Shown here: positions 1 through 64,000 of the stretch, piece by piece
Layout of the letters: each line of letters begins with the position of its first letter
Numbering within the stretch: position 1 is the stretch's first letter
Assembly (NCBI GenBank): GCA_010093815.1
Contig: ML996570.1
Reading direction: 5' to 3' (one strand)
DNA: 64,000 nt
DNA from: Pseudovirgaria hyperparasitica
Lineage: Eukaryota
Program-made: the position numbers and the translations under genes
Notes under the pieces: generated by a model
The model's input: the letters and a program-made list of their open reading frames with translations, nothing else
What the model was told of the DNA's origin: nothing
Databases searched by the model: none

Positions 1-1639
1 AATTAGAGCGGGTATTAAGTAATCTAAATAAATATCTAAGAAACTAAGAAAACCCTTAAAGACTTAATTAAATCTACCTAGAATTCTAATATATTAGTAA
101 AGAAAGTTATAAGTATAAAAGGAAGCGCTATAGATCCGCTGTGGTTATTAAGGTAGAAACGATAATTAGATATAATCTACTTCTAAGGCTAACTCTATAT
201 ACTAGAAGGCGGCTTATAAATTAATATTTTAAGGGAATAGTATAATTATACGTTAGTAGAATACTTTAGTATTATAAGAATAGTTAATTTAATCTAAAGA
301 ACGTATAACTAGCTAGGTCTTTATAAATATATAAAGGACTATATAAAAATATATAACGTTTACTAGTATATAAAAGTATATAGATACTTACTATATAGTA
401 AATTAAGACTATTACCTATACTAAAGGAGGTATAGAGAGAATTATTAATAGATTTTATTATAGATCTACCCCTAAGTAAGTATTCTAGGTATATTTATAA
501 TAGTTTACTTATAGTTCTAGATAGATTTATAAATATATTATACTATATCTCTATAAGAAAGATAATCTAAGTACTAGATCTTATAGATATACTACTCTAT
601 AACGTAGTTTAGCTCTATAGTATACTAAATAGTATAGTTTTAGATAGAGGTCTATAGATAATATCTAAATTTTAGATAGATTTCTACTATATACTAGGAA
701 TTAAGCGGAAACTTAGTACTACGTTCTATCTATAAATAGATAGATAGATAGAGCGGTAGAATTAGATAGTTAAGGTATATTTATATATATATTATAACTA
801 TAAGTAGAATAACTAGGTAAGGTTAGTCTATATTATGGAATTCGTATATAATAATAGCTAATATATCTTAATCTATATAAGTCCGTTTAAAGTAAACTTT
901 GGTTAGAACTATAATATATAGTTCTTAGAGACTTAGTTTAAAGTAGAATAACCTAATATTAAAGTAATAGAAATTACTATAGAACTATTCTAAACGTAAA
1001 GAAGCGTTATAAAGTTACTATAAGATACTATGGATTATAGTAAATTATACTATAATAAGGGTAGAAAACCTATAATCTTTAATATTAGGGATAAAGTTTT
1101 ACTAAATAGTAAAAATATTTATAGTATTAGGCTAAAGAAGAAGCTTAACTATATAATAATAGATCTATATAAGATTACTTATATAATTAATAACTAGGCG
1201 TACGAGTTATAACTCCCTTCTATATTAAAGATATATAATATATTTTATATTATACTTCTTAACCTATTTTATATCTTATTATTACTAGATTATTCTAAAT
1301 AGATACTATATAAAGTAGTTATATAAGAAGGTATAGATATCTATAAAGTTAAGTAGATACTTAGCTAGTAACACGCCGAAGATAGTATATAGCTATATAA
1401 AATTTATTAGAAAGGATATAATCCTAATAAAGATACTTAGAAACCTATAATAAATATTCGTAAAGTAGTAATATTAGTATATAAGTAGTAATTAGTAAAG
1501 GAAGCCATAGAATTATAGAGAATTATACTAAAGTATAGTAATTTAATATTTTTTAGTATAGTTTAGCGCTAAGAACGGCCGCCTAAAAGGAAGAAGGTAA
1601 AAGAGATATAGATCTTTAAAATATTCTAAGGAATTAAGG

Positions 1640-1722
1640 AACTTCCTTAGAAAGTTTAAACTTAGAACTCCCTTAGAAAGTTCGAACTTAGAACTCTCTT
1701 AGAAAGTTTAAACTTAGAACTT
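1640..1722 (+). repeat. 26-bp tandem repeat (~3 copies) in the retroelement 3' region
   Basis: ttagaaag recurs at 1647, 1673 and 1699; unit approximately aactcccttagaaagttcgaacttag. Confidence 0.8.
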
Positions 1723-3485
1723 TAAAAAATTTAACTAAAAAAGAGACTTAGAAAAATAATTTACTAAGAGAAATAAATATTAAAGATCGGTACTAATTAG
1801 TATAGATCGGTATAGATTACTAAAGAGATTAAAGGAGTTATTATTAAAGAAAGATAAAATTAAGAAAGCTAAAAGAAAATATAAAGATCTATATAGATCT
1901 ATATAAACTTATACTAATCTATCTAGAAGAAGTAAGATTACTTTAAAATTAAAACCGAAAACTAAAAACACTAGATAAAAGAAATATATTAGTACTAATT
2001 AGTATAGATCTAAACTAATTAAGTTAGAGTAGAAGTAGAAGTACTAATTACTATAATAATTATATCTAATTCCTTCCGCTAGTTCTTATTTAGTATAGTA
2101 TAGAGCTTTATAATATAAGTCTCTAGCCTTTTATTCTAACACTATAAATTCTATATAGCGCGCCTTATAGCTATAAACTCCTCTATAGAAACCTATAGAG
2201 CAGTAGAACCTAAAATAGAGAGAGATAGACTAGCGTGGGTACGCTAAGAATTATATAAATTAGTAAAAAGATTTAATAATTAGTATAGAACTATATACCT
2301 TTAGTATAGAAACTTCTAGATTAGAGCTATCTTCCCTAAATTTATAGCTCTTTAGTACACGTAAGGAAGGAACCTTAGCCTTTTTATTAGAACCTTTTCT
2401 AGGAATTTTAATATCGCTAGTATATAGAAAGAAGTCTAAAGTAGTAGAGATTTTAGTACTATTATAGAGATTAATATATATTAGTAAGAATCTATAATAA
2501 TTTAAGAAAAATAATATTATCTAGTAATCGCGGTAATAATAGCTATAGTAGATTCTAATAAATTCTTATAGATTATATTTAAATTATACTCCTAGGTATA
2601 ACTCTTACCTTAGGTATATAGTTTATAGAAAGCCTTCTCTAAGGTATTATAATTAGTAGTACTACGCTCCTTATTAGTAGGGGTTACTAGAGATCTAGTA
2701 GTAATCTATACTAATATAAGTAAATCTATATAAAGTTCTTTAAACTTATTTAAATACCTATAAGTAATAACGCTTCTTAGTTATATAAGTACTATATATT
2801 ATAGATTTAGTACTACCGTAAGTAATATATAATAGAAAGTAATAACTATAATAATATATAGCTAGATTATTAGAGCCCGGCCTAGGTTAGAGTAGATTAA
2901 TAGCTTTTAATATATTAGTAACGTATACGAGATAGGGATTATTTAAAGATATCTATTTCTATACTAATTACTTTAGAGTATTAAGATTTTAGAAAACTAT
3001 ATTATAATTATTACTAATTTATATAGATTATTATAGATTATTATTATTACTAGCTAAATATAGTATAAAAATTAGTAAATTATATAAATTATACTAAATT
3101 ATAGTAAATCTATATAAATCTATATCTATAAGAATTAGATAATATATCTAATAATCTAAAAAACTCTATAAAGAGTTAAGAAGTTTTTTAAAGAAAGGAA
3201 TATTTCTAAGAAAAGATTTTAATATAGATAGTACCTAGACTTATCTAATTATATTACATAATACACTAGGCCTAATTAGATAATCTTACCTATATAAGAA
3301 TTTAAGATAGATAAAATCTAGTTTATTAGGAAAATACTTATATAAATCTTAGATTAGTAAATATTAGTAAATATCTAAGATAAAGTATAGAGAAAGACTA
3401 AGATCTTATAAGAGTTAGGATAGAGATATAGAGATAGATAATAATCTAGGTTACTAAGGGTAGCTTCCTAAAGGAAGGGGATAAT

Positions 3486-3699
3486 TATTAGAACTTAGCT
3501 TTAGATATAATCTAATCTATATATACCTTAGCTAATAGAGTTAGGAGGTGGCGTAAAGGGTAGTAAATAGTTATATACTAGATAGATCGGCGTCCCTTTA
3601 TATATATACTCTTAGATTTCTACCGAAAGGGTTTAGTAGTAATTCGTTCTATAATAGAATACACCCTATTATTCTATCTAACTATACTACTATCTAATA
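3486..3699 (+). repeat. 3' LTR (~214 bp) of the Gypsy element
   Basis: Starts 2 nt after the PPT with tattag (RIP-mutated TGTTAG) and ends with its exact reverse complement ctaata at 3694-3699. Confidence 0.7.
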
Positions 3700-5660
3700 A
3701 CCCTATTCTTACACGTTTTATCTATAAGATACTAAGTTCTATTAGTATAGGTCTATTATAGAATCCTTTATATAGGTAGTTTAGGGCCTTATTAATATAG
3801 CCCTTCTAAGTATCTCGTTTAAGTATAGGTTAAAAGATCTTTTTTCCTCTTTTCTTATAGTATCTTTTATATAGTTGGTTATTAATCTAGACTATAAGCT
3901 TAATATATTCCTAGAGGTTAGTAGAACGGTCCCTCTCCCTAGAGATTTCATTCTTAATATTATTATATAATCTAGTATAGAACTAGAGAATTAGGATTTT
4001 ATTATTCTATTCTAACTAACTAGAGATTTATTAGAATTTAGAGGTATAGTTAGATATAGATTTTATCTAGACTATTTACTAGATCTATCTCTTAGCTATC
4101 CTTTATTTATCTATATCTCTAAAGGTTATCTTAATATATTCCTCGAATTCTTTAAAATATTTAAAGATCTTAATAGTATTATTCTATTAATTCTATAGAT
4201 TATTTTCTATAAAGTCCCTTAAGTAGGGTTTAAACTAAGTAAGTATATCTCCCTTTAGTAGTTCTATAGTAAATATAACTTATTCTTCTAGGTCCTAGAT
4301 TTAATAGGCCTAGAGGTATATTCTAATCTATATTAGAAATCCTTAGAGTTTACTTTACTTACCTTTAAAAGATTCTAGGATTTTTCTTTTAAAGCCCTTC
4401 TTAGCTTTTCTAAGTTTAATATTTTCCCTCCGGAGCTCCACGACTTACTCCCATAGTTCTATAATAAGGTATCTAACTTATTCTATAGTCGGGGCTTATA
4501 GGGCGGTTTATAAAGATAAGGACTATCTATTATTTACTATTTTATATTTAAATAGATAGCGTAAATACTTACTTTAGAGTCTAAGTAGAAGTAATTAAAC
4601 TATAATAAACCTTCTCTAATAAGGACGTAGCTTATCCCTAAAGTAGTCTATTATATAGAGTATTCTAGCTTTTCTAAAGGTAAAGATACTTAGAGAGCTT
4701 AGAAGAGTATAAGTAGGTTTATAATAAGTATTAATAGGGTATAAATAGTAACTAGCTAGTAGGCGAGTAAAGTAGTAATTATATTAGTATAAGTTTAAAT
4801 TAATTACTATAGAACTATCTCTAGAGATTAGGTCTAAAGAGTCTATATAGTTCTACTAAGGTCCTCTAATTAGAATACTTATTCTAAGCGTTTAGTATAT
4901 TACTTAGAATACTAATATTCTATTTCTAATTACCTAGTAGGCTACTTAGAATACCTATTCTAAGTACCTATAATTAGCTCTCCCTATAGGTATCTATCTT
5001 ATCCTTAGGTTATTATCTAAGGCTATCTATTATATTATAGGCACCTCTTCTACGTGTTATACTATCTCTTATACTACTTATACTAGAGTCTACGTATTCC
5101 TCTATGGCTCTAGCTAGTAATTTATTATAATATACTATCTAGTATTGAATCTTATCTATAAGGGTATCCGTAAGTAGAATTCTCTCTATCTTAGTTATCT
5201 ATAGTATTTTACGCCTTTAGTTATTTTTTTATTTTTTAGATAGTAGTTTAGTTATTCTAGAATATACTACTATATAGCTATTTCTATTATACTAGTAGTA
5301 GAGGTATACCTAGTAGAAGCTAGGGTATATTAGTACCTAAGGCTACTATAATTATTAGTTAAGGGCTACCCTTAACTAATAAAGAGGGTTAGTATATTAG
5401 TATTTATTAGTAGTAGTCTATACTTATTACTCTAAAGAGTTTTTAAGTATATATATATAGTATCTCTATATATTAGTACTATTATATATTATATACTATA
5501 TATATATATATATATATATTAAAAGTTATTATACTTAGTATACTCTATTAATTAATGTCTATAGATTACTATATCGCTCTAACTTAACTAGTTTTAGTTA
5601 CTTAGAGTATAAGAAGTTTAAAAAGATATATTTTTTAGTATAGTTTAGTACTCTAATTGT
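3700..5660. mobile_element. Further RIP-degenerated repeat relics, family not identifiable
   Basis: Same TpA-rich, CpA-free composition, no ORFs, (TA)n run near 5496-5519; composition normalises at ~5.7 kb. Confidence 0.65.
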
Positions 5661-6115
5661 AACATATAGACTCTTGTAAGAAAGTAGAGAGATTTGATAG
5701 ACACACGTGGGTAAAACTAGAAGAACGCTAAGAAAGTCAGGTTCTAGGAAAACGACGGATAATCTCAAAAAGGCTAGCGTGCGGCACAGTACAATAAGGC
5801 ACGAAATGCACAGGCACGAATGCTGGCTGCGTTAATTCCTGCACATATTTCTAGCACAATCGTTCGGCGCTTCTACAATCAATCCAGATCACTCAGCGGT
5901 TAAATCTCGATGCTGAATGGTTGCTAGCCTTATTCTCATAGTATCATGAAACGCCATGTACAACAATAGATGTTATTCAAACCTACGCCGTACAGCATGC
6001 GAAATAAGCGCCTTGAGCAAATCTGTGATAATGCTGGTGCTCCCATGGCATCGATAGCATATTTTGCGCCTCGCACATTACCCTCAACTGCGTTGAAATC
6101 ACCATCACGTCCTCA

Positions 6116-7035
6116 ATGAGAGGTCTACTTGTCTTTTCCTTCCTTCTCCTTTTCCAATATGTTCCAATGGCTGGGGCTGAGGATGGGCCTTGTGATCCAG
6201 ACGTTGATCCATTGAATTGTTTCCTGAACCCGCCTGCCGCGATAGGGAAGCCTCGAGACTATGAAAATAACTCGAGGTATTATCGCGGGTCGATTCTTCA
6301 GATTATATACTATAATACTATGAATTACTCCTACGACATCATCATTTATCAGGAGGGAACACCACAAGGGGATACCATATTTCGTATGTCAAGTTGGTGA
6401 GATTGTCTATGACAAAGCTGACTTCAAAAGAAAATATCGAGGACCAAGGCACAATCCGGAAGAACTGGAAGGTTGACACTCAAGAAGACCTCGCCAGGGG
6501 CAATGTATTTTTCTTCAGCGTCCTCAAGCGCGACGGGAGCGGCAATCTTGTTAATTCAGCATATTTCAACATTTCGGAGCCAGACCCCGAGACCGCAGTT
6601 TCAAGTACGGTCTTGACCTCCACTATGCAGAGCAATATGGCAACCGAAGCACCACAGACCCTGAGCCTCAATACTCAACCCACCACAATTACCTCGACAA
6701 CAATATCCCGACCGGCAACTACGTCGAGCTTGCCCCTTCTATCAAGCCAACCTGTCCTAGCGACCGCGACGAAAGTTGGCATGGGCGTTGGTCTAGGTTT
6801 AGGGGTGCCTCTGATGGGACTGCTGGGCGTGGGCATCTTCTATATGGGCCGTAGGTCGAAACGTCGTGCTAGGGAGACTCAGAATACGTACCAACAGGGA
6901 TATGGGTATCCGCCAGTATATCATGAAAGTCGGAGGACACAATATCATAGTGCGTGGGAGATGCCAGCAGAGGTACCAATCTCGGAGGCACCACCTAAGA
7001 GGTATACCATTCAGGAGTTGGAGCATGTCGAATGA
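6116..7035 (+). CDS. Single-pass type I membrane protein (signal peptide, Ser/Thr-rich stalk, TM helix, cytoplasmic tail; Mid2/SKG6-like architecture)
   Basis: ORFs 6116 and 6394 join in frame through intron 6384-6430 (GTATGT..GCTGAC..AAG). Hydrophobic N-terminus, SAYFNI motif, S/T-rich region, VGMGVGLGLGVPLMGLLGVGIFY followed by RRSKRR, tail with EMPA. Confidence 0.8.
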
Positions 7036-7299
7036 GTCGTGGGGTAGTTGTCTGAATAAAGCTTTGACTTCTTGGATCTAGAGTGGCGAGTCTCGTAAGA
7101 GATAGCATGGTTGTTCTTCCACCTATATCCCATCAGCTAAATGTTTGGAGCAACATGGGAAGTGCTGTACTAATAGTACTAAATCTCAGAATTATGGCCC
7201 GGGCCCGCATGAACGAATAAGAGCATTCAGATATGCTTGCATTGATCTACTCTATAACTGTTAGTGACTTACTAGGTGTAGCGGAGAAGAAATGTCGAC

Positions 7300-7812
7300 A
7301 AGGGCCAGTTTCGTCTTTTAGCACCCGTGCACGCGTGTTCTCAACCCAATCTTCCTAAATAGAGCTTTTTCTACTTCTATATCTAAACCTTAGTATATAA
7401 GAGAATTAAAAGGAGATATAATAGATAGTTATATATATTCATATCTATCTATAAGTTTCTCTTATCTAACTAAAAACTCTTTAAAAGGGATAGAAGAGAA
7501 TCTTTTAATATTCTTAGAAGTTATTAGAAGAGAGCCCGTATAAAAACTATAATTACTAGGTTCTAGGAAAACCACCTTCTTCCTCTTTTTTAAGAAATTA
7601 AACCCTCTTATTATAGAGTAGATTAGAGAGTATAGAGCTTAAGAAGTGTATAGAATTTATTACCTTACTCTAAGTCTATATTAATATTTTAATAAGTAGA
7701 CTCTTATATAGAGGTAGAGAGTAAAATAGCTACCTTATTACGATGTGTGAATACATGCGTGAAAATGAAAAATGCCAAGAGAGTCATGTTCTAGGCAAAC
7801 GACGAATTGTCC
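7300..7812. mobile_element. Small RIP-mutated AT-rich relic, possibly a non-autonomous DNA transposon
   Basis: About 400 bp of TpA-rich sequence (7355-7740) inside normal-GC DNA. Its right end (gttctaggcaaacgacg) resembles 5741-5757 (gttctaggaaaacgacg). Confidence 0.5.
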
Positions 7813-8005
7813 GTCAACCTGATCGGGTCGGATCAGCCCCCGACCTGACTTAGCGCGCGCTTCTCGACCAACAAACCTGTAGCCTTAGGCTTGTTACCTG
7901 TGTGCATAAACATCCTCAATCAAACTGCAGCCATTCAGAAGCTTCTCAGCCTGACAGGCTTTCCCCTCATCTTCACCTCTCTTATGGGGACTGTCATCTT
8001 CTACT

Positions 8006-9392
8006 ATGTCACGCGTCTTCACTCACAATTTTAGGCGAATTGCACCTCTTTGTCTCACAGTAATATCTCTATACTACTTATACGTGCATGTCCCCACCGG
8101 CGAAATAATCCACGATAAAACGATACTGTATCTCCCAACGTCGACATGCGACATCACGCCATCGTTGCAGGAGGTCTTTGTGATGGTCAAGACGGGTGCC
8201 TGTGAAGACTATGAAAGACTGATCACTCAAAGCAAGACGTCGCTCCAATGCGTCCCATCGAGTTCGATAGCCTACTACTCGGATCTAGAAGAACAAGTTG
8301 GAAGCATACATTTACGCGACACATTCAATGGATCAGTGGATCAATGGTATATCGATACTGATGACGAGTTCATTCTGTACAAGAAAATGCTGGAGCAAGG
8401 AAGCTGCAAAGGCATCACGAAAGAGGATATGCAAGCTGCGGACCCTCGCAAAGGCCTCAACGGCAACAATGACAACAGAGGCTGGAACTTGGACAAATGG
8501 AAGTTTCTACCAATGGCAGATATCACTTACTCATTGCAATCAAACAAGAAGTGGTATATCGAAATCGAGGTTGACACCTATCCAATCTGGCGCAACGTGT
8601 TTAATTTCCTTGCCAACTTGGACCACGAACATGATTACTATATTGGATCGCCAATGTTCGTTGCTGGCGTAGCATTCATATATGGGGGCAGCGGAGCGAT
8701 CATATCGCAATCTGCCATGCGCAAAGTAGTTGATCACATCCGCGAGAACACAACAGACCTCCAGAAGTTTACGCACGACAATTGGGCTGGCGACCATGTC
8801 ATGGGGAAGACTCTGAAGGATGTCGGCGTTGGACATACAACCATGTCTCGCGAGTTTGTGAGAGACAGTACTATTGGTGCGGATTATTCATTTCACTGGT
8901 GCACTGCAGCCCTCTCGTTCCACCATGTGACTGCAGAGGAGGCAGTAGCCTTTCACGAATTTGAAACCCAGTGGTTTGGCAAGGTAGGCTCACGGTATAA
9001 TCTTCAAAGTTACAGACTACAGAGTACTGACTTTGTACCAGTTCTCAACGCAAATAATGCGACACAAGGACATATTTCATGGATATATCTTGCCGCAGCT
9101 CGAAGGTCTCTCTACCGAGATAGATTGGGATAACAACGCACGGGACGATGCCAGCAACCATCCGCATTTCAATAGCACCTTCGAATCTTGCAAAGAGATC
9201 TGTCTCGCCGCCTCAGATTGCGTTCAATATCGATTCGCGTATGGCAAATGCTACACTACCAAGTTCCCTCAAATTGGCCGGAGAGAACCTTATAGCCGAT
9301 CTGGATGGCTTCCAGATAGAGCGAGGAAGTGGGCAGATGATCACAAGCCATGTACTCGCAATGATGAGGAGTGGAGTCCTCACAACCAATAG
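8006..9392 (+). CDS. Glycosyltransferase family 31 (Fringe-like/beta-1,3-galactosyltransferase-like), type II membrane protein, ~442 aa
   Basis: N-terminal TM anchor; motifs VMVKTGA, GWNLDKWKFLPM, KWYIEIEVDTY, YIGSP, YGGSG, WAGD, SFHH; Cys-rich C-terminus. Intron 8984-9041 joins ORFs 8006 and 9033 in frame. Confidence 0.85.
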
Positions 9393-10565
9393 CTTCACCG
9401 ACGTCGCAAGCCTATTCACACAAGACAGGGCTCAGACATGAACTCATATGACAGAGAACGATATAGCACCAAGAGGATCTATCCTGGCTGAGGGCTGGTC
9501 TGCCCTATGAATATGGAAGTATACCTGGGTCGCCAAACATTGGCCGGACACCATGGATCTTTCACAAAACGGCACTGATTATAATCGACTACCCCTGCAT
9601 ATGGAAGTCCACGGTCTCAGCGGTATCAGTAACACGACGAAGATATCTCTAGAGACGGGGAAATTAGTGACTTTGGTGAAGACCCTGTCTATACGTGTTT
9701 CACCTTCACGGGGAACAGCGGTGAACAAACGTGGAACTGTATGATCTGCTAGCGGATGGAACGTCCAGCTCTTTAATTGATCAGTCTCTGTGCCTACCAG
9801 GGAAGTTTCTGGAGTTCCACCACTCATACCTGTCCCTAACATGTCCGTTAGTGTCGATACTCCATCTTCCATGTATCCATATCCATTCAGACCCGATGGC
9901 ATTGTTGCCATTAGCGGTTACTCTTTCGTGCACAGCTTCAGCCACCCCCTAGACTTCTCTTAAGTCCTTGTTGGAGTTTATGCGTTCTATGGTCCCGATT
10001 TTGAACCGGAGAGGCAATGATTGTGCTTCCGTCGAAATTCGCGCATGGGGTAGTCGGTATTTTTAGAGCGAGGTACATAAAGGTGAAAACATATCGCGGT
10101 ACACATGGTGGAACCGGAGACGAACGAATGCATTCGATGCTAGACAGGCAACGGAACTGATTTGCGTGCCATGCGTAAGTCCATGACAGTTCTATTGTGT
10201 ATGGAGTATCTTAGAAACTGTCGGCCCGAGCAACATGTCTTACCACATTCGCACCAAGTATCACCGGATGGCTTTGCGTATATAGAAACTACATGCTTGA
10301 AGAGAACTACGAAGACAGAAAGACGGGAAGACATGACGACTGGTTGTGGAATTGACGACTTTTAACCATGTTGTGTCCTAGGGATGATATGGTTACTTGT
10401 GGAGCAAATGTTGTGTTGAGACTTATGTTGCGAACTTGATGCAGGACTCGCATAATGCTGTAGCATGTAGTGTATATGATTGACAAGTGTCACAACGCCA
10501 GCGCCATCACTTCACATACGTTGCCACGCTACTATACAACTCTGTCATGACGACGCTGCATGACA

Positions 10566-11803
10566 TTAGAGAGCCGCACAGACAAGTAACAAGAATAATA
10601 GCTTGATCAGACCGCCCTTCTTCTGGCGCTGCTCAGCCTCCCTTTCCACATGTTCCGTGTCAGGCCCTACTACCACGCTCTTCTCCAACCCTCCGATCGT
10701 TACTGTGAGAGACTACCGCGCGCTGTTCCGCGTCGCACGTTGCTGCATCATTGCACAAGTGAAGTTGGTGAGGTGTGTGAGTGTTGTGTCTGTCCGCTTA
10801 GGGAGATTGAAGGCGATGGGTCCATCAGCACGTTCTAGTGGGGGTCAGAGTGGTGATGAGGGAGTATGTTATTACCGTACTGACCTATATACCAGCCTTG
10901 CGCATGGAACGCGCTTAGGGCAATATATGCAATGCCATGCTTCGATTCAATCGTCGCTCGCACGACTGGATAGAGACCCTTCAGGTCGTAGTCTATATCG
11001 TCGTCCGGCCATAGGATGACATATGACCCTTTTACGCCAAGAGCAACCTGTCTAGGTCGTTGTCCCTGTAGTCTAGACCGGGCATCGAGGAGCTTTTCGA
11101 TTTGATATGGAAGACCATGCGAGATGGTGCTATGGGATGATGTTGCATAGTAGGAGTCCTTCTCGCCGAATGTAACCACTGTTTGATGACCTATGGCGTC
11201 CATGGTGAGCGGGAGGGTTGATGTCCATTCTGACCACTTCATTTGCGACTCGGACTCTGCCTACACGTAAACACTTGCAATGATCGTGAGAGGAGAAAAG
11301 AGATGGCGTACGTTTCGCTTTGTGCGTTTTGACCGAGTATGTGCCGTCAGCATACGACCATGATGGCGAGCCGCTGTAGTCTAATCCGGCGATGAAGTAG
11401 CGACGGTTTCGGCCAAAAGATAGAGCCAAAGGAATGGCAATGTCTGCATCTTTCAGACCAGTAGGAGCAGAACTGTGGAGAGATGAGCGCGAGTGGTTTC
11501 GAAAAGGATTGTGTATATGTACTAGAGAGAATGAGTCCAGCAGGAGAAGTAGTAAAAGTAATCTGGACCGAACGCGAAAGTAGCAGTCGCAGCCTTGAAT
11601 CTTGCATAAGGCCTTTCAGATTTCGTTATCATGCTATGTAGATATTCAACTATACTGCTGCCTGTGCCTTTCAGGTGCGATATATCGGTAGTGTCATGTA
11701 CAGTCTTGGCATTGTCAGCCTTCTCTACGGCGTCGTAGGCGGGCGGATGTGCACCGCTCTCCTCATCTAGTATGCTCTCATCTGTGGCACTGTCAGAGTC
11801 CAT
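10566..11803 (-). CDS. Multi-exon uncharacterised repeat protein with an in-frame TAG at 10713-10715 (real end, premature stop or readthrough)
   Basis: Three introns (11473-11522, ~11260-11310, ~10835-10884) join ORFs 11522, 11130 and 10835. Repeats FAFGPDYFYYF, LSFGRNRRYFI, VTFGEKDSYYA, VALGVKGSYVI, IALSAFHAQGWYI. Confidence 0.6.
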
Positions 11804-13675
11804 GAGCTCTGTGGTCAACCTGTTCGGTGTATACGAATGAATTGTGTAGCGACAGAGACTCAGGAACTGACCACGCTTAGATGACCATGTCCTCCGTGGT
11901 GGTACAGCTGACGGCAGAAAGCTGGGTTGCCTACCTAATTACCTAGTACCACTGCCACCACCTTCTTGCTACGACCCACTTTATTGACCGGAACGCTGAG
12001 CTTGGTGATTGGTCTATGGCTGAGGCAGCACATCAGGCTTTCATCCCGCCCCGTTCTTCTCAGAAGCAATATCTACGAGGTTTGAGCATGGTTATGTTCC
12101 AAGGCGTCGAGTTTTGGCAACAAAGATAATATGTACGAGCCATGCGGATCGAGACCCAAGTTCTGTGATCTAGCGTTCGAGTTCATGTGTTCGATCTATT
12201 GCATGGGTAGGCAACCGGGGGAAGTGGACGGTGTGTATGGGGAACCAGGAACACAACAGACCGAGAAATGGATGGCGTCTATGGCCGTGTTTATCTCGGC
12301 ACTTAATTGAACTAAGCACAGGGCAGTGGACCCTAAGCACCAGGCGCACTACACTTGGACGAGCTTAAAGCTCGCAACGCCTCGGCACGTCCGCAGTGTG
12401 CAGGGAGCACGTGCCAGGCGTTCCTTATTTCACGATAAATGGAGCAACAGAGTAAGCCATCAGCAGGAGGTACTATAGGTACTCTAGTATCATGTAACTA
12501 CATAGTACTTCTTCGAGGCAGCGTGTCGACTTCTGTAACGTACCGGACCGCCAAGTCTATCTTCGTCTTGCTTCTCGTGTTCTCGCAAAGCTCCGTATCA
12601 GCACTCACACTCCAAAGTGGTTACGCACTTTTCAAAACGAGCCTTGCGCGTGGAGAAGTATTGGGATCGCCGTCCCGCTCCCATGTTACGAGCCGTCGCT
12701 TCTCAGCCCTGTATATTCCTGTTCCCCGGAGACCAGGCTGTATTGAAGCTGAGACGCCCTGAATTGGAAAGCTGATAGTATATGTACATACTAACGACAG
12801 CATTACCTTACTCCGGAACCGAGATTTTCTCGGAAGTGACCAGGAAGTACAATCAACAAATGACGTGTCTGGTTCTGGTTCGATGTCGTACTCGGATACA
12901 TCATACAGTGACCTGCGCCTGCACTTGTCCAAGGTTTGCCGCTGCGGGCACGTCGATCACTAGGTATCCTGGTCCTGATCCATACTGCCGTGGGCGTGTT
13001 GACATTAGCTGCAGCTGCACCTGTTACTAATGCTGCAGATATGAGAAATGAGCTTGCGGGGTGCCGCGGAATATGAATGAATGAACAAGATGAATTCTAG
13101 CTATGGTTATGTCGTGGCATTGCGAGGCGGACAAGCTCCGGCACATGTTTGTACCTGGGTCTCGGCCTGCTCTTGTTTTTCATAATCTGAATGAGGAAGG
13201 TCACTCGCTTACTGCAGCAGTTCTCCCTCCAGGCTCAGTGTTTGGGCACGTCCGAGACATAATCTAATCATGGGAGCTTGCTGATAGTCTATCGTTCCAC
13301 TATGCGACAGCATACGACCAACATACGACCAGCATAGCATATGAGACTGGGTCAGGTTCTAGTATCAGCTACTATTTCACCGCCCCATCGGATCGCTGAG
13401 AGACAAAATGCGAATGTGCGACGTAGATCGTGTCATGCTCCAAGTTTATTCGCTGTTAACATGGGATATGATATAGAGACAACGTACGAAATCTAATAAT
13501 GTCTGTCTGGAATGATGTATTATTTTTAAATGCTTTTACATGGCCATCTGGAACAGAGGCTTGGTGTTCAAAATATCACAACATGGATGGAGTCGAATGT
13601 GTATAGGTCATCTCGGATACGAACATTCTTCAGGTTTCATTGGACCGCTGCGTTAAGTCATTGCCGTGCCTGCCT

Positions 13676-14643
13676 CTATTTTCCGACCTTGGAAGCGATG
13701 AAGTTTACAACGTCGCCATTGTACTTTGTCATATAGCTATGGTGGCCCTGGTTTCCGTTGTTTGGCATGTAGCTGCAGCATTGCTCATCGTAATAATCGC
13801 AATAGCTGCGCATGGCTTTAGCGAAGGGCGCGCATCCCAAGTTCACAAAGCGGGGGAGGTACTATGGGGAAATTATCAGTCTTAGCCGCAGTATAAGGAG
13901 TTTGAAGCTGTCGCAGAACGCCAACAATTTGCAATTGAGAACAAGACAGAGGTCGGGTGGAAGAGACAAAGAGTTAGACTTACACCAACGCCGTTGGTAC
14001 AATTGCCGACGTTCCAAGGCTGGTTTGGGGCATGTGTTTCGTCTCCATATGCGACAATCGCGGCCACTGCGCTTTGTTAGAATATCTCCAGGCGAGAAGA
14101 AGTATAGACACTTACCATTCTTGTTGTATTTCGAGTCCATTGCTGTTATTGGAATCGTGCCAATCTGCCCGGTTCCACAGATGGCGTCCATAACGGCAAC
14201 TGCTCCCTGGAAGAAGAAGGTTGCGTCAAAATCAACTACGTTACATGATCGTGGGTACTGGAAAGACTGGACGGGTCTCAGCTTACCAAGGAGTAGCCCA
14301 TGAGCGAGATCTTAGAGTCGGGGCAGCTGGCAGCATAATCGGCAACGTATTGCTGGAGCATTGCAGAACCATTGTGCGCAGCAGCGAGTTTGTTCGAGTT
14401 TGTGAAGTCGTACCTCAGGCCGAGCACTGTCGAACCTGGAAGACGGCGGTACAAGTCGTCGGATAATTGATACAATACATTCAATGGCGATGGGTCACCA
14501 TCATCTGCTAAGCTCTCGCCTCTTAAGAAAATGCCATGAACGGCGCCGGCCGGGGCACACTTCGCTGCAGCGGTCTGCTGTGCGACTGAAGGCACGCTTA
14601 GGAGGCCGAGGGCAATGGTGATGGTGCTCGCAACGGAGAACAT
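13676..14643 (-). CDS. Secreted carbohydrate esterase family 5 (acetylxylan esterase/cutinase-like)
   Basis: Signal peptide; CPDSKISLMGYSL|GA nucleophile elbow split by an intron; AAIVAYGD; PWNVGNC; last exon RSYCDYYDEQCC...GHHSY carrying catalytic Asp and His; three introns; stop at 13676-13678. Confidence 0.85.
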
Positions 14644-16279
14644 TTTGAATGGCGGTGGCAGGGTGCAATCAGAGAGCAATCAGGGACCTGTGGAGCAGAC
14701 GTGAAAATGGCGTTGAACTGTCAGTGTGCGGTGATAGCAATACTGTAGATTTAGGTATTAGATTGTAGGCATTAGATTTTCCTGATTCTAGTAATTAACC
14801 CATGCGCGACTGTCACCGGTGCTCACTTCGAAGCCCCATAATTATTAACGCATAATAGTGCCGATCTAGGTGATGGAGGTGGCGTGCTCTAAGTCACGCC
14901 CAAAGGCAAAAGCAGTGTGATTACCTATGGACCACGGCAGAAGCCATGATAAGACAGACTCGGCGTACTGCAAAGATGCAGACCCTGAGGCTTGAGGCAG
15001 TGCAATGGGGTTTGCAGATGCCAGACATACGGAGAGCATCTTGAACGAACCATTATAATGTCAATGAGTGAACGCGATTTTGTCTTGAACGATACCGCCC
15101 AGAGTCAATTGGCCTCGGTCGAGCGAGCGGTCGGCACTATTGCTCTCATCATTAGAAGAACCTGAACCTGATGGTGCAGGAGGCCGCCGGCGACGAAGAC
15201 ACAGAGCAAGCTATAGGGCGCACGCTAAGCAGCCTATTAGCGGAACTGCACATATCTCGTTCTCCTTATTTCAAGATATCCTTTGCCTGCCATTCCATCT
15301 CAGTGCCCCTCGCTGCTTCTCCCATTCACCTTGCCTATGTCATGTGGAGAAGTGGTCATGCCACTTTGGCGCAACCATGGATCAAGCCTCTTCGTATTTC
15401 TCTCAAATCCCCTTTTCCCCTTCCCCCGATTTCTCCAGTTCTCCAATTTTCCTTTTCTTCTTTTCGCCTAGATAGCAGTGCTGGAACCTATGATGATAAG
15501 GAGTTCGTGATTTGCCACATTTTGTCTGTTCCTCGAGTCGGCGGATCCTCTGATTGGCAGCCTCCGATGAGCATTCAAGCCACATTTAGTATCAACAGCA
15601 CCAGATCGGCATTCAAGGCGTCCGGGTTCTCGTTTCCGTGGAGAGGTGCTCCTCGGCATCCCGAAGGCCCGGATACACACATGGGAGTCACAGCGGTCAG
15701 ACGGGCACAAGCAATAGGGGTACTACGCAGTGCCTCCCAGGGCCACTGCCAAGGATGCGGCGTTCACAAGGAGACTCGCGGCAGTAGCAGATAGACTCCG
15801 ATGCCAGGATGATAGATGCGTAAGGCCCAGTCGATTGAGATCTTAGATGCTGCATCTGCAGCACCAAATAGTGGTCAACAAAAAGACATGAGCTCTCGAT
15901 TCTGGAAAGATGAGACATCGAACGATCAGGACAAAGTTAGACATTGTATATTGCATATTACTGCCATGCAGATGGTTTGATAAATGAATGTAAAATCGAT
16001 AGACCAAGTTCGATATTCGCAGCATCAGTACAAGGAACGCTCCTTGTTCGTTTGTTGTTATTCGAACCTTGGGGATCCACGTCCAAGGGCCCCACCGCAC
16101 AGACTCCGAGAAACTCCACTATGCCATATCCATACTTGGCGCTCTTACCCTTGCAGGTTATCAAGGGTGTATCCCTTCACCCTCCCTGTACCTGCACCTG
16201 CACTTACCTGCTTGCGCTTACTTGCGCTTGCGCTTGCAATTACTTGCAACCCGAGGTCAGCCCATTCGTCCTCGCTCTA

Positions 16280-17283
16280 CTAGCTCTCCTCCACAGATGA
16301 TCCATCTCTGACATTCTCTATCATTTCTCGCACCGCGTCGGCCAGCTCGTGTATCACCATACCACCTCTAGGGATAGTATGGCCCTTGCCTGTATCGAAG
16401 AGCTTGGCAGTGTTGTCGTCACAGAGATTATACAGCGCTACCGCCCCGTTCTTGTATGGATCTGCTCTAAATTAGCTTCCGCATGGTAAACACGAAGCAG
16501 AGCTTACCGTTTGCGCCAATGACGTGCAACGATGGGATATCAATCCGAAAATCACTTTCGTCGCTGAGTACCGGCATCGAGTCTGCCCCTAAAGGCGGCC
16601 AGCCCGTAAAAAAGATGGCGCATTTAATTCGCCTCTGTCGTCCGCTTTCGACATGTCTTCTTATCTCGTCCATAATCAGCGTCGATCCCAGACACGAGCC
16701 TTCACTGTAGCCAACGATGCCCTCGATCTCTGGGTCGTCTTCTAGGACTCGATGAAGCAGTTCCAGTACTGATCGTGTGCTGTCGATGATAATGTCGTTT
16801 GTGTCCGCGTCTCTGCCACCAAGGAGGAGTTTTCTCATGACATCCTCAGGAGTGTCTCCCGTGGGCAGACTTCGGATACGTTCGAGTAGTCCTAGTGCTC
16901 CAAGTCCACCATCGGTCAACCATCGGTAATGAGGACCAATCCCGAAGTATGTTTCGAAGCCCTAGTGTAATGCATGTGAGTTTACGTTTCTTGGCAGGGC
17001 TCTAGTTGGGGCTTCGACATCTCTTACATGTGGTGGGTCAACCTCTACAGGTGCGTTCATGTAACGAAACGATGCAGCGTGATCCTGCGCTAAATCTTTT
17101 TCTAGCGGTGCTGTTGGGCGTCAGACTTGTGTCTTCTCGAACTCGATACAACACTGATTACCGAGCTGGATACTGAAGTTCTTTTGATGTTATGTTAGCA
17201 TACCTATCGCACGATATAGGATTCTTGATTCCAAAACCTACGTCCGTATTGCCAATGGATCCATGAAGACAGAGGAACTTCAT
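16280..17283 (-). CDS. FSH1/DUF341 serine hydrolase (LovG-family polyketide-releasing esterase)
   Basis: Spliced model starts MKFLCLHGSIGN and has GYSEG (Ser), HVIGAN|DP (Asp) and DTGKGHTIPR (His); four short introns; divergent from the PKS. Confidence 0.9.
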
Positions 17284-17739
17284 TCTTGATCACCTCTGAT
17301 AGCACGTATGACTCTGATACATGTGTCGCTTGAAGGTTTAAACTTGTCGGGGTGACTCGATGATTAAAATATCTTCTGCCGCCTTCATATAAAACCTTGT
17401 ATGTGTTGTCCCCCCCTCCCCCCTCCACTGCCTGGTAACGCTACTCTGGGAATTGGTCCGGGCTTGCCAGACCTTGCCACGACGCCTGTCCACTTCGGGT
17501 ACTCCATCTACTATCTTTTGCCTAGGATCTTGTTTGTCGATCACTACTTAGCTTCATGGATAAAGCTATCCATACCCCTTGTGGTGCCCTCGGAGCTTCA
17601 CATGTGTCCGTACACTTCTCATCATTCTTTGCTCTTGATATAGTTGAATTAACATTTATTGGCATATCTTCATGTTGGTTGAGTAACACTGTAACCATTC
17701 CCTGCGTTCATCGCACCCTCTCCCAATCGTCCCATCACA

Positions 17740-20700
17740 ATGGCAACCAAGATCGCCGTCATTGGTTACGCATGTCGTCTACCTGGCCAAGTGTCAACGC
17801 CAGAGGATCTCTGGGAGCTTTGCACTCGTGGCCGGAGTGGGTGGTCTGAAATACCGAAAGATCGAATGAGTGTGGATGCCTTCCATCACCCGAATCCCTC
17901 CAAGGCCGGCGCGTTCAATCCTAAAGGTGGCTACTTTCTCAAGCCAGAAGACTATGAGCGCTTTGACGCGTCTTTCTTCAACCTCACACCAGCCGAAGCA
18001 ATTTCACTGGATCCACAGCAGCGACTTCTTCTAGAATGCACGTTCGAGGCGCTCGAGAGCGCTGGCATTCCTCGAGAGCAGATTGCTGGACGTGATGTGG
18101 GCGTTTACATTGGGGGTAATTTTTCAGATTATGAATTAAGAAATGTGCGAGACTTGGAAACCTCTCCCATGCATCAGGCCACTGGTTGTGCTCCAGCAAT
18201 GCAGTCGAATCGCATATCTTACTTCTTTGACCTTCGAGGCCCAAGTTTGACAATCGACACCGCATGTTCGGGAAGTCTCGTCGCACTGCATCATGCCGTA
18301 CGAAGTATACAATCCGGGGAAACCACTGAGGCCATCGTTGGTGGATCTCGTATGAACCTTCTTCCAGATTACTTCGTCACAATGTCCATGTCTCAGCTCT
18401 TCAATGACACTGGGAAGACATTTGCTTTCGATGAACGTGCAAACTCCGGGTTTGCGCGGGGTGAGGGTGCTGGTGTGGTTCTCCTGAAACCACTCGACGC
18501 AGCGATCCGAGATCGTGACCCGATTCGCGCCGTCATCTGTGGTACTGGAGCCAACCAAGATGGTAGAACGCAAGGAATCACGAATCCAAATGGAGATGCG
18601 CAACGGGACCTCATCAAAAGAGTGTATCAGGAAGCTGGGCTAGACCCAAAGCTCGTTGGGTTTGCCGAAATGCATGGTACTGGTACTAAAGTCGGAGATC
18701 CAATCGAGGCACGCTCTGTGCACGAGGCACTGGCAATACACCGATCACCGCAGGATCCGCTCTACATCGGCAGGTAAGTAAATCTAAGTTTTCTCCGAGA
18801 CCAATACTGACCCTAGGACCCTGTAGTGCCAAATCAAACGTTGGACATCTGGAGGGTGCAAGTGGCATCGTCTCACTCATCAAAGCAGCTATGATGCTGG
18901 ACAAGGAGCTGGTTCTACCTAATACGAACTTTCGCAAAGCAAACCCTGCCATACCCATGCAGGATTGGAACATGAAAGTTCTCACATCGACCAGGCCATG
19001 GCCACGTGGTAAGAAGTACGTTTCCATCTCGAACTATGGGTTTGGAGGAGCAAATGCCCATGCTGTGTTGGAACGTCCACCTTTGGACCGGAACGACAAG
19101 CCGCAAGTCGATGCAGATTCAATACCGGACCCAAGGACAAAGCTTTTCACCATATCTGCAAACGACAAAGAGTCATTACAAGCTCGTGTTAAGGACCTGG
19201 GGGTTTACTTTGAGCAACGTCCGGAAGTGTTTGAGAAGATGCACGCATCGAATGTTGCCTACACATTGGGCTCAAAACGATCCCATCTAGCTTATCGTCT
19301 CGCCGTTTCTGCCAACTCTTTGGACGAGCTCGGGATGAAGCTTGCACAAGTTAGACTTACATCCTCGAAGGTGCTCAAACAGCCAGTCATCGGCTTTGTA
19401 TTCACCGGTCAGGGCGCTCAGTGGGCACAGATGGGCGTAGGCCTTATGAATATATATCCAGCATACTCTGCAGCCATTACAAGAGCTGACAGATACCTCA
19501 AGCAGATCGGTGCAGATTTTTCGCTCATAGAAGAACTGCAGAAATCTCCTCAGTCCTCTCGTATCAATTCACCGGACCTCAGTCAGCCCGCTTGCACTGC
19601 TGTTCAGATAGGACTCGTCGACCTGTTCAAGTCCTGGGGTATTTGTCCTTCGACAGTTGTAGGCCACAGCTCAGGGGAAATTGGTGCTGCGTATGCTGCT
19701 GGCGCTTATAGCGCTGACGACGCCATGGCCATGGCGTACCAGCGCGGCATGATGACTTTGAAACTCAAGAAGATGTTTCCGTCATTGAAGGGTGGGATGA
19801 TCGCCATCGGTGCGAGCGCCCAAAAAACGAAAGCATATATTGACAAAATCAAAAAGGCTTATTTGACAATTGCATGCATCAATAGCCCTACTAGTGTGAC
19901 CGTCTCAGGGGATGCTACTGCGATTTCACAGCTTCATGACCTCTTGGACGAGGACAGTGTCTTCAACAGAATCCTCAAAATCGACGTTGCTTATCACTCA
20001 GAACATATGGCTCGCGTATCTGAACAATACCTCGCAGCCATAGCAGACCGGGTACCAGCGAACTCTTTGACGGCCAAATTCTACTCCTCTGTCCATGGTC
20101 GTGAGGTGGAGGCTTCCGAGCTTGGTCCAGAGTACTGGGTCAGGAACCTTGTTTCTACGGTGCTATTTCCCAACGCATTAATACCCATGTGTACGGGGGA
20201 TAGCAAGCCAGATATACTGATCGAAATGGGTCCTCACTCCGCACTAAAAGGCCCAATTAAAGATACTTTGAAGAGTCTTGGCCCTTCCAGCGTTAAGATT
20301 GAGTACTCTGCAAGTGTTCTTCGAAACACTAGCGCCGTAGAGTCTGTTCAGGATGCTGCGGGTGCTGCGTACGTCAAGGGCGCGGTCCTCGACATGTATG
20401 CAATCAACTTTCCCAGCACAGGGGCAAAGTACAATTCGCTCCTGACCGACCTCCCTCGCTACCCATGGCAGCGCTCAACGTCGTATTGGCACGAATCTAG
20501 AATTCCAGACAAACACAAGTCAAGAAGTGGAAAGCGGAATGACGTACTCGGCGTTCTCGCCAACTATTCGAATGATCTAGAGCCAACGTGGAGAAACATT
20601 ATTAGGTTGGACGATGTGCCCTGGTTACGACATCACAAGATGCAGGGAATGCCCGTATTTCCCATGGCTGGCTATCTATCCATGGCCGTCGAAGCAGCCC

Positions 20701-23700
20701 AACAACGAGCAGATGACCGTAAAGTGGCATTTGACACCTTCGAGTTACGCGAGGTAGTTGTCGGCTCAGCTTTAATATTTCAGGATGGGGTGGACACGGA
20801 GGTCACAATAACGCTTCGCCCGTTCAGTGACGCCTCAAGGGGGCAATCGGACACATGGGACGAATTCAAGATCTGCTCATACGAATCGAAGCGCGGGTGG
20901 GCCCAACACTGCCGAGGACTTGTCCGGGTAAATGACTCCGAGAAACACAAAGATCGAACGGTCGCTGTCGACGCCTCGATGCATGAGGCAGCGGCAAGGA
21001 GCCAATTCGATCACGCAGCTGCTTTGGCAACAAAACCTGTCGACGAAGACGCTATGTACGCCAGAATTGACGCAGTAGGAGCTGGTTACGGTAGCACTTT
21101 CCAAGGCCTGCGTCAATGCTACACAGGGGCCCACCACAGTCGTGGTAACATCTTTGTACGAGATACTCGAAGCATAATGCCCAAAGAACACGAGCCTACC
21201 CTCATCATTCACCCATCTCTGCTCGATATTTTCCTACACCTCACTTGGCCTATCCTCGGTGCTGCAGGAGACAATTTCGAGACCCTATACATGCCCACAG
21301 TAGTGCAATCAGTCAAGATTGGCCGTGATGTAGTGCACATTCCAGGAGAGTACTTATCTGTTTGGTGCGCTGGAGACCCAGATCTCTCCAATCCCAAGCC
21401 GACTACATTCGAAATTTGTGCAGCTAGAGCAGGCGATCTTGGAAACCCAGTGATCAAATTCGACGGATTTGTTATGACGCCAATCAGGGACTCTGGTGCA
21501 GCTGATAAGTCTCTCGTGAGAAAACTTTGCTATAAGCTCGTCGAGCAGCCCTTTATAGCCCCGATTCCAATCAGTCAGAAGAGTGAGATGAATGGTCAAC
21601 ACCATAATGGCATCAATGGACACGTATATAGCAATGGCCACGCGAATAGCGTCAACGGTAATATCTCTGATGATGAGCTAGCAGACAGCGGTATCGGCAC
21701 GCCGATTGAACAACCAAATATCCTCATCCTCCAGATTGGTGAAAACGACAAGCTTGCTGAGGATCTAGCCGGCGCCATCAACTTCTCGACTGGTTCGCGA
21801 CCTCCGATTCGGACTGTCGGCAAGACGTACTGCTCCAATAAGCGCCTTGTCATCCTTGAAACGGCCACGAAGTCACTACGCACGATCGAGCAAGCTGAGT
21901 TTGATAGCCTTAAGCAAGCTCTATTAACTGCTAAGGACGTACTGTGGGTTTACTCTCGCGACTTTCCAGAGTCGAGCATGAGTGTCGGTATGCTCCGCTC
22001 GATTCGCTCGGAAAATTCGCATAGAATCGCGATACTGGGTGTTGAAGACATTGAGTTAAAGTCGAACTGGCCTTCCAGGTCGATCATGCGAACTCTGGAT
22101 GCCCTGTGGTTCGCCGAGTATGAAAAACCCGTGGAAGATCTAGAGTTCGTGGCTAAAGATGGCGCACTATTCGTGCAACGAGTCGAGGAAGACAATCTTA
22201 TGAATCAATTCGTCAGTAACGAGAATGGCGCTACCATTCTTGAAAAGCAGTCGTTTGAACAAGCGGATAGAAGACTGAAGATGCAGATCGGTAGCTATGG
22301 GGCTCTTGATAGTATCCACTGGGTGGACGACATTCCTGTTGCCCTTGGGGATGGCGACGTCGAAATCGAAGTTAAAGCTTCTGGTGTCAACTTCAAGGAT
22401 ATCGTGGTCTGTATGGGACAGCTCAGTCAACCGTACATCGGCGTCGAGTGCAGTGGTATCATTTCTGCAGTTGGCAAGAACGTGACCAGCGTCAGGATCG
22501 GACAGAGAGTCATGGCTCAAGTCGAAGGCGCATATTCAACCTACGCACGCTGCCCTGCGACGAGTGTTCATCCTATCCATGAAGGCATGACTTTTGAACA
22601 AGCAGCGACTATACCGGTCGTATTCTGCACGGCATACTATGCACTGTTCGACCTCGGCCGGCTACAAAGAGGTGAGAAAGTGTTGATACACGCTGGCGCT
22701 GGCGGTGTAGGGCAGTCTGCTATCATGCTTGCGAAAATGGTCGGCGCCGATATCTACACAACTGTGGGTAGCCGAGATAAGAAGAAATTCTTGATGGACC
22801 AGTATAATCTTCCCGAAGATCGCATCTTCTACAGCAGAGATACCTCCTTCGCAACAGACATTCGCAGGGCAACCGGCGGGTATGGTGTAGATGTTGTCTT
22901 GAACTCTTTGGCTGGTGACATCCTCCACGACACCTGGGGCCTACTCGCGCCCTTTGGTCGCTTTTGTGAGATTGGCAAGGCCGACATTACCAGGAATAGT
23001 CGCCTGGACATGATGAAGTTCGAGTATAACTGTTCTTTCAACTCAATCGATCTGACCAAGGTGGCATCTTACAAGCCTCAACTTATGCAACGTTTGCTCG
23101 CAGACGTCTGTGGTCTGATGAGCAAAGGAATTATCTCTCCCATATCGCCTGTCAAGATCTACTCTATTTGCGAAACTGAATTGGCTTTCAGAGCTTTGCA
23201 AAGTGGCAAAGCTATGGGTAAGCTTGTTGTCGTTCCTCATCCAACTGATACTATTCTTGTAAGTACCCTCTGATACTTCGTTTTCGTAGGTTCTCATCAG
23301 ATCCAGGCGTCCAAACGAAAAGTTGGCGACAATATCCTCCATGCTGATGCTACGTATGTCATCATTGGCGGTACAGGTGGTCTCGGCCGTAGTCTCGCGA
23401 AGTGGATGTCGTCAAAAGGTGCCCGCAACATCGTCCTTACATCTCGAAGCGCAACTATCAACGCCCGGATCCAAGCCCTGATGGACGATCTCGAGCCAAG
23501 CGGAACAAGAATTCTGGTTCAAAAATGCGATGTAGCCGACAAGGCATCCCTCGAGAATCTCATATTCACAGGCCTCGGATCCCTCCCCCCTATTCGCGGC
23601 GTCGTTCATGGTGCTATGGTCCTTCGAGATACTCTCTACGAGCAAATGTCTCTTGCAGACTTTCACGCCGTAACAACTTGCAAAGTTGATGGCGCTCTTA

Positions 23701-24437
23701 ATCTTGCCTCAATTCTCTCTTCCTCGCCCCTCGACTTCTTCATCGCCCTCTCCTCTATTGCCGGTGTTATTGGAAACCGCGGTCAGGCCGCCTATGCTGC
23801 CGCAAACGTCTTCTTGGATTCATTCATGGCGCACCGTCGAGCTCAGGGTCTGCCTGGTGTCTCCATTGATCTGACTGCCGTTTCCAACGTCGGTTACCTA
23901 GCCGATGGGAGCGCCGCGCGCCGAGAGGAAGTGCTCAAGAACATAGGCGGCTCAACAATCGATAAGGCAGAAGTGCTAGCCATTTTTTCGGCAGCTGTCA
24001 CGGGTGAGATTACTCGTACATGCGCAGGACAATGCATCACCGGCCTAGCCACAAATGACTCTACAAGTTTTTGGCTCGAAGACAATAAATTCAAGTCTCT
24101 GCGCGAAGCCGTTCAACAGACTTCAGGGTCGGCTGGCTCATCAGGTGTTGCGGTCGCACTATGTAAAGTGCTGCGTACATCGGCAAGCAAAGACGATGCG
24201 AAGCAAGCATTCTACTCGGCACTCGCAGCCAAGTTGGGGGCTGTACTGGTGGTCCCTGAGGATGCGATCGAGCCGACGCACACATTGAAGAGTTTGGGCT
24301 TGGACAGCCTGGTTGCGATAGAGATCCGTAACTGGATTGGGCGAGAAACTGAAGTGAATGTGCAGGTCCTGGAGTTGTTGACGAGTGGAAGCATCATGAG
24401 TTTGGTGGAGCTGGTGTTGAAGAAGATGGGAATTTGA
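17740..24437 (+). CDS. Highly reducing iterative type I polyketide synthase, KS-AT-DH-ER-KR-ACP, no C-methyltransferase, ~2198 aa
   Basis: Introns 18774-18826 and 23259-23306 give a continuous frame. KS DTACSGS/HGTGT/GHLE; AT GHSSG; DH HKMQGMPVFP and DIFLH; ER LIHAGAGGVG; KR GGTGGLG, VLRD, YAAAN; ACP LGLDSL. Confidence 0.96.
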
Positions 24438-25492
24438 ATTTGGACCATGCATATACAGACGGCGGGGATGGGTGGCCGGGATAATGCAGTGTTAAGTGTG
24501 GCGTTCGCAGCAGGGACCTTATATTTTTGTTTCAGCAGTCAGGAGTTCGGTTGCATACGCGCTACTAGGTATATACGGGTCATTGATGGTGTCACCGTTT
24601 ATTGGATTTGGGTATCTTCGTTTCCGCATTCGCCCAGGCAGAGGGTGTGTACGATCTTATTTGAAGCAAAGGTCAGGCCGGGGCTTTGTCTTGTTCTCTA
24701 CTTTTTTGCTGTTTGTAATACCATTGGCCCAAGGGCGTTGTACAGGCCTAAACTCTACTATCTGCCTGATGCTATTACTATATAAATTCGATTATATTTG
24801 AAGAGCCGTGTATCCACCCCAACCCACCTGTGGGAGAAAAAACCATGTGAATAACAGTGCTGAGCGTTCTAGCCCGACATCACGCACGCTTTCTGTTATC
24901 ATCACAGTAACATATCTCCATTCTGTTCCACAGTTTGTATACGAATGGGCCACTTGATGGGTTATATAACCCTTACCCTCTTCGTTGCTAGCCTGCGTCG
25001 ACCAGCATGTGTTCAGCGTGTCACACTGAAATGGCTTGCAGTACCGAATTTCTCATGCCGATGAGCGAGGAGCCGCGATGTTGGCCGCTCCAGGGTTCTG
25101 CCACTCCGATACTTCGATGTCACAAAATATGACTATTTGGTTGAAGGATGATATCGTTGTCACTCAATGCTGACTGTATCATGGATCCTGCCGCAGACAT
25201 TAATAAGGAGGACTACTTCACTGACTATAGCGTTCTCTCACTTCTCAAAGCTAGTCCGCACATGTCGAATTAGGGACAAGAATGCGATGGTTCCTTGGTA
25301 TAGAATGGGAAAGAGGATAGCAAGCAGACAATAGGAAGTTGACCCACTATAGCTATGACCATAATGGCCTGAGTTGAAATACTGGGCTACTTGGTTTTGA
25401 CACCCCTAGCCCGCCCGTACTACGATTCACTCAGTCGTCCAAAATTCACATCCTCATAGCAAATCTCTGCAACTCTACTAGAACAATCGATA

Positions 25493-26450
25493 ATAACAGA
25501 CAGAACCATCAGCATACCTACATTGGTACCCATTCATAGCTTGTGGCATACACCTGCCTGCTACGACCAAGTCATCGAACCTTTGAAGAAAGTGCGTGGC
25601 TCCATATGCACTGCCATCAGCCTCATGTCTACACAAGGTGACCCAGACACGACTTTGAGGATGACATTCGTGCAACCTATCACTCAGTAAATGTTGGGAT
25701 TGCATAAGTGCTCAGTGTGGTAGTCGTCGCTCGCTCGTACGGTGGTGTTGTTCGTAATAGTGTTGTCAAAGGACTGGCAGCGAGTCGCAAACCGAGCTGC
25801 ACTATGACTTTGACCACCCATAGCCATGGCCATGTCATCGGCCAGATCCTCATCGCATCCGGCTTCGATTTTACTGGTCTTTCTTCTTTCATGGACTCAA
25901 TACTTAGTATTCCACCACCTGCATAGCGCGTCACCAAAGCCACAAGATCTGCAGAACTTGAGAATTCACCATGTGACCTTTTTTACCACGATTCATCTGC
26001 CGAAGATGCGGAAGGTTGCACGATGCAGCGTCTCAACGCATTATTCGAAGGAGGTGAACATGCGCACACCGGTTGGAAGGATGCTCCTGTGTGGTACGTA
26101 GGCACGTCCGAACACCATGCCTTGTCGGTCGTAATGCAAAGAATCACGGTTGCAACGGCCAGAGGGATGGACGGTAACGTCGTTCACCGAGAGCGTAAGA
26201 GCAGTCATTCGCCATTTTTTTAAATATGCCTGATGATGTTGTGCATATCGTGCTGGATGCGGTGTGTGCCTTTACAGGACCAAAAGTCACTAGTACTACG
26301 GAGCAGCAGCGAGCGCAGTTGTATGTGAACCCCTCGTTGGAACTGTTCAACCCGGTGACAATGATACGTTTTGGATTGCCTATTGGATTCCGTAGGATCA
26401 TAGGCTGGGTGGCGTTTAGTGTTATCCTTATGAAGAGATTCCTGAGATGA
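25493..26450 (+). pseudogene. Alpha/beta-hydrolase (Abhydrolase_6-like) pseudogene
   Basis: Fragments PTLVPIHSLWHTPACY, VVVVARSYGG (degenerate AHSYGG), DLFYHD, GWKDAPVWY, SSHSPF. ATA in place of a start codon at 25493, stops at 25705 and 25924, frameshifts near 25655 and 26220. Confidence 0.8.
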
Positions 26451-26816
26451 AGGTAGTTGTACATCGCAAGGGCTTTTGTTGTTTCCTTGATGATAAACAG
26501 ATCTTATTGAACTCTCCTCTCATGCTAGGACCACTCTCTATTTCCTGGCTCTATTAATCTCAGTACTCTTATTAAGAGACTGATGCTTAGATTCCTCCAG
26601 AGTATGGCTTGCTCCAGGACTATTCTATATGGGTCTGGGAAGCTGTGTCAAATGCATTAAAGCAGATGCTTCTGCCCTCGGTCGTCAAATTAGTATGACT
26701 AACGAAGTCTGGGACCATACTGGTGAACAGTGTCAAAGATATGCGGGGTTGGTCGTGTCGACCATCAGGGCTGTATGATTGCATCGTCGGCCTCATAATG
26801 CTCTACATCTGCGGGC

Positions 26817-27376
26817 TCATAGGTATTTCTTTGCCGAAGCAGCGACTCGTGACCTGAAAACTGGGCTGCGAACAGGTGTGTCTACTCTCCAGAATGGGTT
26901 CATTATAGTCTTGACCCAGGAATCATACACATCGTTGAAAAAGTTCTTGATTGCCTCGTCTGTCGCAGCTGGTGTTGTACTCGTAGGGGCGTTACGGTTT
27001 GCTGTCAGAGAGGACGGATTTGAAGTGGTAGAAATGTTATTCGGTTGGTGGAGTAGGAGAAATTTGGCATTGGCAGCAGTGATGAAGGCAGATATTGTGC
27101 TTCCCGTTGGCGGGTACCGGTCTATGGTCTTTAGGTACCTGCGATGTCCATTGTAAGAAGAGGGCTATGGGGAAGGTCTGGAGAATCTCACATTTGGCCA
27201 CCTGCCCATTGGACTTCTTCTAGGATATCCAGACTTGCATGCGCGACAAACTGGTTCATGTGACGAGTGTCTTCGCGGAATCGAGAGATGCCGTCTCCGC
27301 CTTGCCTGTATGTTCCGAATTCATGCTCGAATAATGGGTTGTCCTTGGTACCAATGATGACAAAGTAGTAAGACAT
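26817..27376 (-). CDS. TRS20: TRAPP complex subunit Trs20/Sedlin (TRAPPC2)
   Basis: MSYYFVIIGTKDNPLFEHEF...MNQFVAHASLDILEEVQW; intron 27139-27191; exon 2 YLKTID...IKNFFNDVYDSWVKTIMNPF...RSPVFRSRVAASAKKYL. Confidence 0.93.
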
Positions 27377-27607
27377 TGCGATCTCAATGCGAGTAGCCAG
27401 TACGTGTCTGGGAGTCGTTGTCTTACGATGTCAATAAATAGGAATCAACTCCGCTTCCACGTTGGAGCTCACTTCGGTAGAAGGCGCTACTCCACAAGTA
27501 GCCTAGTATTGTGATCTAAGCTTCCAGGTTCCGACTAAGGACGTCGAGAAGCGATTTGATCATCTTTTGACGACATTAACCACATTACCGTAAACCTCAT
27601 TTTGAGA

Positions 27608-28065
27608 ATGTTCGGACCATTCAGAGCTACTCAATCGCTCAGTGTTGGTCTTCTCTGGTTCGGGGTTCCAAACCAACTACAATTTCGTCATCGCTAACAC
27701 CCTTTCCGCAGGAAGATCCCCTGGCGACTCTCCCCAACCCAAAAAGCGCGACAACGTAAGCGCCTCCGAAGAGTAGACGATGTTGTTGCAACACTTGATC
27801 ACGCATTGGCGAAGTTAAGAATGAGCACAAAGAAGCTTGAACGTTGGAAGGAGGAAATGCCGCGAGAAGAAGAGATGCTCCCAAAGGACAAATACACGGT
27901 GTTCGATCGGAAAGAGAAAAAGTACAGGAAAGCACTACACAGTACGTAATTCCATAAAGTGTAGTCAACCTCAGAGACGCTCTGACTGAAAGATGTCTAA
28001 CGCTTCACGTAGAATTACCCAAGTGGACGAGAGTTTCGCAACGACTAAATCCACCTGGGTTTTAA
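27608..28065 (+). CDS. MRPL31: Mitochondrial large ribosomal subunit protein MrpL31 (mL60); not in the ORF track
   Basis: Three exons (introns 27658-27711, 27942-28012) give [39 protein letters not shown]...MLPKDKYTVFDRKEKKYRKALHKLPKWTRVSQRLNPPGF. Confidence 0.93.
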
Positions 28066-28809
28066 ATAATTCACTCGTGTATTATAACGTCTGAGTACTG
28101 TATCAAGAATCAAAGAGCAGGTGTACATATAATGGCACCGATGATATATATTACCTGTTTCAACGATACGAGTCTGCATAATCCGTTCGCATCTTGAGAT
28201 GCAGGAAACTGCAAGGGTCGCCGTGCTGAAAGTATCGATCAAGTGTTTATCAACATGGAGATCTGCGAGAGCTTGGTAGCACTGCGGTGGGAAAGACCGG
28301 CTACGAGTCAAGGTTAACGGAAAGGCATGATGATCAAATCATTCCGAGAATCCATTTTTTAATTGTTGAATCGGACAGTTGGACTATTATTAGGCATTCG
28401 TCTGCCCAAGTAGCACCAGAGGAGTACTGAACATCGTTGCCACCAGAGTCAGCATGTTCCACAAGTCAGACAGAGTAGAGTATATCGAGGCTCGTGCATG
28501 CCATCGTCAACCGCACCTTCTCGCTATGGTGTAACGATCTCGGGGCTCTCGACCTAGGTACTCTAGGAGGTACTTTCCAAGCTAACGCATCGGATTTGTT
28601 ACGTAGATCAGGGCTCGTATACTGCCAGTGAGTATTCTGAGCGCGGCATAAATTATCCTGCTGCACTACTTTTTATCCTCTTAGACCTATCCCAATCCCA
28701 CTCCTACAGTTTGATCCTACATTCCGCTTATAGTACTTATTTCTTCAGCGTACCTGTTAGTGGCACAAACTAATTGCCGCTCGTCTACTTGCCCCGCTAC
28801 CCAAAATTG

Positions 28810-29199
28810 ATGACGGAGTATTGCGAAACTACTAGACCAAGCTCTCTCCTCTCGAAGGTCCGATATCAATTCAGAGTGGTGTGGTATCGTCAAGAAGTTA
28901 CTTTGCCGTTCTACATGCTTGAATCATGGGAGCGCGGACTGGTTTATCTTACGCTCATATCGATCGCAAGCCTTCTAGGCTATACTGTGCGATCTTTCAT
29001 ACTACCTGTTCTTATCACTTGTGTTCGGACCATTCTTCTTGAAATGAATATGTCGACTGAGGCGACTAAGATGTCAATTTCTGAGCATCCAGGATGTGAA
29101 TATGTCGAAGTCGTCAGAGATGCGGCTGCGCTTTTGCATTGTGAGCCTTGGGAACGTTTCGAGAACTCATCCTTGTCCTGGGTCATTTTCGACGTATGA
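28810..29199 (+). CDS. Serine palmitoyltransferase small subunit-like protein (DUF3317/SPT_ssu)
   Basis: WYRQEVTLPFYMLESWERGLVY matches the YxYEVTxxxYMLxPxEK pattern and is followed by a TM helix. Confidence 0.6.
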   Translation: MTEYCETTRPSSLLSKVRYQFRVVWYRQEVTLPFYMLESWERGLVYLTLISIASLLGYTVRSFILPVLITCVRTILLEMNMSTEATKMSISEHPGCEYVEVVRDAAALLHCEPWERFENSSLSWVIFDV

Positions 29200-32100
29200 G
29201 AACCTATTCCGACTTTATCAAACGGCCTTCCTTCTTCGAGTACGTAAAACAGATGCAGTTTTAAGGTTCTTTGGAGATAATTAGGACGCAGAACCCAAGA
29301 CAAAAATCACATCAGCGTCGACAAATGTTCGAACTTACCGTAATCGCACTAAGAAACCACGGACCAACAGCGAAAAGTAATGATCTGCTGATTGTCGAAT
29401 CGCCATATCTGTACGAGCTCATAGAAGCGTCGCTTGCACGAGATTAGAGCCGAAATCCACCACCAACGAGGCAACATTCCGATCCTTTGCGACCATGAGA
29501 ACAGAGACGTACCGGGGCAGATGTGTTGATATGGCTAAAACTCGATAGATCTGTCAGCAGCCATTCAGATAGACGAATAAAGGGTCCTTTGCCGGGCGGT
29601 GAGTCTTTTGGTAAGCCATTGGAATCGTAGTGATCATCGTTTTGTGCTTGAATATACTTTGGCTAACACGCGCATTCGGAACAATATGGGTGCCGTTGAT
29701 GTCTGATTAGCTCGTCATAATGGAGACTTTGTAGATCTTCATCCGTGCTGATCGGAGCTGCTTAGCAAATGTGAAACCCTGTTGGACCCTGGACCAGTCA
29801 CAAATACTGCCGCACCCCAATCCTTGTCTTCAGTTTCGCTTTATGTCTTCACTCACCATCCATACTGGTCTCTTGCACATTATACCTTCTCGGTGTGTTA
29901 GCAGGTCCGATATCGAAAAGCTTGCTGACTTCGCTGCATGAAGTGTGAGATGCAATCCGTAATCCTGGCAAAGACGTACATCACTAATGATAAGTAGAAA
30001 CGCCCTCGCTGACTGAATGAGACAAGGAGCGACCTGTGTCAGCATCAGACCATGACGCCGACCCCAAGCACACGTCAATTGGGTTTCCAAGACAATACAA
30101 TTGGTAGGCGGAAGCTCGGAAGGGTTGCCGAGACCTATATATGGAGGCAATCATATTCACCAGGTACCTGGAAGGGACCGGACTGTTAAGATGGCTATAC
30201 TTCTCAGGAATTCCAGCGTTGTACACCTCATCCAGGTCCTTTGCTACATGGATAGCAAAATACAATCGCACCACTATATCAGATCCTAAGCTGATTCCGT
30301 TGAGTTTTAAATATCTTGCATCCCGGTAGAAACCACCCGGAACAAAAAGTGCTGGACCAGAGAATCCGCCTATTATGGTAGGTTGTACATTTGCCATATA
30401 GGACAAAACACTGGCATTCCTGACGACCTGTGATGGAACCTGCGGATTGCCATCCTATCTTTCTGGAGAATGTTGTATCACAAGACAGTCTCATGAACGA
30501 ATTCATAGCAGGACGCAACTTTTCCAGCCACTAGCTTTTTCTGGCGCAACAAGTCTGGCCACTCTCTCCTCGGACCTGTTCGCATGCCGATATTTTTAGG
30601 CCTTGGCAATAGGACCACAAAAACCACTCTCGGCGAAGAAATGTGTTGAAGTATTGAAACTTCCATATGAAACCTTTACACGTCCGGTGGCTTCCGCTGT
30701 GGTCCGGATGTTCCCAACTGGCAACGTGATCACGATCCATGGTTCAGCTCGACAAAACTCCCGCATAAACCGCCGTGTCGCATTTAGGACAGAGTGAATT
30801 ATCATCCACTTCGTGGATAGATTTTCACGGCGTGTGGAAATATGAGCTAAGCGATCACCACTACACCGAAAAGCATCCTGGGGTTAGGTTCGAAGGCAAC
30901 AAATCATGAGATTAGTACACCTACACCTTCTATGAATGGGAGTGGATCAACACCACAATAATGGCCACAATGTCCAAGGTAACAACACCTAATCAATCGA
31001 AGGCAGAACCTCCTTGATTACCACGGAAGCATGCTATCATTTACCTCCTGTTGTCCCTGGCCTCCTTGCGGAATTCTCGTTAGATTGGATACTCAGGTCT
31101 CTTCACACAGGTATCTCGGGGGTTTTCGTAACCATATTTCCTGCCACAATGCCATGTATAAGAGCGACTTCCCATGGATTTAGCAAGGATTGTCCAAGGT
31201 ATTAGAAGGTGCCTGTTTCGTTGCGAGTTGGCTGCCGTAGGAAATGTTTGCCGAAACACTCGGTTCACGAATTCACGAGGCAATCTTTAGCCCCCTGGCC
31301 GAGGACCAAAAATAACTCTGCATGATGGACTCTCAATTCCTCCTCGCTATCCTCATCACATCGAGACGAATTAGTAAGGGACTTCGTTCCGGAACTTGGG
31401 CTGGTTCATACCTGGCCACTTCAGCTGATGCCTTGTCATCGTTGAACTCATCCGTTCTGGCCTCATATCGGAGCACTACTGCAAGTCGTATAGGCCCCGC
31501 ACGAACCAAAAGAGCTCCTGATATTCCACACGAAGGTTATCCTTACGGTTCGACTTCCTAGTCCTAGTCTTCTAGCGATCAACGCAATAGTCGAAAGTCC
31601 GACCTAAATTCGAGCTCGGATCACTTACTCACAATAGTATCCGTCACTTCCATGCGACAATGCGACGACAACAAGCTAGTATACGTCTTGGTAGCACGAC
31701 TGAAGTTTTCCATTTCAGGTGAGTCTGATCATCCGTCAAAGTGTTCCAACTAATGTCAAGCTATCCCTACTGCCTACATGATCTCATCCCCAGTACCTGA
31801 TTCTTCCGCTCTTTACCATCAAATCAAATCTCATGTACTCCTGGAACTACGTGTAAATTCTGACTCATAGGTATACTCTCTCATTTGCTCGTTTGCTTCA
31901 TTCACTCACAACATTTCCATTGCGAGGAGCCGTTGCAAGTGGATACTACTTCTCTACCTCCGGGTTTCTGTCCTTGGTGACAGCTCTTTCCTATTTACCT
32001 CTCCTACACCCACAAGTCCCAAAGGTTACTGCTCTGTAGCCAAATTTCTCTGCTCTCGCTGTCTGGTTACACCAATGCTCATGCACACAACAATTTCGAG

Positions 32101-33593
32101 TATTGTTTTCAAGCACTGTTTGCAAGTACGAAATCATGTTTTTCGAAGACTGGCATGATGTCTTCACATGCACTAATTGGTTGCTGACGCGTCGCTGCTT
32201 CAGCTCGGTTCGAAATCGCCGATGCCTGTGTTCTCGGTAATATTAGAATATTCTGTTCAGACGTCGCAAGATTGGCCTACACTATCATGAATTCATACTT
32301 CGATGCCGTCATTGCTCTCCATAAGATCAAGACAAGTCGATCTGATGTGGGAATACTATCGAGACGGGAAACCATCCGCAAGAACGAAGATTCGTCGAAC
32401 AGGGTCACGCCACTGTCACCTGGATGAACATGGACGGGTCCAAGAGCAAGCTTTACTAGACAGGAGTAAAGCAACTAAATATTACCCTTCGATTATGCTT
32501 CGAGTAATCGTCGATGCTGAACACGTGTTATTACGACTTAGCGTTCTAGTAAGTATCTCTACAAGCCCGCATACCACATATACTTACCAATATACGTAGA
32601 GCTTCATTCAGTCTACAAGGCGGTCACATCCGCATGACTTGAGAGTTATCTGGTCGACCACAGCCGATACTTTTCGGGCCTCACCTTTCGATGTCTGAAA
32701 TCATTGGTATTTATGTCAATATGTACAAGGGGTGTGCGATGCAGTCAGGGGGTGGTGCAGGTACATGACGATACGGGCAGTGTATTTGGATCATTTTTGA
32801 TGTTTCGTAGCCTGCTCAAACAAGATATATTTGCGGTTAGTTGAGTTGATAGTCGACACGTACTGATCCATGTTGCCGATGCTCCGCCATCAACCCATGA
32901 GAGATCCAGTCGGGTTGTAACCGATGTTCGACGCGAATATATATACATATAACCACGTTCTCAAAAGTTCACTGAAGGGGTTTACAAGAATAGCTATTTT
33001 ATGCATTCGTGGGGTGCGCTGGCGCGGAAGCTTATCAGTTATTGCTGCGCAGGGATTGAAGTCAGTCACTAGACATACATGTCAAGAAGGCAAGTAACAG
33101 TGAAGGCCTCCTTGGAAGCGATACAGTCTGGACTTACGGCGCAGCACCTAGGACACGGGTGGAGATCATGCAGCCAAGCTTTCAGGCATTAACTCATCCC
33201 TGGGGGTGGTCCACAATAGAGTTTGACTGGGCGCGAGATCCGGGTTCTTCTTACGGGTTGGGATCGATAGGCGAATAGATAAGGTTGGGAGGCACAGCAC
33301 AACTCCTGCAGTTTGCCGATCAGCTTCCTCATGGGTGTTGTTGTACCTGGTACTGACTACCTTTGCTATGGCCAATAGAATTTTTTGAGATTTTTGCAAT
33401 TACAGCTGCATTATCTTCCGCGATCTGGTTGGGCCCAAGTATGGTGCGAGTCGTGGTATATGTACTTCTCTATGTACAAAGAAAGTCGTAGCCGTCGAGG
33501 CATGTAGTGACTGATGCTAGCGTTTTGATATATTTACACGAAGAAAGTCGTGACCGTTGAGGCGTGTGGGGGTGTCCGGTGCGTCCGCTTCAA

Positions 33594-35018
33594 TTACCAG
33601 CTCTCCTTGCGCGTCATGCGCTCTATCGCACGTGTCTTCCGCGCTTCAATCTCTGCGATCTTGCGCTGCACTTCAAGGGATGTCTGGTTTCGTGTCTGTT
33701 CGATAGTATCTATATCAGCGGTCTTCGTGCTTGTACCTTGACTGGCGGTGCGCTTCGGCGAGTCGCTGACTGAGTCGCATTTCCAGTGATCGAAACCTTG
33801 CTCGGGATCAACTAATGTTACCGGGCTCATGGCATGCAAGGGAAGCTCTTCGGACGGCGTGCTGGTCGTGACAGCACGGCCGATTTCAATGCTGCGTAGT
33901 CTCTTCGGGGTGAGCTCTATTCGGCGATCAAATTCGACAGGGACAGTAGTGTGTGATTTCGAGCTGTATAGGCGACGTGAGCCTTCGGCGTAGTGGCTGA
34001 TTGGGCCCCTCCAGGCGCGGAGTAAGGGGCGGAGGGTTGCGAGAGAAGAAGCTGTAATAGCAAGACCGACTTCAAGAACGGACCAGGTGGCAATGTCAAC
34101 AGTAGAGTCTTCCATAGTCAGCATGCGGACCTGTGTGCAGAGACGATGACTTACAAAGAAAGTCTGGTGATCCCAAATGGTGAAGGTAGAACATGCGGAC
34201 GAGAGGACAACATCCAGCACTGGACCAGTCAGTATATAAATTCGCCAGAAGTGGAGAGAAGAGACATACAATCCGGCCATGCCTAGTATTGGAACAAGGC
34301 CAAATTTCTTTAGTCTGGTCATGTCTAAGTTCCAGACCAATACGGCAGGTAAAGCCACGAAAATCATATCGCATGCTGCACATGCTGCACCATAGAGATA
34401 TCCCAGATCGATCATGATTTGATTTGGGATGCAGTGTCCTTCAGACCCTGGATAGACCTTTTTCCAGTAGTACGATACAGGGGTACACTGAAACGCTACC
34501 ACACAGATAAAGGCCGTGCCTGACACCATGTTTGAAGTGACCGTAAAGAAAACGAGGTATCGTTGCCATCGAACAACGGTGATACGTAGGAAGAAGAAGC
34601 CAACGGATATTCGTGCAATCGTGAGTACAGTCCCGTACAGGAGGTAGCAGAGCCACCACAACTGTGAAAGTTGGTCAGGAATTTTGCCTTATTACGAGCC
34701 ATTCGGTAACATACCAGATACGCTATCTCGGCGTCGTCATCGCTGATGTCTGTACGGTGTTTTCCTACGCCGAATATCGTGCTTCCAATTGAGCACCCCA
34801 TATGACCCATAAAAACACACTGTGTATACGTCAGATCCACGAACATAAATGCAATAGACTATCACACTCACCAAGGCGACAATAATAAGCCAGTCATCTG
34901 TTCCAAATGCCCGTACGATTTGTTTGCGCACATAGACTCGCAGCAGAGTCGAAACAACGGATGTAAACAATAAAACAGCTGAAGCAACGCATAAAGACAA
35001 TGCTCGGCCAGCAGCCAT
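33594..35018 (-). CDS. PTH11-like (fungal rhodopsin-domain) integral membrane protein without CFEM
   Basis: LRVYVRKQIVRAFGTDDWL, GVGKH, FQCTPVSYYW, ACDMIFVALP, WSVLEVGLAITASSLATLRPL; five exons with canonical introns. Confidence 0.9.
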
Positions 35019-38000
35019 GTCGTTAGGCGCACCTCGTGTGTCGTGTGCTCGATTTTGTATAGTCTTCGCTCATGCCATAGAAGTCTCGCAACATTCCTCC
35101 TCTTGAGTAAGATTTTCGTCCCGTTTCTTTATGGCACTCAGTCTCCACAAAGCACATGTGAGGGTATTAGGAGTCGTGAATTGCTTCACGAACGTCTCTA
35201 CAGCAGAAGGAGAAGTAAGGTACGAGGCAACAATGCGGGACTGGGGTAATCATATGATAGCCTAGCAGCGCGCAAAGGCCAGTATTAGTGGTACCGTAGG
35301 ATTGTGGAAGTGGCACTGTACGTTTTTGACGGCTAGAGCCCAGTATGACAGGGATCCGCATATGTCCGTGCCTGACATCCTGGGAAAAACGTCAATCTTT
35401 GCTGTGCTGGGGAATAAGTAGTACGACTCAGTCAGTCAGAGGCCAACGATCTACAACCGCTCTCCCGCCATCAATTCGTTAACCTTATTTAGACTCGCTG
35501 GTGTGACAAATTAGGGTTAACAAGACCTGCATATGCATGCAAGAGGGTGACTTTTTACACCTCTTTACAGCGTAAATGTTAACCGAAGATGTATGCATGT
35601 GCTGTGGAGTCAGTTCGCAGTCTCGAAGATAACTCTTCGAGTTCGAGGAACCCCAAAGGCAATGTTTCAGGATTGCTCCATGCGCTTTTGGTGGCGATTA
35701 GTCTATTGGCAGCATGCAAATGGCGCCATGGGGGAATAGGTGATTGGTATCGGTAGCATTGAGCTTTCGAAGGCTGGAATTCAAGGGATTTCTTGGTAGG
35801 TGGGTGCCACTACATCGGGGGAGTACAGCCGTAGCTGGGTTTATCCTAGTCGTATCTTTTGATTGGCTGCAAGATGGTGGATCGACGTGTGCCTGACAGG
35901 GGCTACGTGCGTGGTTAGCCACTAGCCGATTTAGGGCCGTCCCCGCACCCGTAGCACCGGCACTCGGTGGTCTGGGTCCCCGTTCCCGCTCATTGCCGTG
36001 GAGACTCTCTGCCCGTGCTTCATCATGACATGTTGGGTTGACAGAAGCTAACAGTGTCGTTTACCAGCTGGGTTAATCCATGCCACAAAGCTGAACAGGC
36101 CTCGCCAAGTCCACTTCGACCGTTAACTACAATCTCACGAGATGCGGTAATCTTACCTCTTGCTGGTTCCCGCTGAACCTGACGTGTATCCTCCCACGCA
36201 GATGACTCGAGTGATGGTCGAAGATTGCGCAACAATCGACAGCACAATACGTGCGCGACTTTCGTCTATACCAAGTCCTATCATTTACATCACATGCACG
36301 CTACACGTTTCTTCACATCGGATCATCCTCTGTACTCGAGCTACCTTTCCAATCAGACCATCATCCTATGGTGGACCTGGGAGTCTATACTATAATCAGC
36401 ACCAAAATCCTCAGCGTTTCCTGGTAGGCAACCGGATGAGATGTGTGATGTAGCCTACGCAGGAAATACTCATGGTCATTGCGCCTGCGATGATCCACTT
36501 TAGGACATCAATTGACTATAGACTAGCCAAGTCCTGGTAGTCCGGGCTCAACAAAGAGTTCCTTCTCTTGAAATGCTATAGGAGAAGCATTGGGCTTCAC
36601 ACTGACCCAACCTATCAAATGACATTTGTAGCCTGGGCTATGTTTAGCTCTTATAATTTACCTACAATGTCAGCTGAGTGACATGGCAACCTCGCTGTCT
36701 ATATTAGTCATCGTGACTAACCTTCTGATCGCCCTTGAACATACAAGGGTTAGAGGCTGCACAAGTCTTCCTGTATGCTTATTTGCGAAGCTTAGAGTCC
36801 CCGCCGGAATCGCGTATGTATTCCGCTACTCTCGAATACATAATAGTACACCATCGGCGCGAACTTATATGACGAGGCTATGACTAAAGCGCCTTGGCGC
36901 GGGCCGTCAGATGTGTCAACGGAATTTTCAATCGGATAAGTCTCAACTTCCCATTCCTCTTACAGCACTAACCATTGTAGTAGCGTCTCGCTTGCGGAGC
37001 TTGCACTCCAAAGAATATTGCATATGTAAACTCTGCTCAATTAGCCCCTGATCATGCCTTCCAAGTTATACTGTATAATTACATGACAAGCACCCTGTCA
37101 AAAGATGGAAAATACTGAGTCGTCAATCGTACCTGGAACAGAGACTCCTCATGAGGCGTGCGGCTGATCGAACGACCCAGAAATGAATGAAAGGTCTGCA
37201 GCAGGCGAACTCACGTGGTGGATCATTAAGCATGCAATAAGTACTCGCACACCAGCGGTACCGCCTTCACATTATCATCGAAACGTCGATTGTGGTAAAC
37301 TCGTTGCTGCAGAAATGGATTGCATCAATCGCTGATCCGGCTCTACCTGACGCCGGGTCTCATGCAGGTTGCAAGGACTACTGTACTTATCTAGACTAAA
37401 GAAAGCTAGTACACCTTGTTGCATTGTGGATCAAGGAGAGTGGCATGGAGGTATTTCTTCTTTTCCTTCTTTCTTTATCTTGACACGTTCTGGGACACTG
37501 GCATTCCCCTGTCGTCATAGTGAAAGACACAGTTGTCCACTGAGTCACTATTTTCACTTTGCTGAACATGCCCTCATGAAGAATGCCATCATGTTTCCAC
37601 GCACATCAGTCTCTCGACTGTTTCACTCATCAATGTGTCCGTACTAGTATACGTACAAACTGCTAGAAGCCTAGACCTAACTAGGCACCATCGGTCTTAC
37701 ATTATACGGTATTAGAAATGTTCGTTAATTGATGGTCTGAGTCGAAAGCGGCTGCTAACAGCAGTTTGCACGAGAGCATGCATGTTTCAGGGGAGGCATC
37801 TTATACATGGGTCAGATGTCACAAATCGCAGTATGTTAGTACGATGTGGAGTCATGAAGAGATAGAGAAAGTTAGGTGTGATTAGGAATATGTTGTATTC
37901 CATACCATATACAAAACCAAACTTCGTTGCTATCCACGGACTCGCGATCCTTCCTCTCAGCTCTAGGGCAGAGTAGCTCTCAGGAGGGGCGCTGTTGTAG

Positions 38001-40188
38001 CCTCAGATGGCCTCAAATCACTATTTCATAGATGTATTGGGTATCATAATCTCTACGAACGCCTTTGACCTCTACTGAGTCATGCATATCTGCACCGACG
38101 CCAACTATACAAAGAATGCTTTCTCCTCTGGAGCCCGTTCGAGCTCCCTCCTCCCAACTAAATCATCTCTCTAGAATACGATCCGCCTTTATCACAATCG
38201 TCGTCATCGGTGCACCAATATCTCAGGTCCACCTCACTGCAGCGCGATATGAGAAGGCGCTTCTTTTGAAAGGATTTGAGGATTTTCTCGAGCTAGTCTT
38301 TGTAGTAGGTTGTTTCTTTTCGGATTCGTCGATGAGCGTCTTAGTGTCTGGGACAGTGTCAGCTTATACGTTGCTAAGGGTTCATGGAAGGATTGTACCG
38401 AAATCGGATGGCTGGCAGAGTCCACAGTCGCATTTGCGATGTGACGAGGGCGAATCGCCAAAGATGGTTTGCATTTGAGCGTAGAGCTCGGGAGACATGT
38501 TCATACTCGACATATTGATTGTAGTTTTGGTAGTGTAAAAATTCGTAAGATAGGATTACTATTTCCGAGTGTCGATGTCTGTGGGTTTTCACTTATCGAG
38601 TGTAACGAGACGATATTTACGACGTAGCGGTGCAGGTGATGTTCACGAGGATAATGACTCTTTCCCATGTTTCTTCGCGGGGCTCTCAAGCTTATATTTC
38701 CAACCCTCTCAGATGTGGCTTACATCCAGAACCTCTTTTACCAATTGCACGTCTATTTCAGCACATCACCAGAATTCGTCTGCGGGGCGTGCATCTCAGT
38801 GGCAATGATCGCTGTCCCCGGAACCAGGTTACACAGTCAGGCTGCAGATACTGGTCAAAAGTTCCAATCGCCATGCGTGACTTCCCGGTCGGCTGCTCGA
38901 GACAACGCCCATGAGCCAGGATCATGGTGGTTCTAGCCGAATAGGCAAGCCACACGAACGCCGGATTGAGTTGATGCCTTCAAACACGCGACGACTAGGC
39001 TTCTTGCGGAGTAGTAGGGCTCAACGTGCATTAAGCGAGAATGTCTGGATCGTGGTCGAATATGCAAAAGTTGATTTGCTTGCCAGCTATCAACATTTGC
39101 ATCCCGTGATATTATTATATATATATCGATATGTAGAGGCATCAGACGCTTCTCTCATAAGGAAGCGTGATCGCTGGGATGTATCAAGTCTGGATCGATT
39201 GGCGCTTGGATGGGTATGGATGCTTGCCAAGAAGATGTGTACGAGTTCGAAGTCTCGATGCATAGACATTGTTCTGGTCGAATTTGAGCTTTTGCACACA
39301 CAATGACAGACGTCCTTCGAAGGCTTGGTATTGCCGGGTCTGTTACTTGCCTCCATGCGGGACAAAGATTTGTGCTGGGACAGTCCTGACTCCTGGGTGG
39401 GGTCCGGCTTTCTACAGAGAACCTCGAGGACAGCCGTAGCCATGAGATGGCACTCATCATAAGAGTACAGTTCTTAATCAGAAGATCAATACAGTGAGAC
39501 GGAGCGAGGATGTTAATTTTCTCTGGCGCCGTTCTCTATATGCTTCCCATTGTCGTATCAGTGTGATGTGTTGTGGAAGGTTGCTTCGAGAGCGATTCCG
39601 TATGCCTGTTTCTTGGTACCAGGATAAATAGAGATGATCTACTTGTTCTTTTCCATACGTCGAATGTTCTCTAGTGGAAGACATCCATTGAGGTTTGAGC
39701 TAGGTTCAAATGTAGTGGGTTGACATACCGCGGATTCGGCTTAGGCTTAACGTCGTCCCATGGCATGAGTTGTTGCATGTGCTCGGCCTGTCGTCATTCG
39801 AAGCCTGTAGGCGTAAAAATCATACTAGTCAGCAGAAAGGCCACCAGCGAGATCACCAGCTGACCCACCAAGTAGGGCTTGAGCAGACGATACCTTTTGG
39901 TACGGAGCTCATGTGAACTAGTCGTGGGTTGGAATGGTACGCTCATAAACGTTGTAGTCGTAATCAAACCAACTCAGCATTATACATACTCATGCCTAAG
40001 GCAGCATAATACAAGCGAAGCCCCGCCATAGATATAAGCGAGATAAGAGGGTTGAGTGGGTCACGGCGCACTCCGTAACTCACATGCAGTCTCATGATAG
40101 AGACTCGGCCGACATGCGGCATGCGATCCCTTACCTAATCTGTGTGGCGGATTAGAGCTCCTCAGGCTATGATACCAATAAACACAAC

Positions 40189-41274
40189 ATGGCTGACACT
40201 ATAGACTCTGCGGTGTCCAAAGACAACCTATTCATTCCGGTGAGGAATCTTGAGAGCTAAGGTTCAAAGCTTGCTAATGAGGAATAGCTCATCGATTTCT
40301 CTCACTTCACATCCGGCACAGCTTCAGAGAAGAAGGCGGCTGCCGACGCCGTGCTGAAAGGCTTCCAGCAAGCAGGCTTCATCTACCTCAAGAACCATAC
40401 AATACCGCTTCCCGATGTCGAGAACGCATTCAACTACTCCGCAAAGTTCTTCGCACGTCCCCAAAGTCAGAAAGACGAGTTGGAATGGTACAGCCCGGAG
40501 GCGAACCGCGGATACGTCCAGCAAGGGCGAGAGAAGGTCACAGACCTTATAGATAAGGAAGACGTTGCAGCATTGAGGGGAGATGTACCAGACCTGAAAG
40601 AGTCGTTGGAGATTGGGAGAGAAGGCGAGGAAAACTGCCCAAACATGTGGCCGGACAAGTTCGATGAAGAAGGCAAGACCTTCAAGGAGTACATGATTGG
40701 CTTCCATGACCAATGCAAACGACTACACGCTCAAGTGATGCGCGCCGTAGCTCTGGGTCTCGGAATCGAAGAAAGCTGGTTTGACAGCTTCACAGACCGT
40801 GGTGACAACACGTTGAGACTGCTACACTACCCAGCTGTGGCCAAGGACGTCTTCAAACGGAGCGATGGGAGGATGCAGGTGCGCGCTGGCGAGCACTCTG
40901 ACTATGGCTCAATCACCCTACTCTTTCAAGACGCGCGCGGGGGCCTCCAGGTCAAGTCGCCACAGAACACATTTGTGGATGCAACTCCCATACCAGGAAC
41001 TATTGTTGTGAATGCTGGAGACCTCCTCGCGAGATGGTCAAACGACACGATAAAGTCCACCAAACATCGGGTCATCGAGCCACCACCAAACCCCGACCAG
41101 GCCACGCCTGGCGATAAGTATCCACCGCGCTACTCGATTGCTTATTTTTGCAATCCAAACTTTGGTCGTACAATCGATGCGATCCCGGGAACATACGCAG
41201 ATGTCAAGGACAAGAAATACGAATCGGTCAACAGCGGGGAATATCTAGTGCAGCGTCTGACGGCGACATATTGA
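40189..41274 (+). CDS. Thymine 7-hydroxylase (thymine dioxygenase), 2OG-Fe(II) oxygenase of the IPNS-like family
   Basis: Intron 40240-40287 adds MADTIDSAVSKDNLFIPLIDFS. HSD...H iron triad and RYS 2OG motif. EANRGY..GREKVT, QVRAGEHSDYGSITLLFQD and YLVQRLTATY closely match my recollection of Neurospora crassa T7H. Confidence 0.85.
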
Positions 41275-42967
41275 CATTCATGCTCTGATGTAACGCACTG
41301 CGCTTGAGATAGAATTCACCAATTACACCAAATCGAACTGCTGCACATGGCCGTTTCCCGGTCGGTGTTCGTTCTGTGACGATGACTGTTGTTCAAAGTA
41401 CCGCTTCCGCTTCAGATTTGTCGATGGTTGAGTGCTATCTCTTAGATTGCATCTGGATGCCCTTCTCGTCATCTAAACCCCTTTCTTCGTTCAAAGTAGT
41501 CACATATCTCACGCATTGCTTGCAGGCCAACGCCATACAGCACAAAGAATCTCTCGCGCCATCACCTGATTTCTACATTAAAAGGCACTCTTTATGATGC
41601 TCCAGGCCAGGGGGGCTTTGATAGATGTGAGGAGCATATCTGATATCCCGTCAATGGAACCCACACCGCACCGCTTGACGAGACTCTCATACTTGGTTTG
41701 CGCGCAACATCTGGTGTATGCTAGACTACAGCTATCATGTCAAACCATCCGCACTAACGCTGCGTGAGAGATTGTCCAGTCGAGTAGAATGGATCCTCCA
41801 GTCCTCTACAAACTTGAGACATAGTGCTGCAACATGTTATATGTGTAAAAACGCGCAAACCAACGATATACAACATCAATTCAAAGATCTCCTTCTGACA
41901 GTAAATTTCAACGGTCCAGCGCATGCTTTAAATATCTCTGGCTTGACACGGATCCAGCATGGCCATCAACCCGTCCAGCTTTGCTACATTATCTTCTCCC
42001 TGCTTCTTATGGTCATCTCGATACTTGGTGAGTTTCTTCTTATTCAGAACCTGGAAATAGAGTGTGCTGGTGCGGTCAACGTCGCACGTGCAGGCCCCCA
42101 GAGTTTGATGTCTTGAAACAAGGGGCGGGTGAGGTTCATGTAGGTCCTAAACTCTAGAGACCGGACGGTGGTTGTTGGCTGCGTCGTTCCGCACGTATCG
42201 TCCATGAGCTTGTCATTTCCCGGGGTTTGTTGCAGACTTTCTTCCACGACGTCCTGAGCGGCATCGTATAACTCGCCGTCCCGCAGGAAGTGTGTCCATG
42301 TTCACCCAAGGAGCTGCCCTCAAAGATATTGGTCATGGCGCCTCTGTGCTTTGGCACGCACTACTCAACTCTCATCTTCAACCGACCAAGCATGATGGTG
42401 AACAACCTCTAGATTAATCAAGGGCTCGGGGATTCCAGACATAGTCTATACACGAACCCGCCGGGCTGGTCCTACGACTCATATCAAAAACCTGGCGAGG
42501 CTTTCTCTTCGATGCAACCCTATTCATGACTTCATGCTAGATATGAATGGGCAGCAGGCTACGGACACCACATCCATCCCGAGAGAGCACCCGAAGAGGC
42601 TTCGAGTCGGCAGGACCAATCAAACTATCTGCACGAAGCAGGAGGTTGGGAAGCGATGGTATAGATGCCATGGCAGGCGTTTGCGTACCAAACTCGTCAA
42701 ACGCGCCCTGTATTACAAGACATTAGGCAGAATTCCCCTGAACTGGATAGCTTTGCGTGCGACTAGATGTAATCATCAACAATGAATCTCATGAAGACAT
42801 ACGACAAAACTTAACTGGCTTTAACCATGAGATTGATAACAAGATGTCCAGTCTCTGCAGCCCCCTGACTTGTTGGAAGCTGCGCGCATTTGCAGACTGC
42901 TATCACATTTCTGTGCTCTAGCAGACGAAGCAGGCTTTCGTAATCATTGTTTTCGTGGCCCTCGTCC

Positions 42968-42993
42968 TGATGATGATGATGATGATGATGATG
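42968..42993. repeat. (TGA)8 microsatellite
   Basis: Direct reading. Confidence 0.9.
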
Positions 42994-45303
42994 CTTTTGG
43001 CACGGGTGGGAACTGATTACCACCTAAGCATACTCGCCTTCAATAAGCGTTTTGGGCGACTTTCCCAGACCAGCTCCACAACATCATCAATCAGAAAGGG
43101 GGGGGGAGGGTTTCGTTATTGAAGAGAATGAGTTAAAGTCAAATCCAGATCTAACTCTACGAAGCCTTGATCAGGCGTCCCCGCACAAGTCGTAGACTCT
43201 GGATTCAATGAATCATACTGACTTTCAGTGTTTGTCAAGGTTTCAGACTGGAAGCCAAGTCCTGAATGCTGCTGCAGCTTGCTAGAGTTCTGGAACCAGG
43301 TTTAGAAAGTAACCCAAGCATGTTGAGCTTCAAGCATCATCTTCTCGGTAGTGTTACGGGCATGGAGCCCCTCGTCGACATGTGCTGTGAACTGCGAATG
43401 AAGTCCCGGGCAATCTCCCAACGTCGTGGAGATCGAAGTCTGGAAGAACGCTCATTTCGTTCAGCTGGTATGGATGTGCGGCATTGGCGACGAGGCGTTA
43501 ATGTAGGCGACCTGTATTTCAGGACTGAAGGTTTTATAGGAGCATTTGTGACATGGTCTTCCTCTAGGGCGCTTCAAGCTACTTCTCCGTCTCCTGGTTG
43601 CAAAGACAGTGTTGCTGTCTTTGCGTTGAGTTTTTCTGTCAACATCTATACGTGGTGCATGAAGTCGCGCGGTGGAGTTTCTCTACTCTCTGGAACATAC
43701 CCAGACCATCAGCCATGATATCCATGAGACGTTGGGAGATGGCCTGGAGTCCGGCTCAAGGGTCACATAACACGTCTCCATTTCGGTCGAGATGGATTAA
43801 TAGTTCTACGTAAGGGAAGAGCAGCGAAGAACTGTGCTTGCGCGCGCTTCGTAACACCGCACAGTCGACGTCTCCCGTGGATGCAGAGAGGACCTTCATG
43901 AAAGCTCAAGTAAACCCTCGAATTCTACACAGTTAGCCAAGCCAAGCTTCCCAGGCTACCCGCTGTCAAGAGATAGAGAATCAAATGTAGCGATCAACAT
44001 ATTGCCTAGATAGTGGAGTTACTTTGTGTCAGTAACATCATGACGAGTACAGCACGACTGGCAATCAATTGAGGCTCTTAGATCCAAGAAATCACAGTCT
44101 TTTATCGAACTCGTGCAGAACCTCCATCTTGAGAATGTGCCACTGACGGAGAACCAAAATCTGGTGATTCCATGCGTACCGTTGATGAACAATCCTTTAA
44201 TATCCTCAGTATCTAAGGTCCTGGCGTACTTCCGTAGGCGGTACTCATACAGTTTAGCAGACAGCGATACTTAGATAGTAGAAGTACATACACACCATAC
44301 GTCACTCGGCGTCTTCTGCACCGGTCGCAGCCCCTTCGAGTGTGACCCCCCTCCCACCATCGGGAGATTCCTACGCAGTCGGTGGCCTGACCTTGCAAAT
44401 TTAAAATCGCGACACAATGAACGCCGACATAGCAGCCCAAGGAGATGTCTTCGAATAGCAGACAGAATAAGGATTACACCTGAATGAAATTGATAGACAT
44501 TATACAGACCGACATCAAGAACCACGAACAAAACATTCACACAGAGTGCGCCACCGCAATAGCAGAGACGTATGGCTGTTCCCGTCCGTCGGCAAACGAC
44601 ATTGACGGTTCGAGCTAAGATTAAAGTTTCGGAGCTAAGCCATAAACCAGGCTCCTTATGCAGATCTAGCTCTAATAGGCTAGTACAAACTCCACAGGTG
44701 CCCCCTTACTAAGTACTTCCCCCCTCTGGCAGCCCTGCCTTGTCTGCCCCGCATACAAATTCCTGATTTGCGTGTCTGCCTTTGGAACGAACACGCTCAA
44801 TCATCTAATTAATTAATTAATTGATTAGGCTCTGCTTTGCACCTAGTTCTCTCTCACCTCACCCCGGCAAAGCGAACATGAAACCATCCTTCGTGTGTGA
44901 TGGCGGTAGACAAGATGATGGAGGACCCTCTACCTGGTATTATGCCACTTGCCAGAACATTGCACTCGGGATCTCAGTATCTCTGCCATACCTCCACACG
45001 GCACAGACAGATTGATATCCACCCAAGACCCAAGTGCGCACACAGGTCTCTGTTCTGGACATAACACAGGGTATACATGAGATCGCAGAAGATCATCACA
45101 CATGGGGAGGGTTTTTTTCATTCTGAACCCGCTGTAATACCAACAAAAGTAGAACTGTCGTGTTTGTCGTCGTCGTCGTCGTCGTCTTCTCCTTCTTGAC
45201 TTTTCTGCGTTTCCATGTGTGTCTGTCTGTCTGTCTGCTAGTGCTCCGCCGGATATTATAAATTAATATATATGTAAAATATATATATGTATATATATAT
45301 ACC

Positions 45304-47123
45304 TCAGTCACACACGACCATCCAGTACCCCAATATACTCCACACCGTCGTCGTGCCAACAAACATGTACCCCATAATATGCGCCGGCCCCAGCATCAGA
45401 CTCGACGCAACATAGCGCCCCGCCACGCCGCCCAACAGGCCGATCCAAAAGACAAAGAACCCGACGTCCCACATCTTCGCGCGCAGCTTCGAGTGGCGCG
45501 ACAGCTCCTTGCTCGAGCGCATGGTGGTGCCCCACGAGTCGTTGAACACGGTCATGAGACTCCAGGCCTGCACGGCGGGGAGGGGCACGTTGTAGAAGAG
45601 GTTTGCGGGGACGCTGTAGAGCCACTCGGCGAGCGAGGGCCGGAGCGGGTTGCGCACGGCGAGGTAGACGAGCGTGAAGGCGAAGCGGAAGAGGTAGTCC
45701 TGGAAGGAGAAGTGGAGGGGGGTGACGCCGGTGAAGAGGTAGACCATTGCGATGACCATGGCGGTCATGCCGGTGAGCTGGCGGCGGAGCGCGGCGAAGA
45801 AGAAGATGGGCGGCTGTTGGAGGTAGATTTCCGGGCGGGAGTAGCTTTCGATGTGGACGGCGCGGGCCCAGCGGACTTGTTGGAGGAGCCAGCGGCGCAT
45901 GTTGATGGGGGATTCGGTGGCGGTGAAGGCGTCGGGGATGAATAGGATTCGCCAGCCTTTTAGGAGCAGGCGGGTGGTGAGATGTCGGTCCTCGTTTACG
46001 ATCATGCTGGATTCGTCTGTCAGTTCTGGTCCTGACTACTGCGCTGGGGTTTTGTGACTTACCGATGTCCGAGGACAGTCTGCTTGTACCACGCCAATAG
46101 CTCCGGGATGATCAGCGCAGTACGGAAGACCGCACACGGTCCGCTCTGGCAGTCGTTTGCCCCAAATGAGCTGGCGAAACATCTGGACAGGTGCAGTTCG
46201 TTGAGATAGACGGAATTGCCAATCTTGGTGATCAACGTGTCATTCCTGTTGTGGATTGAAAGTGCAGTGCTCGCGCCAGCCACCAAGGGATCTCCTGCAA
46301 TTGTCGCTACAGTGCGTGAGATTGTGTTTCGCAAAACGATAGAATCGGAATCGGACGTCCAGAGATACTCGATGCCTAGAGCGTCCGAGATGACCTTTGA
46401 GAAGATGAAGGAGGTGAACATGACACCCTTCTTGTGCATGTGTGGCTGGCTGATACAGAGTCTGGAGATGGCGCCTTCTCCGGTCAGTCGGATGTTCTTC
46501 TCCTCGAGGATACGCTTGGCAATTGTGCAGCATTTGTCCAGGATGTCGTCGTCTGGTGTGTCCTTTGACCGCATTCGGTCCATGGACAGGGCGATTTCAA
46601 CAAGGGGCACTTGAAGGTGGAGTAGTGTCGAGTCCGTCTTGTAGACCTTCGAGAACACATTGACCATCTCCTGGTCCTCATCACCATCGCCATCGACACA
46701 AGCCAGAACGAACCGACAGTTGTCAGCGGTGATGTAGCTCTGCAATGCCTTGGTAAAGATGGCGGGATCCTCCCTATAACCTACAACGGCAGCCAGACAG
46801 TCCAGGTTGCGGTCTGCAGCAAAGCTCTTCTCATATTGTCTATCCGACCTTTTGGCCGACAGCACATGTGTATTATTTTCGTTACGCAGCGCCGTCCGCT
46901 TGCGCTTCCGCGCATTCGACCAGCCACAGTACTCAGCCAGAAAGATGGACAACCCAGTATCGATAGTCCACAAATGATTAGAGACGATAAGAAGGTAGAA
47001 GTAAAGAGACGACGCCAACACGCAGCCCACGAGATTGAACCATTTCCGGGTCACCGGGCTGGCGACCTCCACCCTGGCGGCCTTGCGATCTTCAAACGGC
47101 TTTGGGCGAGCGACATAACCCAT
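45304..47123 (-). CDS. Processive GT2 glycosyltransferase, hyaluronan synthase/NodC-like, multi-pass membrane protein
   Basis: Intron 46007-46062 joins ORFs 46059 and 45304. VVGYRED, CVDGD, HKKGVM, TSDSDS (DxD), CQSGPCAVFR, NEDRHLT, QQVRW, SWGT; two N-terminal and several C-terminal TM helices. Confidence 0.9.
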
Positions 47124-48708
47124 AGTGAACAAAAAAACAAGCGAATGGACGTCACCTCTGTGACAATAGATAAGGGGGGAACGAGCGGACAGCTAACGAA
47201 GCGAAACGTCATTTGGGAACCGCCCACCTTTTGAGCTGATCCATTCTGCCCCCGAGTCTCTCGAAGAACATATGAGCCCAGCAGTCATGCGTTGCAGAAA
47301 TTAGAGATGGCGCTGTCACATCGGATGAGCGAGGTACGGGGTGGTGGCTTGTGCTTAGTTCTTGATAATTGATGCTCTAACGGTGCTTGGACGTTTGGCC
47401 ACATGCGAAATCCCAGTTTAGCCTGCTTCCTGTCCTAGTTATCAGGTCCTAGTCTTTGGCTCGCAACAAGCCGGACAAACCTTAGCACTAACACTTTCGG
47501 CCGATCCTCGTTGGAGATGTCGTTGTACAAGGCATGTTGTGTACTAACCCGAGTATTCAAAGACAATTGCCAGAATTCAGAGTGCTTCTTGACGGCTTCT
47601 TGAAGCTGGCAGGCAAGCCGGCACGCAATGAAAACAAGCACTGTCAGGACAGTCAGGACAGGCCCAAGAGCATCACGTGGCATCAGCAGGCTACTAGCCA
47701 GGAGAAATACGTAAGGATGGGTTGCTTCTTTGGGGCTATTAAGCCGCAGGGCAGACACAGAGGAAGCCAGCCGATTGCCACCGCAAGGAGCAACAAGCCT
47801 GTCCAGGATCTCCAAGTCTGGAGCCGCAGAATTGCAATCATCGCCATCGCCGTCACCATCGTACCAGCATTCATACCTCACGCAGATGAGATCCAATAAT
47901 TCTTACGATCAGTCCACCGAGTCGGTGTAGACACTGTAGAGGCAGAATGACGAGAGTATTGGAGCTTATGCAGGCCATCGTGGGCAGCCAGCAACAAGAG
48001 CAGTCACGGGTGTCGGCGTGATCAGTCAGACAATGAATGGGCAATTTAAGGTGGCCGAGCTGATTGGCTGAGAGTAGGTCCCGGGACATGAGGGATTCAG
48101 GGTTCGAATGATATCGGATGTTTGGGGGAGCTCGAAAATTGGCATGTAGGCCCACCTCTCGTCTAATGTAGTGACTTATTAGTCCGCACGCTTAGTGTGT
48201 GCTTTGCGGCTTGTAGTATGGAAGCGATGAAAGGTTCAAGCACGCTATTGACGAGCGCATTTTACCAACACATAAGAATGGGCAGATGATGATGATGATG
48301 GCGAGACGAGCTGTTGGGTGTTTTGTTTTCCTGTTTAATTAATTTAGACTCTCCAACAGAACGCGAGGGGAGTGCAAAGTTGTCAGTGTGGCTTGACCTT
48401 GACCCGTTCGGATGTCCATGGATCGTCTTATGGCTTAGTCACTGCGCCACGCTCAGGGATCCGATCCTCATGGCGCTGCCGAGCCGGCGCTCCGGGCTGT
48501 ACTTGTTAGGGTTAACTCCATTACTTGGGCCTTTTGTCTCCCTTTTTTTCTGCTGCATCGACGACTTGTAATTGTGATTCTTTGACCTTGTTTGCAACCT
48601 CTTTGATTGCAGGCTGTCATTGCAGGGCAGCGATGCGACAGCGTGCTAGAAGTAGTACTGTATAGACAGAAAGAGATCAGGTGATTCCTTTCGACAACGA
48701 GTGCGCGC

Positions 48709-48711
<3 letters not shown>

Positions 48712-48755
<44 letters not shown>
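48712..48755. repeat. (AG)22 microsatellite ending 36 nt upstream of the acyltransferase ATG
   Basis: Direct reading. Confidence 0.9.
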
Positions 48756-48759
<4 letters not shown>

Positions 48760-48791
48760 CTGGCCTGGATAGCTGTTCTTGCGATCCGAAC

Positions 48792-50274
48792 ATGGCCTTG
48801 TCACCGCCATCGAGTGGTAATGTGAGTGGCGGAAGAGAGGTGTGGCTGGATGGCCTGAGGGGATATGCAGCAGTCATCGTTGCATGGTTCCATCTGACGA
48901 ATGTTTTATTTCCCGTGTGTATACACCCAGCTATCATCGAGAATAACATCAACAACAAGAGAATGCGAGAGAAAGACTGACAGGCTCCAGATGCCATACC
49001 GCTCGTACTGGGCCGACCCGCCCGAGGACAACCGCCACTTCATCCAGCTCCCGCCCTTCCGCATCGTCTTCGCCGGCCAGGCCATGGTCGACATCTTCTT
49101 CGTCGTGTCCGGCTACTCGGTCTCGATCGCGCTCATCCGAGCGCGCAACAGAGACGGCGTCGTAGCCGGCGACTTCTACCGCAGACTCACGTCGGCCGTC
49201 TTCCGGCGCTTCTTCCGCCTCTTCATCCCCGTGCTCGTGCTCGTCACGCTCTCGCACCTGCTCTACTTCCTCAACCTCTACACCTGGATCTTCTCCGCCG
49301 AATGGGGCTTCCCGGGCTGCATACCCTTCACCAGCCCCTGGTCGCATCTCAAATGGTACCTCTCCACCATCGCCTCGTTTGCCTACCTGCAGACCAACCA
49401 GAACCTGACGCTCAACGACCACCTCTGGACCATTCCCGTGGAGATGTGCGGCTCGCTGCGCGTGTATCTCGCCGTGCTCGGCTTCGCGGCTGTGCGTCCG
49501 CGGCTGCGGCCCTGGCTCGTCGCGCTGGTGGGTCTGCGCCTGCTCTGGCTCGGCAACCCGGAATACACGGCCTTTATTGCCGGGCTGACGTACGCCGAGC
49601 TCGACGACGGCAACACGAGCAGGACGATGTCCCACGGCGAGCTGCCACGTGTGACGCGGGCGGCGGAGGAAGAGGAGGAGGAGAGGATGATCCGGCACAC
49701 ACCGCCGAAAACGACAACGACGACGACGACGCTGCGACTCCGGCCCCTCAGACGCGCCATCACGCCCGCAAAATGGGCCATGTTTGCAATCAGCATATAC
49801 CTGCTCTGCCTACCGGTGGAAAACCCGTTCCCGGCGGACTGGGCGTTCCAGCGACACATCCGGCCGCCGTACTGGAAGGACTGGGAGATTGCGATGCGGT
49901 CGTGGCAGACGATTGGGGCAGTACTCTTCATCGGCAGCGTGCGGCAGCTGCCGGTGCTGAAGCGGCCGTTTGAGACGCGGCTGGCGCAGACGCTGGGGTC
50001 GGTGTCGTTTTCGCTGTACCTGCTGCATCAGACGGTGTACCGGACGCTGCTGAACCGGATGTTGGACTGGTGGTCGTGGGTGTTTCTGGGGGACGGGTAT
50101 TGGGAGGTTGGTCCTGAGCTGCGCGGGTATGTGGTTGGGTTGGTGTGTGTGTGGATTCTGAGTGTTGCCGGGCTTATGGCAGTGTTGGCGGTGGGGACGA
50201 GGTATATGACTCGGGCGGTGGACCAGAGGTCGGTTGTGCTGGCGCATCGGATCGAGGAGTGGTGCTGCAGATGA
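48792..50274 (+). CDS. Membrane O-acyltransferase, Acyltransferase-3 family (OafA-like; fungal CHIP3-like)
   Basis: WLDGLRGYAAVIVAWFH in exon 1; intron 48915-48990; IQLPPFR, MVDIFFVVSGY, RRFFRLFIP, HLWTIPVE, LGSVSFSLYLLH, VDQRSV. Confidence 0.9.
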
Positions 50275-50275
50275 G

Positions 50276-50760
50276 TTATTCTTGTGATTTTTGTTGCGTG
50301 CATGTTCTGGTGTTGGGAGGGCGGAGGTTGTCTTGGTGGCGACCTGTGAGGGTTTGCGATAGATATAGACACGGGCAACAGACATGCCATGAATATCAAG
50401 GCACACGAGACGAACCACAAAGTGAATGCACGTACCGGTAAAGAATTCCCGCTCGCAAGTCTCACACCGGAAACCCCGACATCCCCTCCGCATCCCACCC
50501 GACCCCCTCCAACCACCTCCCAAACTCGACATCCACGCCACTCGTGAAGAACGGACATGAGGCAACGTAGACGCGGACTTGGGCTTGGACTTTGGCCTGG
50601 TCAGGGGCGCCGGGTGATAGACGCACAGGTCGGCTCTGTTCCGACGGGTGCATCTGGCGCACGCAGGCACCGCGTGGTCGCACCGGAGCTTGGCCTTTCT
50701 GCAGGGCTCGCAGGCCTGCAGCTTTCCGTTCCGGCGGTACGCGGGCGGCGGCGGTGGCAT
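50276..50760 (-). CDS. Short Zn(II)2Cys6 binuclear cluster protein (~130 aa) or truncated transcription-factor remnant
   Basis: RRNGKLQACEPCRKAKLRCDHAVPACARCTRRNRADLCVY is a complete cluster. A candidate intron 50344-50435 leads to a stop at 50276-50278. No middle homology region follows. Confidence 0.6.
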
Positions 50761-52355
50761 AAGTGGCTGTGTTACGTGGCCATGGCTTGAGTAGGATGGG
50801 TGAGGCGGATGAGAATGGATGTAGTGGTGGTGTGCGGTGTTGCGTATGTCTGGGTGGATCTTGTACGGTGTTTGTAGTGAATGTGAATGCCGTTGCGGAG
50901 TTGGGCATAGTCTCAACTCCGCAAAGCTTGGTCCGCTCGTGTCTTTTTGGTGCTTAATGCTTGGCTTGATAGTTGGTATGCTGACGGTTTGTAGGACTGC
51001 CAAGCATCTTAGCACTTTCCTCACACTGTATCCCGCCATGCCGAACGCCGCATCAAGATACAGACATGCCGTGGGCCAGGCAGCTGCATTGCGCAGTTGG
51101 ATGGTGCGTACAGTTTGTGTGCGGTATTGTGGTGCGTATGCTGACAGGCGTGAGTTAGGCAACCGCATTACGGAGATGGATGTGAATATAAATATATGCA
51201 TGCATGTAGTCGTGCGCGGTGAGAGTGCTGTTGCAGTCCATCTTGACATTGACATCAAAACCAATACCAAGAACAGCAATGCCAGCCCTACCCACCATGC
51301 GTGTCTTTGGCAAGAAGAAGGCCGAGCCTACCTCGCTTGCCCGAGCATCTACATGCACATCCACATCTACAACATCCACGTGCACACTCTCCAAGGCACA
51401 GCATCGAGACCAAGACACAGCAGCAGCAGCACGGTATGAGAAGGAGGTAGCAGGTATGTTATATCAAGTCCAGTCATCGTTCGTGGAATGATATGCTGTG
51501 AGTGTAGGTAGGATAGGACTGATGAAGAGTGGTAGGGCCGGCGAGGGTGAATGCGATGCGACTTGCGATGTGATTGGTGGTGGTGGTGGTGGAGGATAGT
51601 GGATGAAGGAGGTGGAGAGAGTGGATGAAGTGAATGGAGCGAGTCGGTTGATGGATGGAGGGGGTGGATAGAATAGACAGGTGTATATGCAGGTCTTGGA
51701 ATCGTACATATGCTGGAAACCATCATCCATCATCCACGCCCCACCTCCACCTCTCCACATCTCCACAGCAGTAGCATCAGCAGCGAAGAAGGCGGGGAAA
51801 GAGGAGGAGTAGTAGTAGTAATTAGTGCTAGTACAGTACAGTACAGTACAGTAATATTGAATATACAGGCCCTCACTGATAATAATAAAAAAAGAAGCCG
51901 AGAAGAAGTGCCGTGGACGGGCCAGTAATTACGGGCGTACTATATAGCTGATTACCAGGTATAATAGCTGATTACTGCGTATAGCTACTGCCAAGGTGCG
52001 TATAGCTAGGACTGGGGATAATTAGAGCTACTACAGACTGTACGTAGGGTACGAGAACGAGGCACAGCAGCCTGACTCGCTCACTGCGGGCTTGTCTCCA
52101 TCATGGATAAGTACCTGTAGCACCTAATTACCGAGCATATCTGTGCAAAACGACGACGACGGTAGCTAGCTACTAATAAGCTAGTTAGCTATACACGAGA
52201 CGGCATTATAATTGCTGGGTATGTATATAGCAGCAACAGCAGCAGCAGCCTGTGCGATCGCAGCCCTCACAGCCATCTCGACGCCCCTAGTGCCACTACG
52301 ACTACTACTACTATTACTACCACCGCCGCTGCAGCAGCTGCTCAGCACAACAAGC

Positions 52356-54153
52356 ATGTATCTCCGCACCAGCATCCCACTCCTAGCCAGCATCCCATTC
52401 GGCACAACAACAACAACAGCAGCAACAACAACGTCAGACTTCTCCGCAAGATGCACAGCACTCACCTCCACCATCGCCATCCCCGGCGCAACGGTGTGGT
52501 TCGCCGAGGTGGTAGCCGCAGGAACAAACATCAGCGTGCCCGAGTATGCAGAGTACGGGTGTGCAAGTGCGGCGTCAGAGTACAGTGTGCAGCGGGACAT
52601 CTGCCGGGTTGCGATGCGGGTTGCGACGACGGAGCGGAGTGAGATTAGCATGGAGGCCTGGCTGCCGCGCGAGTGGAGCGGGCGCTTTCTGAGCACGGGG
52701 AATGGCGGGCTGGGCGGATGTATGTCAGGGGATGAAGAAGTGTGTGTATGTGTGTGTATGTGTGTGCTGATGAGAGAGAGACAGGCATCCAGTATTACGA
52801 CGTGGCATATGCGGCGAGTCTGGGGTTTGCGGCGGTGGGAACAAACAATGTGAGTGAGTGAGAGGCGGGGGGGGCTATAGTCTCTACAAAGCACGTGCAG
52901 TGTATGACGGGATTGCATATAGGGACACAATGGCACGTCCGGCAAGCCATTCTACCAGAACGAGGAGGTGGTCAGGGACTTTGCCTATCGCGCGTGAGTA
53001 CCTTCGATGTCTAGGGGTTCTCGAGACTGACATGCACAGGATGCACACGGGCGTGATCGTGGGAAAGGAGGTGACGGCGGGGCTGTACGGCAAGGCGCAC
53101 AGCAAGTCCTACTACCTGGGCTGCTCAACCGGCGGACGTCAGGGGTTCAAGGCGGTGCAGGAGTATGCCGACGACTTTGACGGCGTCGTTGCAGGCGCTC
53201 CGGCCCTTGACTTTACCAACCTGATCAACTGGTCCGGCAGCTTCTACGGCAAGACGGGAGCGCCAAACTCGACGACGTTTCTGTCGACGGAGCAGCGCTT
53301 CCTGGTCAACGAGATGGTGCTGGCGCAGTGCGACGCGCTGGACGGCAGCGTGGACGGGCTGATTGAGGATCCGTCGCTGTGCAATCCCCGACCTGAGGCA
53401 CTCATCTGTAGTACCACCACCACCAGCAGCACAGACTGTCTGAGCAGCGCCCAAGTAGCCTCTGTCCGCGACCTCTTCTCGCCTCTCTACGGGCAGAACG
53501 GCAGTCTGCTCTACCCACGACTGGAGCCGGGAGCGGATGCGTTTGCGCCAGGCGGACTCGGCTTGATCGTCAACGGCAGCCCGTTCCCCTACACGGTGGA
53601 CTGGTACCGCTACGTCGTCTACAACGACGCAACCTTTGACGCCGGCAAGCTGACAGCCGCCGACTACGCGGCATGCAACGCAAAGACGCCCTACATCTCG
53701 ACGTGGAAGGGCGACCTGACTGCCTTCCAGCAGCGCGGCGGAAAGGTGCTGACCTATCACGGCACCGTCGACAGTCTCATCTCGCTCGACAACAGCGCGC
53801 GATACTACGAGCACGTGTCGCGCACGATGAGCCTGCCGTCCAGCGCGCTCGACCACTTTTACCGCTACTTTCGCATCTCCGGCATGGCGCACTGCAGCGG
53901 AGGCCCGGGGGCGTGGCAGATTGGAAACCAGGCGGTTGGCAACGCGACACTCGAGGCCGAGGGCAACGTTCTCATGGCCATGGTGCGGTGGGTGGAGGAG
54001 GGCGTGGGGCCAGAGACGGTTACGGGGACAAAGTTTGTGAATGATAGCAAGGTGCTCGGGGTTGAGTTTCGGCGGCGGCACTGCAGATATCCGCAGCGCA
54101 ATGTGTTTCAGGGCGGAGATGCAAAGTCGGCGGACAGCTGGAGGTGCGTGTGA
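52356..54153 (+). CDS. Tannase-family feruloyl esterase
   Basis: EAWLP..WSGRFLSTGNGGLGGC, SYYLGCSTGGRQG, DFDGVVAGAPA, YHGTVDSLI, GMAHC, CRYP; three introns between ~52720 and 53039; start codon uncertain (52221 or 52356). Confidence 0.92.
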
Positions 54154-54603
54154 GGGTTCTTGTGGTATAGATAGATATATGTAGAAGTGAGGGTTGAGGG
54201 AGAATAGAGACGGTCACGTGGGTGCAAGTGTGTGCATGTGCATGCAGTGGTGAGTATGTGGCCAGGCAGATAGGGGGATTAATTGACGGCGGCTGGACGG
54301 GGCGGCATGATTGATGCATGGAACAAGCAAGTTGTGCATTGTGCATTGTGCATTGTGCAGGCCCAACTGCCAACAACAAGATTAATGAGGCGCCGTGGCT
54401 GCAGATGCTTGTGCTGCGTGCTGCATGCGAAGCGTCTAGTCTAGTAATTAATACTCTCTCTAATACCGTCTAGTCGCTGCACATGCTCTCTCTCTCCAAT
54501 GGCGACGGGCCACATCCTGGATAGAACAAAGGAGAGAGAGCGAAAAAGCAGAGTGGCTAGCGAAGGGGTGGGTGGCTGGGAAGTGCTTGATTAATTAGTG
54601 TAA

Positions 54604-54621
54604 GGGGGGGGGGGGGGGGGG
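54604..54621. repeat. G18 homopolymer
   Basis: Direct reading. Confidence 0.85.
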
Positions 54622-55615
54622 AGTGTGGTGGTTGACGTGCGCAGTGCTCAGTGCTCAGTGCTGGCCGGGTCAGCGGTACCTGAGTGAGTTGATGGCGCTG
54701 GCTACTGCTGCACCTCTCTCGCCATGTCAGCTTCTACCTTCGTAGTGGAGTGTAGTGCTATAATATAACAGCAAGCACAGTCATAGTAGCAATAACAACC
54801 ACAACAGTAATTAATAGCAGTCATCCAAGTGCACACAACTGTAGATTCCACTGCTTGCAAGTCAGACCTCGGCAGACTGCCAGACGCGCCCGTGTCAGGC
54901 CTGCACGTGCGAGATGGATGGCGACGCGTCCCGGTCAACAACAACAACGAATTCCACGCCAGTCCCAAACAGGACCGTCAACAAACAAAAACCCGCCACC
55001 CTTGTCGCTCCACTGGGCCGATTATTTGAATTCATCCACTCCTGCCCACATCCCAATCACGTCCTTTTTCCTCTTCTTACCACCCACAACCCACAATCCT
55101 CGCAATCCCTACCTCTACTACCACTACTACTACTCACTCCACCATCCATCTGTTGCCAACGCATCTTCAATCAATCCCATCTTTCCTCCCTTTTTTAAAG
55201 CTGGCTGTCCATCTCCACTAGCTCTTCTTCTCTCTCCTCCATTCCCCTACCTTCTCATCAAGGAGCCAAGAAGTTCTTTCTTGTCTTCCTTTCGGATTGT
55301 TCTTGTAACGAACGGTTCGAGAGGCATTCAAGATCGAACCCCGCGACTCCCGTCAATCTGGACTTTGACGCCCGCGTCCCGATCCCCTTCAGTGTCTTCC
55401 CGTCCTCATACCGGAGTGACGCTGTCACTACACTGAAAGATTCAACCGTCAAGGTAGAGGGTAAGGTCGACCTACACCAGACGACTGCAGACGGACGGGA
55501 AGGTCACGAAGCTCACTATACCGCCGTCTCTGCTGCCTCTGCTGCCCACCCACCACCGCACAAAGACGACCACTACTTTGAAGAGACTGTCCACCACGTC
55601 GAGCGAGACCGCCAC

Positions 55616-55659
<44 letters not shown>

Positions 55660-56330
55660 TCCAACGACAGAGCGCTTTGAAGAAGTCCACATTCACGAAC
55701 AGCGTGAACGTCAACCCTCCTCGCACCACCGCTACGCTCACCACGTAGAGCTCACCAAGGAGCGCGACCAGTAAGTTGCAACTCACTCACTCCACTTCCA
55801 ACTTTTTCCCAGCCTGTCTGCCCGCCTGCATGTCCCCCAAGCCTCACTCTGCACAAATCACACACGCACACACACCCCAGCCAAGCCAGGCCAGCCCCTT
55901 TCATTATTCTCACGCTAGCCACTCTGGCTTGTTTATCATTGTCCAGGCAACGCGTCTTCCTCTCACCGCGTTTTCTCTTTTTCCATCCTGGTCAAATAAT
56001 CTTCCTTCCCTTTTGCCTGCTTGCTTGCTTGCTTGCTTGCTTACCCACTCATCCACTACTTGCCTCTCTTGCTAACATCTATTCTTCCTTTCCCCCTTCA
56101 GATACCGCGAACCCTACCGTCGATACACCGACGCCCAGATCCGCGTCGACAAGACCTCCTTTGATCGCGAGTACCCTGTTACCCACGGTCCCGCTACTCA
56201 CTACGCCGGCTCCCAGCTCGACGTCACCGAACGCGAGTTCCGTCAACGCACCCGTCCCGTACAGGGTGAAGTTCGTGTAGACTCTGCTACCCGGACGACT
56301 GTTGACGCCCCCAAGAAGTACCGCCTTGAT

Positions 56331-57125
56331 ATGGGATATTACGACAACGAAGGTCATCACCACTCGTTTCGTCAAGGTCTCCACCGCGTCGCCGAACGTA
56401 TCCGTCACCCCATTCACGCCTCCCACCGCGACCACCACCACCACTCCTCTCACCACGTCCCATCTGATCGTGAGGAAGTAGTCATCAAGGAATCCCACTC
56501 GGCCGCCTCTGCTCCTCGCGGCTCCGAGAAGCGTACCACCACCGTCTACACCCACGCTCCTGCTCCTGCTCCCGCTGCTGCTGCTCCTGCTCCAGCGTCT
56601 GCCCCTGCCCCCGTCGTCGTTCAAGCTCATCCCGTCGTCGTCGGAGCCTCTGCTTCTACCGCTTCAGCCATGGCTTCTGCAAACACCATCACCATCCCCT
56701 GCCACCACATCCGCATTGGCGACCTGGTCATCCTCCAGGGCCGCCCTTGCCAGGTCATCCGCATCACCACCTCGTCCCAGACCGGCCAGCACCGCTACCT
56801 CGGTGTCGATCTCTTCACCAAGCAGCTCCATGAAGAGTCGAGCTTCATCTCCAACCCGGCCCCCTCGGTCATTGTCCAGAACATGCTTGGTCCTGTCTTT
56901 AAGCAGTACCGTGTTCTTGACATTCGCGAGGACGGCTCCGTCGTTGCCATGACCGAGACTGGTGACATCAAGCAGGGTGTCCCCGTTCTGGACCAGAGCA
57001 ACCTTCTCGCCCGCTTGACCGAGTCCTTTGACAATGGTCGTGGCAGCATTCGCGTGCTCGTCATCAACGACAATGGCAGCGAGCTCGCCGTCGACTACAA
57101 GGTCGTGCACGGCTCCCGTCTGTAG
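56331..57125 (+). CDS. HEX1: Woronin body major protein Hex1 (eIF5A-like fold, PTS1)
   Basis: MGYYD start, TITIPCHHIRIGD..LQGRPCQVIRI, YLGVDLFTKQLHEESSF, GPVFKQYRVLD, C-terminal VHGSRL (PTS1). Confidence 0.97.
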   Translation: MGYYDNEGHHHSFRQGLHRVAERIRHPIHASHRDHHHHSSHHVPSDREEVVIKESHSAASAPRGSEKRTTTVYTHAPAPAPAAAAPAPASAPAPVVVQAHPVVVGASASTASAMASANTITIPCHHIRIGDLVILQGRPCQVIRITTSSQTGQHRYLGVDLFTKQLHEESSFISNPAPSVIVQNMLGPVFKQYRVLDIREDGSVVAMTETGDIKQGVPVLDQSNLLARLTESFDNGRGSIRVLVINDNGSELAVDYKVVHGSRL

Positions 57126-57382
57126 ATGTGCTGCTTCGTATCGGTACCATTACCGGCGCTCGTGTCAATCTACACATACTGTATACATCAACACCAATGT
57201 GACATGAATGCATCTCGGAGTCGTTTCGTTTTGCCGCGTGGGCGTTTTTAATTTCTCATCACATGATCATGTCGACGAAGATGTTGCAACGGGCTTTGAA
57301 TTTGGAAGGGTTGCCTTGCGTGCTAGGCCTGGAAAAGTGTCACTTTATAGTTGGATCGTGGATCATGGATCATGGAGGTCTT

Positions 57383-57549
57383 GGAGGAGGAGGAGGAGGA
57401 GGAGGAGGAGGAGGAGGAGGAGGACTAGTCGGATAGTATGGGATAGTTTATTATAACGATGCCGTCTCTTGGCCTGTCTGCTTGTCTGTCTGCGTGTCTG
57501 TCTGCTTGTCTGTCTACTTGTCTGTCTGCGTGTCTGTCTACCCGTCTGT
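57383..57549. repeat. (GGA)14 tract followed by a degenerate (TGTC)n-based 12-bp repeat downstream of HEX1
   Basis: GGA x14 at 57383-57424; tgtctgtctgcN-type units at ~57474-57549. Confidence 0.85.
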
Positions 57550-58139
57550 GAATTGCAGTTCCGCTGTGCCGATGCAGTGTGCTCTTTGCGGCCTGCCCCA
57601 CGTGGCTGTCGATTTGTTGTGTATGTCGTTGCACGCGAGTACGCGAACACGCGTCTGGATGCCGGATCGGGTTAGAGGTTGCTAGTGCCTGGGGCTGAAA
57701 GTCGATCAGCACTGCGCACTATTATAGGATAGATAGCTCGTCAAGTTTCTAGTAATTTATATCTGGTCTAGCCAGACAACAAAGAGTCCGGCGAGCGAAA
57801 AACCCTGGTTTACATACAGCTGGTTCCAACAACTACTGGAAATCCCTCACCCGTGCCCTGCTGACCAAGCCGAGTAGTAGCTCGCAACCCACGACCCGAT
57901 GCAAGTGCCCTCGCGATGAACGGTTGACAAACATCGATAGCGCCATGGGGCCATATTCCCCTTCTTGCACGAAGTAAGGTCGGACGGATAATTATATAAA
58001 AGAGCATGAAAGTACTTACTGACTTGAAACCAGCAACCAATTCGCTTTTGTCCTTGTAAAGAGTAGTAGTATTTGGGACATCATCCATCCATTCACCCAC
58101 CTACAAGCAAGCCATCCACCGCCCACCCAACGCTCCGCA

Positions 58140-59259
58140 ATGCGCACACCTCGCCATGTCTTCACGGCGGCAGCCATGCTCCTGCTAGCCACGCTCGGCA
58201 CCTCCACACCCGCCCAGCAGCAGCTCTTCCCCCGCGGCCCCTCCGCCGGCTGCGGCACGAAACACGCCTCCGGCCTGCACACCAACCTGCCCTTCCAGTC
58301 CGGCGGCCTGGACCGCACATACGCCGTCTACGTGCCGGAAAACTACAACGCCGACCCGTCCAAGCCGCGCAAGGTCGTCTTTGACTACCACGGCCGCAAC
58401 GGGAGTGGCGAGGGGCAGTACAACAACTCGCAGTATGTTTCTCTGTCTTTCTTTCCCTTTCCCCCTTTTCCCCCCTTTCTCCCTTTTCTCCCACCCGTCT
58501 CCAGAACGCATGTCCACCACCACCACTAACAACCACGTCAGATACTTTGCCTACCCCACCGGCAACACCTACCTCGGCGTCTACCCGTCCGGCTACCCGG
58601 GTAAGAACGGCGAACCCGCCTGGCAAGGCGCCTCCTACGCCTACCCCTCCATCAACGACACCCAATTCACCACCTCCCTGCTCGCCCACATCGCGGCAAA
58701 CTACTGCATCGACCTCTCCGCCGTCTACGCCTCGGGCAAGAGCAACGGCGGCGGCTTCGTCGACACCCTCGCCTGCTCCGACGCCGGCGACGCCTTTGCC
58801 GCCTTTGCCATGGCCGCCGCCGCACTCTACACCGACAACAGTCTGAACAGCTGCAAGGGCGAGAAGTCAGGCAAGCGCAAGCGTCGCGCCATCATGGAAG
58901 CCCACGGCGACGCTGACGGCACCGTCGCGCCCGGCGGCGGCATCGGCAACGGCGGCACCACGCCCAACATCACCACCTGGACCGGCTGGTGGGGTGTGCG
59001 CGACGGATGTGCGGTCGGTGACGCGGTGCCCGGGACGGATAACAAGGGGTACAACACGACGACGTATTCGTGCGGGGCCGGGCTGGACGGCGTGGTGAAG
59101 CAGTATTGGGTGTATGGCGAGGGGCATTGCTGGCCGTCGGCAAAGGGGAATACGACGGATGGGACGCGCGGGTATTGTGGCGTGCATGTCTTGAATTATA
59201 CGCCTGAGGTTATTGGCTTTTTTGAGCGGTGGACGCTGGCGAATGCGCCGGGGAATTGA
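58140..59259 (+). CDS. Secreted CE1-type esterase (FaeC-like feruloyl esterase/PHB depolymerase-like)
   Basis: Signal peptide, SAGCG, RTYAVYVPENY, VFDYHG; intron 58433-58541; NYCID..VYASGKSNGGGF, EAHGDADGTV, GHCWP. Confidence 0.88.
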
Positions 59260-59592
59260 ACTCGTTGCGGTGGGAGGTAGGACTTTCAGGGGCTTCATGT
59301 TGCATAGTGAGTGGATGAGTATGGCTGTTTACTCCTTCCTGCTACTATCTATGCTTGACCTCGAATGTATCACGGCAGGAGCTCAGCCCTATCCTGTGCA
59401 AACGGAAGGTACATCAATGCCTAGATACACGGCCTGCTTCAATCAGCATGTCCATGTCTTACACCATCACTAGCCATCATCCCCCAAAATGCCCTGTCCA
59501 TAGTCAATATACATTACCCCAGCCCATCCACTCGTTCACCACACACCACCATCACTATCACCACCACACCGCTCCTCCAAGCCCCCAACCAA

Positions 59593-60804
59593 ATGTCACG
59601 GAACGCAAAACCCGCATCCACAGACCTCCCCCTGCTCAACCCCGACCCACCCCTCCTCACCATCGCCAACATCCTCGACAAACACGGCTTCCCCACAAAA
59701 TCAGTCCACGACAACTTCTCAGACAACCTCCTCCTCCCCAACACCACCAGCCCAACATCCGCGCCCGGCTTCGCAATCCTCCGGGGCTCAAGCCCGCTCC
59801 TCCGCCCCCCGCGCCCGACGCACCACCGCCTCATCTACGCCAGTATCCCCAGAGACATGCCGGACCTCGCCGAATCCAGCCGTGCCTTCTGTAATCCCCC
59901 TCGTCCGGTTCGGCATTTGATCGCCGTCTACGAGCAGACGGATGCGACGCTGTGGCTGCGCGATGCCGCGTTCTGCTTCCTAGGGTACTACGTCATTGTT
60001 AGCTTTCGTCGCACCATCAGGCAGCGTTTTTTGACTGGCTGGGTGCGCAAGGGAGGGTCGAGCTGGGGGGAGTTGCATAGGGGGCGTGGTGGGCGGTATG
60101 CTAGGGTTTTGCTGGAGAGGGTGCGCGAGCCGGTGCGCGCTGTGGTGTCGGCGTCGTCATTGTCATCATCGTCACCGGCAGGGGCGACGGCACGGAAAGA
60201 TGAGGATGGTGCTGCTACTGTGCCTGACGACTATGAAGCCTCCACGCCTGACCACGACGCCGAGCCACAGCCCTCGCTTGACATGTCCGGCGAATTCAGA
60301 GAAGGCGTGATGGCGTTTGCGGCCATGATGGAGGTCTTCCTACCCTTTACCGACGGCGTGGTCCAGCTGAGCAGATTCATGCAGGAGGCGAGGCGGAAGC
60401 GGAAGTGTAGCAAAGCAGTAGATTGCACGAGGAGTGCTGCTCGGCTGCCGGATGCTGTATCCACGGGCTCGGAGGAGAGGGAGGTGCCAGGGGTATCGAA
60501 GATCCTCTTGGGGACGATAGAGCTGCCAGGGGGACGAGTATCGAGGGTATTCTTTCGCTCGGAAGACCTGGCGGAGGTATCGAGGATGCTTATCGGGACG
60601 GGGGAGCGGTTGGGGGTATCGGGGGTCCTCGAGCTACCAGAGGCATCGGCGCTCATGAATGCAACCAAGACGGCGCTCTCACATAATACGCATTCTGCAC
60701 CCCGGTGTCCTTGCACGTGCGCGACTGTGCAGGACGCCTCGGATAGCGATGAGCCGCTACTGCTGCGAAGACAAAGGAAGGATAAACAGAGAGCTCGTCG
60801 ATAG
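59593..60804 (+). CDS. Hypothetical protein, 403 aa
   Basis: Long uninterrupted ORF with the same C-rich to G-rich codon gradient as the neighbouring genes; no recognised domain. Confidence 0.55.
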   Translation: MSRNAKPASTDLPLLNPDPPLLTIANILDKHGFPTKSVHDNFSDNLLLPNTTSPTSAPGFAILRGSSPLLRPPRPTHHRLIYASIPRDMPDLAESSRAFCNPPRPVRHLIAVYEQTDATLWLRDAAFCFLGYYVIVSFRRTIRQRFLTGWVRKGGSSWGELHRGRGGRYARVLLERVREPVRAVVSASSLSSSSPAGATARKDEDGAATVPDDYEASTPDHDAEPQPSLDMSGEFREGVMAFAAMMEVFLPFTDGVVQLSRFMQEARRKRKCSKAVDCTRSAARLPDAVSTGSEEREVPGVSKILLGTIELPGGRVSRVFFRSEDLAEVSRMLIGTGERLGVSGVLELPEASALMNATKTALSHNTHSAPRCPCTCATVQDASDSDEPLLLRRQRKDKQRARR

Positions 60805-60924
60805 CTGGATAGCTAGTCTTGTAGTACGTAAGGTATACATGTATATATACATAGAATCATACTCAAACCACCATCACCACCACAACCACCATCTCACCCC
60901 TGACCCCTAACCCAGTGAAGCCCC

Positions 60925-61540
60925 CTACAACCTGCTCACAAGCTTATTCCCCTTGGCCACAAGCGACGCCTCAAACTCCTCCTTCGTCGACGCATTCCAC
61001 TTGGCATCGTGCTTGCCCAGCCGCGCCTCCTTGCCCGGAAAGGCAATATACAGCACATCCCGCTCGCCATGCCCGTTGTCCCCACTAACCGAGTCGTCGC
61101 CAAAACACAGCTGCGCCATCGACAGCGAGGCCTCGCCCGTGACTACGCCGCCGTTGACGTCGCCCCAGATACCGTAGATCTAGCATCACACACTCCTGTC
61201 AGCCACACACATCCCAAGCACACAACCCAACCCAACCCAACCCAACAACAACACAAGAAAAAAGAAAAACTCACCAGCTTCCCCCCACAAACAACAGCAA
61301 CAACACTCAACGGCTCCACCCCATGACTCTGCGGACTAAACTCCATCCCCTCCGCCCCGGAATTCCCAAACACCACATACGGATGCACATGCGCGTCCAG
61401 ATCCGCGATCCCGTACTGCGCCACCGTATCCTTGAACGCCGTCTCGCTCTGCTGGCTCCCGTCGTTGCTGCACCGGCCCTCGGTCGAGTGTTGGCCGTCG
61501 CAGTCGATGTCCATGTCTGCGTAGCCTCCGCTTTTGCTGG

Positions 61541-61578
<38 letters not shown>

Positions 61579-61814
61579 AGATACATTACGTTTGCGGTCG
61601 TGTCGTGGCAGTATGTTACGCTGGGGCTGGAGCCGCCGTAGGAGGAGTCGCCGAGTCCGACTTTGAAGTTTGCGGACATGCGGTTTGAGGGCTTGCAAGG
61701 GCCGGATTTGTGGGTGTCGTAGAAGGCTTTTACGTTAGCCGGGAGGCGGATTGCTAGGGTGGTGGTGGTGGTGAGGGTGAGGGTTAGGAGGGTTAGGAGG
61801 GTTTGGGGGTGCAT
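60925..61814 (-). CDS. Glycoside hydrolase family 75 chitosanase, secreted
   Basis: Signal peptide; ADMDIDCDG, QSETAF, LDAHVHPYVVFGN, PLSVVAVVCGGKL; intron 61180-61274; IYGIWGD, GEASLS, DVLYIAF. Confidence 0.93.
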
Positions 61815-63241
61815 TTTTGGTTTTGGGGGTTGGTGAAGGAGTGTGTGGGTGAGTGTGCGGATGGATGGGTTGGATGGATGGGTTGGATGGATGGATGGAA
61901 GAGTGAAAGAGTGAATGAGTGTATGTGTAGAGAATGTGGTACCTGTCCGCTTTGCCTTCTAGGACTCGAGCTACGGCGCTTTTGACATATATATATATAC
62001 ACAGGTACACTCACGACTCACGCACACACACACATAAAGCGGGGCCGTCACGTTTACGTTTCGTTTCGTCTTCTTCATCTTCATTTTTCTTTCCCACGCA
62101 GGCCAGCTGGTTTCCGAATCGTTTCGAGAACGTGGGCTTCCCTCATCAATTACCCGCTTTGTTCGTCTGTCTCGGCCTGTTTCCCCACACATCACACCCG
62201 CACATCCCAGCCTTGGGAGGATTAAAGCTTATAAGAGGAAAGAAATACGGGTGGTGGTATGTCACTGGTTTTGTAGGATGATGGATGGCTAGGATGGCGG
62301 TGTTAGTTGGCCTTGCTTGAGCCACTGCTTGATACTGGACACTGGAAAGACGGCGTCTATGCTTGGTTGTGGACAATTTTTCCTTGGCAAAGGGCATGTG
62401 CTGTGCATGAACGCTGGTATGGGCGTAACTTTGTTTTCTGTTGTGTCGTTGGGAGATGTACACACACACACACGCACACACACAGTTTGGTTCTTGCTGA
62501 ATCGCGGCTGTAGGAGAGTGGTGGGGAACTAATTAAACAGAGGCAGAGTCTCTCACAATACAGTATACAATTACCCACGCCACACTCCTACACCTATAGT
62601 GTCGGCCATCTCTTTGATTTTTAGATGGACGTAATGGTAATGCTAGGAAACCCCGGGCGCTAGTGAGTGTAATGTCTACCGTCTGGTCTTGGCGGCCATG
62701 TAAACACAAGTCTATAGCCCTGCCCTCACGCTCCCCCCTCTCCTCCTGCCCCTCCTCCCCAGGGGCTATAACCATCCCGATGCCCTCAGCCAACATTCCC
62801 GACAACAACTGTATCACCTCTACAAACCGACCGTGATCCGGGAAAGACGATGCTCAATCCATCATCCGAGCGTCTGCACGCGCGCCCCGCCCAACCACGT
62901 TTCAACACGATTCGTCTCCGCGACTAACCGCAATAGGCAAGTATAATACATCAACGTGAAACGGTGCGCCAACAGGGTGCTGCTATTGTTCAACCCTGGA
63001 TCCCCCGGGCGGACATGAGCGGCGGGCGCTTCACCATTGTTTCGTTTGCCAGGACGTCCCGGATGTGTGAAATAAGCAGGAGCGGCGGGATCCAGCAGGA
63101 TGCTGTTTGTGATCTGAGGCTTGGCTTGGTGTGATCGCAGGCGTATCTGCTCGTGTGGCACCCTCATAAATTCTGCTGCGGGAGGCGTTGCCGTTGGGCC
63201 TCCCGGCTTGGCCTGGCCTGGCTTGATGGAAGCTCTTATCG

Positions 63242-64000
63242 TCAAGCCGCTGATGCCATGATACATTGTCCAACCGACGACGGCCTCGATGACATCCACT
63301 GATGGCCGTTTTGACCGGAACGTGTCTCCCTTGCCAGATGTCCAAGCACCTGGATGTACGGCCAGGAGCAACCCCAGGAGGTCAAGGTCCGCAGAATTCG
63401 CTCTCCTCTCTCCGCAATCCGGATTGGACCTGTGGGCTCGCTTAGGTCGCCAACTCCAGTAAGGAATGCACGCATCGACTTCCCGTGCTTGACAAACGAC
63501 TGCACGAGCTCGTCGTCCGACGGTCGGTCTAGGTTGATGACGACTGGTCGTCCAGAGTCGGTATCAGACGACGAGTCGTCGCCGTTGGTCTCGGTACCCT
63601 GAGGCCATTGGAAAGTCGAGTACGACCAGAGCACCAGAGACGCTAGAAATATCGCGGCTGGCTCGTAGAAGCCGGCCGCCGAATATCTGCCAACGTGCCA
63701 GAACAATACTCCAGCATGTATCATGGCCAGTCTGGCCTTATACTGGTCATGTTGCAGCCACTTGTGGATCTCCCGGCGTGTCTTCGCCTCGTCTGTTGCA
63801 CTGCTGAAAGGCTGCAGACCTGCCCGGTGGAACGCAAGCTTCGAGATGCTCTCGTAGGGAGTCAGCAGCACGATTCGCGCCAGGTGGAGATGCAGAACCG
63901 TGGGATGTTCCATGCCCGACGCAGCCCCAATGACGCTGTTTGCACTCCAATGGAGGACATCTAGACAGTCGCATGCCGCGTTTCTCCAAGCCCCGAAAAG
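63242..64000 (-). CDS. C-terminal part of a fungal-specific transcription factor (5' end outside the window)
   Basis: VLHLHLARIVLLTP, DQYKARLAMIHAGVLFWH, FYEPAAIFLASLVLW, LDRPSDDELVQSFV, GVGDL are typical C-terminal blocks of fungal zinc-finger transcription factors. Confidence 0.75.
   Translation of the reverse strand, partial: LFGAWRNAACDCLDVLHWSANSVIGAASGMEHPTVLHLHLARIVLLTPYESISKLAFHRAGLQPFSSATDEAKTRREIHKWLQHDQYKARLAMIHAGVLFWHVGRYSAAGFYEPAAIFLASLVLWSYSTFQWPQGTETNGDDSSSDTDSGRPVVINLDRPSDDELVQSFVKHGKSMRAFLTGVGDLSEPTGPIRIAERGERILRTLTSWGCSWPYIQVLGHLARETRSGQNGHQWMSSRPSSVGQCIMASAA

Follow-up and report, generated by a model that had tools for sequence, protein, structure and literature searches.

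A conserved, divergently transcribed gene pair for a hyaluronan synthase-like glycosyltransferase and a putative glycan O-acyltransferase in Pseudovirgaria hyperparasitica

Do two neighbouring genes of the fungus Pseudovirgaria hyperparasitica, one for a processive GT2 glycosyltransferase and the other for an acyltransferase-3 (AT3) protein, act on the same extracellular glycan? The question arises from a 64,000-nucleotide stretch of contig ML996570.1 (assembly GCA_010093815.1), here called the window. A first-pass annotation proposed that these genes and an adjacent Zn2Cys6 gene form a module resembling the bacterial operons that pair a polysaccharide synthase with an O-acyltransferase. Here we consider the structures of the genes, their relatives and their linkage in other genomes.

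The GT2 gene lies at positions 45304-47123 on the minus strand. Exon 1 (46063..47123), an open reading frame covering codons 1-354 with the last codon split, corresponds to the first part of database protein P0001. It is followed by a 56-nt intron (46007..46062; GTAAGT...ACTGAC...CAG), which is spliced out in RNA-derived contigs of runs X1 and X2. Exon 2 (45304..46006, stop codon included) encodes the motifs NEDRHLT, QQVRW and SWGT and the C-terminal membrane helices. The spliced protein of 587 aa is identical letter for letter to P0001, and the whole sequence matches the Pfam models Glyco_trans_2_3 and Chitin_synth_2.

The AT3 gene (48792-50274, plus strand) also has two exons and yields a product of 468 aa. 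Its second exon (48991..50274, stop codon included) is the 427-aa database model P0085, which lacks the 41 codons of exon 1 (48792..48914). The intervening 76-nt intron (48915..48990; GTGTGT...ACTGAC...CAG) has GT..AG ends and is spliced out in both runs, giving the joint 48914/48991. Exon 1 aligns with the N-termini of the orthologues P0087 and P0099. Pfam Acyl_transf_3 matches exon 2 alone with an E-value of 2.9e-10 and P0087 with 1.7e-18. The catalytic motif set, as defined in passages of PMC7448272 and PMC12423673, is complete only when the unannotated first exon is counted in. This exon supplies DxxR in TMH1 and R-X10-H (D23, R26 and H37); exon 2 adds FFVVSG in TMH2 (F80, F81, S84 and G85) and RRFFR in TMH3 (R114, R115 and R118). 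All ten residues are invariant among 18 orthologues. AT3 has the catalytic motifs of carbohydrate O-acyltransferases, in agreement with the first-pass annotation. Both genes had also been described as intact, and contigs of both runs represent each of them as a spliced, transcribed gene.

The divergent intergenic region (47124..48791) measures 1668 bp from start codon to start codon, in agreement with an earlier estimate of about 1.67 kb. Within it, the RNA contig that spans GT2 exon 1 ends at 47601, and that of AT3 begins at 48768. Spliced contigs from the two public runs confirm the exact borders of both introns; both runs derive from a single sample in a single study, and their contigs convey neither expression levels nor co-regulation. 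Comparison of the spacer with orthologous spacers found no common words above shuffled controls. In Alternaria alternata, the GT2 gene is listed among the unexpressed genes of one mycelial RNA-seq study, according to a portion of PMC6073358.

The third proposed member of the module does not belong to it. A complete six-cysteine motif is encoded at 50712-50623 on the minus strand (regular expression match; Pfam Zn_clus E 2.5e-6), behind an ATG at 50760 (50623..50760). It is convergent to the AT3 gene and lies 349 bp past the AT3 stop codon. Beyond the DNA-binding motif, the open reading frame is not protein-like, is poorly recognised in the Atlas and extends in antisense into the coding sequence of AT3. 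No counterpart is present in any of the 15 other loci checked, and tblastn returned no match across 37 loci. Because the motif is confined to the window and the remainder of the frame is not protein-like, the Zn2Cys6 gene falls outside the module and is ruled out as a part of the cassette. It is a lineage-specific relic or orphan and not a regulator of the neighbouring genes.

Among solved proteins, the nearest relatives of GT2 are the class I hyaluronan synthases (HAS), by sequence, fold and length. A phmmer search against all PDB sequences gave five distinct matches at E<=1, every one a HAS, led by the Chlorella virus enzyme (CvHAS; E 1.6e-25) and Xenopus HAS1 (9e-24); neither chitin synthases nor cellulose synthases were among them. 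An AlphaFold model (pLDDT 80.2, pTM 0.81) leads to the same relatives. The top 13 Foldseek matches of the predicted fold are HAS structures with TM scores of 0.61-0.72, compared with about 0.35 for BcsA and 0.29-0.40 for chitin synthases. VIA-align superposes 424-465 residues of the model on HAS with Z scores of 27.2-34.3 and rmsd of 2.9-3.6 Å; Z is 17.9-22.6 for BcsA and 19.2-19.9 for Chs1. The description of GT2 as HAS-like is thus upheld by both sequence and predicted fold. Its nearest PDB matches by sequence and fold are HAS, and GT2 is not an ordinary chitin synthase.

Across 25 members of the GT2 family, DSD (258-260), NEDR (358-361), QQVRW (396-400), H228 and K231 are invariant. The last two are equivalent to His174 and Lys177 of CvHAS, for which residue roles are taken from passages of PMC12987647. 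GT2 retains the DxD, QxxRW and WGT motifs of class I HAS along with the uracil-pocket histidine and lysine, and it would share their membrane-embedded GT-A plus channel architecture. However, identity to HAS is only 17-24%, the GT2 family has NED where HAS have GDD, and Ile406 stands at the position of conserved HAS Arg348. The last two replacements indicate that GT2 is not a plain HAS.

Within NCBIfam, the best match of GT2 is the NodC model (93.9 bits, E 9.7e-27, residues 256-409), a score that covers the catalytic core only and compares with a cut-off of 550 bits. This match points to GlcNAc as the likely donor sugar. Rhizobial NodC, a GT2 from this superfamily, transfers GlcNAc, and in Nod factor synthesis its product is O-acetylated by the AT3-only proteins NodX and NolL. 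GT2 could by analogy make short chito-oligosaccharides that AT3 O-acetylates, giving a diffusible signal rather than a matrix polymer. The NEDR motif, which is GEDR-like and differs from the GDDR of HAS, is consistent with such a product, as is the Atlas structure row for bacterial N-acetylglucosaminyltransferases (447 aa), which gives a TM score of 0.77. No NodC structure is among the PDB matches, so this reading is also compatible with the fold result. Nevertheless, the core-only match falls far short of the NodC cut-off, and the whole 587-aa model, with all of its C-terminal helices, superposes on HAS captured with a growing polymer inside its channel (8smn, Z 29.3, 455 residues). GT2 is longer than NodC, has the full set of HAS-like membrane helices and contains an intron, and no NodA-like or NodB-like genes are present among 75 neighbouring ORFs of 15 loci. 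A signal oligosaccharide is consequently an unlikely product.

The synteny check proposed with the first-pass annotation is positive in several lineages. Of 37 metagenome loci, 8 have AT3 upstream of and divergent from GT2; counted by distinct GT2 sequence, these are 6 of 29. Eighteen distinct loci extend at least 1.8 kb upstream. Four of these carry AT3 at this position, two carry AT3 together with a Fringe-like GT31 glycosyltransferase, nine carry GT31 and three carry neither. The three last encode the most distant GT2s (25-34% identity), so a tailoring gene is at the position in 15 of 15 in-family loci. In sister clades, GT31 replaces AT3 or stands beside it. This GT31 partner does not appear in the first-pass annotation.

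Sequenced genomes provide further cases. The GT2 and AT3 genes have neighbouring locus tags in Aspergillus nanangensis (FE257_009021/009022) and consecutive accessions on one contig in Alternaria alternata (OAG17293/OAG17294). Four Xylariales strains have both on contigs of equal size, taken to be the same contig; 4 of the 10 clade I 'AT3' states come from equal-sized contigs alone, adjacency itself not having been seen. Many members of clade I (A. niger, Penicillium, Monilinia and Parastagonospora) have no AT3 orthologue among the 34 matches returned by a search that scored 8000 candidates. The GT2 family is of small size and patchy distribution, counting 64 cluster representatives at E<=1e-30. 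The main splits of its tree agree with those of the AT3 trees: a Pleosporales clade (100), the separation of L017/L025, and a clade of the window, Xylariales and A. nanangensis, although grouping of the window with Xylariales has no firm placement in the careful AT3 tree.

The two genes might nevertheless be neighbours with no more than a promoter region in common, AT3 acting on some extracytoplasmic substrate other than the GT2 product, such as a glycolipid, a secondary metabolite or a different wall glycan. AT3 proteins have many kinds of substrates, as PMC9558356 and PMC12423673 describe. In Periconia macrospinosa, a contig of length 624205 carries the GT2 gene and one of length 1324167 the AT3 orthologue, so the pair is unlinked there. 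No shared promoter motif was found either. On the other hand, the divergent order persists among lineages that share just 40-60% GT2 identity, the alternative occupant of the position is also a glycan-tailoring enzyme, and no further conserved neighbour occurs at the loci compared. Together with the matching trees, this persistence in other genomes and on metagenome contigs places the pairing beyond chance, and it is quite unlikely that the two functions are separate.

A remaining possibility is that GT2 is a true HAS that alternates GlcNAc and GlcA, with AT3 acylating fungal hyaluronan. In CvHAS, Lys177 and Arg341 sandwich the GlcA carboxylate, and both are kept in GT2 as K231 and R399; however, the same passages of PMC12987647 attribute QxxRW, which includes Arg341, to cellulose and chitin synthases too, so conservation of R399 does not discriminate. 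Although HAS are the sole nearest solved relatives and sources call family members 'hyaluronan synthase' (HAS_Phanod_10021 for the P. nodorum member in the supplementary FASTA of Goncalves et al. 2016), this reading is very improbable given the low identity, the NED motif, an isoleucine where HAS of both bacteria and eukaryotes reportedly keep an arginine, the automatic origin of the database names and the lack of a UDP-glucose dehydrogenase among the neighbouring ORFs scanned.

The explanation that we favour, and consider somewhat probable overall, is that GT2 and AT3 form a conserved, co-inherited cassette that makes and O-acylates an exported, GlcNAc-containing glycan. The donor sugar, product and acyl group are predicted from family resemblance; the length of the polymer, the place where the enzymes act and the biological role are likewise predictions. 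GT2 would be a membrane-embedded processive synthase with its catalytic domain towards the cytosol; the most likely substrate of this domain is UDP-GlcNAc, either by itself or combined with another UDP-sugar. The growing beta-linked chain would pass through the transmembrane pore of GT2 itself. AT3, a predicted 10-helix transmembrane acyltransferase, would use acyl-CoA of the cytosol as the donor of an acyl group (most likely acetyl) and move this group through the membrane to hydroxyls of the chain emerging on the far side. The product would be an extracellular, O-acylated polymer. In sister clades, the predicted type II membrane GT31 protein would act instead of AT3 or in addition to it.

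Several known systems share parts of this arrangement. To our knowledge, HAS genes are without dedicated tailoring genes, whereas the fungal GT2 is accompanied by AT3 or GT31. The PNAG loci icaADBC of staphylococci and pgaABCD of E. coli, on which the first-pass annotation modelled the locus, combine a GT2 synthase (IcaA/PgaC) with further proteins, and IcaC is an AT3 protein. The fungal cassette likewise has a candidate GlcNAc-polymer synthase beside an AT3 membrane protein. However, the PgaC_IcaA model gives just 23 bits with the fungal GT2 (cut-off 422), the fungal genes are eukaryotic and divergent instead of forming an operon, and the ORFs scanned around them include no IcaD-like neighbour and no IcaB-like deacetylase. 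Plant Golgi hemicelluloses are made by a GT2 backbone synthase (CSL) together with type II glycosyltransferases for the side chains and membrane proteins that transfer acetyl groups. The division of labour may be similar, in that a GT2 threads the backbone across a membrane, a type II glycosyltransferase acts in the lumen and a multi-pass protein transfers acetyl groups; the plant genes, however, are unclustered, and the tailoring enzymes belong to unrelated families.

Two other groups of fungal GT2s resemble the present family in part. Class CV virus-like chitin synthases (Chs8 of Fusarium and Trichoderma) are clustered with UDP-GlcNAc 6-dehydrogenase (UNGD) and chitin deacetylase genes, according to parts of PMC5122149 and PMC7053769. 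They too are HAS-homologous, patchy in distribution and found in a small conserved glycan cluster. However, they form a different family: P. nodorum carries both CV_Phanod_12685 and HAS_Phanod_10021, the latter of the present family, whose partners are AT3 and GT31; UNGD and deacetylase genes are absent from the 75 ORFs scanned. Cps1, ZtGT2, MoGT2 and cps-1 represent a GT2 widely conserved among ascomycetes and akin to the type 3 synthase of pneumococci, proposed for extracellular or outer-wall polysaccharide and discussed alongside hyaluronan in portions of PMC5653360 and PMC6731526. Going by these descriptions, the small, patchy family reported here is probably distinct from the widespread Cps1.

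The first-pass annotation knew of no characterised fungal product for a GT2/AT3 pair, and our literature searches likewise found neither such a product nor a description of the pairing. Since GT31 and AT3 exchange at a single position, the family would comprise a synthase with interchangeable tailoring genes. The joint occurrence of GT2 and AT3 in many other fungi points to a chemically decorated, secreted sugar chain that is so far undescribed.

The two central genes of this locus are divergently arranged. The hyaluronan-synthase-like GT2 gene (window 45304-47123, minus strand) has a first exon at 47123-46063, read from the sequence and by comparison with P0001, the 587-aa database protein 'hyaluronan synthase [Pseudovirgaria hyperparasitica]', which is identical to the window GT2 product. 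A 56-nt intron follows at 46062-46007 (GTAAGT, a branch-point-like ACTGAC, then CAG), and exon 2, read from the sequence, extends from 46006 to 45304 and includes the stop codon. The plus strand carries the acyltransferase-3 (AT3) gene (48792-50274). Its first exon (48792-48914), identified by sequence reading and in spliced contigs, has 41 codons and bears DxxR and R-X10-H motifs. It is separated by a 76-nt intron (48915-48990, GTGTGT...ACTGAC...CAG) from exon 2 (48991-50274), for a whole spliced product of 468 aa. The start codons of the two genes are 1668 bp apart, in agreement with the intergenic distance of the first-pass annotation.

Contigs of two public runs omit exactly 46007-46062 and 48915-48990. 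These runs, of unrecorded kind, represent one sample from one study, and they are taken to be RNA-derived because their contigs lack both introns. Since exactly these two introns are missing, both GT2 and AT3 are transcribed and spliced as modelled, which bears out the earlier description of the two genes as intact. The GT2 contig is 3397 nt long and runs from 47601 to past 44800. The AT3 contig (3964 nt) runs from 48768 to past 51400 and is unspliced through the region of a neighboring Zn2Cys6 ORF. The two long contigs leave 47601-48768 unbridged, are uninformative on strand or expression level, and have depths that cannot rank genes. The AT3 contig continues unbroken over 50275-52768, by way of the Zn2Cys6 region, into exon 1 (about 52212-52850) of a tannase/feruloyl esterase gene whose main exon is 52858-54150; transcription on either strand thus covers the entire stretch. 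Directly upstream of the AT3 start codon, the leader carries a (GA)n microsatellite of about 45 bp (48712-48757), which was passed over as a repeat when the run contigs were aligned.

The database model of AT3, P0085 (427 aa), takes the first Met of exon 2 as its start and so leaves out exon 1. A truncated protein of this type would be inactive, because the TMH1 motifs, with the catalytic His and Arg, sit in exon 1. The corrected 468-aa gene model is new here, and the spliced contigs back the longer form.

GT2 resembles hyaluronan synthases (HAS) more closely than any other enzymes of known structure. When all PDB sequences are searched with GT2, the matches at E<=1 comprise five distinct HAS sequences only, among them the Chlorella virus enzyme CvHAS (1.6e-25) and Xenopus HAS1 (9e-24), and the alignment extends over the catalytic domain as well as the C-terminal membrane region. 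An AlphaFold (AF2) model built from an alignment of 25 family members (pLDDT 80.2, pTM 0.81) gives the same picture. All top 13 Foldseek rows are HAS, with TM scores by target of 0.61-0.72; below them come bacterial cellulose synthase (about 0.35) and chitin synthases (0.29-0.40). VIA-align superimposes 424-465 residues on HAS at 2.9-3.6 A rmsd (Z 27.2-34.3), whereas an archaeal mannosyltransferase reaches Z 23.9, BcsA 17.9-22.6 and yeast Chs1 19.2-19.9. In the ESM Atlas, Ascomycota clusters named 'hyaluronan synthase, putative' come first, followed by giant-virus chitin-synthase-like and chordate HAS clusters (TM 0.72-0.74 by query) and then by a bacterial 447-aa N-acetylglucosaminyltransferase cluster (TM 0.60 by query). 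The predicted model has N- and C-terminal helices and a channel round the GT-A domain, the features that define class I HAS architecture. Conserved motifs include DSD (258-260), NEDR (358-361), QQVRW (396-400) and SWGT. Residues H228 and K231 are conserved in the family and are equivalent to CvHAS His174 and Lys177, whose functional roles are described in PMC12987647. Judged by the predicted model, GT2 has class I HAS architecture, and it most likely uses UDP-GlcNAc.

The family to which GT2 belongs is small: among 1.84 billion cluster representatives, 64 reach E<=1e-30 and 519 reach E<=1e-10. Most of the 20 distant relatives whose clusters were looked up are metagenome proteins. Several named classes of synthase do not accommodate these proteins. 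GT2 is not a conventional chitin synthase: Pfam reports generic GT2 matches and a partial match to Chitin_synth_2 that is weak (37.1 bits) and covers part of the model only, and no chitin synthase is found among the PDB sequences at E<=1. The PgaC/IcaA class of PNAG synthases (TIGR03937) is rejected at 23 bits against a curated cut-off of 422.3. Nor is GT2 a virus-like chitin synthase of class CV (Chs8), which clusters with UNGD and a deacetylase according to section 8 of PMC5122149 and to PMC7053769. Neither UNGD nor a deacetylase occurs among 75 neighbor ORFs of other GT2 loci. Moreover, the supplementary FASTA file that accompanies Goncalves et al. 2016 lists the Parastagonospora nodorum family member SNOG_10021, which belongs to cluster P0020, as HAS_Phanod_10021 and the CV enzyme of the same fungus as CV_Phanod_12685. 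Further fungal HAS_ rows in that file come from Sclerotinia, Botrytis and Mycosphaerella fijiensis. Within what this source presents, fungal HAS-like sequences had already been noticed and used as outgroups, without being studied themselves. We found no literature on SS1G_06158, BC1G_01656 or SNOG_10021.

AT3 carries the hallmarks of a carbohydrate acyltransferase. Pfam Acyl_transf_3 (PF01757, gathering cut-off 31) matches exon 2 of the window gene with 40.1 bits and the full-length orthologue P0087 with 67.3 bits. Residues invariant in 18 AT3 orthologues (P0087 numbering) are Asp23 and Arg26 of DxxR, His37 of R-X10-H, Phe80, Phe81, Ser84 and Gly85 of FFxxSG, and Arg114, Arg115 and Arg118 at RxxR. 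In the window gene, the TMH1 motifs are encoded by exon 1, and FFVVSG (TMH2) and RRFFR (TMH3) by exon 2. PMC7448272 and PMC12423673 describe DxxR and R/K-X10-H in TMH1, FFxxSG in TMH2 and RxxR in TMH3 as essential or most conserved in carbohydrate AT3 proteins. The protein has no fused SGNH domain and is of the AT3-only type. Its AlphaFold model (pLDDT 80.8) is all-helical and has no Foldseek match in the PDB at E<=0.001; the rows of highest probability are HGSNAT (probability 0.89, TM 0.39). This resemblance between a predicted model and HGSNAT is weak evidence, which fits the proposed TmAT superfamily with its ten-helix fold. A search of PDB sequences with AT3 gives no match at E<=1.

The divergent arrangement recurs elsewhere. 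Metagenome contigs scanned with a GT2 alignment yield 37 loci, or 29 distinct GT2 sequences when those with 98% identity or more are merged. An AT3 orthologue lies upstream of GT2 on the opposite strand in eight of the 37 loci (six of the 29 distinct sequences). The spacers measure about 1.2-1.5 kb and widen to about 2.9 kb when the gene of a Fringe-like GT31 glycosyltransferase lies between the two. In 14 loci (12 distinct sequences), it is GT31 that sits upstream of GT2 in divergent orientation. At least 1.8 kb of upstream sequence is present at 18 distinct loci, which carry AT3 only (four), GT31 and AT3 (two), GT31 only (nine) or neither (three). The three loci with neither gene encode the most distant GT2s (25-34% identity) and fall outside a 68-row clade that holds the window GT2 and all 45 named family proteins in the tree. 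Therefore, 15 of 15 in-family loci bear a tailoring gene upstream. The other 11 distinct loci have less than 1.5 kb upstream and are uninformative, except L005, where the end of GT31 is visible. In the three-gene form (L017:6185-11847, L025:5755-11670 and also L026), GT31 and then AT3 lie upstream on the strand opposite to GT2. Loci L003, L004, L008, L009, L010, L011, L015, L020 and L027, from Sordariomycete-type clades, have a divergent GT31 beside GT2 and no AT3.

Similar linkage is seen in named fungi. GT2 and AT3 reside on equal-sized contigs in four Xylariales strains, are neighbors by locus tag in Aspergillus nanangensis (FE257_009022 and FE257_009021, respectively), and in Alternaria alternata have successive accession numbers (OAG17293, OAG17294) on a single contig. 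The synteny check proposed with the first-pass annotation is thus answered in favor of the pair, both in metagenome loci and in these genomes. GT31 and GT2 share one contig in Stachybotrys elegans and on two metagenome contigs. Thirteen loci contribute 13 partner ORFs with a Fringe domain (PF02434, E 5e-8 to 4e-5), and the sole PDB match of the partner protein is the GT31 protein 8yrl (E 4.1e-5). An N-terminal anchor and an S/T/P-rich stem mark it as a type II membrane protein. The partner GT31 family occurs widely across Chaetomiaceae, Nectriaceae, Fusarium, Stachybotrys and Diaporthales.

The conserved unit does not extend further along the window. Other window ORFs between 38 and 58 kb have no counterpart in the 37 metagenome loci, Pfam finds no domain in the flanking segments 41.3-45.3 kb and 50.3-52.2 kb, and no promoter words common to four orthologous spacers rise above shuffled controls. 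The window has a Fringe-like ORF of its own at 7955-9133 (plus strand, Pfam E 3.7e-5), 37 kb from GT2. It shares only 24-30% identity with the partner GT31s (E about 1e-22 to 1e-27) and is, by sequence comparison, probably a paralogous GT31 outside the cassette. A highly reducing PKS with KS, AT, DH, ER, KR and ACP domains spans three long ORFs at 17695-24437 (plus strand), about 21 kb from GT2. The idea of a glycolipid made by this PKS together with the cassette was rejected, as no ketosynthase occurs among the 75 neighbor ORFs of other loci. A GH75 chitosanase gene lies at 61146-61958 (minus strand), about 11 kb from AT3. Its proximity is probably a coincidence, with no GH75 among the ORFs scanned in other loci. 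The first 6000 nt of the window are very AT-rich (GC 0.23-0.29, versus 0.44-0.61 elsewhere). In a fungus, base composition of this kind usually points to repeat-induced point mutation or to a repeat that has decayed.

The first-pass annotation had also counted a Zn2Cys6 gene into the module. The six-Cys motif (50712-50623, minus strand; Zn_clus 27.9 bits) and its ATG at 50760 are real. The ORF is convergent to AT3. Behind the motif it turns into low-complexity sequence that overlaps the final 465 nt of the AT3 coding region in antisense orientation. No second Pfam domain is found to supply the regulatory or middle-homology region that accompanies Zn_clus in Zn2Cys6 transcription factors. Its Atlas recognition value of 1949 is under the 2300 mark. 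The motif is absent from all 15 other loci checked, and membership in the module does not hold up. By its sequence, this ORF is a relic, or else a small reading frame peculiar to the lineage, rather than a conserved member.

Partner genes follow the branches of the GT2 tree (77 rows, quick search). Clade I (29 rows, support 99) contains a group of the window GT2 and four Xylariales sequences (100), a Pleosporales/metagenome clade (100), and sequences from Aspergillus section Nigri, Penicillium, A. nanangensis and Monilinia. The partner is known for ten clade I rows and is AT3 in all ten; four of these assignments come from equal-sized contigs alone. The sister of clade I (support 98) splits into an Aspergillus/Penicillium group, in which both known members have GT31 and AT3, and a Sordariomycete group, in which all known members have GT31 only. 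GT31 is also the partner in a third clade, which includes Clarireedia. The AT3 trees share the main splits of the GT2 tree. They set L017, L025 and Trichoderma chlorosporum apart (99-100), recover the Pleosporales clade (100), and join the window, Xylariales and A. nanangensis sequences to it (99-100). The grouping of the window AT3 with Xylariales has a support of 98 in the quick tree and is unresolved in the careful tree.

Pseudovirgaria hyperparasitica is a Dothideomycete. Both window proteins are nonetheless nearest to proteins of Xylariales (P0002-P0005 for GT2, P0086-P0090 for AT3) and not to those of other Dothideomycetes. The window GT2 is 77-78% identical to these Sordariomycete proteins over its whole length and 74-75% over exon 1, versus 50-54% to Pleosporales. 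Forcing it into one clade with Pleosporales lowers the log-likelihood by 32.8 units (p-AU 0.0005), and under the same constraint the loss for AT3 is 21.6 units (p-AU 0.019). Because the groups were chosen with the trees already in view, these p values are only indicative. A reasonable reading of the sequences is that the pair may have moved between fungal classes as a unit.

A plausible division of labor can be proposed for the encoded proteins. GT2 would polymerize a β-linked, GlcNAc-containing chain at the cytosolic face and extrude it through its own pore in the manner of HAS. AT3 would bind cytosolic acyl-CoA and acylate the chain on the far side of the membrane, as proposed for bacterial AT3-only enzymes. 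Where GT31 is present, its catalytic domain would be non-cytosolic and would add side residues. The gene association would be biochemically coherent because all three activities would meet on one side of the same membrane system. We consider it fairly probable that GT2 makes and exports a GlcNAc-containing chain that is acylated by AT3 and branched by GT31 where that gene occurs.

Three other readings are less probable. One is that the product is a short acylated oligosaccharide resembling a Nod factor. NodC (TIGR04242) is the best NCBIfam match to GT2, but its 93.9 bits, over model positions 137-289 of 395, fall far short of the equivalog cut-off of 550, and we regard this product as unlikely. 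Another reading is that GT2 and AT3 are neighbors with no common product. Periconia macrospinosa provides a counter-example to linkage, as it keeps both genes (P0007 for GT2, P0095 for AT3) unlinked on differently sized contigs. Five further named genomes, those of Anthostomella pinea, Periconia digitata, Lentithecium fluviatile, Trichoderma chlorosporum and Didymella exigua, yielded an AT3 orthologue and no GT2, and count neither for nor against linkage. The matching splits of the GT2 and AT3 trees mean that the pair has been inherited together and not repeatedly assembled by chance, and mere proximity seems quite improbable. True hyaluronan is a very unlikely product, since GT2 departs from a plain HAS by having NED (358-360, invariant throughout the family) in place of GDD and Ile406, at a position outside the conserved columns, aligned by phmmer with CvHAS Arg348, which PMC12987647 describes as conserved among bacterial and eukaryotic HAS. 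The equivalents of the GlcA-contacting residues Lys177 and Arg341 of CvHAS are retained in GT2 as K231 and R399, but this does not decide for GlcA use because Arg341 is the QxxRW arginine common to other synthases.

An exported, acylated, GlcNAc-containing chain is the preferred product. Synthase-plus-AT3 systems are well known from bacteria. The new element here is the conserved pairing of a HAS-like GT2 family with AT3 and/or GT31, together with the congruent trees. We found no description of a GT2/AT3 or GT2/GT31 pairing in a literature search whose scope left out most subscription journals. As a tentative and broader proposal, Pezizomycotina might possess a mobile exopolysaccharide cassette of a kind typical of bacteria, in which a HAS-like GT2 is combined with exchangeable genes for AT3, a lumenal GT31 or both. 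Such a cassette would be inherited as a unit, would have been transferred as a unit between classes at least once, and would make a hitherto unseen acylated and/or branched, chitin- or hyaluronan-like matrix glycan in fungi such as Alternaria, Aspergillus section Nigri, Botrytis/Sclerotinia, Stachybotrys and Chaetomium.

To our knowledge, fungal walls and extracellular matrices still hold polymers with no known synthase, and O-acylation of fungal glycans has barely been explored outside Cryptococcus. The cassette is a small and well-defined conserved set, consisting of a synthase and one or two tailoring enzymes, and is present in genetically tractable and economically important fungi. If its product is indeed a new acylated GlcNAc polymer or oligomer, this would be relevant to how hosts recognize fungi, to adhesion and the formation of biofilms, and to hyaluronan synthase evolution.

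Follow-up and report, generated by a model that had tools for sequence, protein, structure and literature searches.

A conserved CUG codon as the very probable start of a long HEX1 form in Pseudovirgaria hyperparasitica and related fungi

The hex1 locus and its surroundings

The window analysed here is a stretch of 64,000 nt from contig ML996570.1 of the Pseudovirgaria hyperparasitica assembly GCA_010093815.1, and the gene under study is hex1, whose product HEX1 is the plug of wounded fungal hyphae. The protein read from the ATG at 56331 (computed mass 28.6 kDa) matched the Pfam families PF21485 and PF01287 and the Hex1 chains in the PDB (E 1e-66 to 3e-83). It carries the eIF5A-derived two-domain core of the Woronin body major protein, together with an MGYY(DD)-type N-terminus and a C-terminal SRL, the latter two being named as HEX1 features (PMC7762394). 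The closest named proteins belong to Clohesyomyces, Botryosphaeria, Saccharata, and Cenococcum, with identities of 46-58%. The short frame is unbroken, with no sign of an intron after MGYY; an intron at that place was reported as conserved in other fungi (PMC7762394). A third in-frame Met was seen at 56670 in a good context (GCC-ATG-G), shortly before the folded core. In 9 of 22 relatives, a Met likewise lies no more than 14 residues from where the core starts, and some of the 151-aa database models of HEX1 may start near this position. The features of the locus are collected in Table 1.

Table 1. Features of the hex1 locus, in positions of the window
Feature	Position	Strand	Remarks
5' leader, ATG-free	55071..55357	+	run contigs from 55083 (X1) and 55071 (X2)
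Conserved RNA hairpin 5' of the CUG	55273..55339	+	fold and covariation
Hairpin helices	55279-55283/55329-55333, 55288-55302/55310-55324	+	4x4 internal loop
Start context GTCAAT (G-6, C-4, A-3)	55352..55357	+	
Putative start codon CUG of the long isoform	55358..55360	+	
Exon 1, coding part of the extension	55358..55770	+	run contigs and homologs
Near-invariant 21-residue N-terminal motif DFDARVPIPFS...	55361..55423	+	synonymous sites change freely
(GCT)13 poly-Ala repeat in the extension	55619..55657	+	outside conserved columns
Phase-2 intron, GT..AG	55771..56101	+	joint in run contigs
Exon 2, part of the extension	56102..56330	+	motif D-x-T-E-R-E-x-R-x-R-x-x-P at 56217-56258
Canonical HEX1 frame	56331..57125	+	MGYY start, IF5A-like N and eIF-5A OB domains, 264 aa
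C-terminal SRL of HEX1	57114-57122	+	PTS1

The immediate upstream neighbour of hex1 is a tannase/feruloyl esterase (52930-54153, +). Elsewhere in the window we observed a highly reducing polyketide synthase running across three frames (17740-24437, +; KS, AT, DH, ER, KR, and ACP), a GH75 chitosanase (61143-61814, -), a Zn2Cys6 factor (49810-51255, -), an acyltransferase-3 (48901-50274, +), a weak chitin-synthase-2 match (46059-47123, -), a fungal rhodopsin-domain protein (33594-34529, -), and a fringe-like protein (8006-9133, +). The first 5100 nt (1-5100) are AT-rich (GC 22-27%), with a 4,074-nt ATG-free stretch on the + strand, and look like a repeat heavily mutated by RIP.

A sequence-only reading of the window had described a long, spliced extension in front of MGYY, and its elements were all found in place. 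A TAA at 55196-55198 is followed by an open frame (55199-55770) up to the donor GTAAGT at 55771; the intron has a CTAAC branch at 56072, an acceptor CAG ending at 56101, and a phase-2 junction that yields Gln, and 76 further codons lead to the ATG of MGYYD. The 267-codon open frame is free of Met, and the CTG at 55358-55360 does stand in a good context (GTCAAT-CTG-G). The claim that all 267 codons read as protein held for the 214 codons from the CTG onward. The first 53 codons (55199-55357) were assigned to the 5' leader. The frame before the CTG is unconserved: of 56 clusters of related loci, 16 show an in-frame stop no more than 8 codons ahead of it.

The splice joint was recovered from two public runs, X1 and X2, each of which holds one contig that skips exactly 55771-56101, with GT..AG ends; this is the sole joint listed for their contigs at hex1. 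The kind of run is unrecorded, and both come from one sample that is possibly the source of the window itself; the exact skipping of the intron suggests that they are RNA. Of 24 non-redundant genomic sequences from the loci listed, 22 have a GT-donor phase-2 intron at a comparable position. Position 55071 is the furthest 5' point covered by the contigs and not a mapped transcript start. Upstream of it, X1 and X2 give no cover, and an adapter-like loose end is compatible with a 5' end near 55070, short of proving it. Within 54919-56330 there is a single ATG, at 55830 inside the intron. A 172-codon ATG frame (54918-55436, +) overlaps the CUG out of frame and starts upstream of the run-contig cover; it was treated as chance, since it has no Pfam match and a like overlap occurs in only 2 of 17 other long loci.

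Conservation of the extension and of its first codon

A protein search with exon 1 returned 213 longer proteins, of which 120 were listed, and every listed protein with a Pfam entry has the Hex1-core domain. We take the matches to include Dothideomycetes, Eurotiomycetes, Lecanoromycetes, Leotiomycetes, Geoglossomycetes, and others. A second search, with a Sordariomycete-like locus as query, returned 241 proteins (120 listed); no Neurospora or Sordaria protein was among the matches listed. In the first set, a Leu stands before DF[DE]ARVP in 119 of the 120 listed models, preceded by Asn, Thr, or Lys in 118, and in the second set the Leu is present in all 115 listed models with an intact motif (115/115). 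No Met occurs between the motif and the MG-start in 119/120 and 112/119 listed models, respectively; the exceptions among the 239 listed models are three with a Met inside the extension and five in which the MG-start is missing. The motif that the sequence-only reading ascribed to long Aspergillus HexA models was found in listed models such as P0041, P0094, and P0111.

In an alignment of 108 long proteins, conserved columns mark the N-terminal motif, an R-E-G patch, and the D-x-T-E-R-E motif of exon 2. The AlphaFold2 prediction for one relative (locus L013) gave a well-folded core and a 209-residue extension mostly with pLDDT <50, whose sole predicted helix lies at the D-x-T-E-R-E motif. This prediction is compatible with a disordered extension, short of proof. 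For exon 1, no family was found in Pfam or in the ESM Atlas (best Atlas score 0.79).

To examine the codon itself, we scanned metagenome contigs with a DNA pattern starting at the Asp after the Leu, which gave at least 114 fungal loci; a scan of viral contigs gave no match. Since the pattern starts after the Leu, the codon and its upstream context were unselected, and the scan reaches only lineages that keep the N-terminal motif. A-3 and G+4 are the key context positions (Ivanov et al. 2017, PMC5487733); as the search pattern itself prescribed G+4, that base carries no weight as evidence. Among the 114 loci listed, the codon at the start position is CTG in 113 and ATG in one, and A occupies position -3 in 113. 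At 90% identity, these loci collapsed into 56 clusters (median identity between pairs, 63%), of which 55 have CTG and one has ATG; A-3 is kept in 55, C-4 in 52, and G-6 in 54. On a tree of 54 clusters, the codon underwent one change (to ATG) and 0 third-position changes, against 17, 17, 14, 15, 16, and 18 changes at the neighbouring fourfold Ala, Val, Pro, Pro, Pro, and Ser codons. Among the other Leu codons of the loci listed, CTG is rare in the extensions (6/119) and in the cores (73/379). The near-cognate codon is hence conserved beyond its amino acid, and its favourable context is conserved with it. The sequence-only reading had proposed aligning upstream regions across fungi; among the loci listed, codon-level conservation did set in at the invariant CTG.

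The ATG exception, locus L108 (641 nt), has U at -3, a loss of good context that would be expected if leakiness is kept. For this single locus, a search for relatives returned no named one closer than 74%. In a 33-protein lichen-like cluster, 14 of the 15 listed members (P0136 and P0183-P0196) begin with Met at the CUG position and the fifteenth has Val there, and these protein sequences suggest that a GUG start may be used in the P0136 clade. Four loci (L018, L039, L055, and L097) represent a divergent intronless hex1 lineage that keeps the CTG and a hairpin, with an extension of 399-421 aa; they have no MGYY and end in AHKL.

Taken from these comparisons, it is very likely that the long form of HEX1 starts at the conserved CUG. 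Such a start would explain the varied lengths of the HEX1 models in databases.

AUG avoidance, upstream hairpin, and leader

We collected 27 non-redundant uninterrupted extensions of 196-420 codons from the loci listed, two of which come from long genomic contigs. As each was taken to end at its first Met, their lack of in-frame Met is in part built in. Out of frame, the extensions contain 0 ATG in 20,871 nt, with 69 expected from codon shuffling, whereas the cores contain 108 out-of-frame ATGs in 16,728 nt. NAT codons were found 0 times in 372 cases before a codon starting with G, against 197/821 before other bases and 102/323 before G in the cores, so the avoidance works through synonymous choice. 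The same pattern was seen in 24 non-redundant genomic sequences, the window included, out of 35 examined from the loci listed, whose introns had been chosen on the open frame and on similarity of the protein, irrespective of ATG content. Their exons hold 0 ATG in 15,840 nt and their introns 63 ATGs in 6,009 nt, which points to selection acting on the mature mRNA and ending at MGYY. No exception occurs among the 27 extensions and 24 genomic sequences; the loci are related, and formal p-values would therefore be overstated.

The stretch between the weak and the main start is thus AUG-free in any frame, which implies leaky scanning, and leaky scanning from the CUG to the MGYY AUG would be the simplest cause of the avoidance. 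A rather unlikely alternative is that the long form is CUG-started, the short form being produced mostly from separate, shorter transcripts or through cleavage of the long one. Contigs are blind to transcript starts and levels, short transcripts starting inside the gene are compatible with them, and cleavage of Hex-1 has been described in N. crassa (PMC7559983); moreover, scanning more than 1 kb and a hairpin of about -30 kcal/mol would be costly for a very abundant protein. This alternative is opposed by an avoidance that fills the whole spliced extension up to MGYY and spares the introns, and by the invariant M-G-Y in the 108 aligned proteins. Transcripts starting past 56101, which the sequence-only reading had named as a refutation, did not account for the data, as spliced molecules contain exon 1 (the joint 55770/56102 and 35 short contigs described below).

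Just 5' of the CUG lies a hairpin that is conserved and covaries. Folding of the 90 nt before the CUG against shuffled sequences gave z<-2 in 49/54 sequences (median -3.5, 40 shuffles each), and that of the next 90 nt further upstream in 15/49. In the two helices, 88% of cells are paired, with 26 two-sided changes, and 0/500 shuffles, which ignore relatedness, reached either value. RNAalifold on the gappy 54-row alignment kept 4 pairs only, so the structure was taken from the window's own fold; the control with slid partners, which pair in 42-63% of cells, is consequently biased in its favour. The length of the apical stem is variable, in 52/54 sequences 19-34 nt separate the end of the middle helix from the CUG, and the weak base may extend over 55263-55349. 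Against Rfam, the hairpin had no match, and the one sub-threshold hit (E 0.33) fell on the GCT repeat. The hairpin may act in slowing scanning, in protein binding, or in mRNA localisation.

Two further candidates were rejected. The peptide 'ERHSRKD' upstream of the Leu, taken as conserved protein, corresponds to the 3' arm of the hairpin read in all three frames; the conserved upstream word falls in frames 0, 2, and 1 in 13, 8, and 7 of the 28 clusters in which the anchor was found. The fold of the window itself also showed a candidate enhancer hairpin downstream of the CUG, which is unconserved among relatives. In a Kozak-type weak start, a stable structure begins about 14 nt 3' of the codon; here, the downstream region (+8..+98) gave a median z of -0.27, with z<-2 in 6/55 sequences.

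The conserved structure adjoining the codon could also mean that the whole region is an untranslated, structured 5' leader, in which CTG and motif are kept for their RNA and the open frame simply results from a low content of stop codons. A hint at nucleotide-level constraint comes from the second codon after the CTG, which is TTT in 50/56 clusters, while later Phe codons prefer TTC. Even so, we consider this reading highly improbable: the third positions of the motif vary freely with the residues fixed, both other frames contain stops in 27/27 extensions, the frame is kept across the phase-2 intron with protein motifs conserved in both exons, and the 90 nt after the CUG fold normally.

The region upstream of the CUG was then searched for another start. 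An AUG exon spliced in through the AG at 55199-55200, as the sequence-only reading had allowed, was not seen, as an X2 contig (55071-55312) crosses straight through, and no CTRAY branch was found in 55140-55196. Among the loci listed, an in-frame ATG before the upstream stop occurs in 0/114, and an in-frame stop lies within 8 codons upstream in 7/37 uninterrupted contigs in addition to the clusters counted above. Stops and frameshifts thus occur just upstream of the CUG, and coding constraint begins at it. In the 37 loci, the frame runs uninterrupted from the CUG into the core; 35 are short contigs from other fungi whose 5' end lies 38-334 nt ahead of the CUG. These mostly do not have the intron of the genomic loci and were read as transcripts, the library type being unrecorded. 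Their leaders contain two ATGs in 7,253 nt, both out of frame, 37 nt upstream of the CUG, in poor context, and in frames that end just past it. An out-of-frame ATG in the 3' arm of the hairpin was observed in L016, L029, and L076, where a 15-codon frame overlaps the CUG; this ATG, 37 nt upstream and in poor context, is a possible clade-specific extra control. L029 is 100% identical to Fusarium proteins over 90 aa.

Least probable of all is that the extension is read from a conventional AUG in an upstream exon that went unseen: the majority of long models in databases do start with an AUG exon of this kind, AG dinucleotides lie just upstream of the motif in some species, and contigs drop rare variants, but the annotated models agree only from the Leu onward and their upstream pieces are mutually unrelated (1 to 1,052 aa), the short-contig leaders offer no in-frame ATG, and an AUG exon gives no reason for the invariant CTG or the conserved A-3.

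Initiation model, known systems, and meaning

In the model that we favour, one spliced hex1 mRNA would give two nested proteins. Ribosomes would scan the AUG-free leader and the hairpin and reach the CUG in its near-optimal context, where a minority would initiate and produce a long HEX1 of 478 aa and about 53 kDa (52.9 kDa, computed). This form would comprise the 21-residue motif, a charged and probably disordered region of about 200-400 aa with two or three short motifs, and the whole core with its PTS1. Most ribosomes would bypass the CUG, cross 600-1,250 AUG-free bases, and initiate at MGYY, giving the form of 264 aa and about 29 kDa; the weak CUG would keep the long-to-short ratio low. 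The role of PTS1 in peroxisomal import has been described (PMC3713238), and both forms end in SRL, so both should enter peroxisomes. Our guess is that the long form enters the Woronin-body lattice as a minor component and binds a partner through its N-terminal motif. HEX1 is an eIF5A descendant with an OB fold. The hairpin, with its sequence-conserved internal loop, is a candidate binding site, perhaps for HEX1, and might act in a Pezizomycotina-wide switch that tunes CUG/AUG use and hence the share of the long subunit and Woronin-body size, budding, or septal tethering; we hold this to be speculative and improbable.

Among known systems, N. crassa cpc-1 resembles hex1 in having a Pezizomycotina-wide open frame before the main AUG, a conserved near-cognate codon in an optimal context, and conserved amino-acid patches in the extension (PMC5487733). 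However, cpc-1 has several near-cognates (ACG in 98/100 and CUG in 73/100 species) interleaved with uORFs (PMC5487733). In hex1 there is a single near-invariant CUG with next to no AUG before it, the extension is interrupted by an intron and preceded by a hairpin, and the product is a structural organelle protein. In Ustilago maydis, Pgd1 likewise uses a non-AUG start (AGG AUU) to produce an N-terminally extended isoform of a peroxisome-linked protein, although there a short extension supplies a PTS2 and alters where the protein is located (Kremp et al. 2020, PMC7214817); in HEX1, both forms carry SRL and the extension has 200-400 aa. Podospora anserina IDI-4, as cited in PMC5487733, also has a conserved proposed CUG start in a filamentous ascomycete; it differs in being a bZIP factor in which the CUG replaces the AUG, with no second nested isoform described there. 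The core of the present hex1 is an ordinary member of the HEX-1/HexA group (PDB 1KHI and relatives), with MGYY, eIF5A-like domains, and SRL; the PDB Hex1 chains listed have 176-218 aa.

Two papers regard the long HEX1 models as puzzling or as possible annotation mistakes. Isoforms of about 21-24 kDa were attributed to alternative splicing downstream of MGYY, none of those described in the accessible text starting upstream, and long N-termini were held to be possible annotation errors (PMC7762394). Of 460 database models, 51% have 405-534 aa (26.7% with 470-534 and 24.3% with 405-469), and the length of mature HEX1 was left undetermined in the accessible text of that study (PMC7559983). A long HEX1 model was used elsewhere, in the accessible text without comment on its start (PMC6371581). 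A search of accessible full-text papers returned no report of a non-AUG start for hex1, and the CUG start is likely new to the literature. We regard the N-terminal extension of hex1, with its very probable non-AUG start and probable leaky scanning, as a real, deeply conserved feature; it stands out by the unusual invariance of its CUG, by the length of the spliced extension, and by an upstream hairpin that is new to description.

These results reconcile the two papers, in that the extension is real coding sequence, whereas the first exons in the annotations seem to have been made up so that an AUG is available. If the CUG start is true, hundreds of gene models need it, and any construct designed around the MGYY AUG, whether a tag, a complementation construct, or a 'hex promoter' vector, would leave out or change the long isoform. 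The hex1 gene would then be an unusually clean example among fungi of a CUG start combined with leaky scanning over a long distance and with a structured RNA element upstream.
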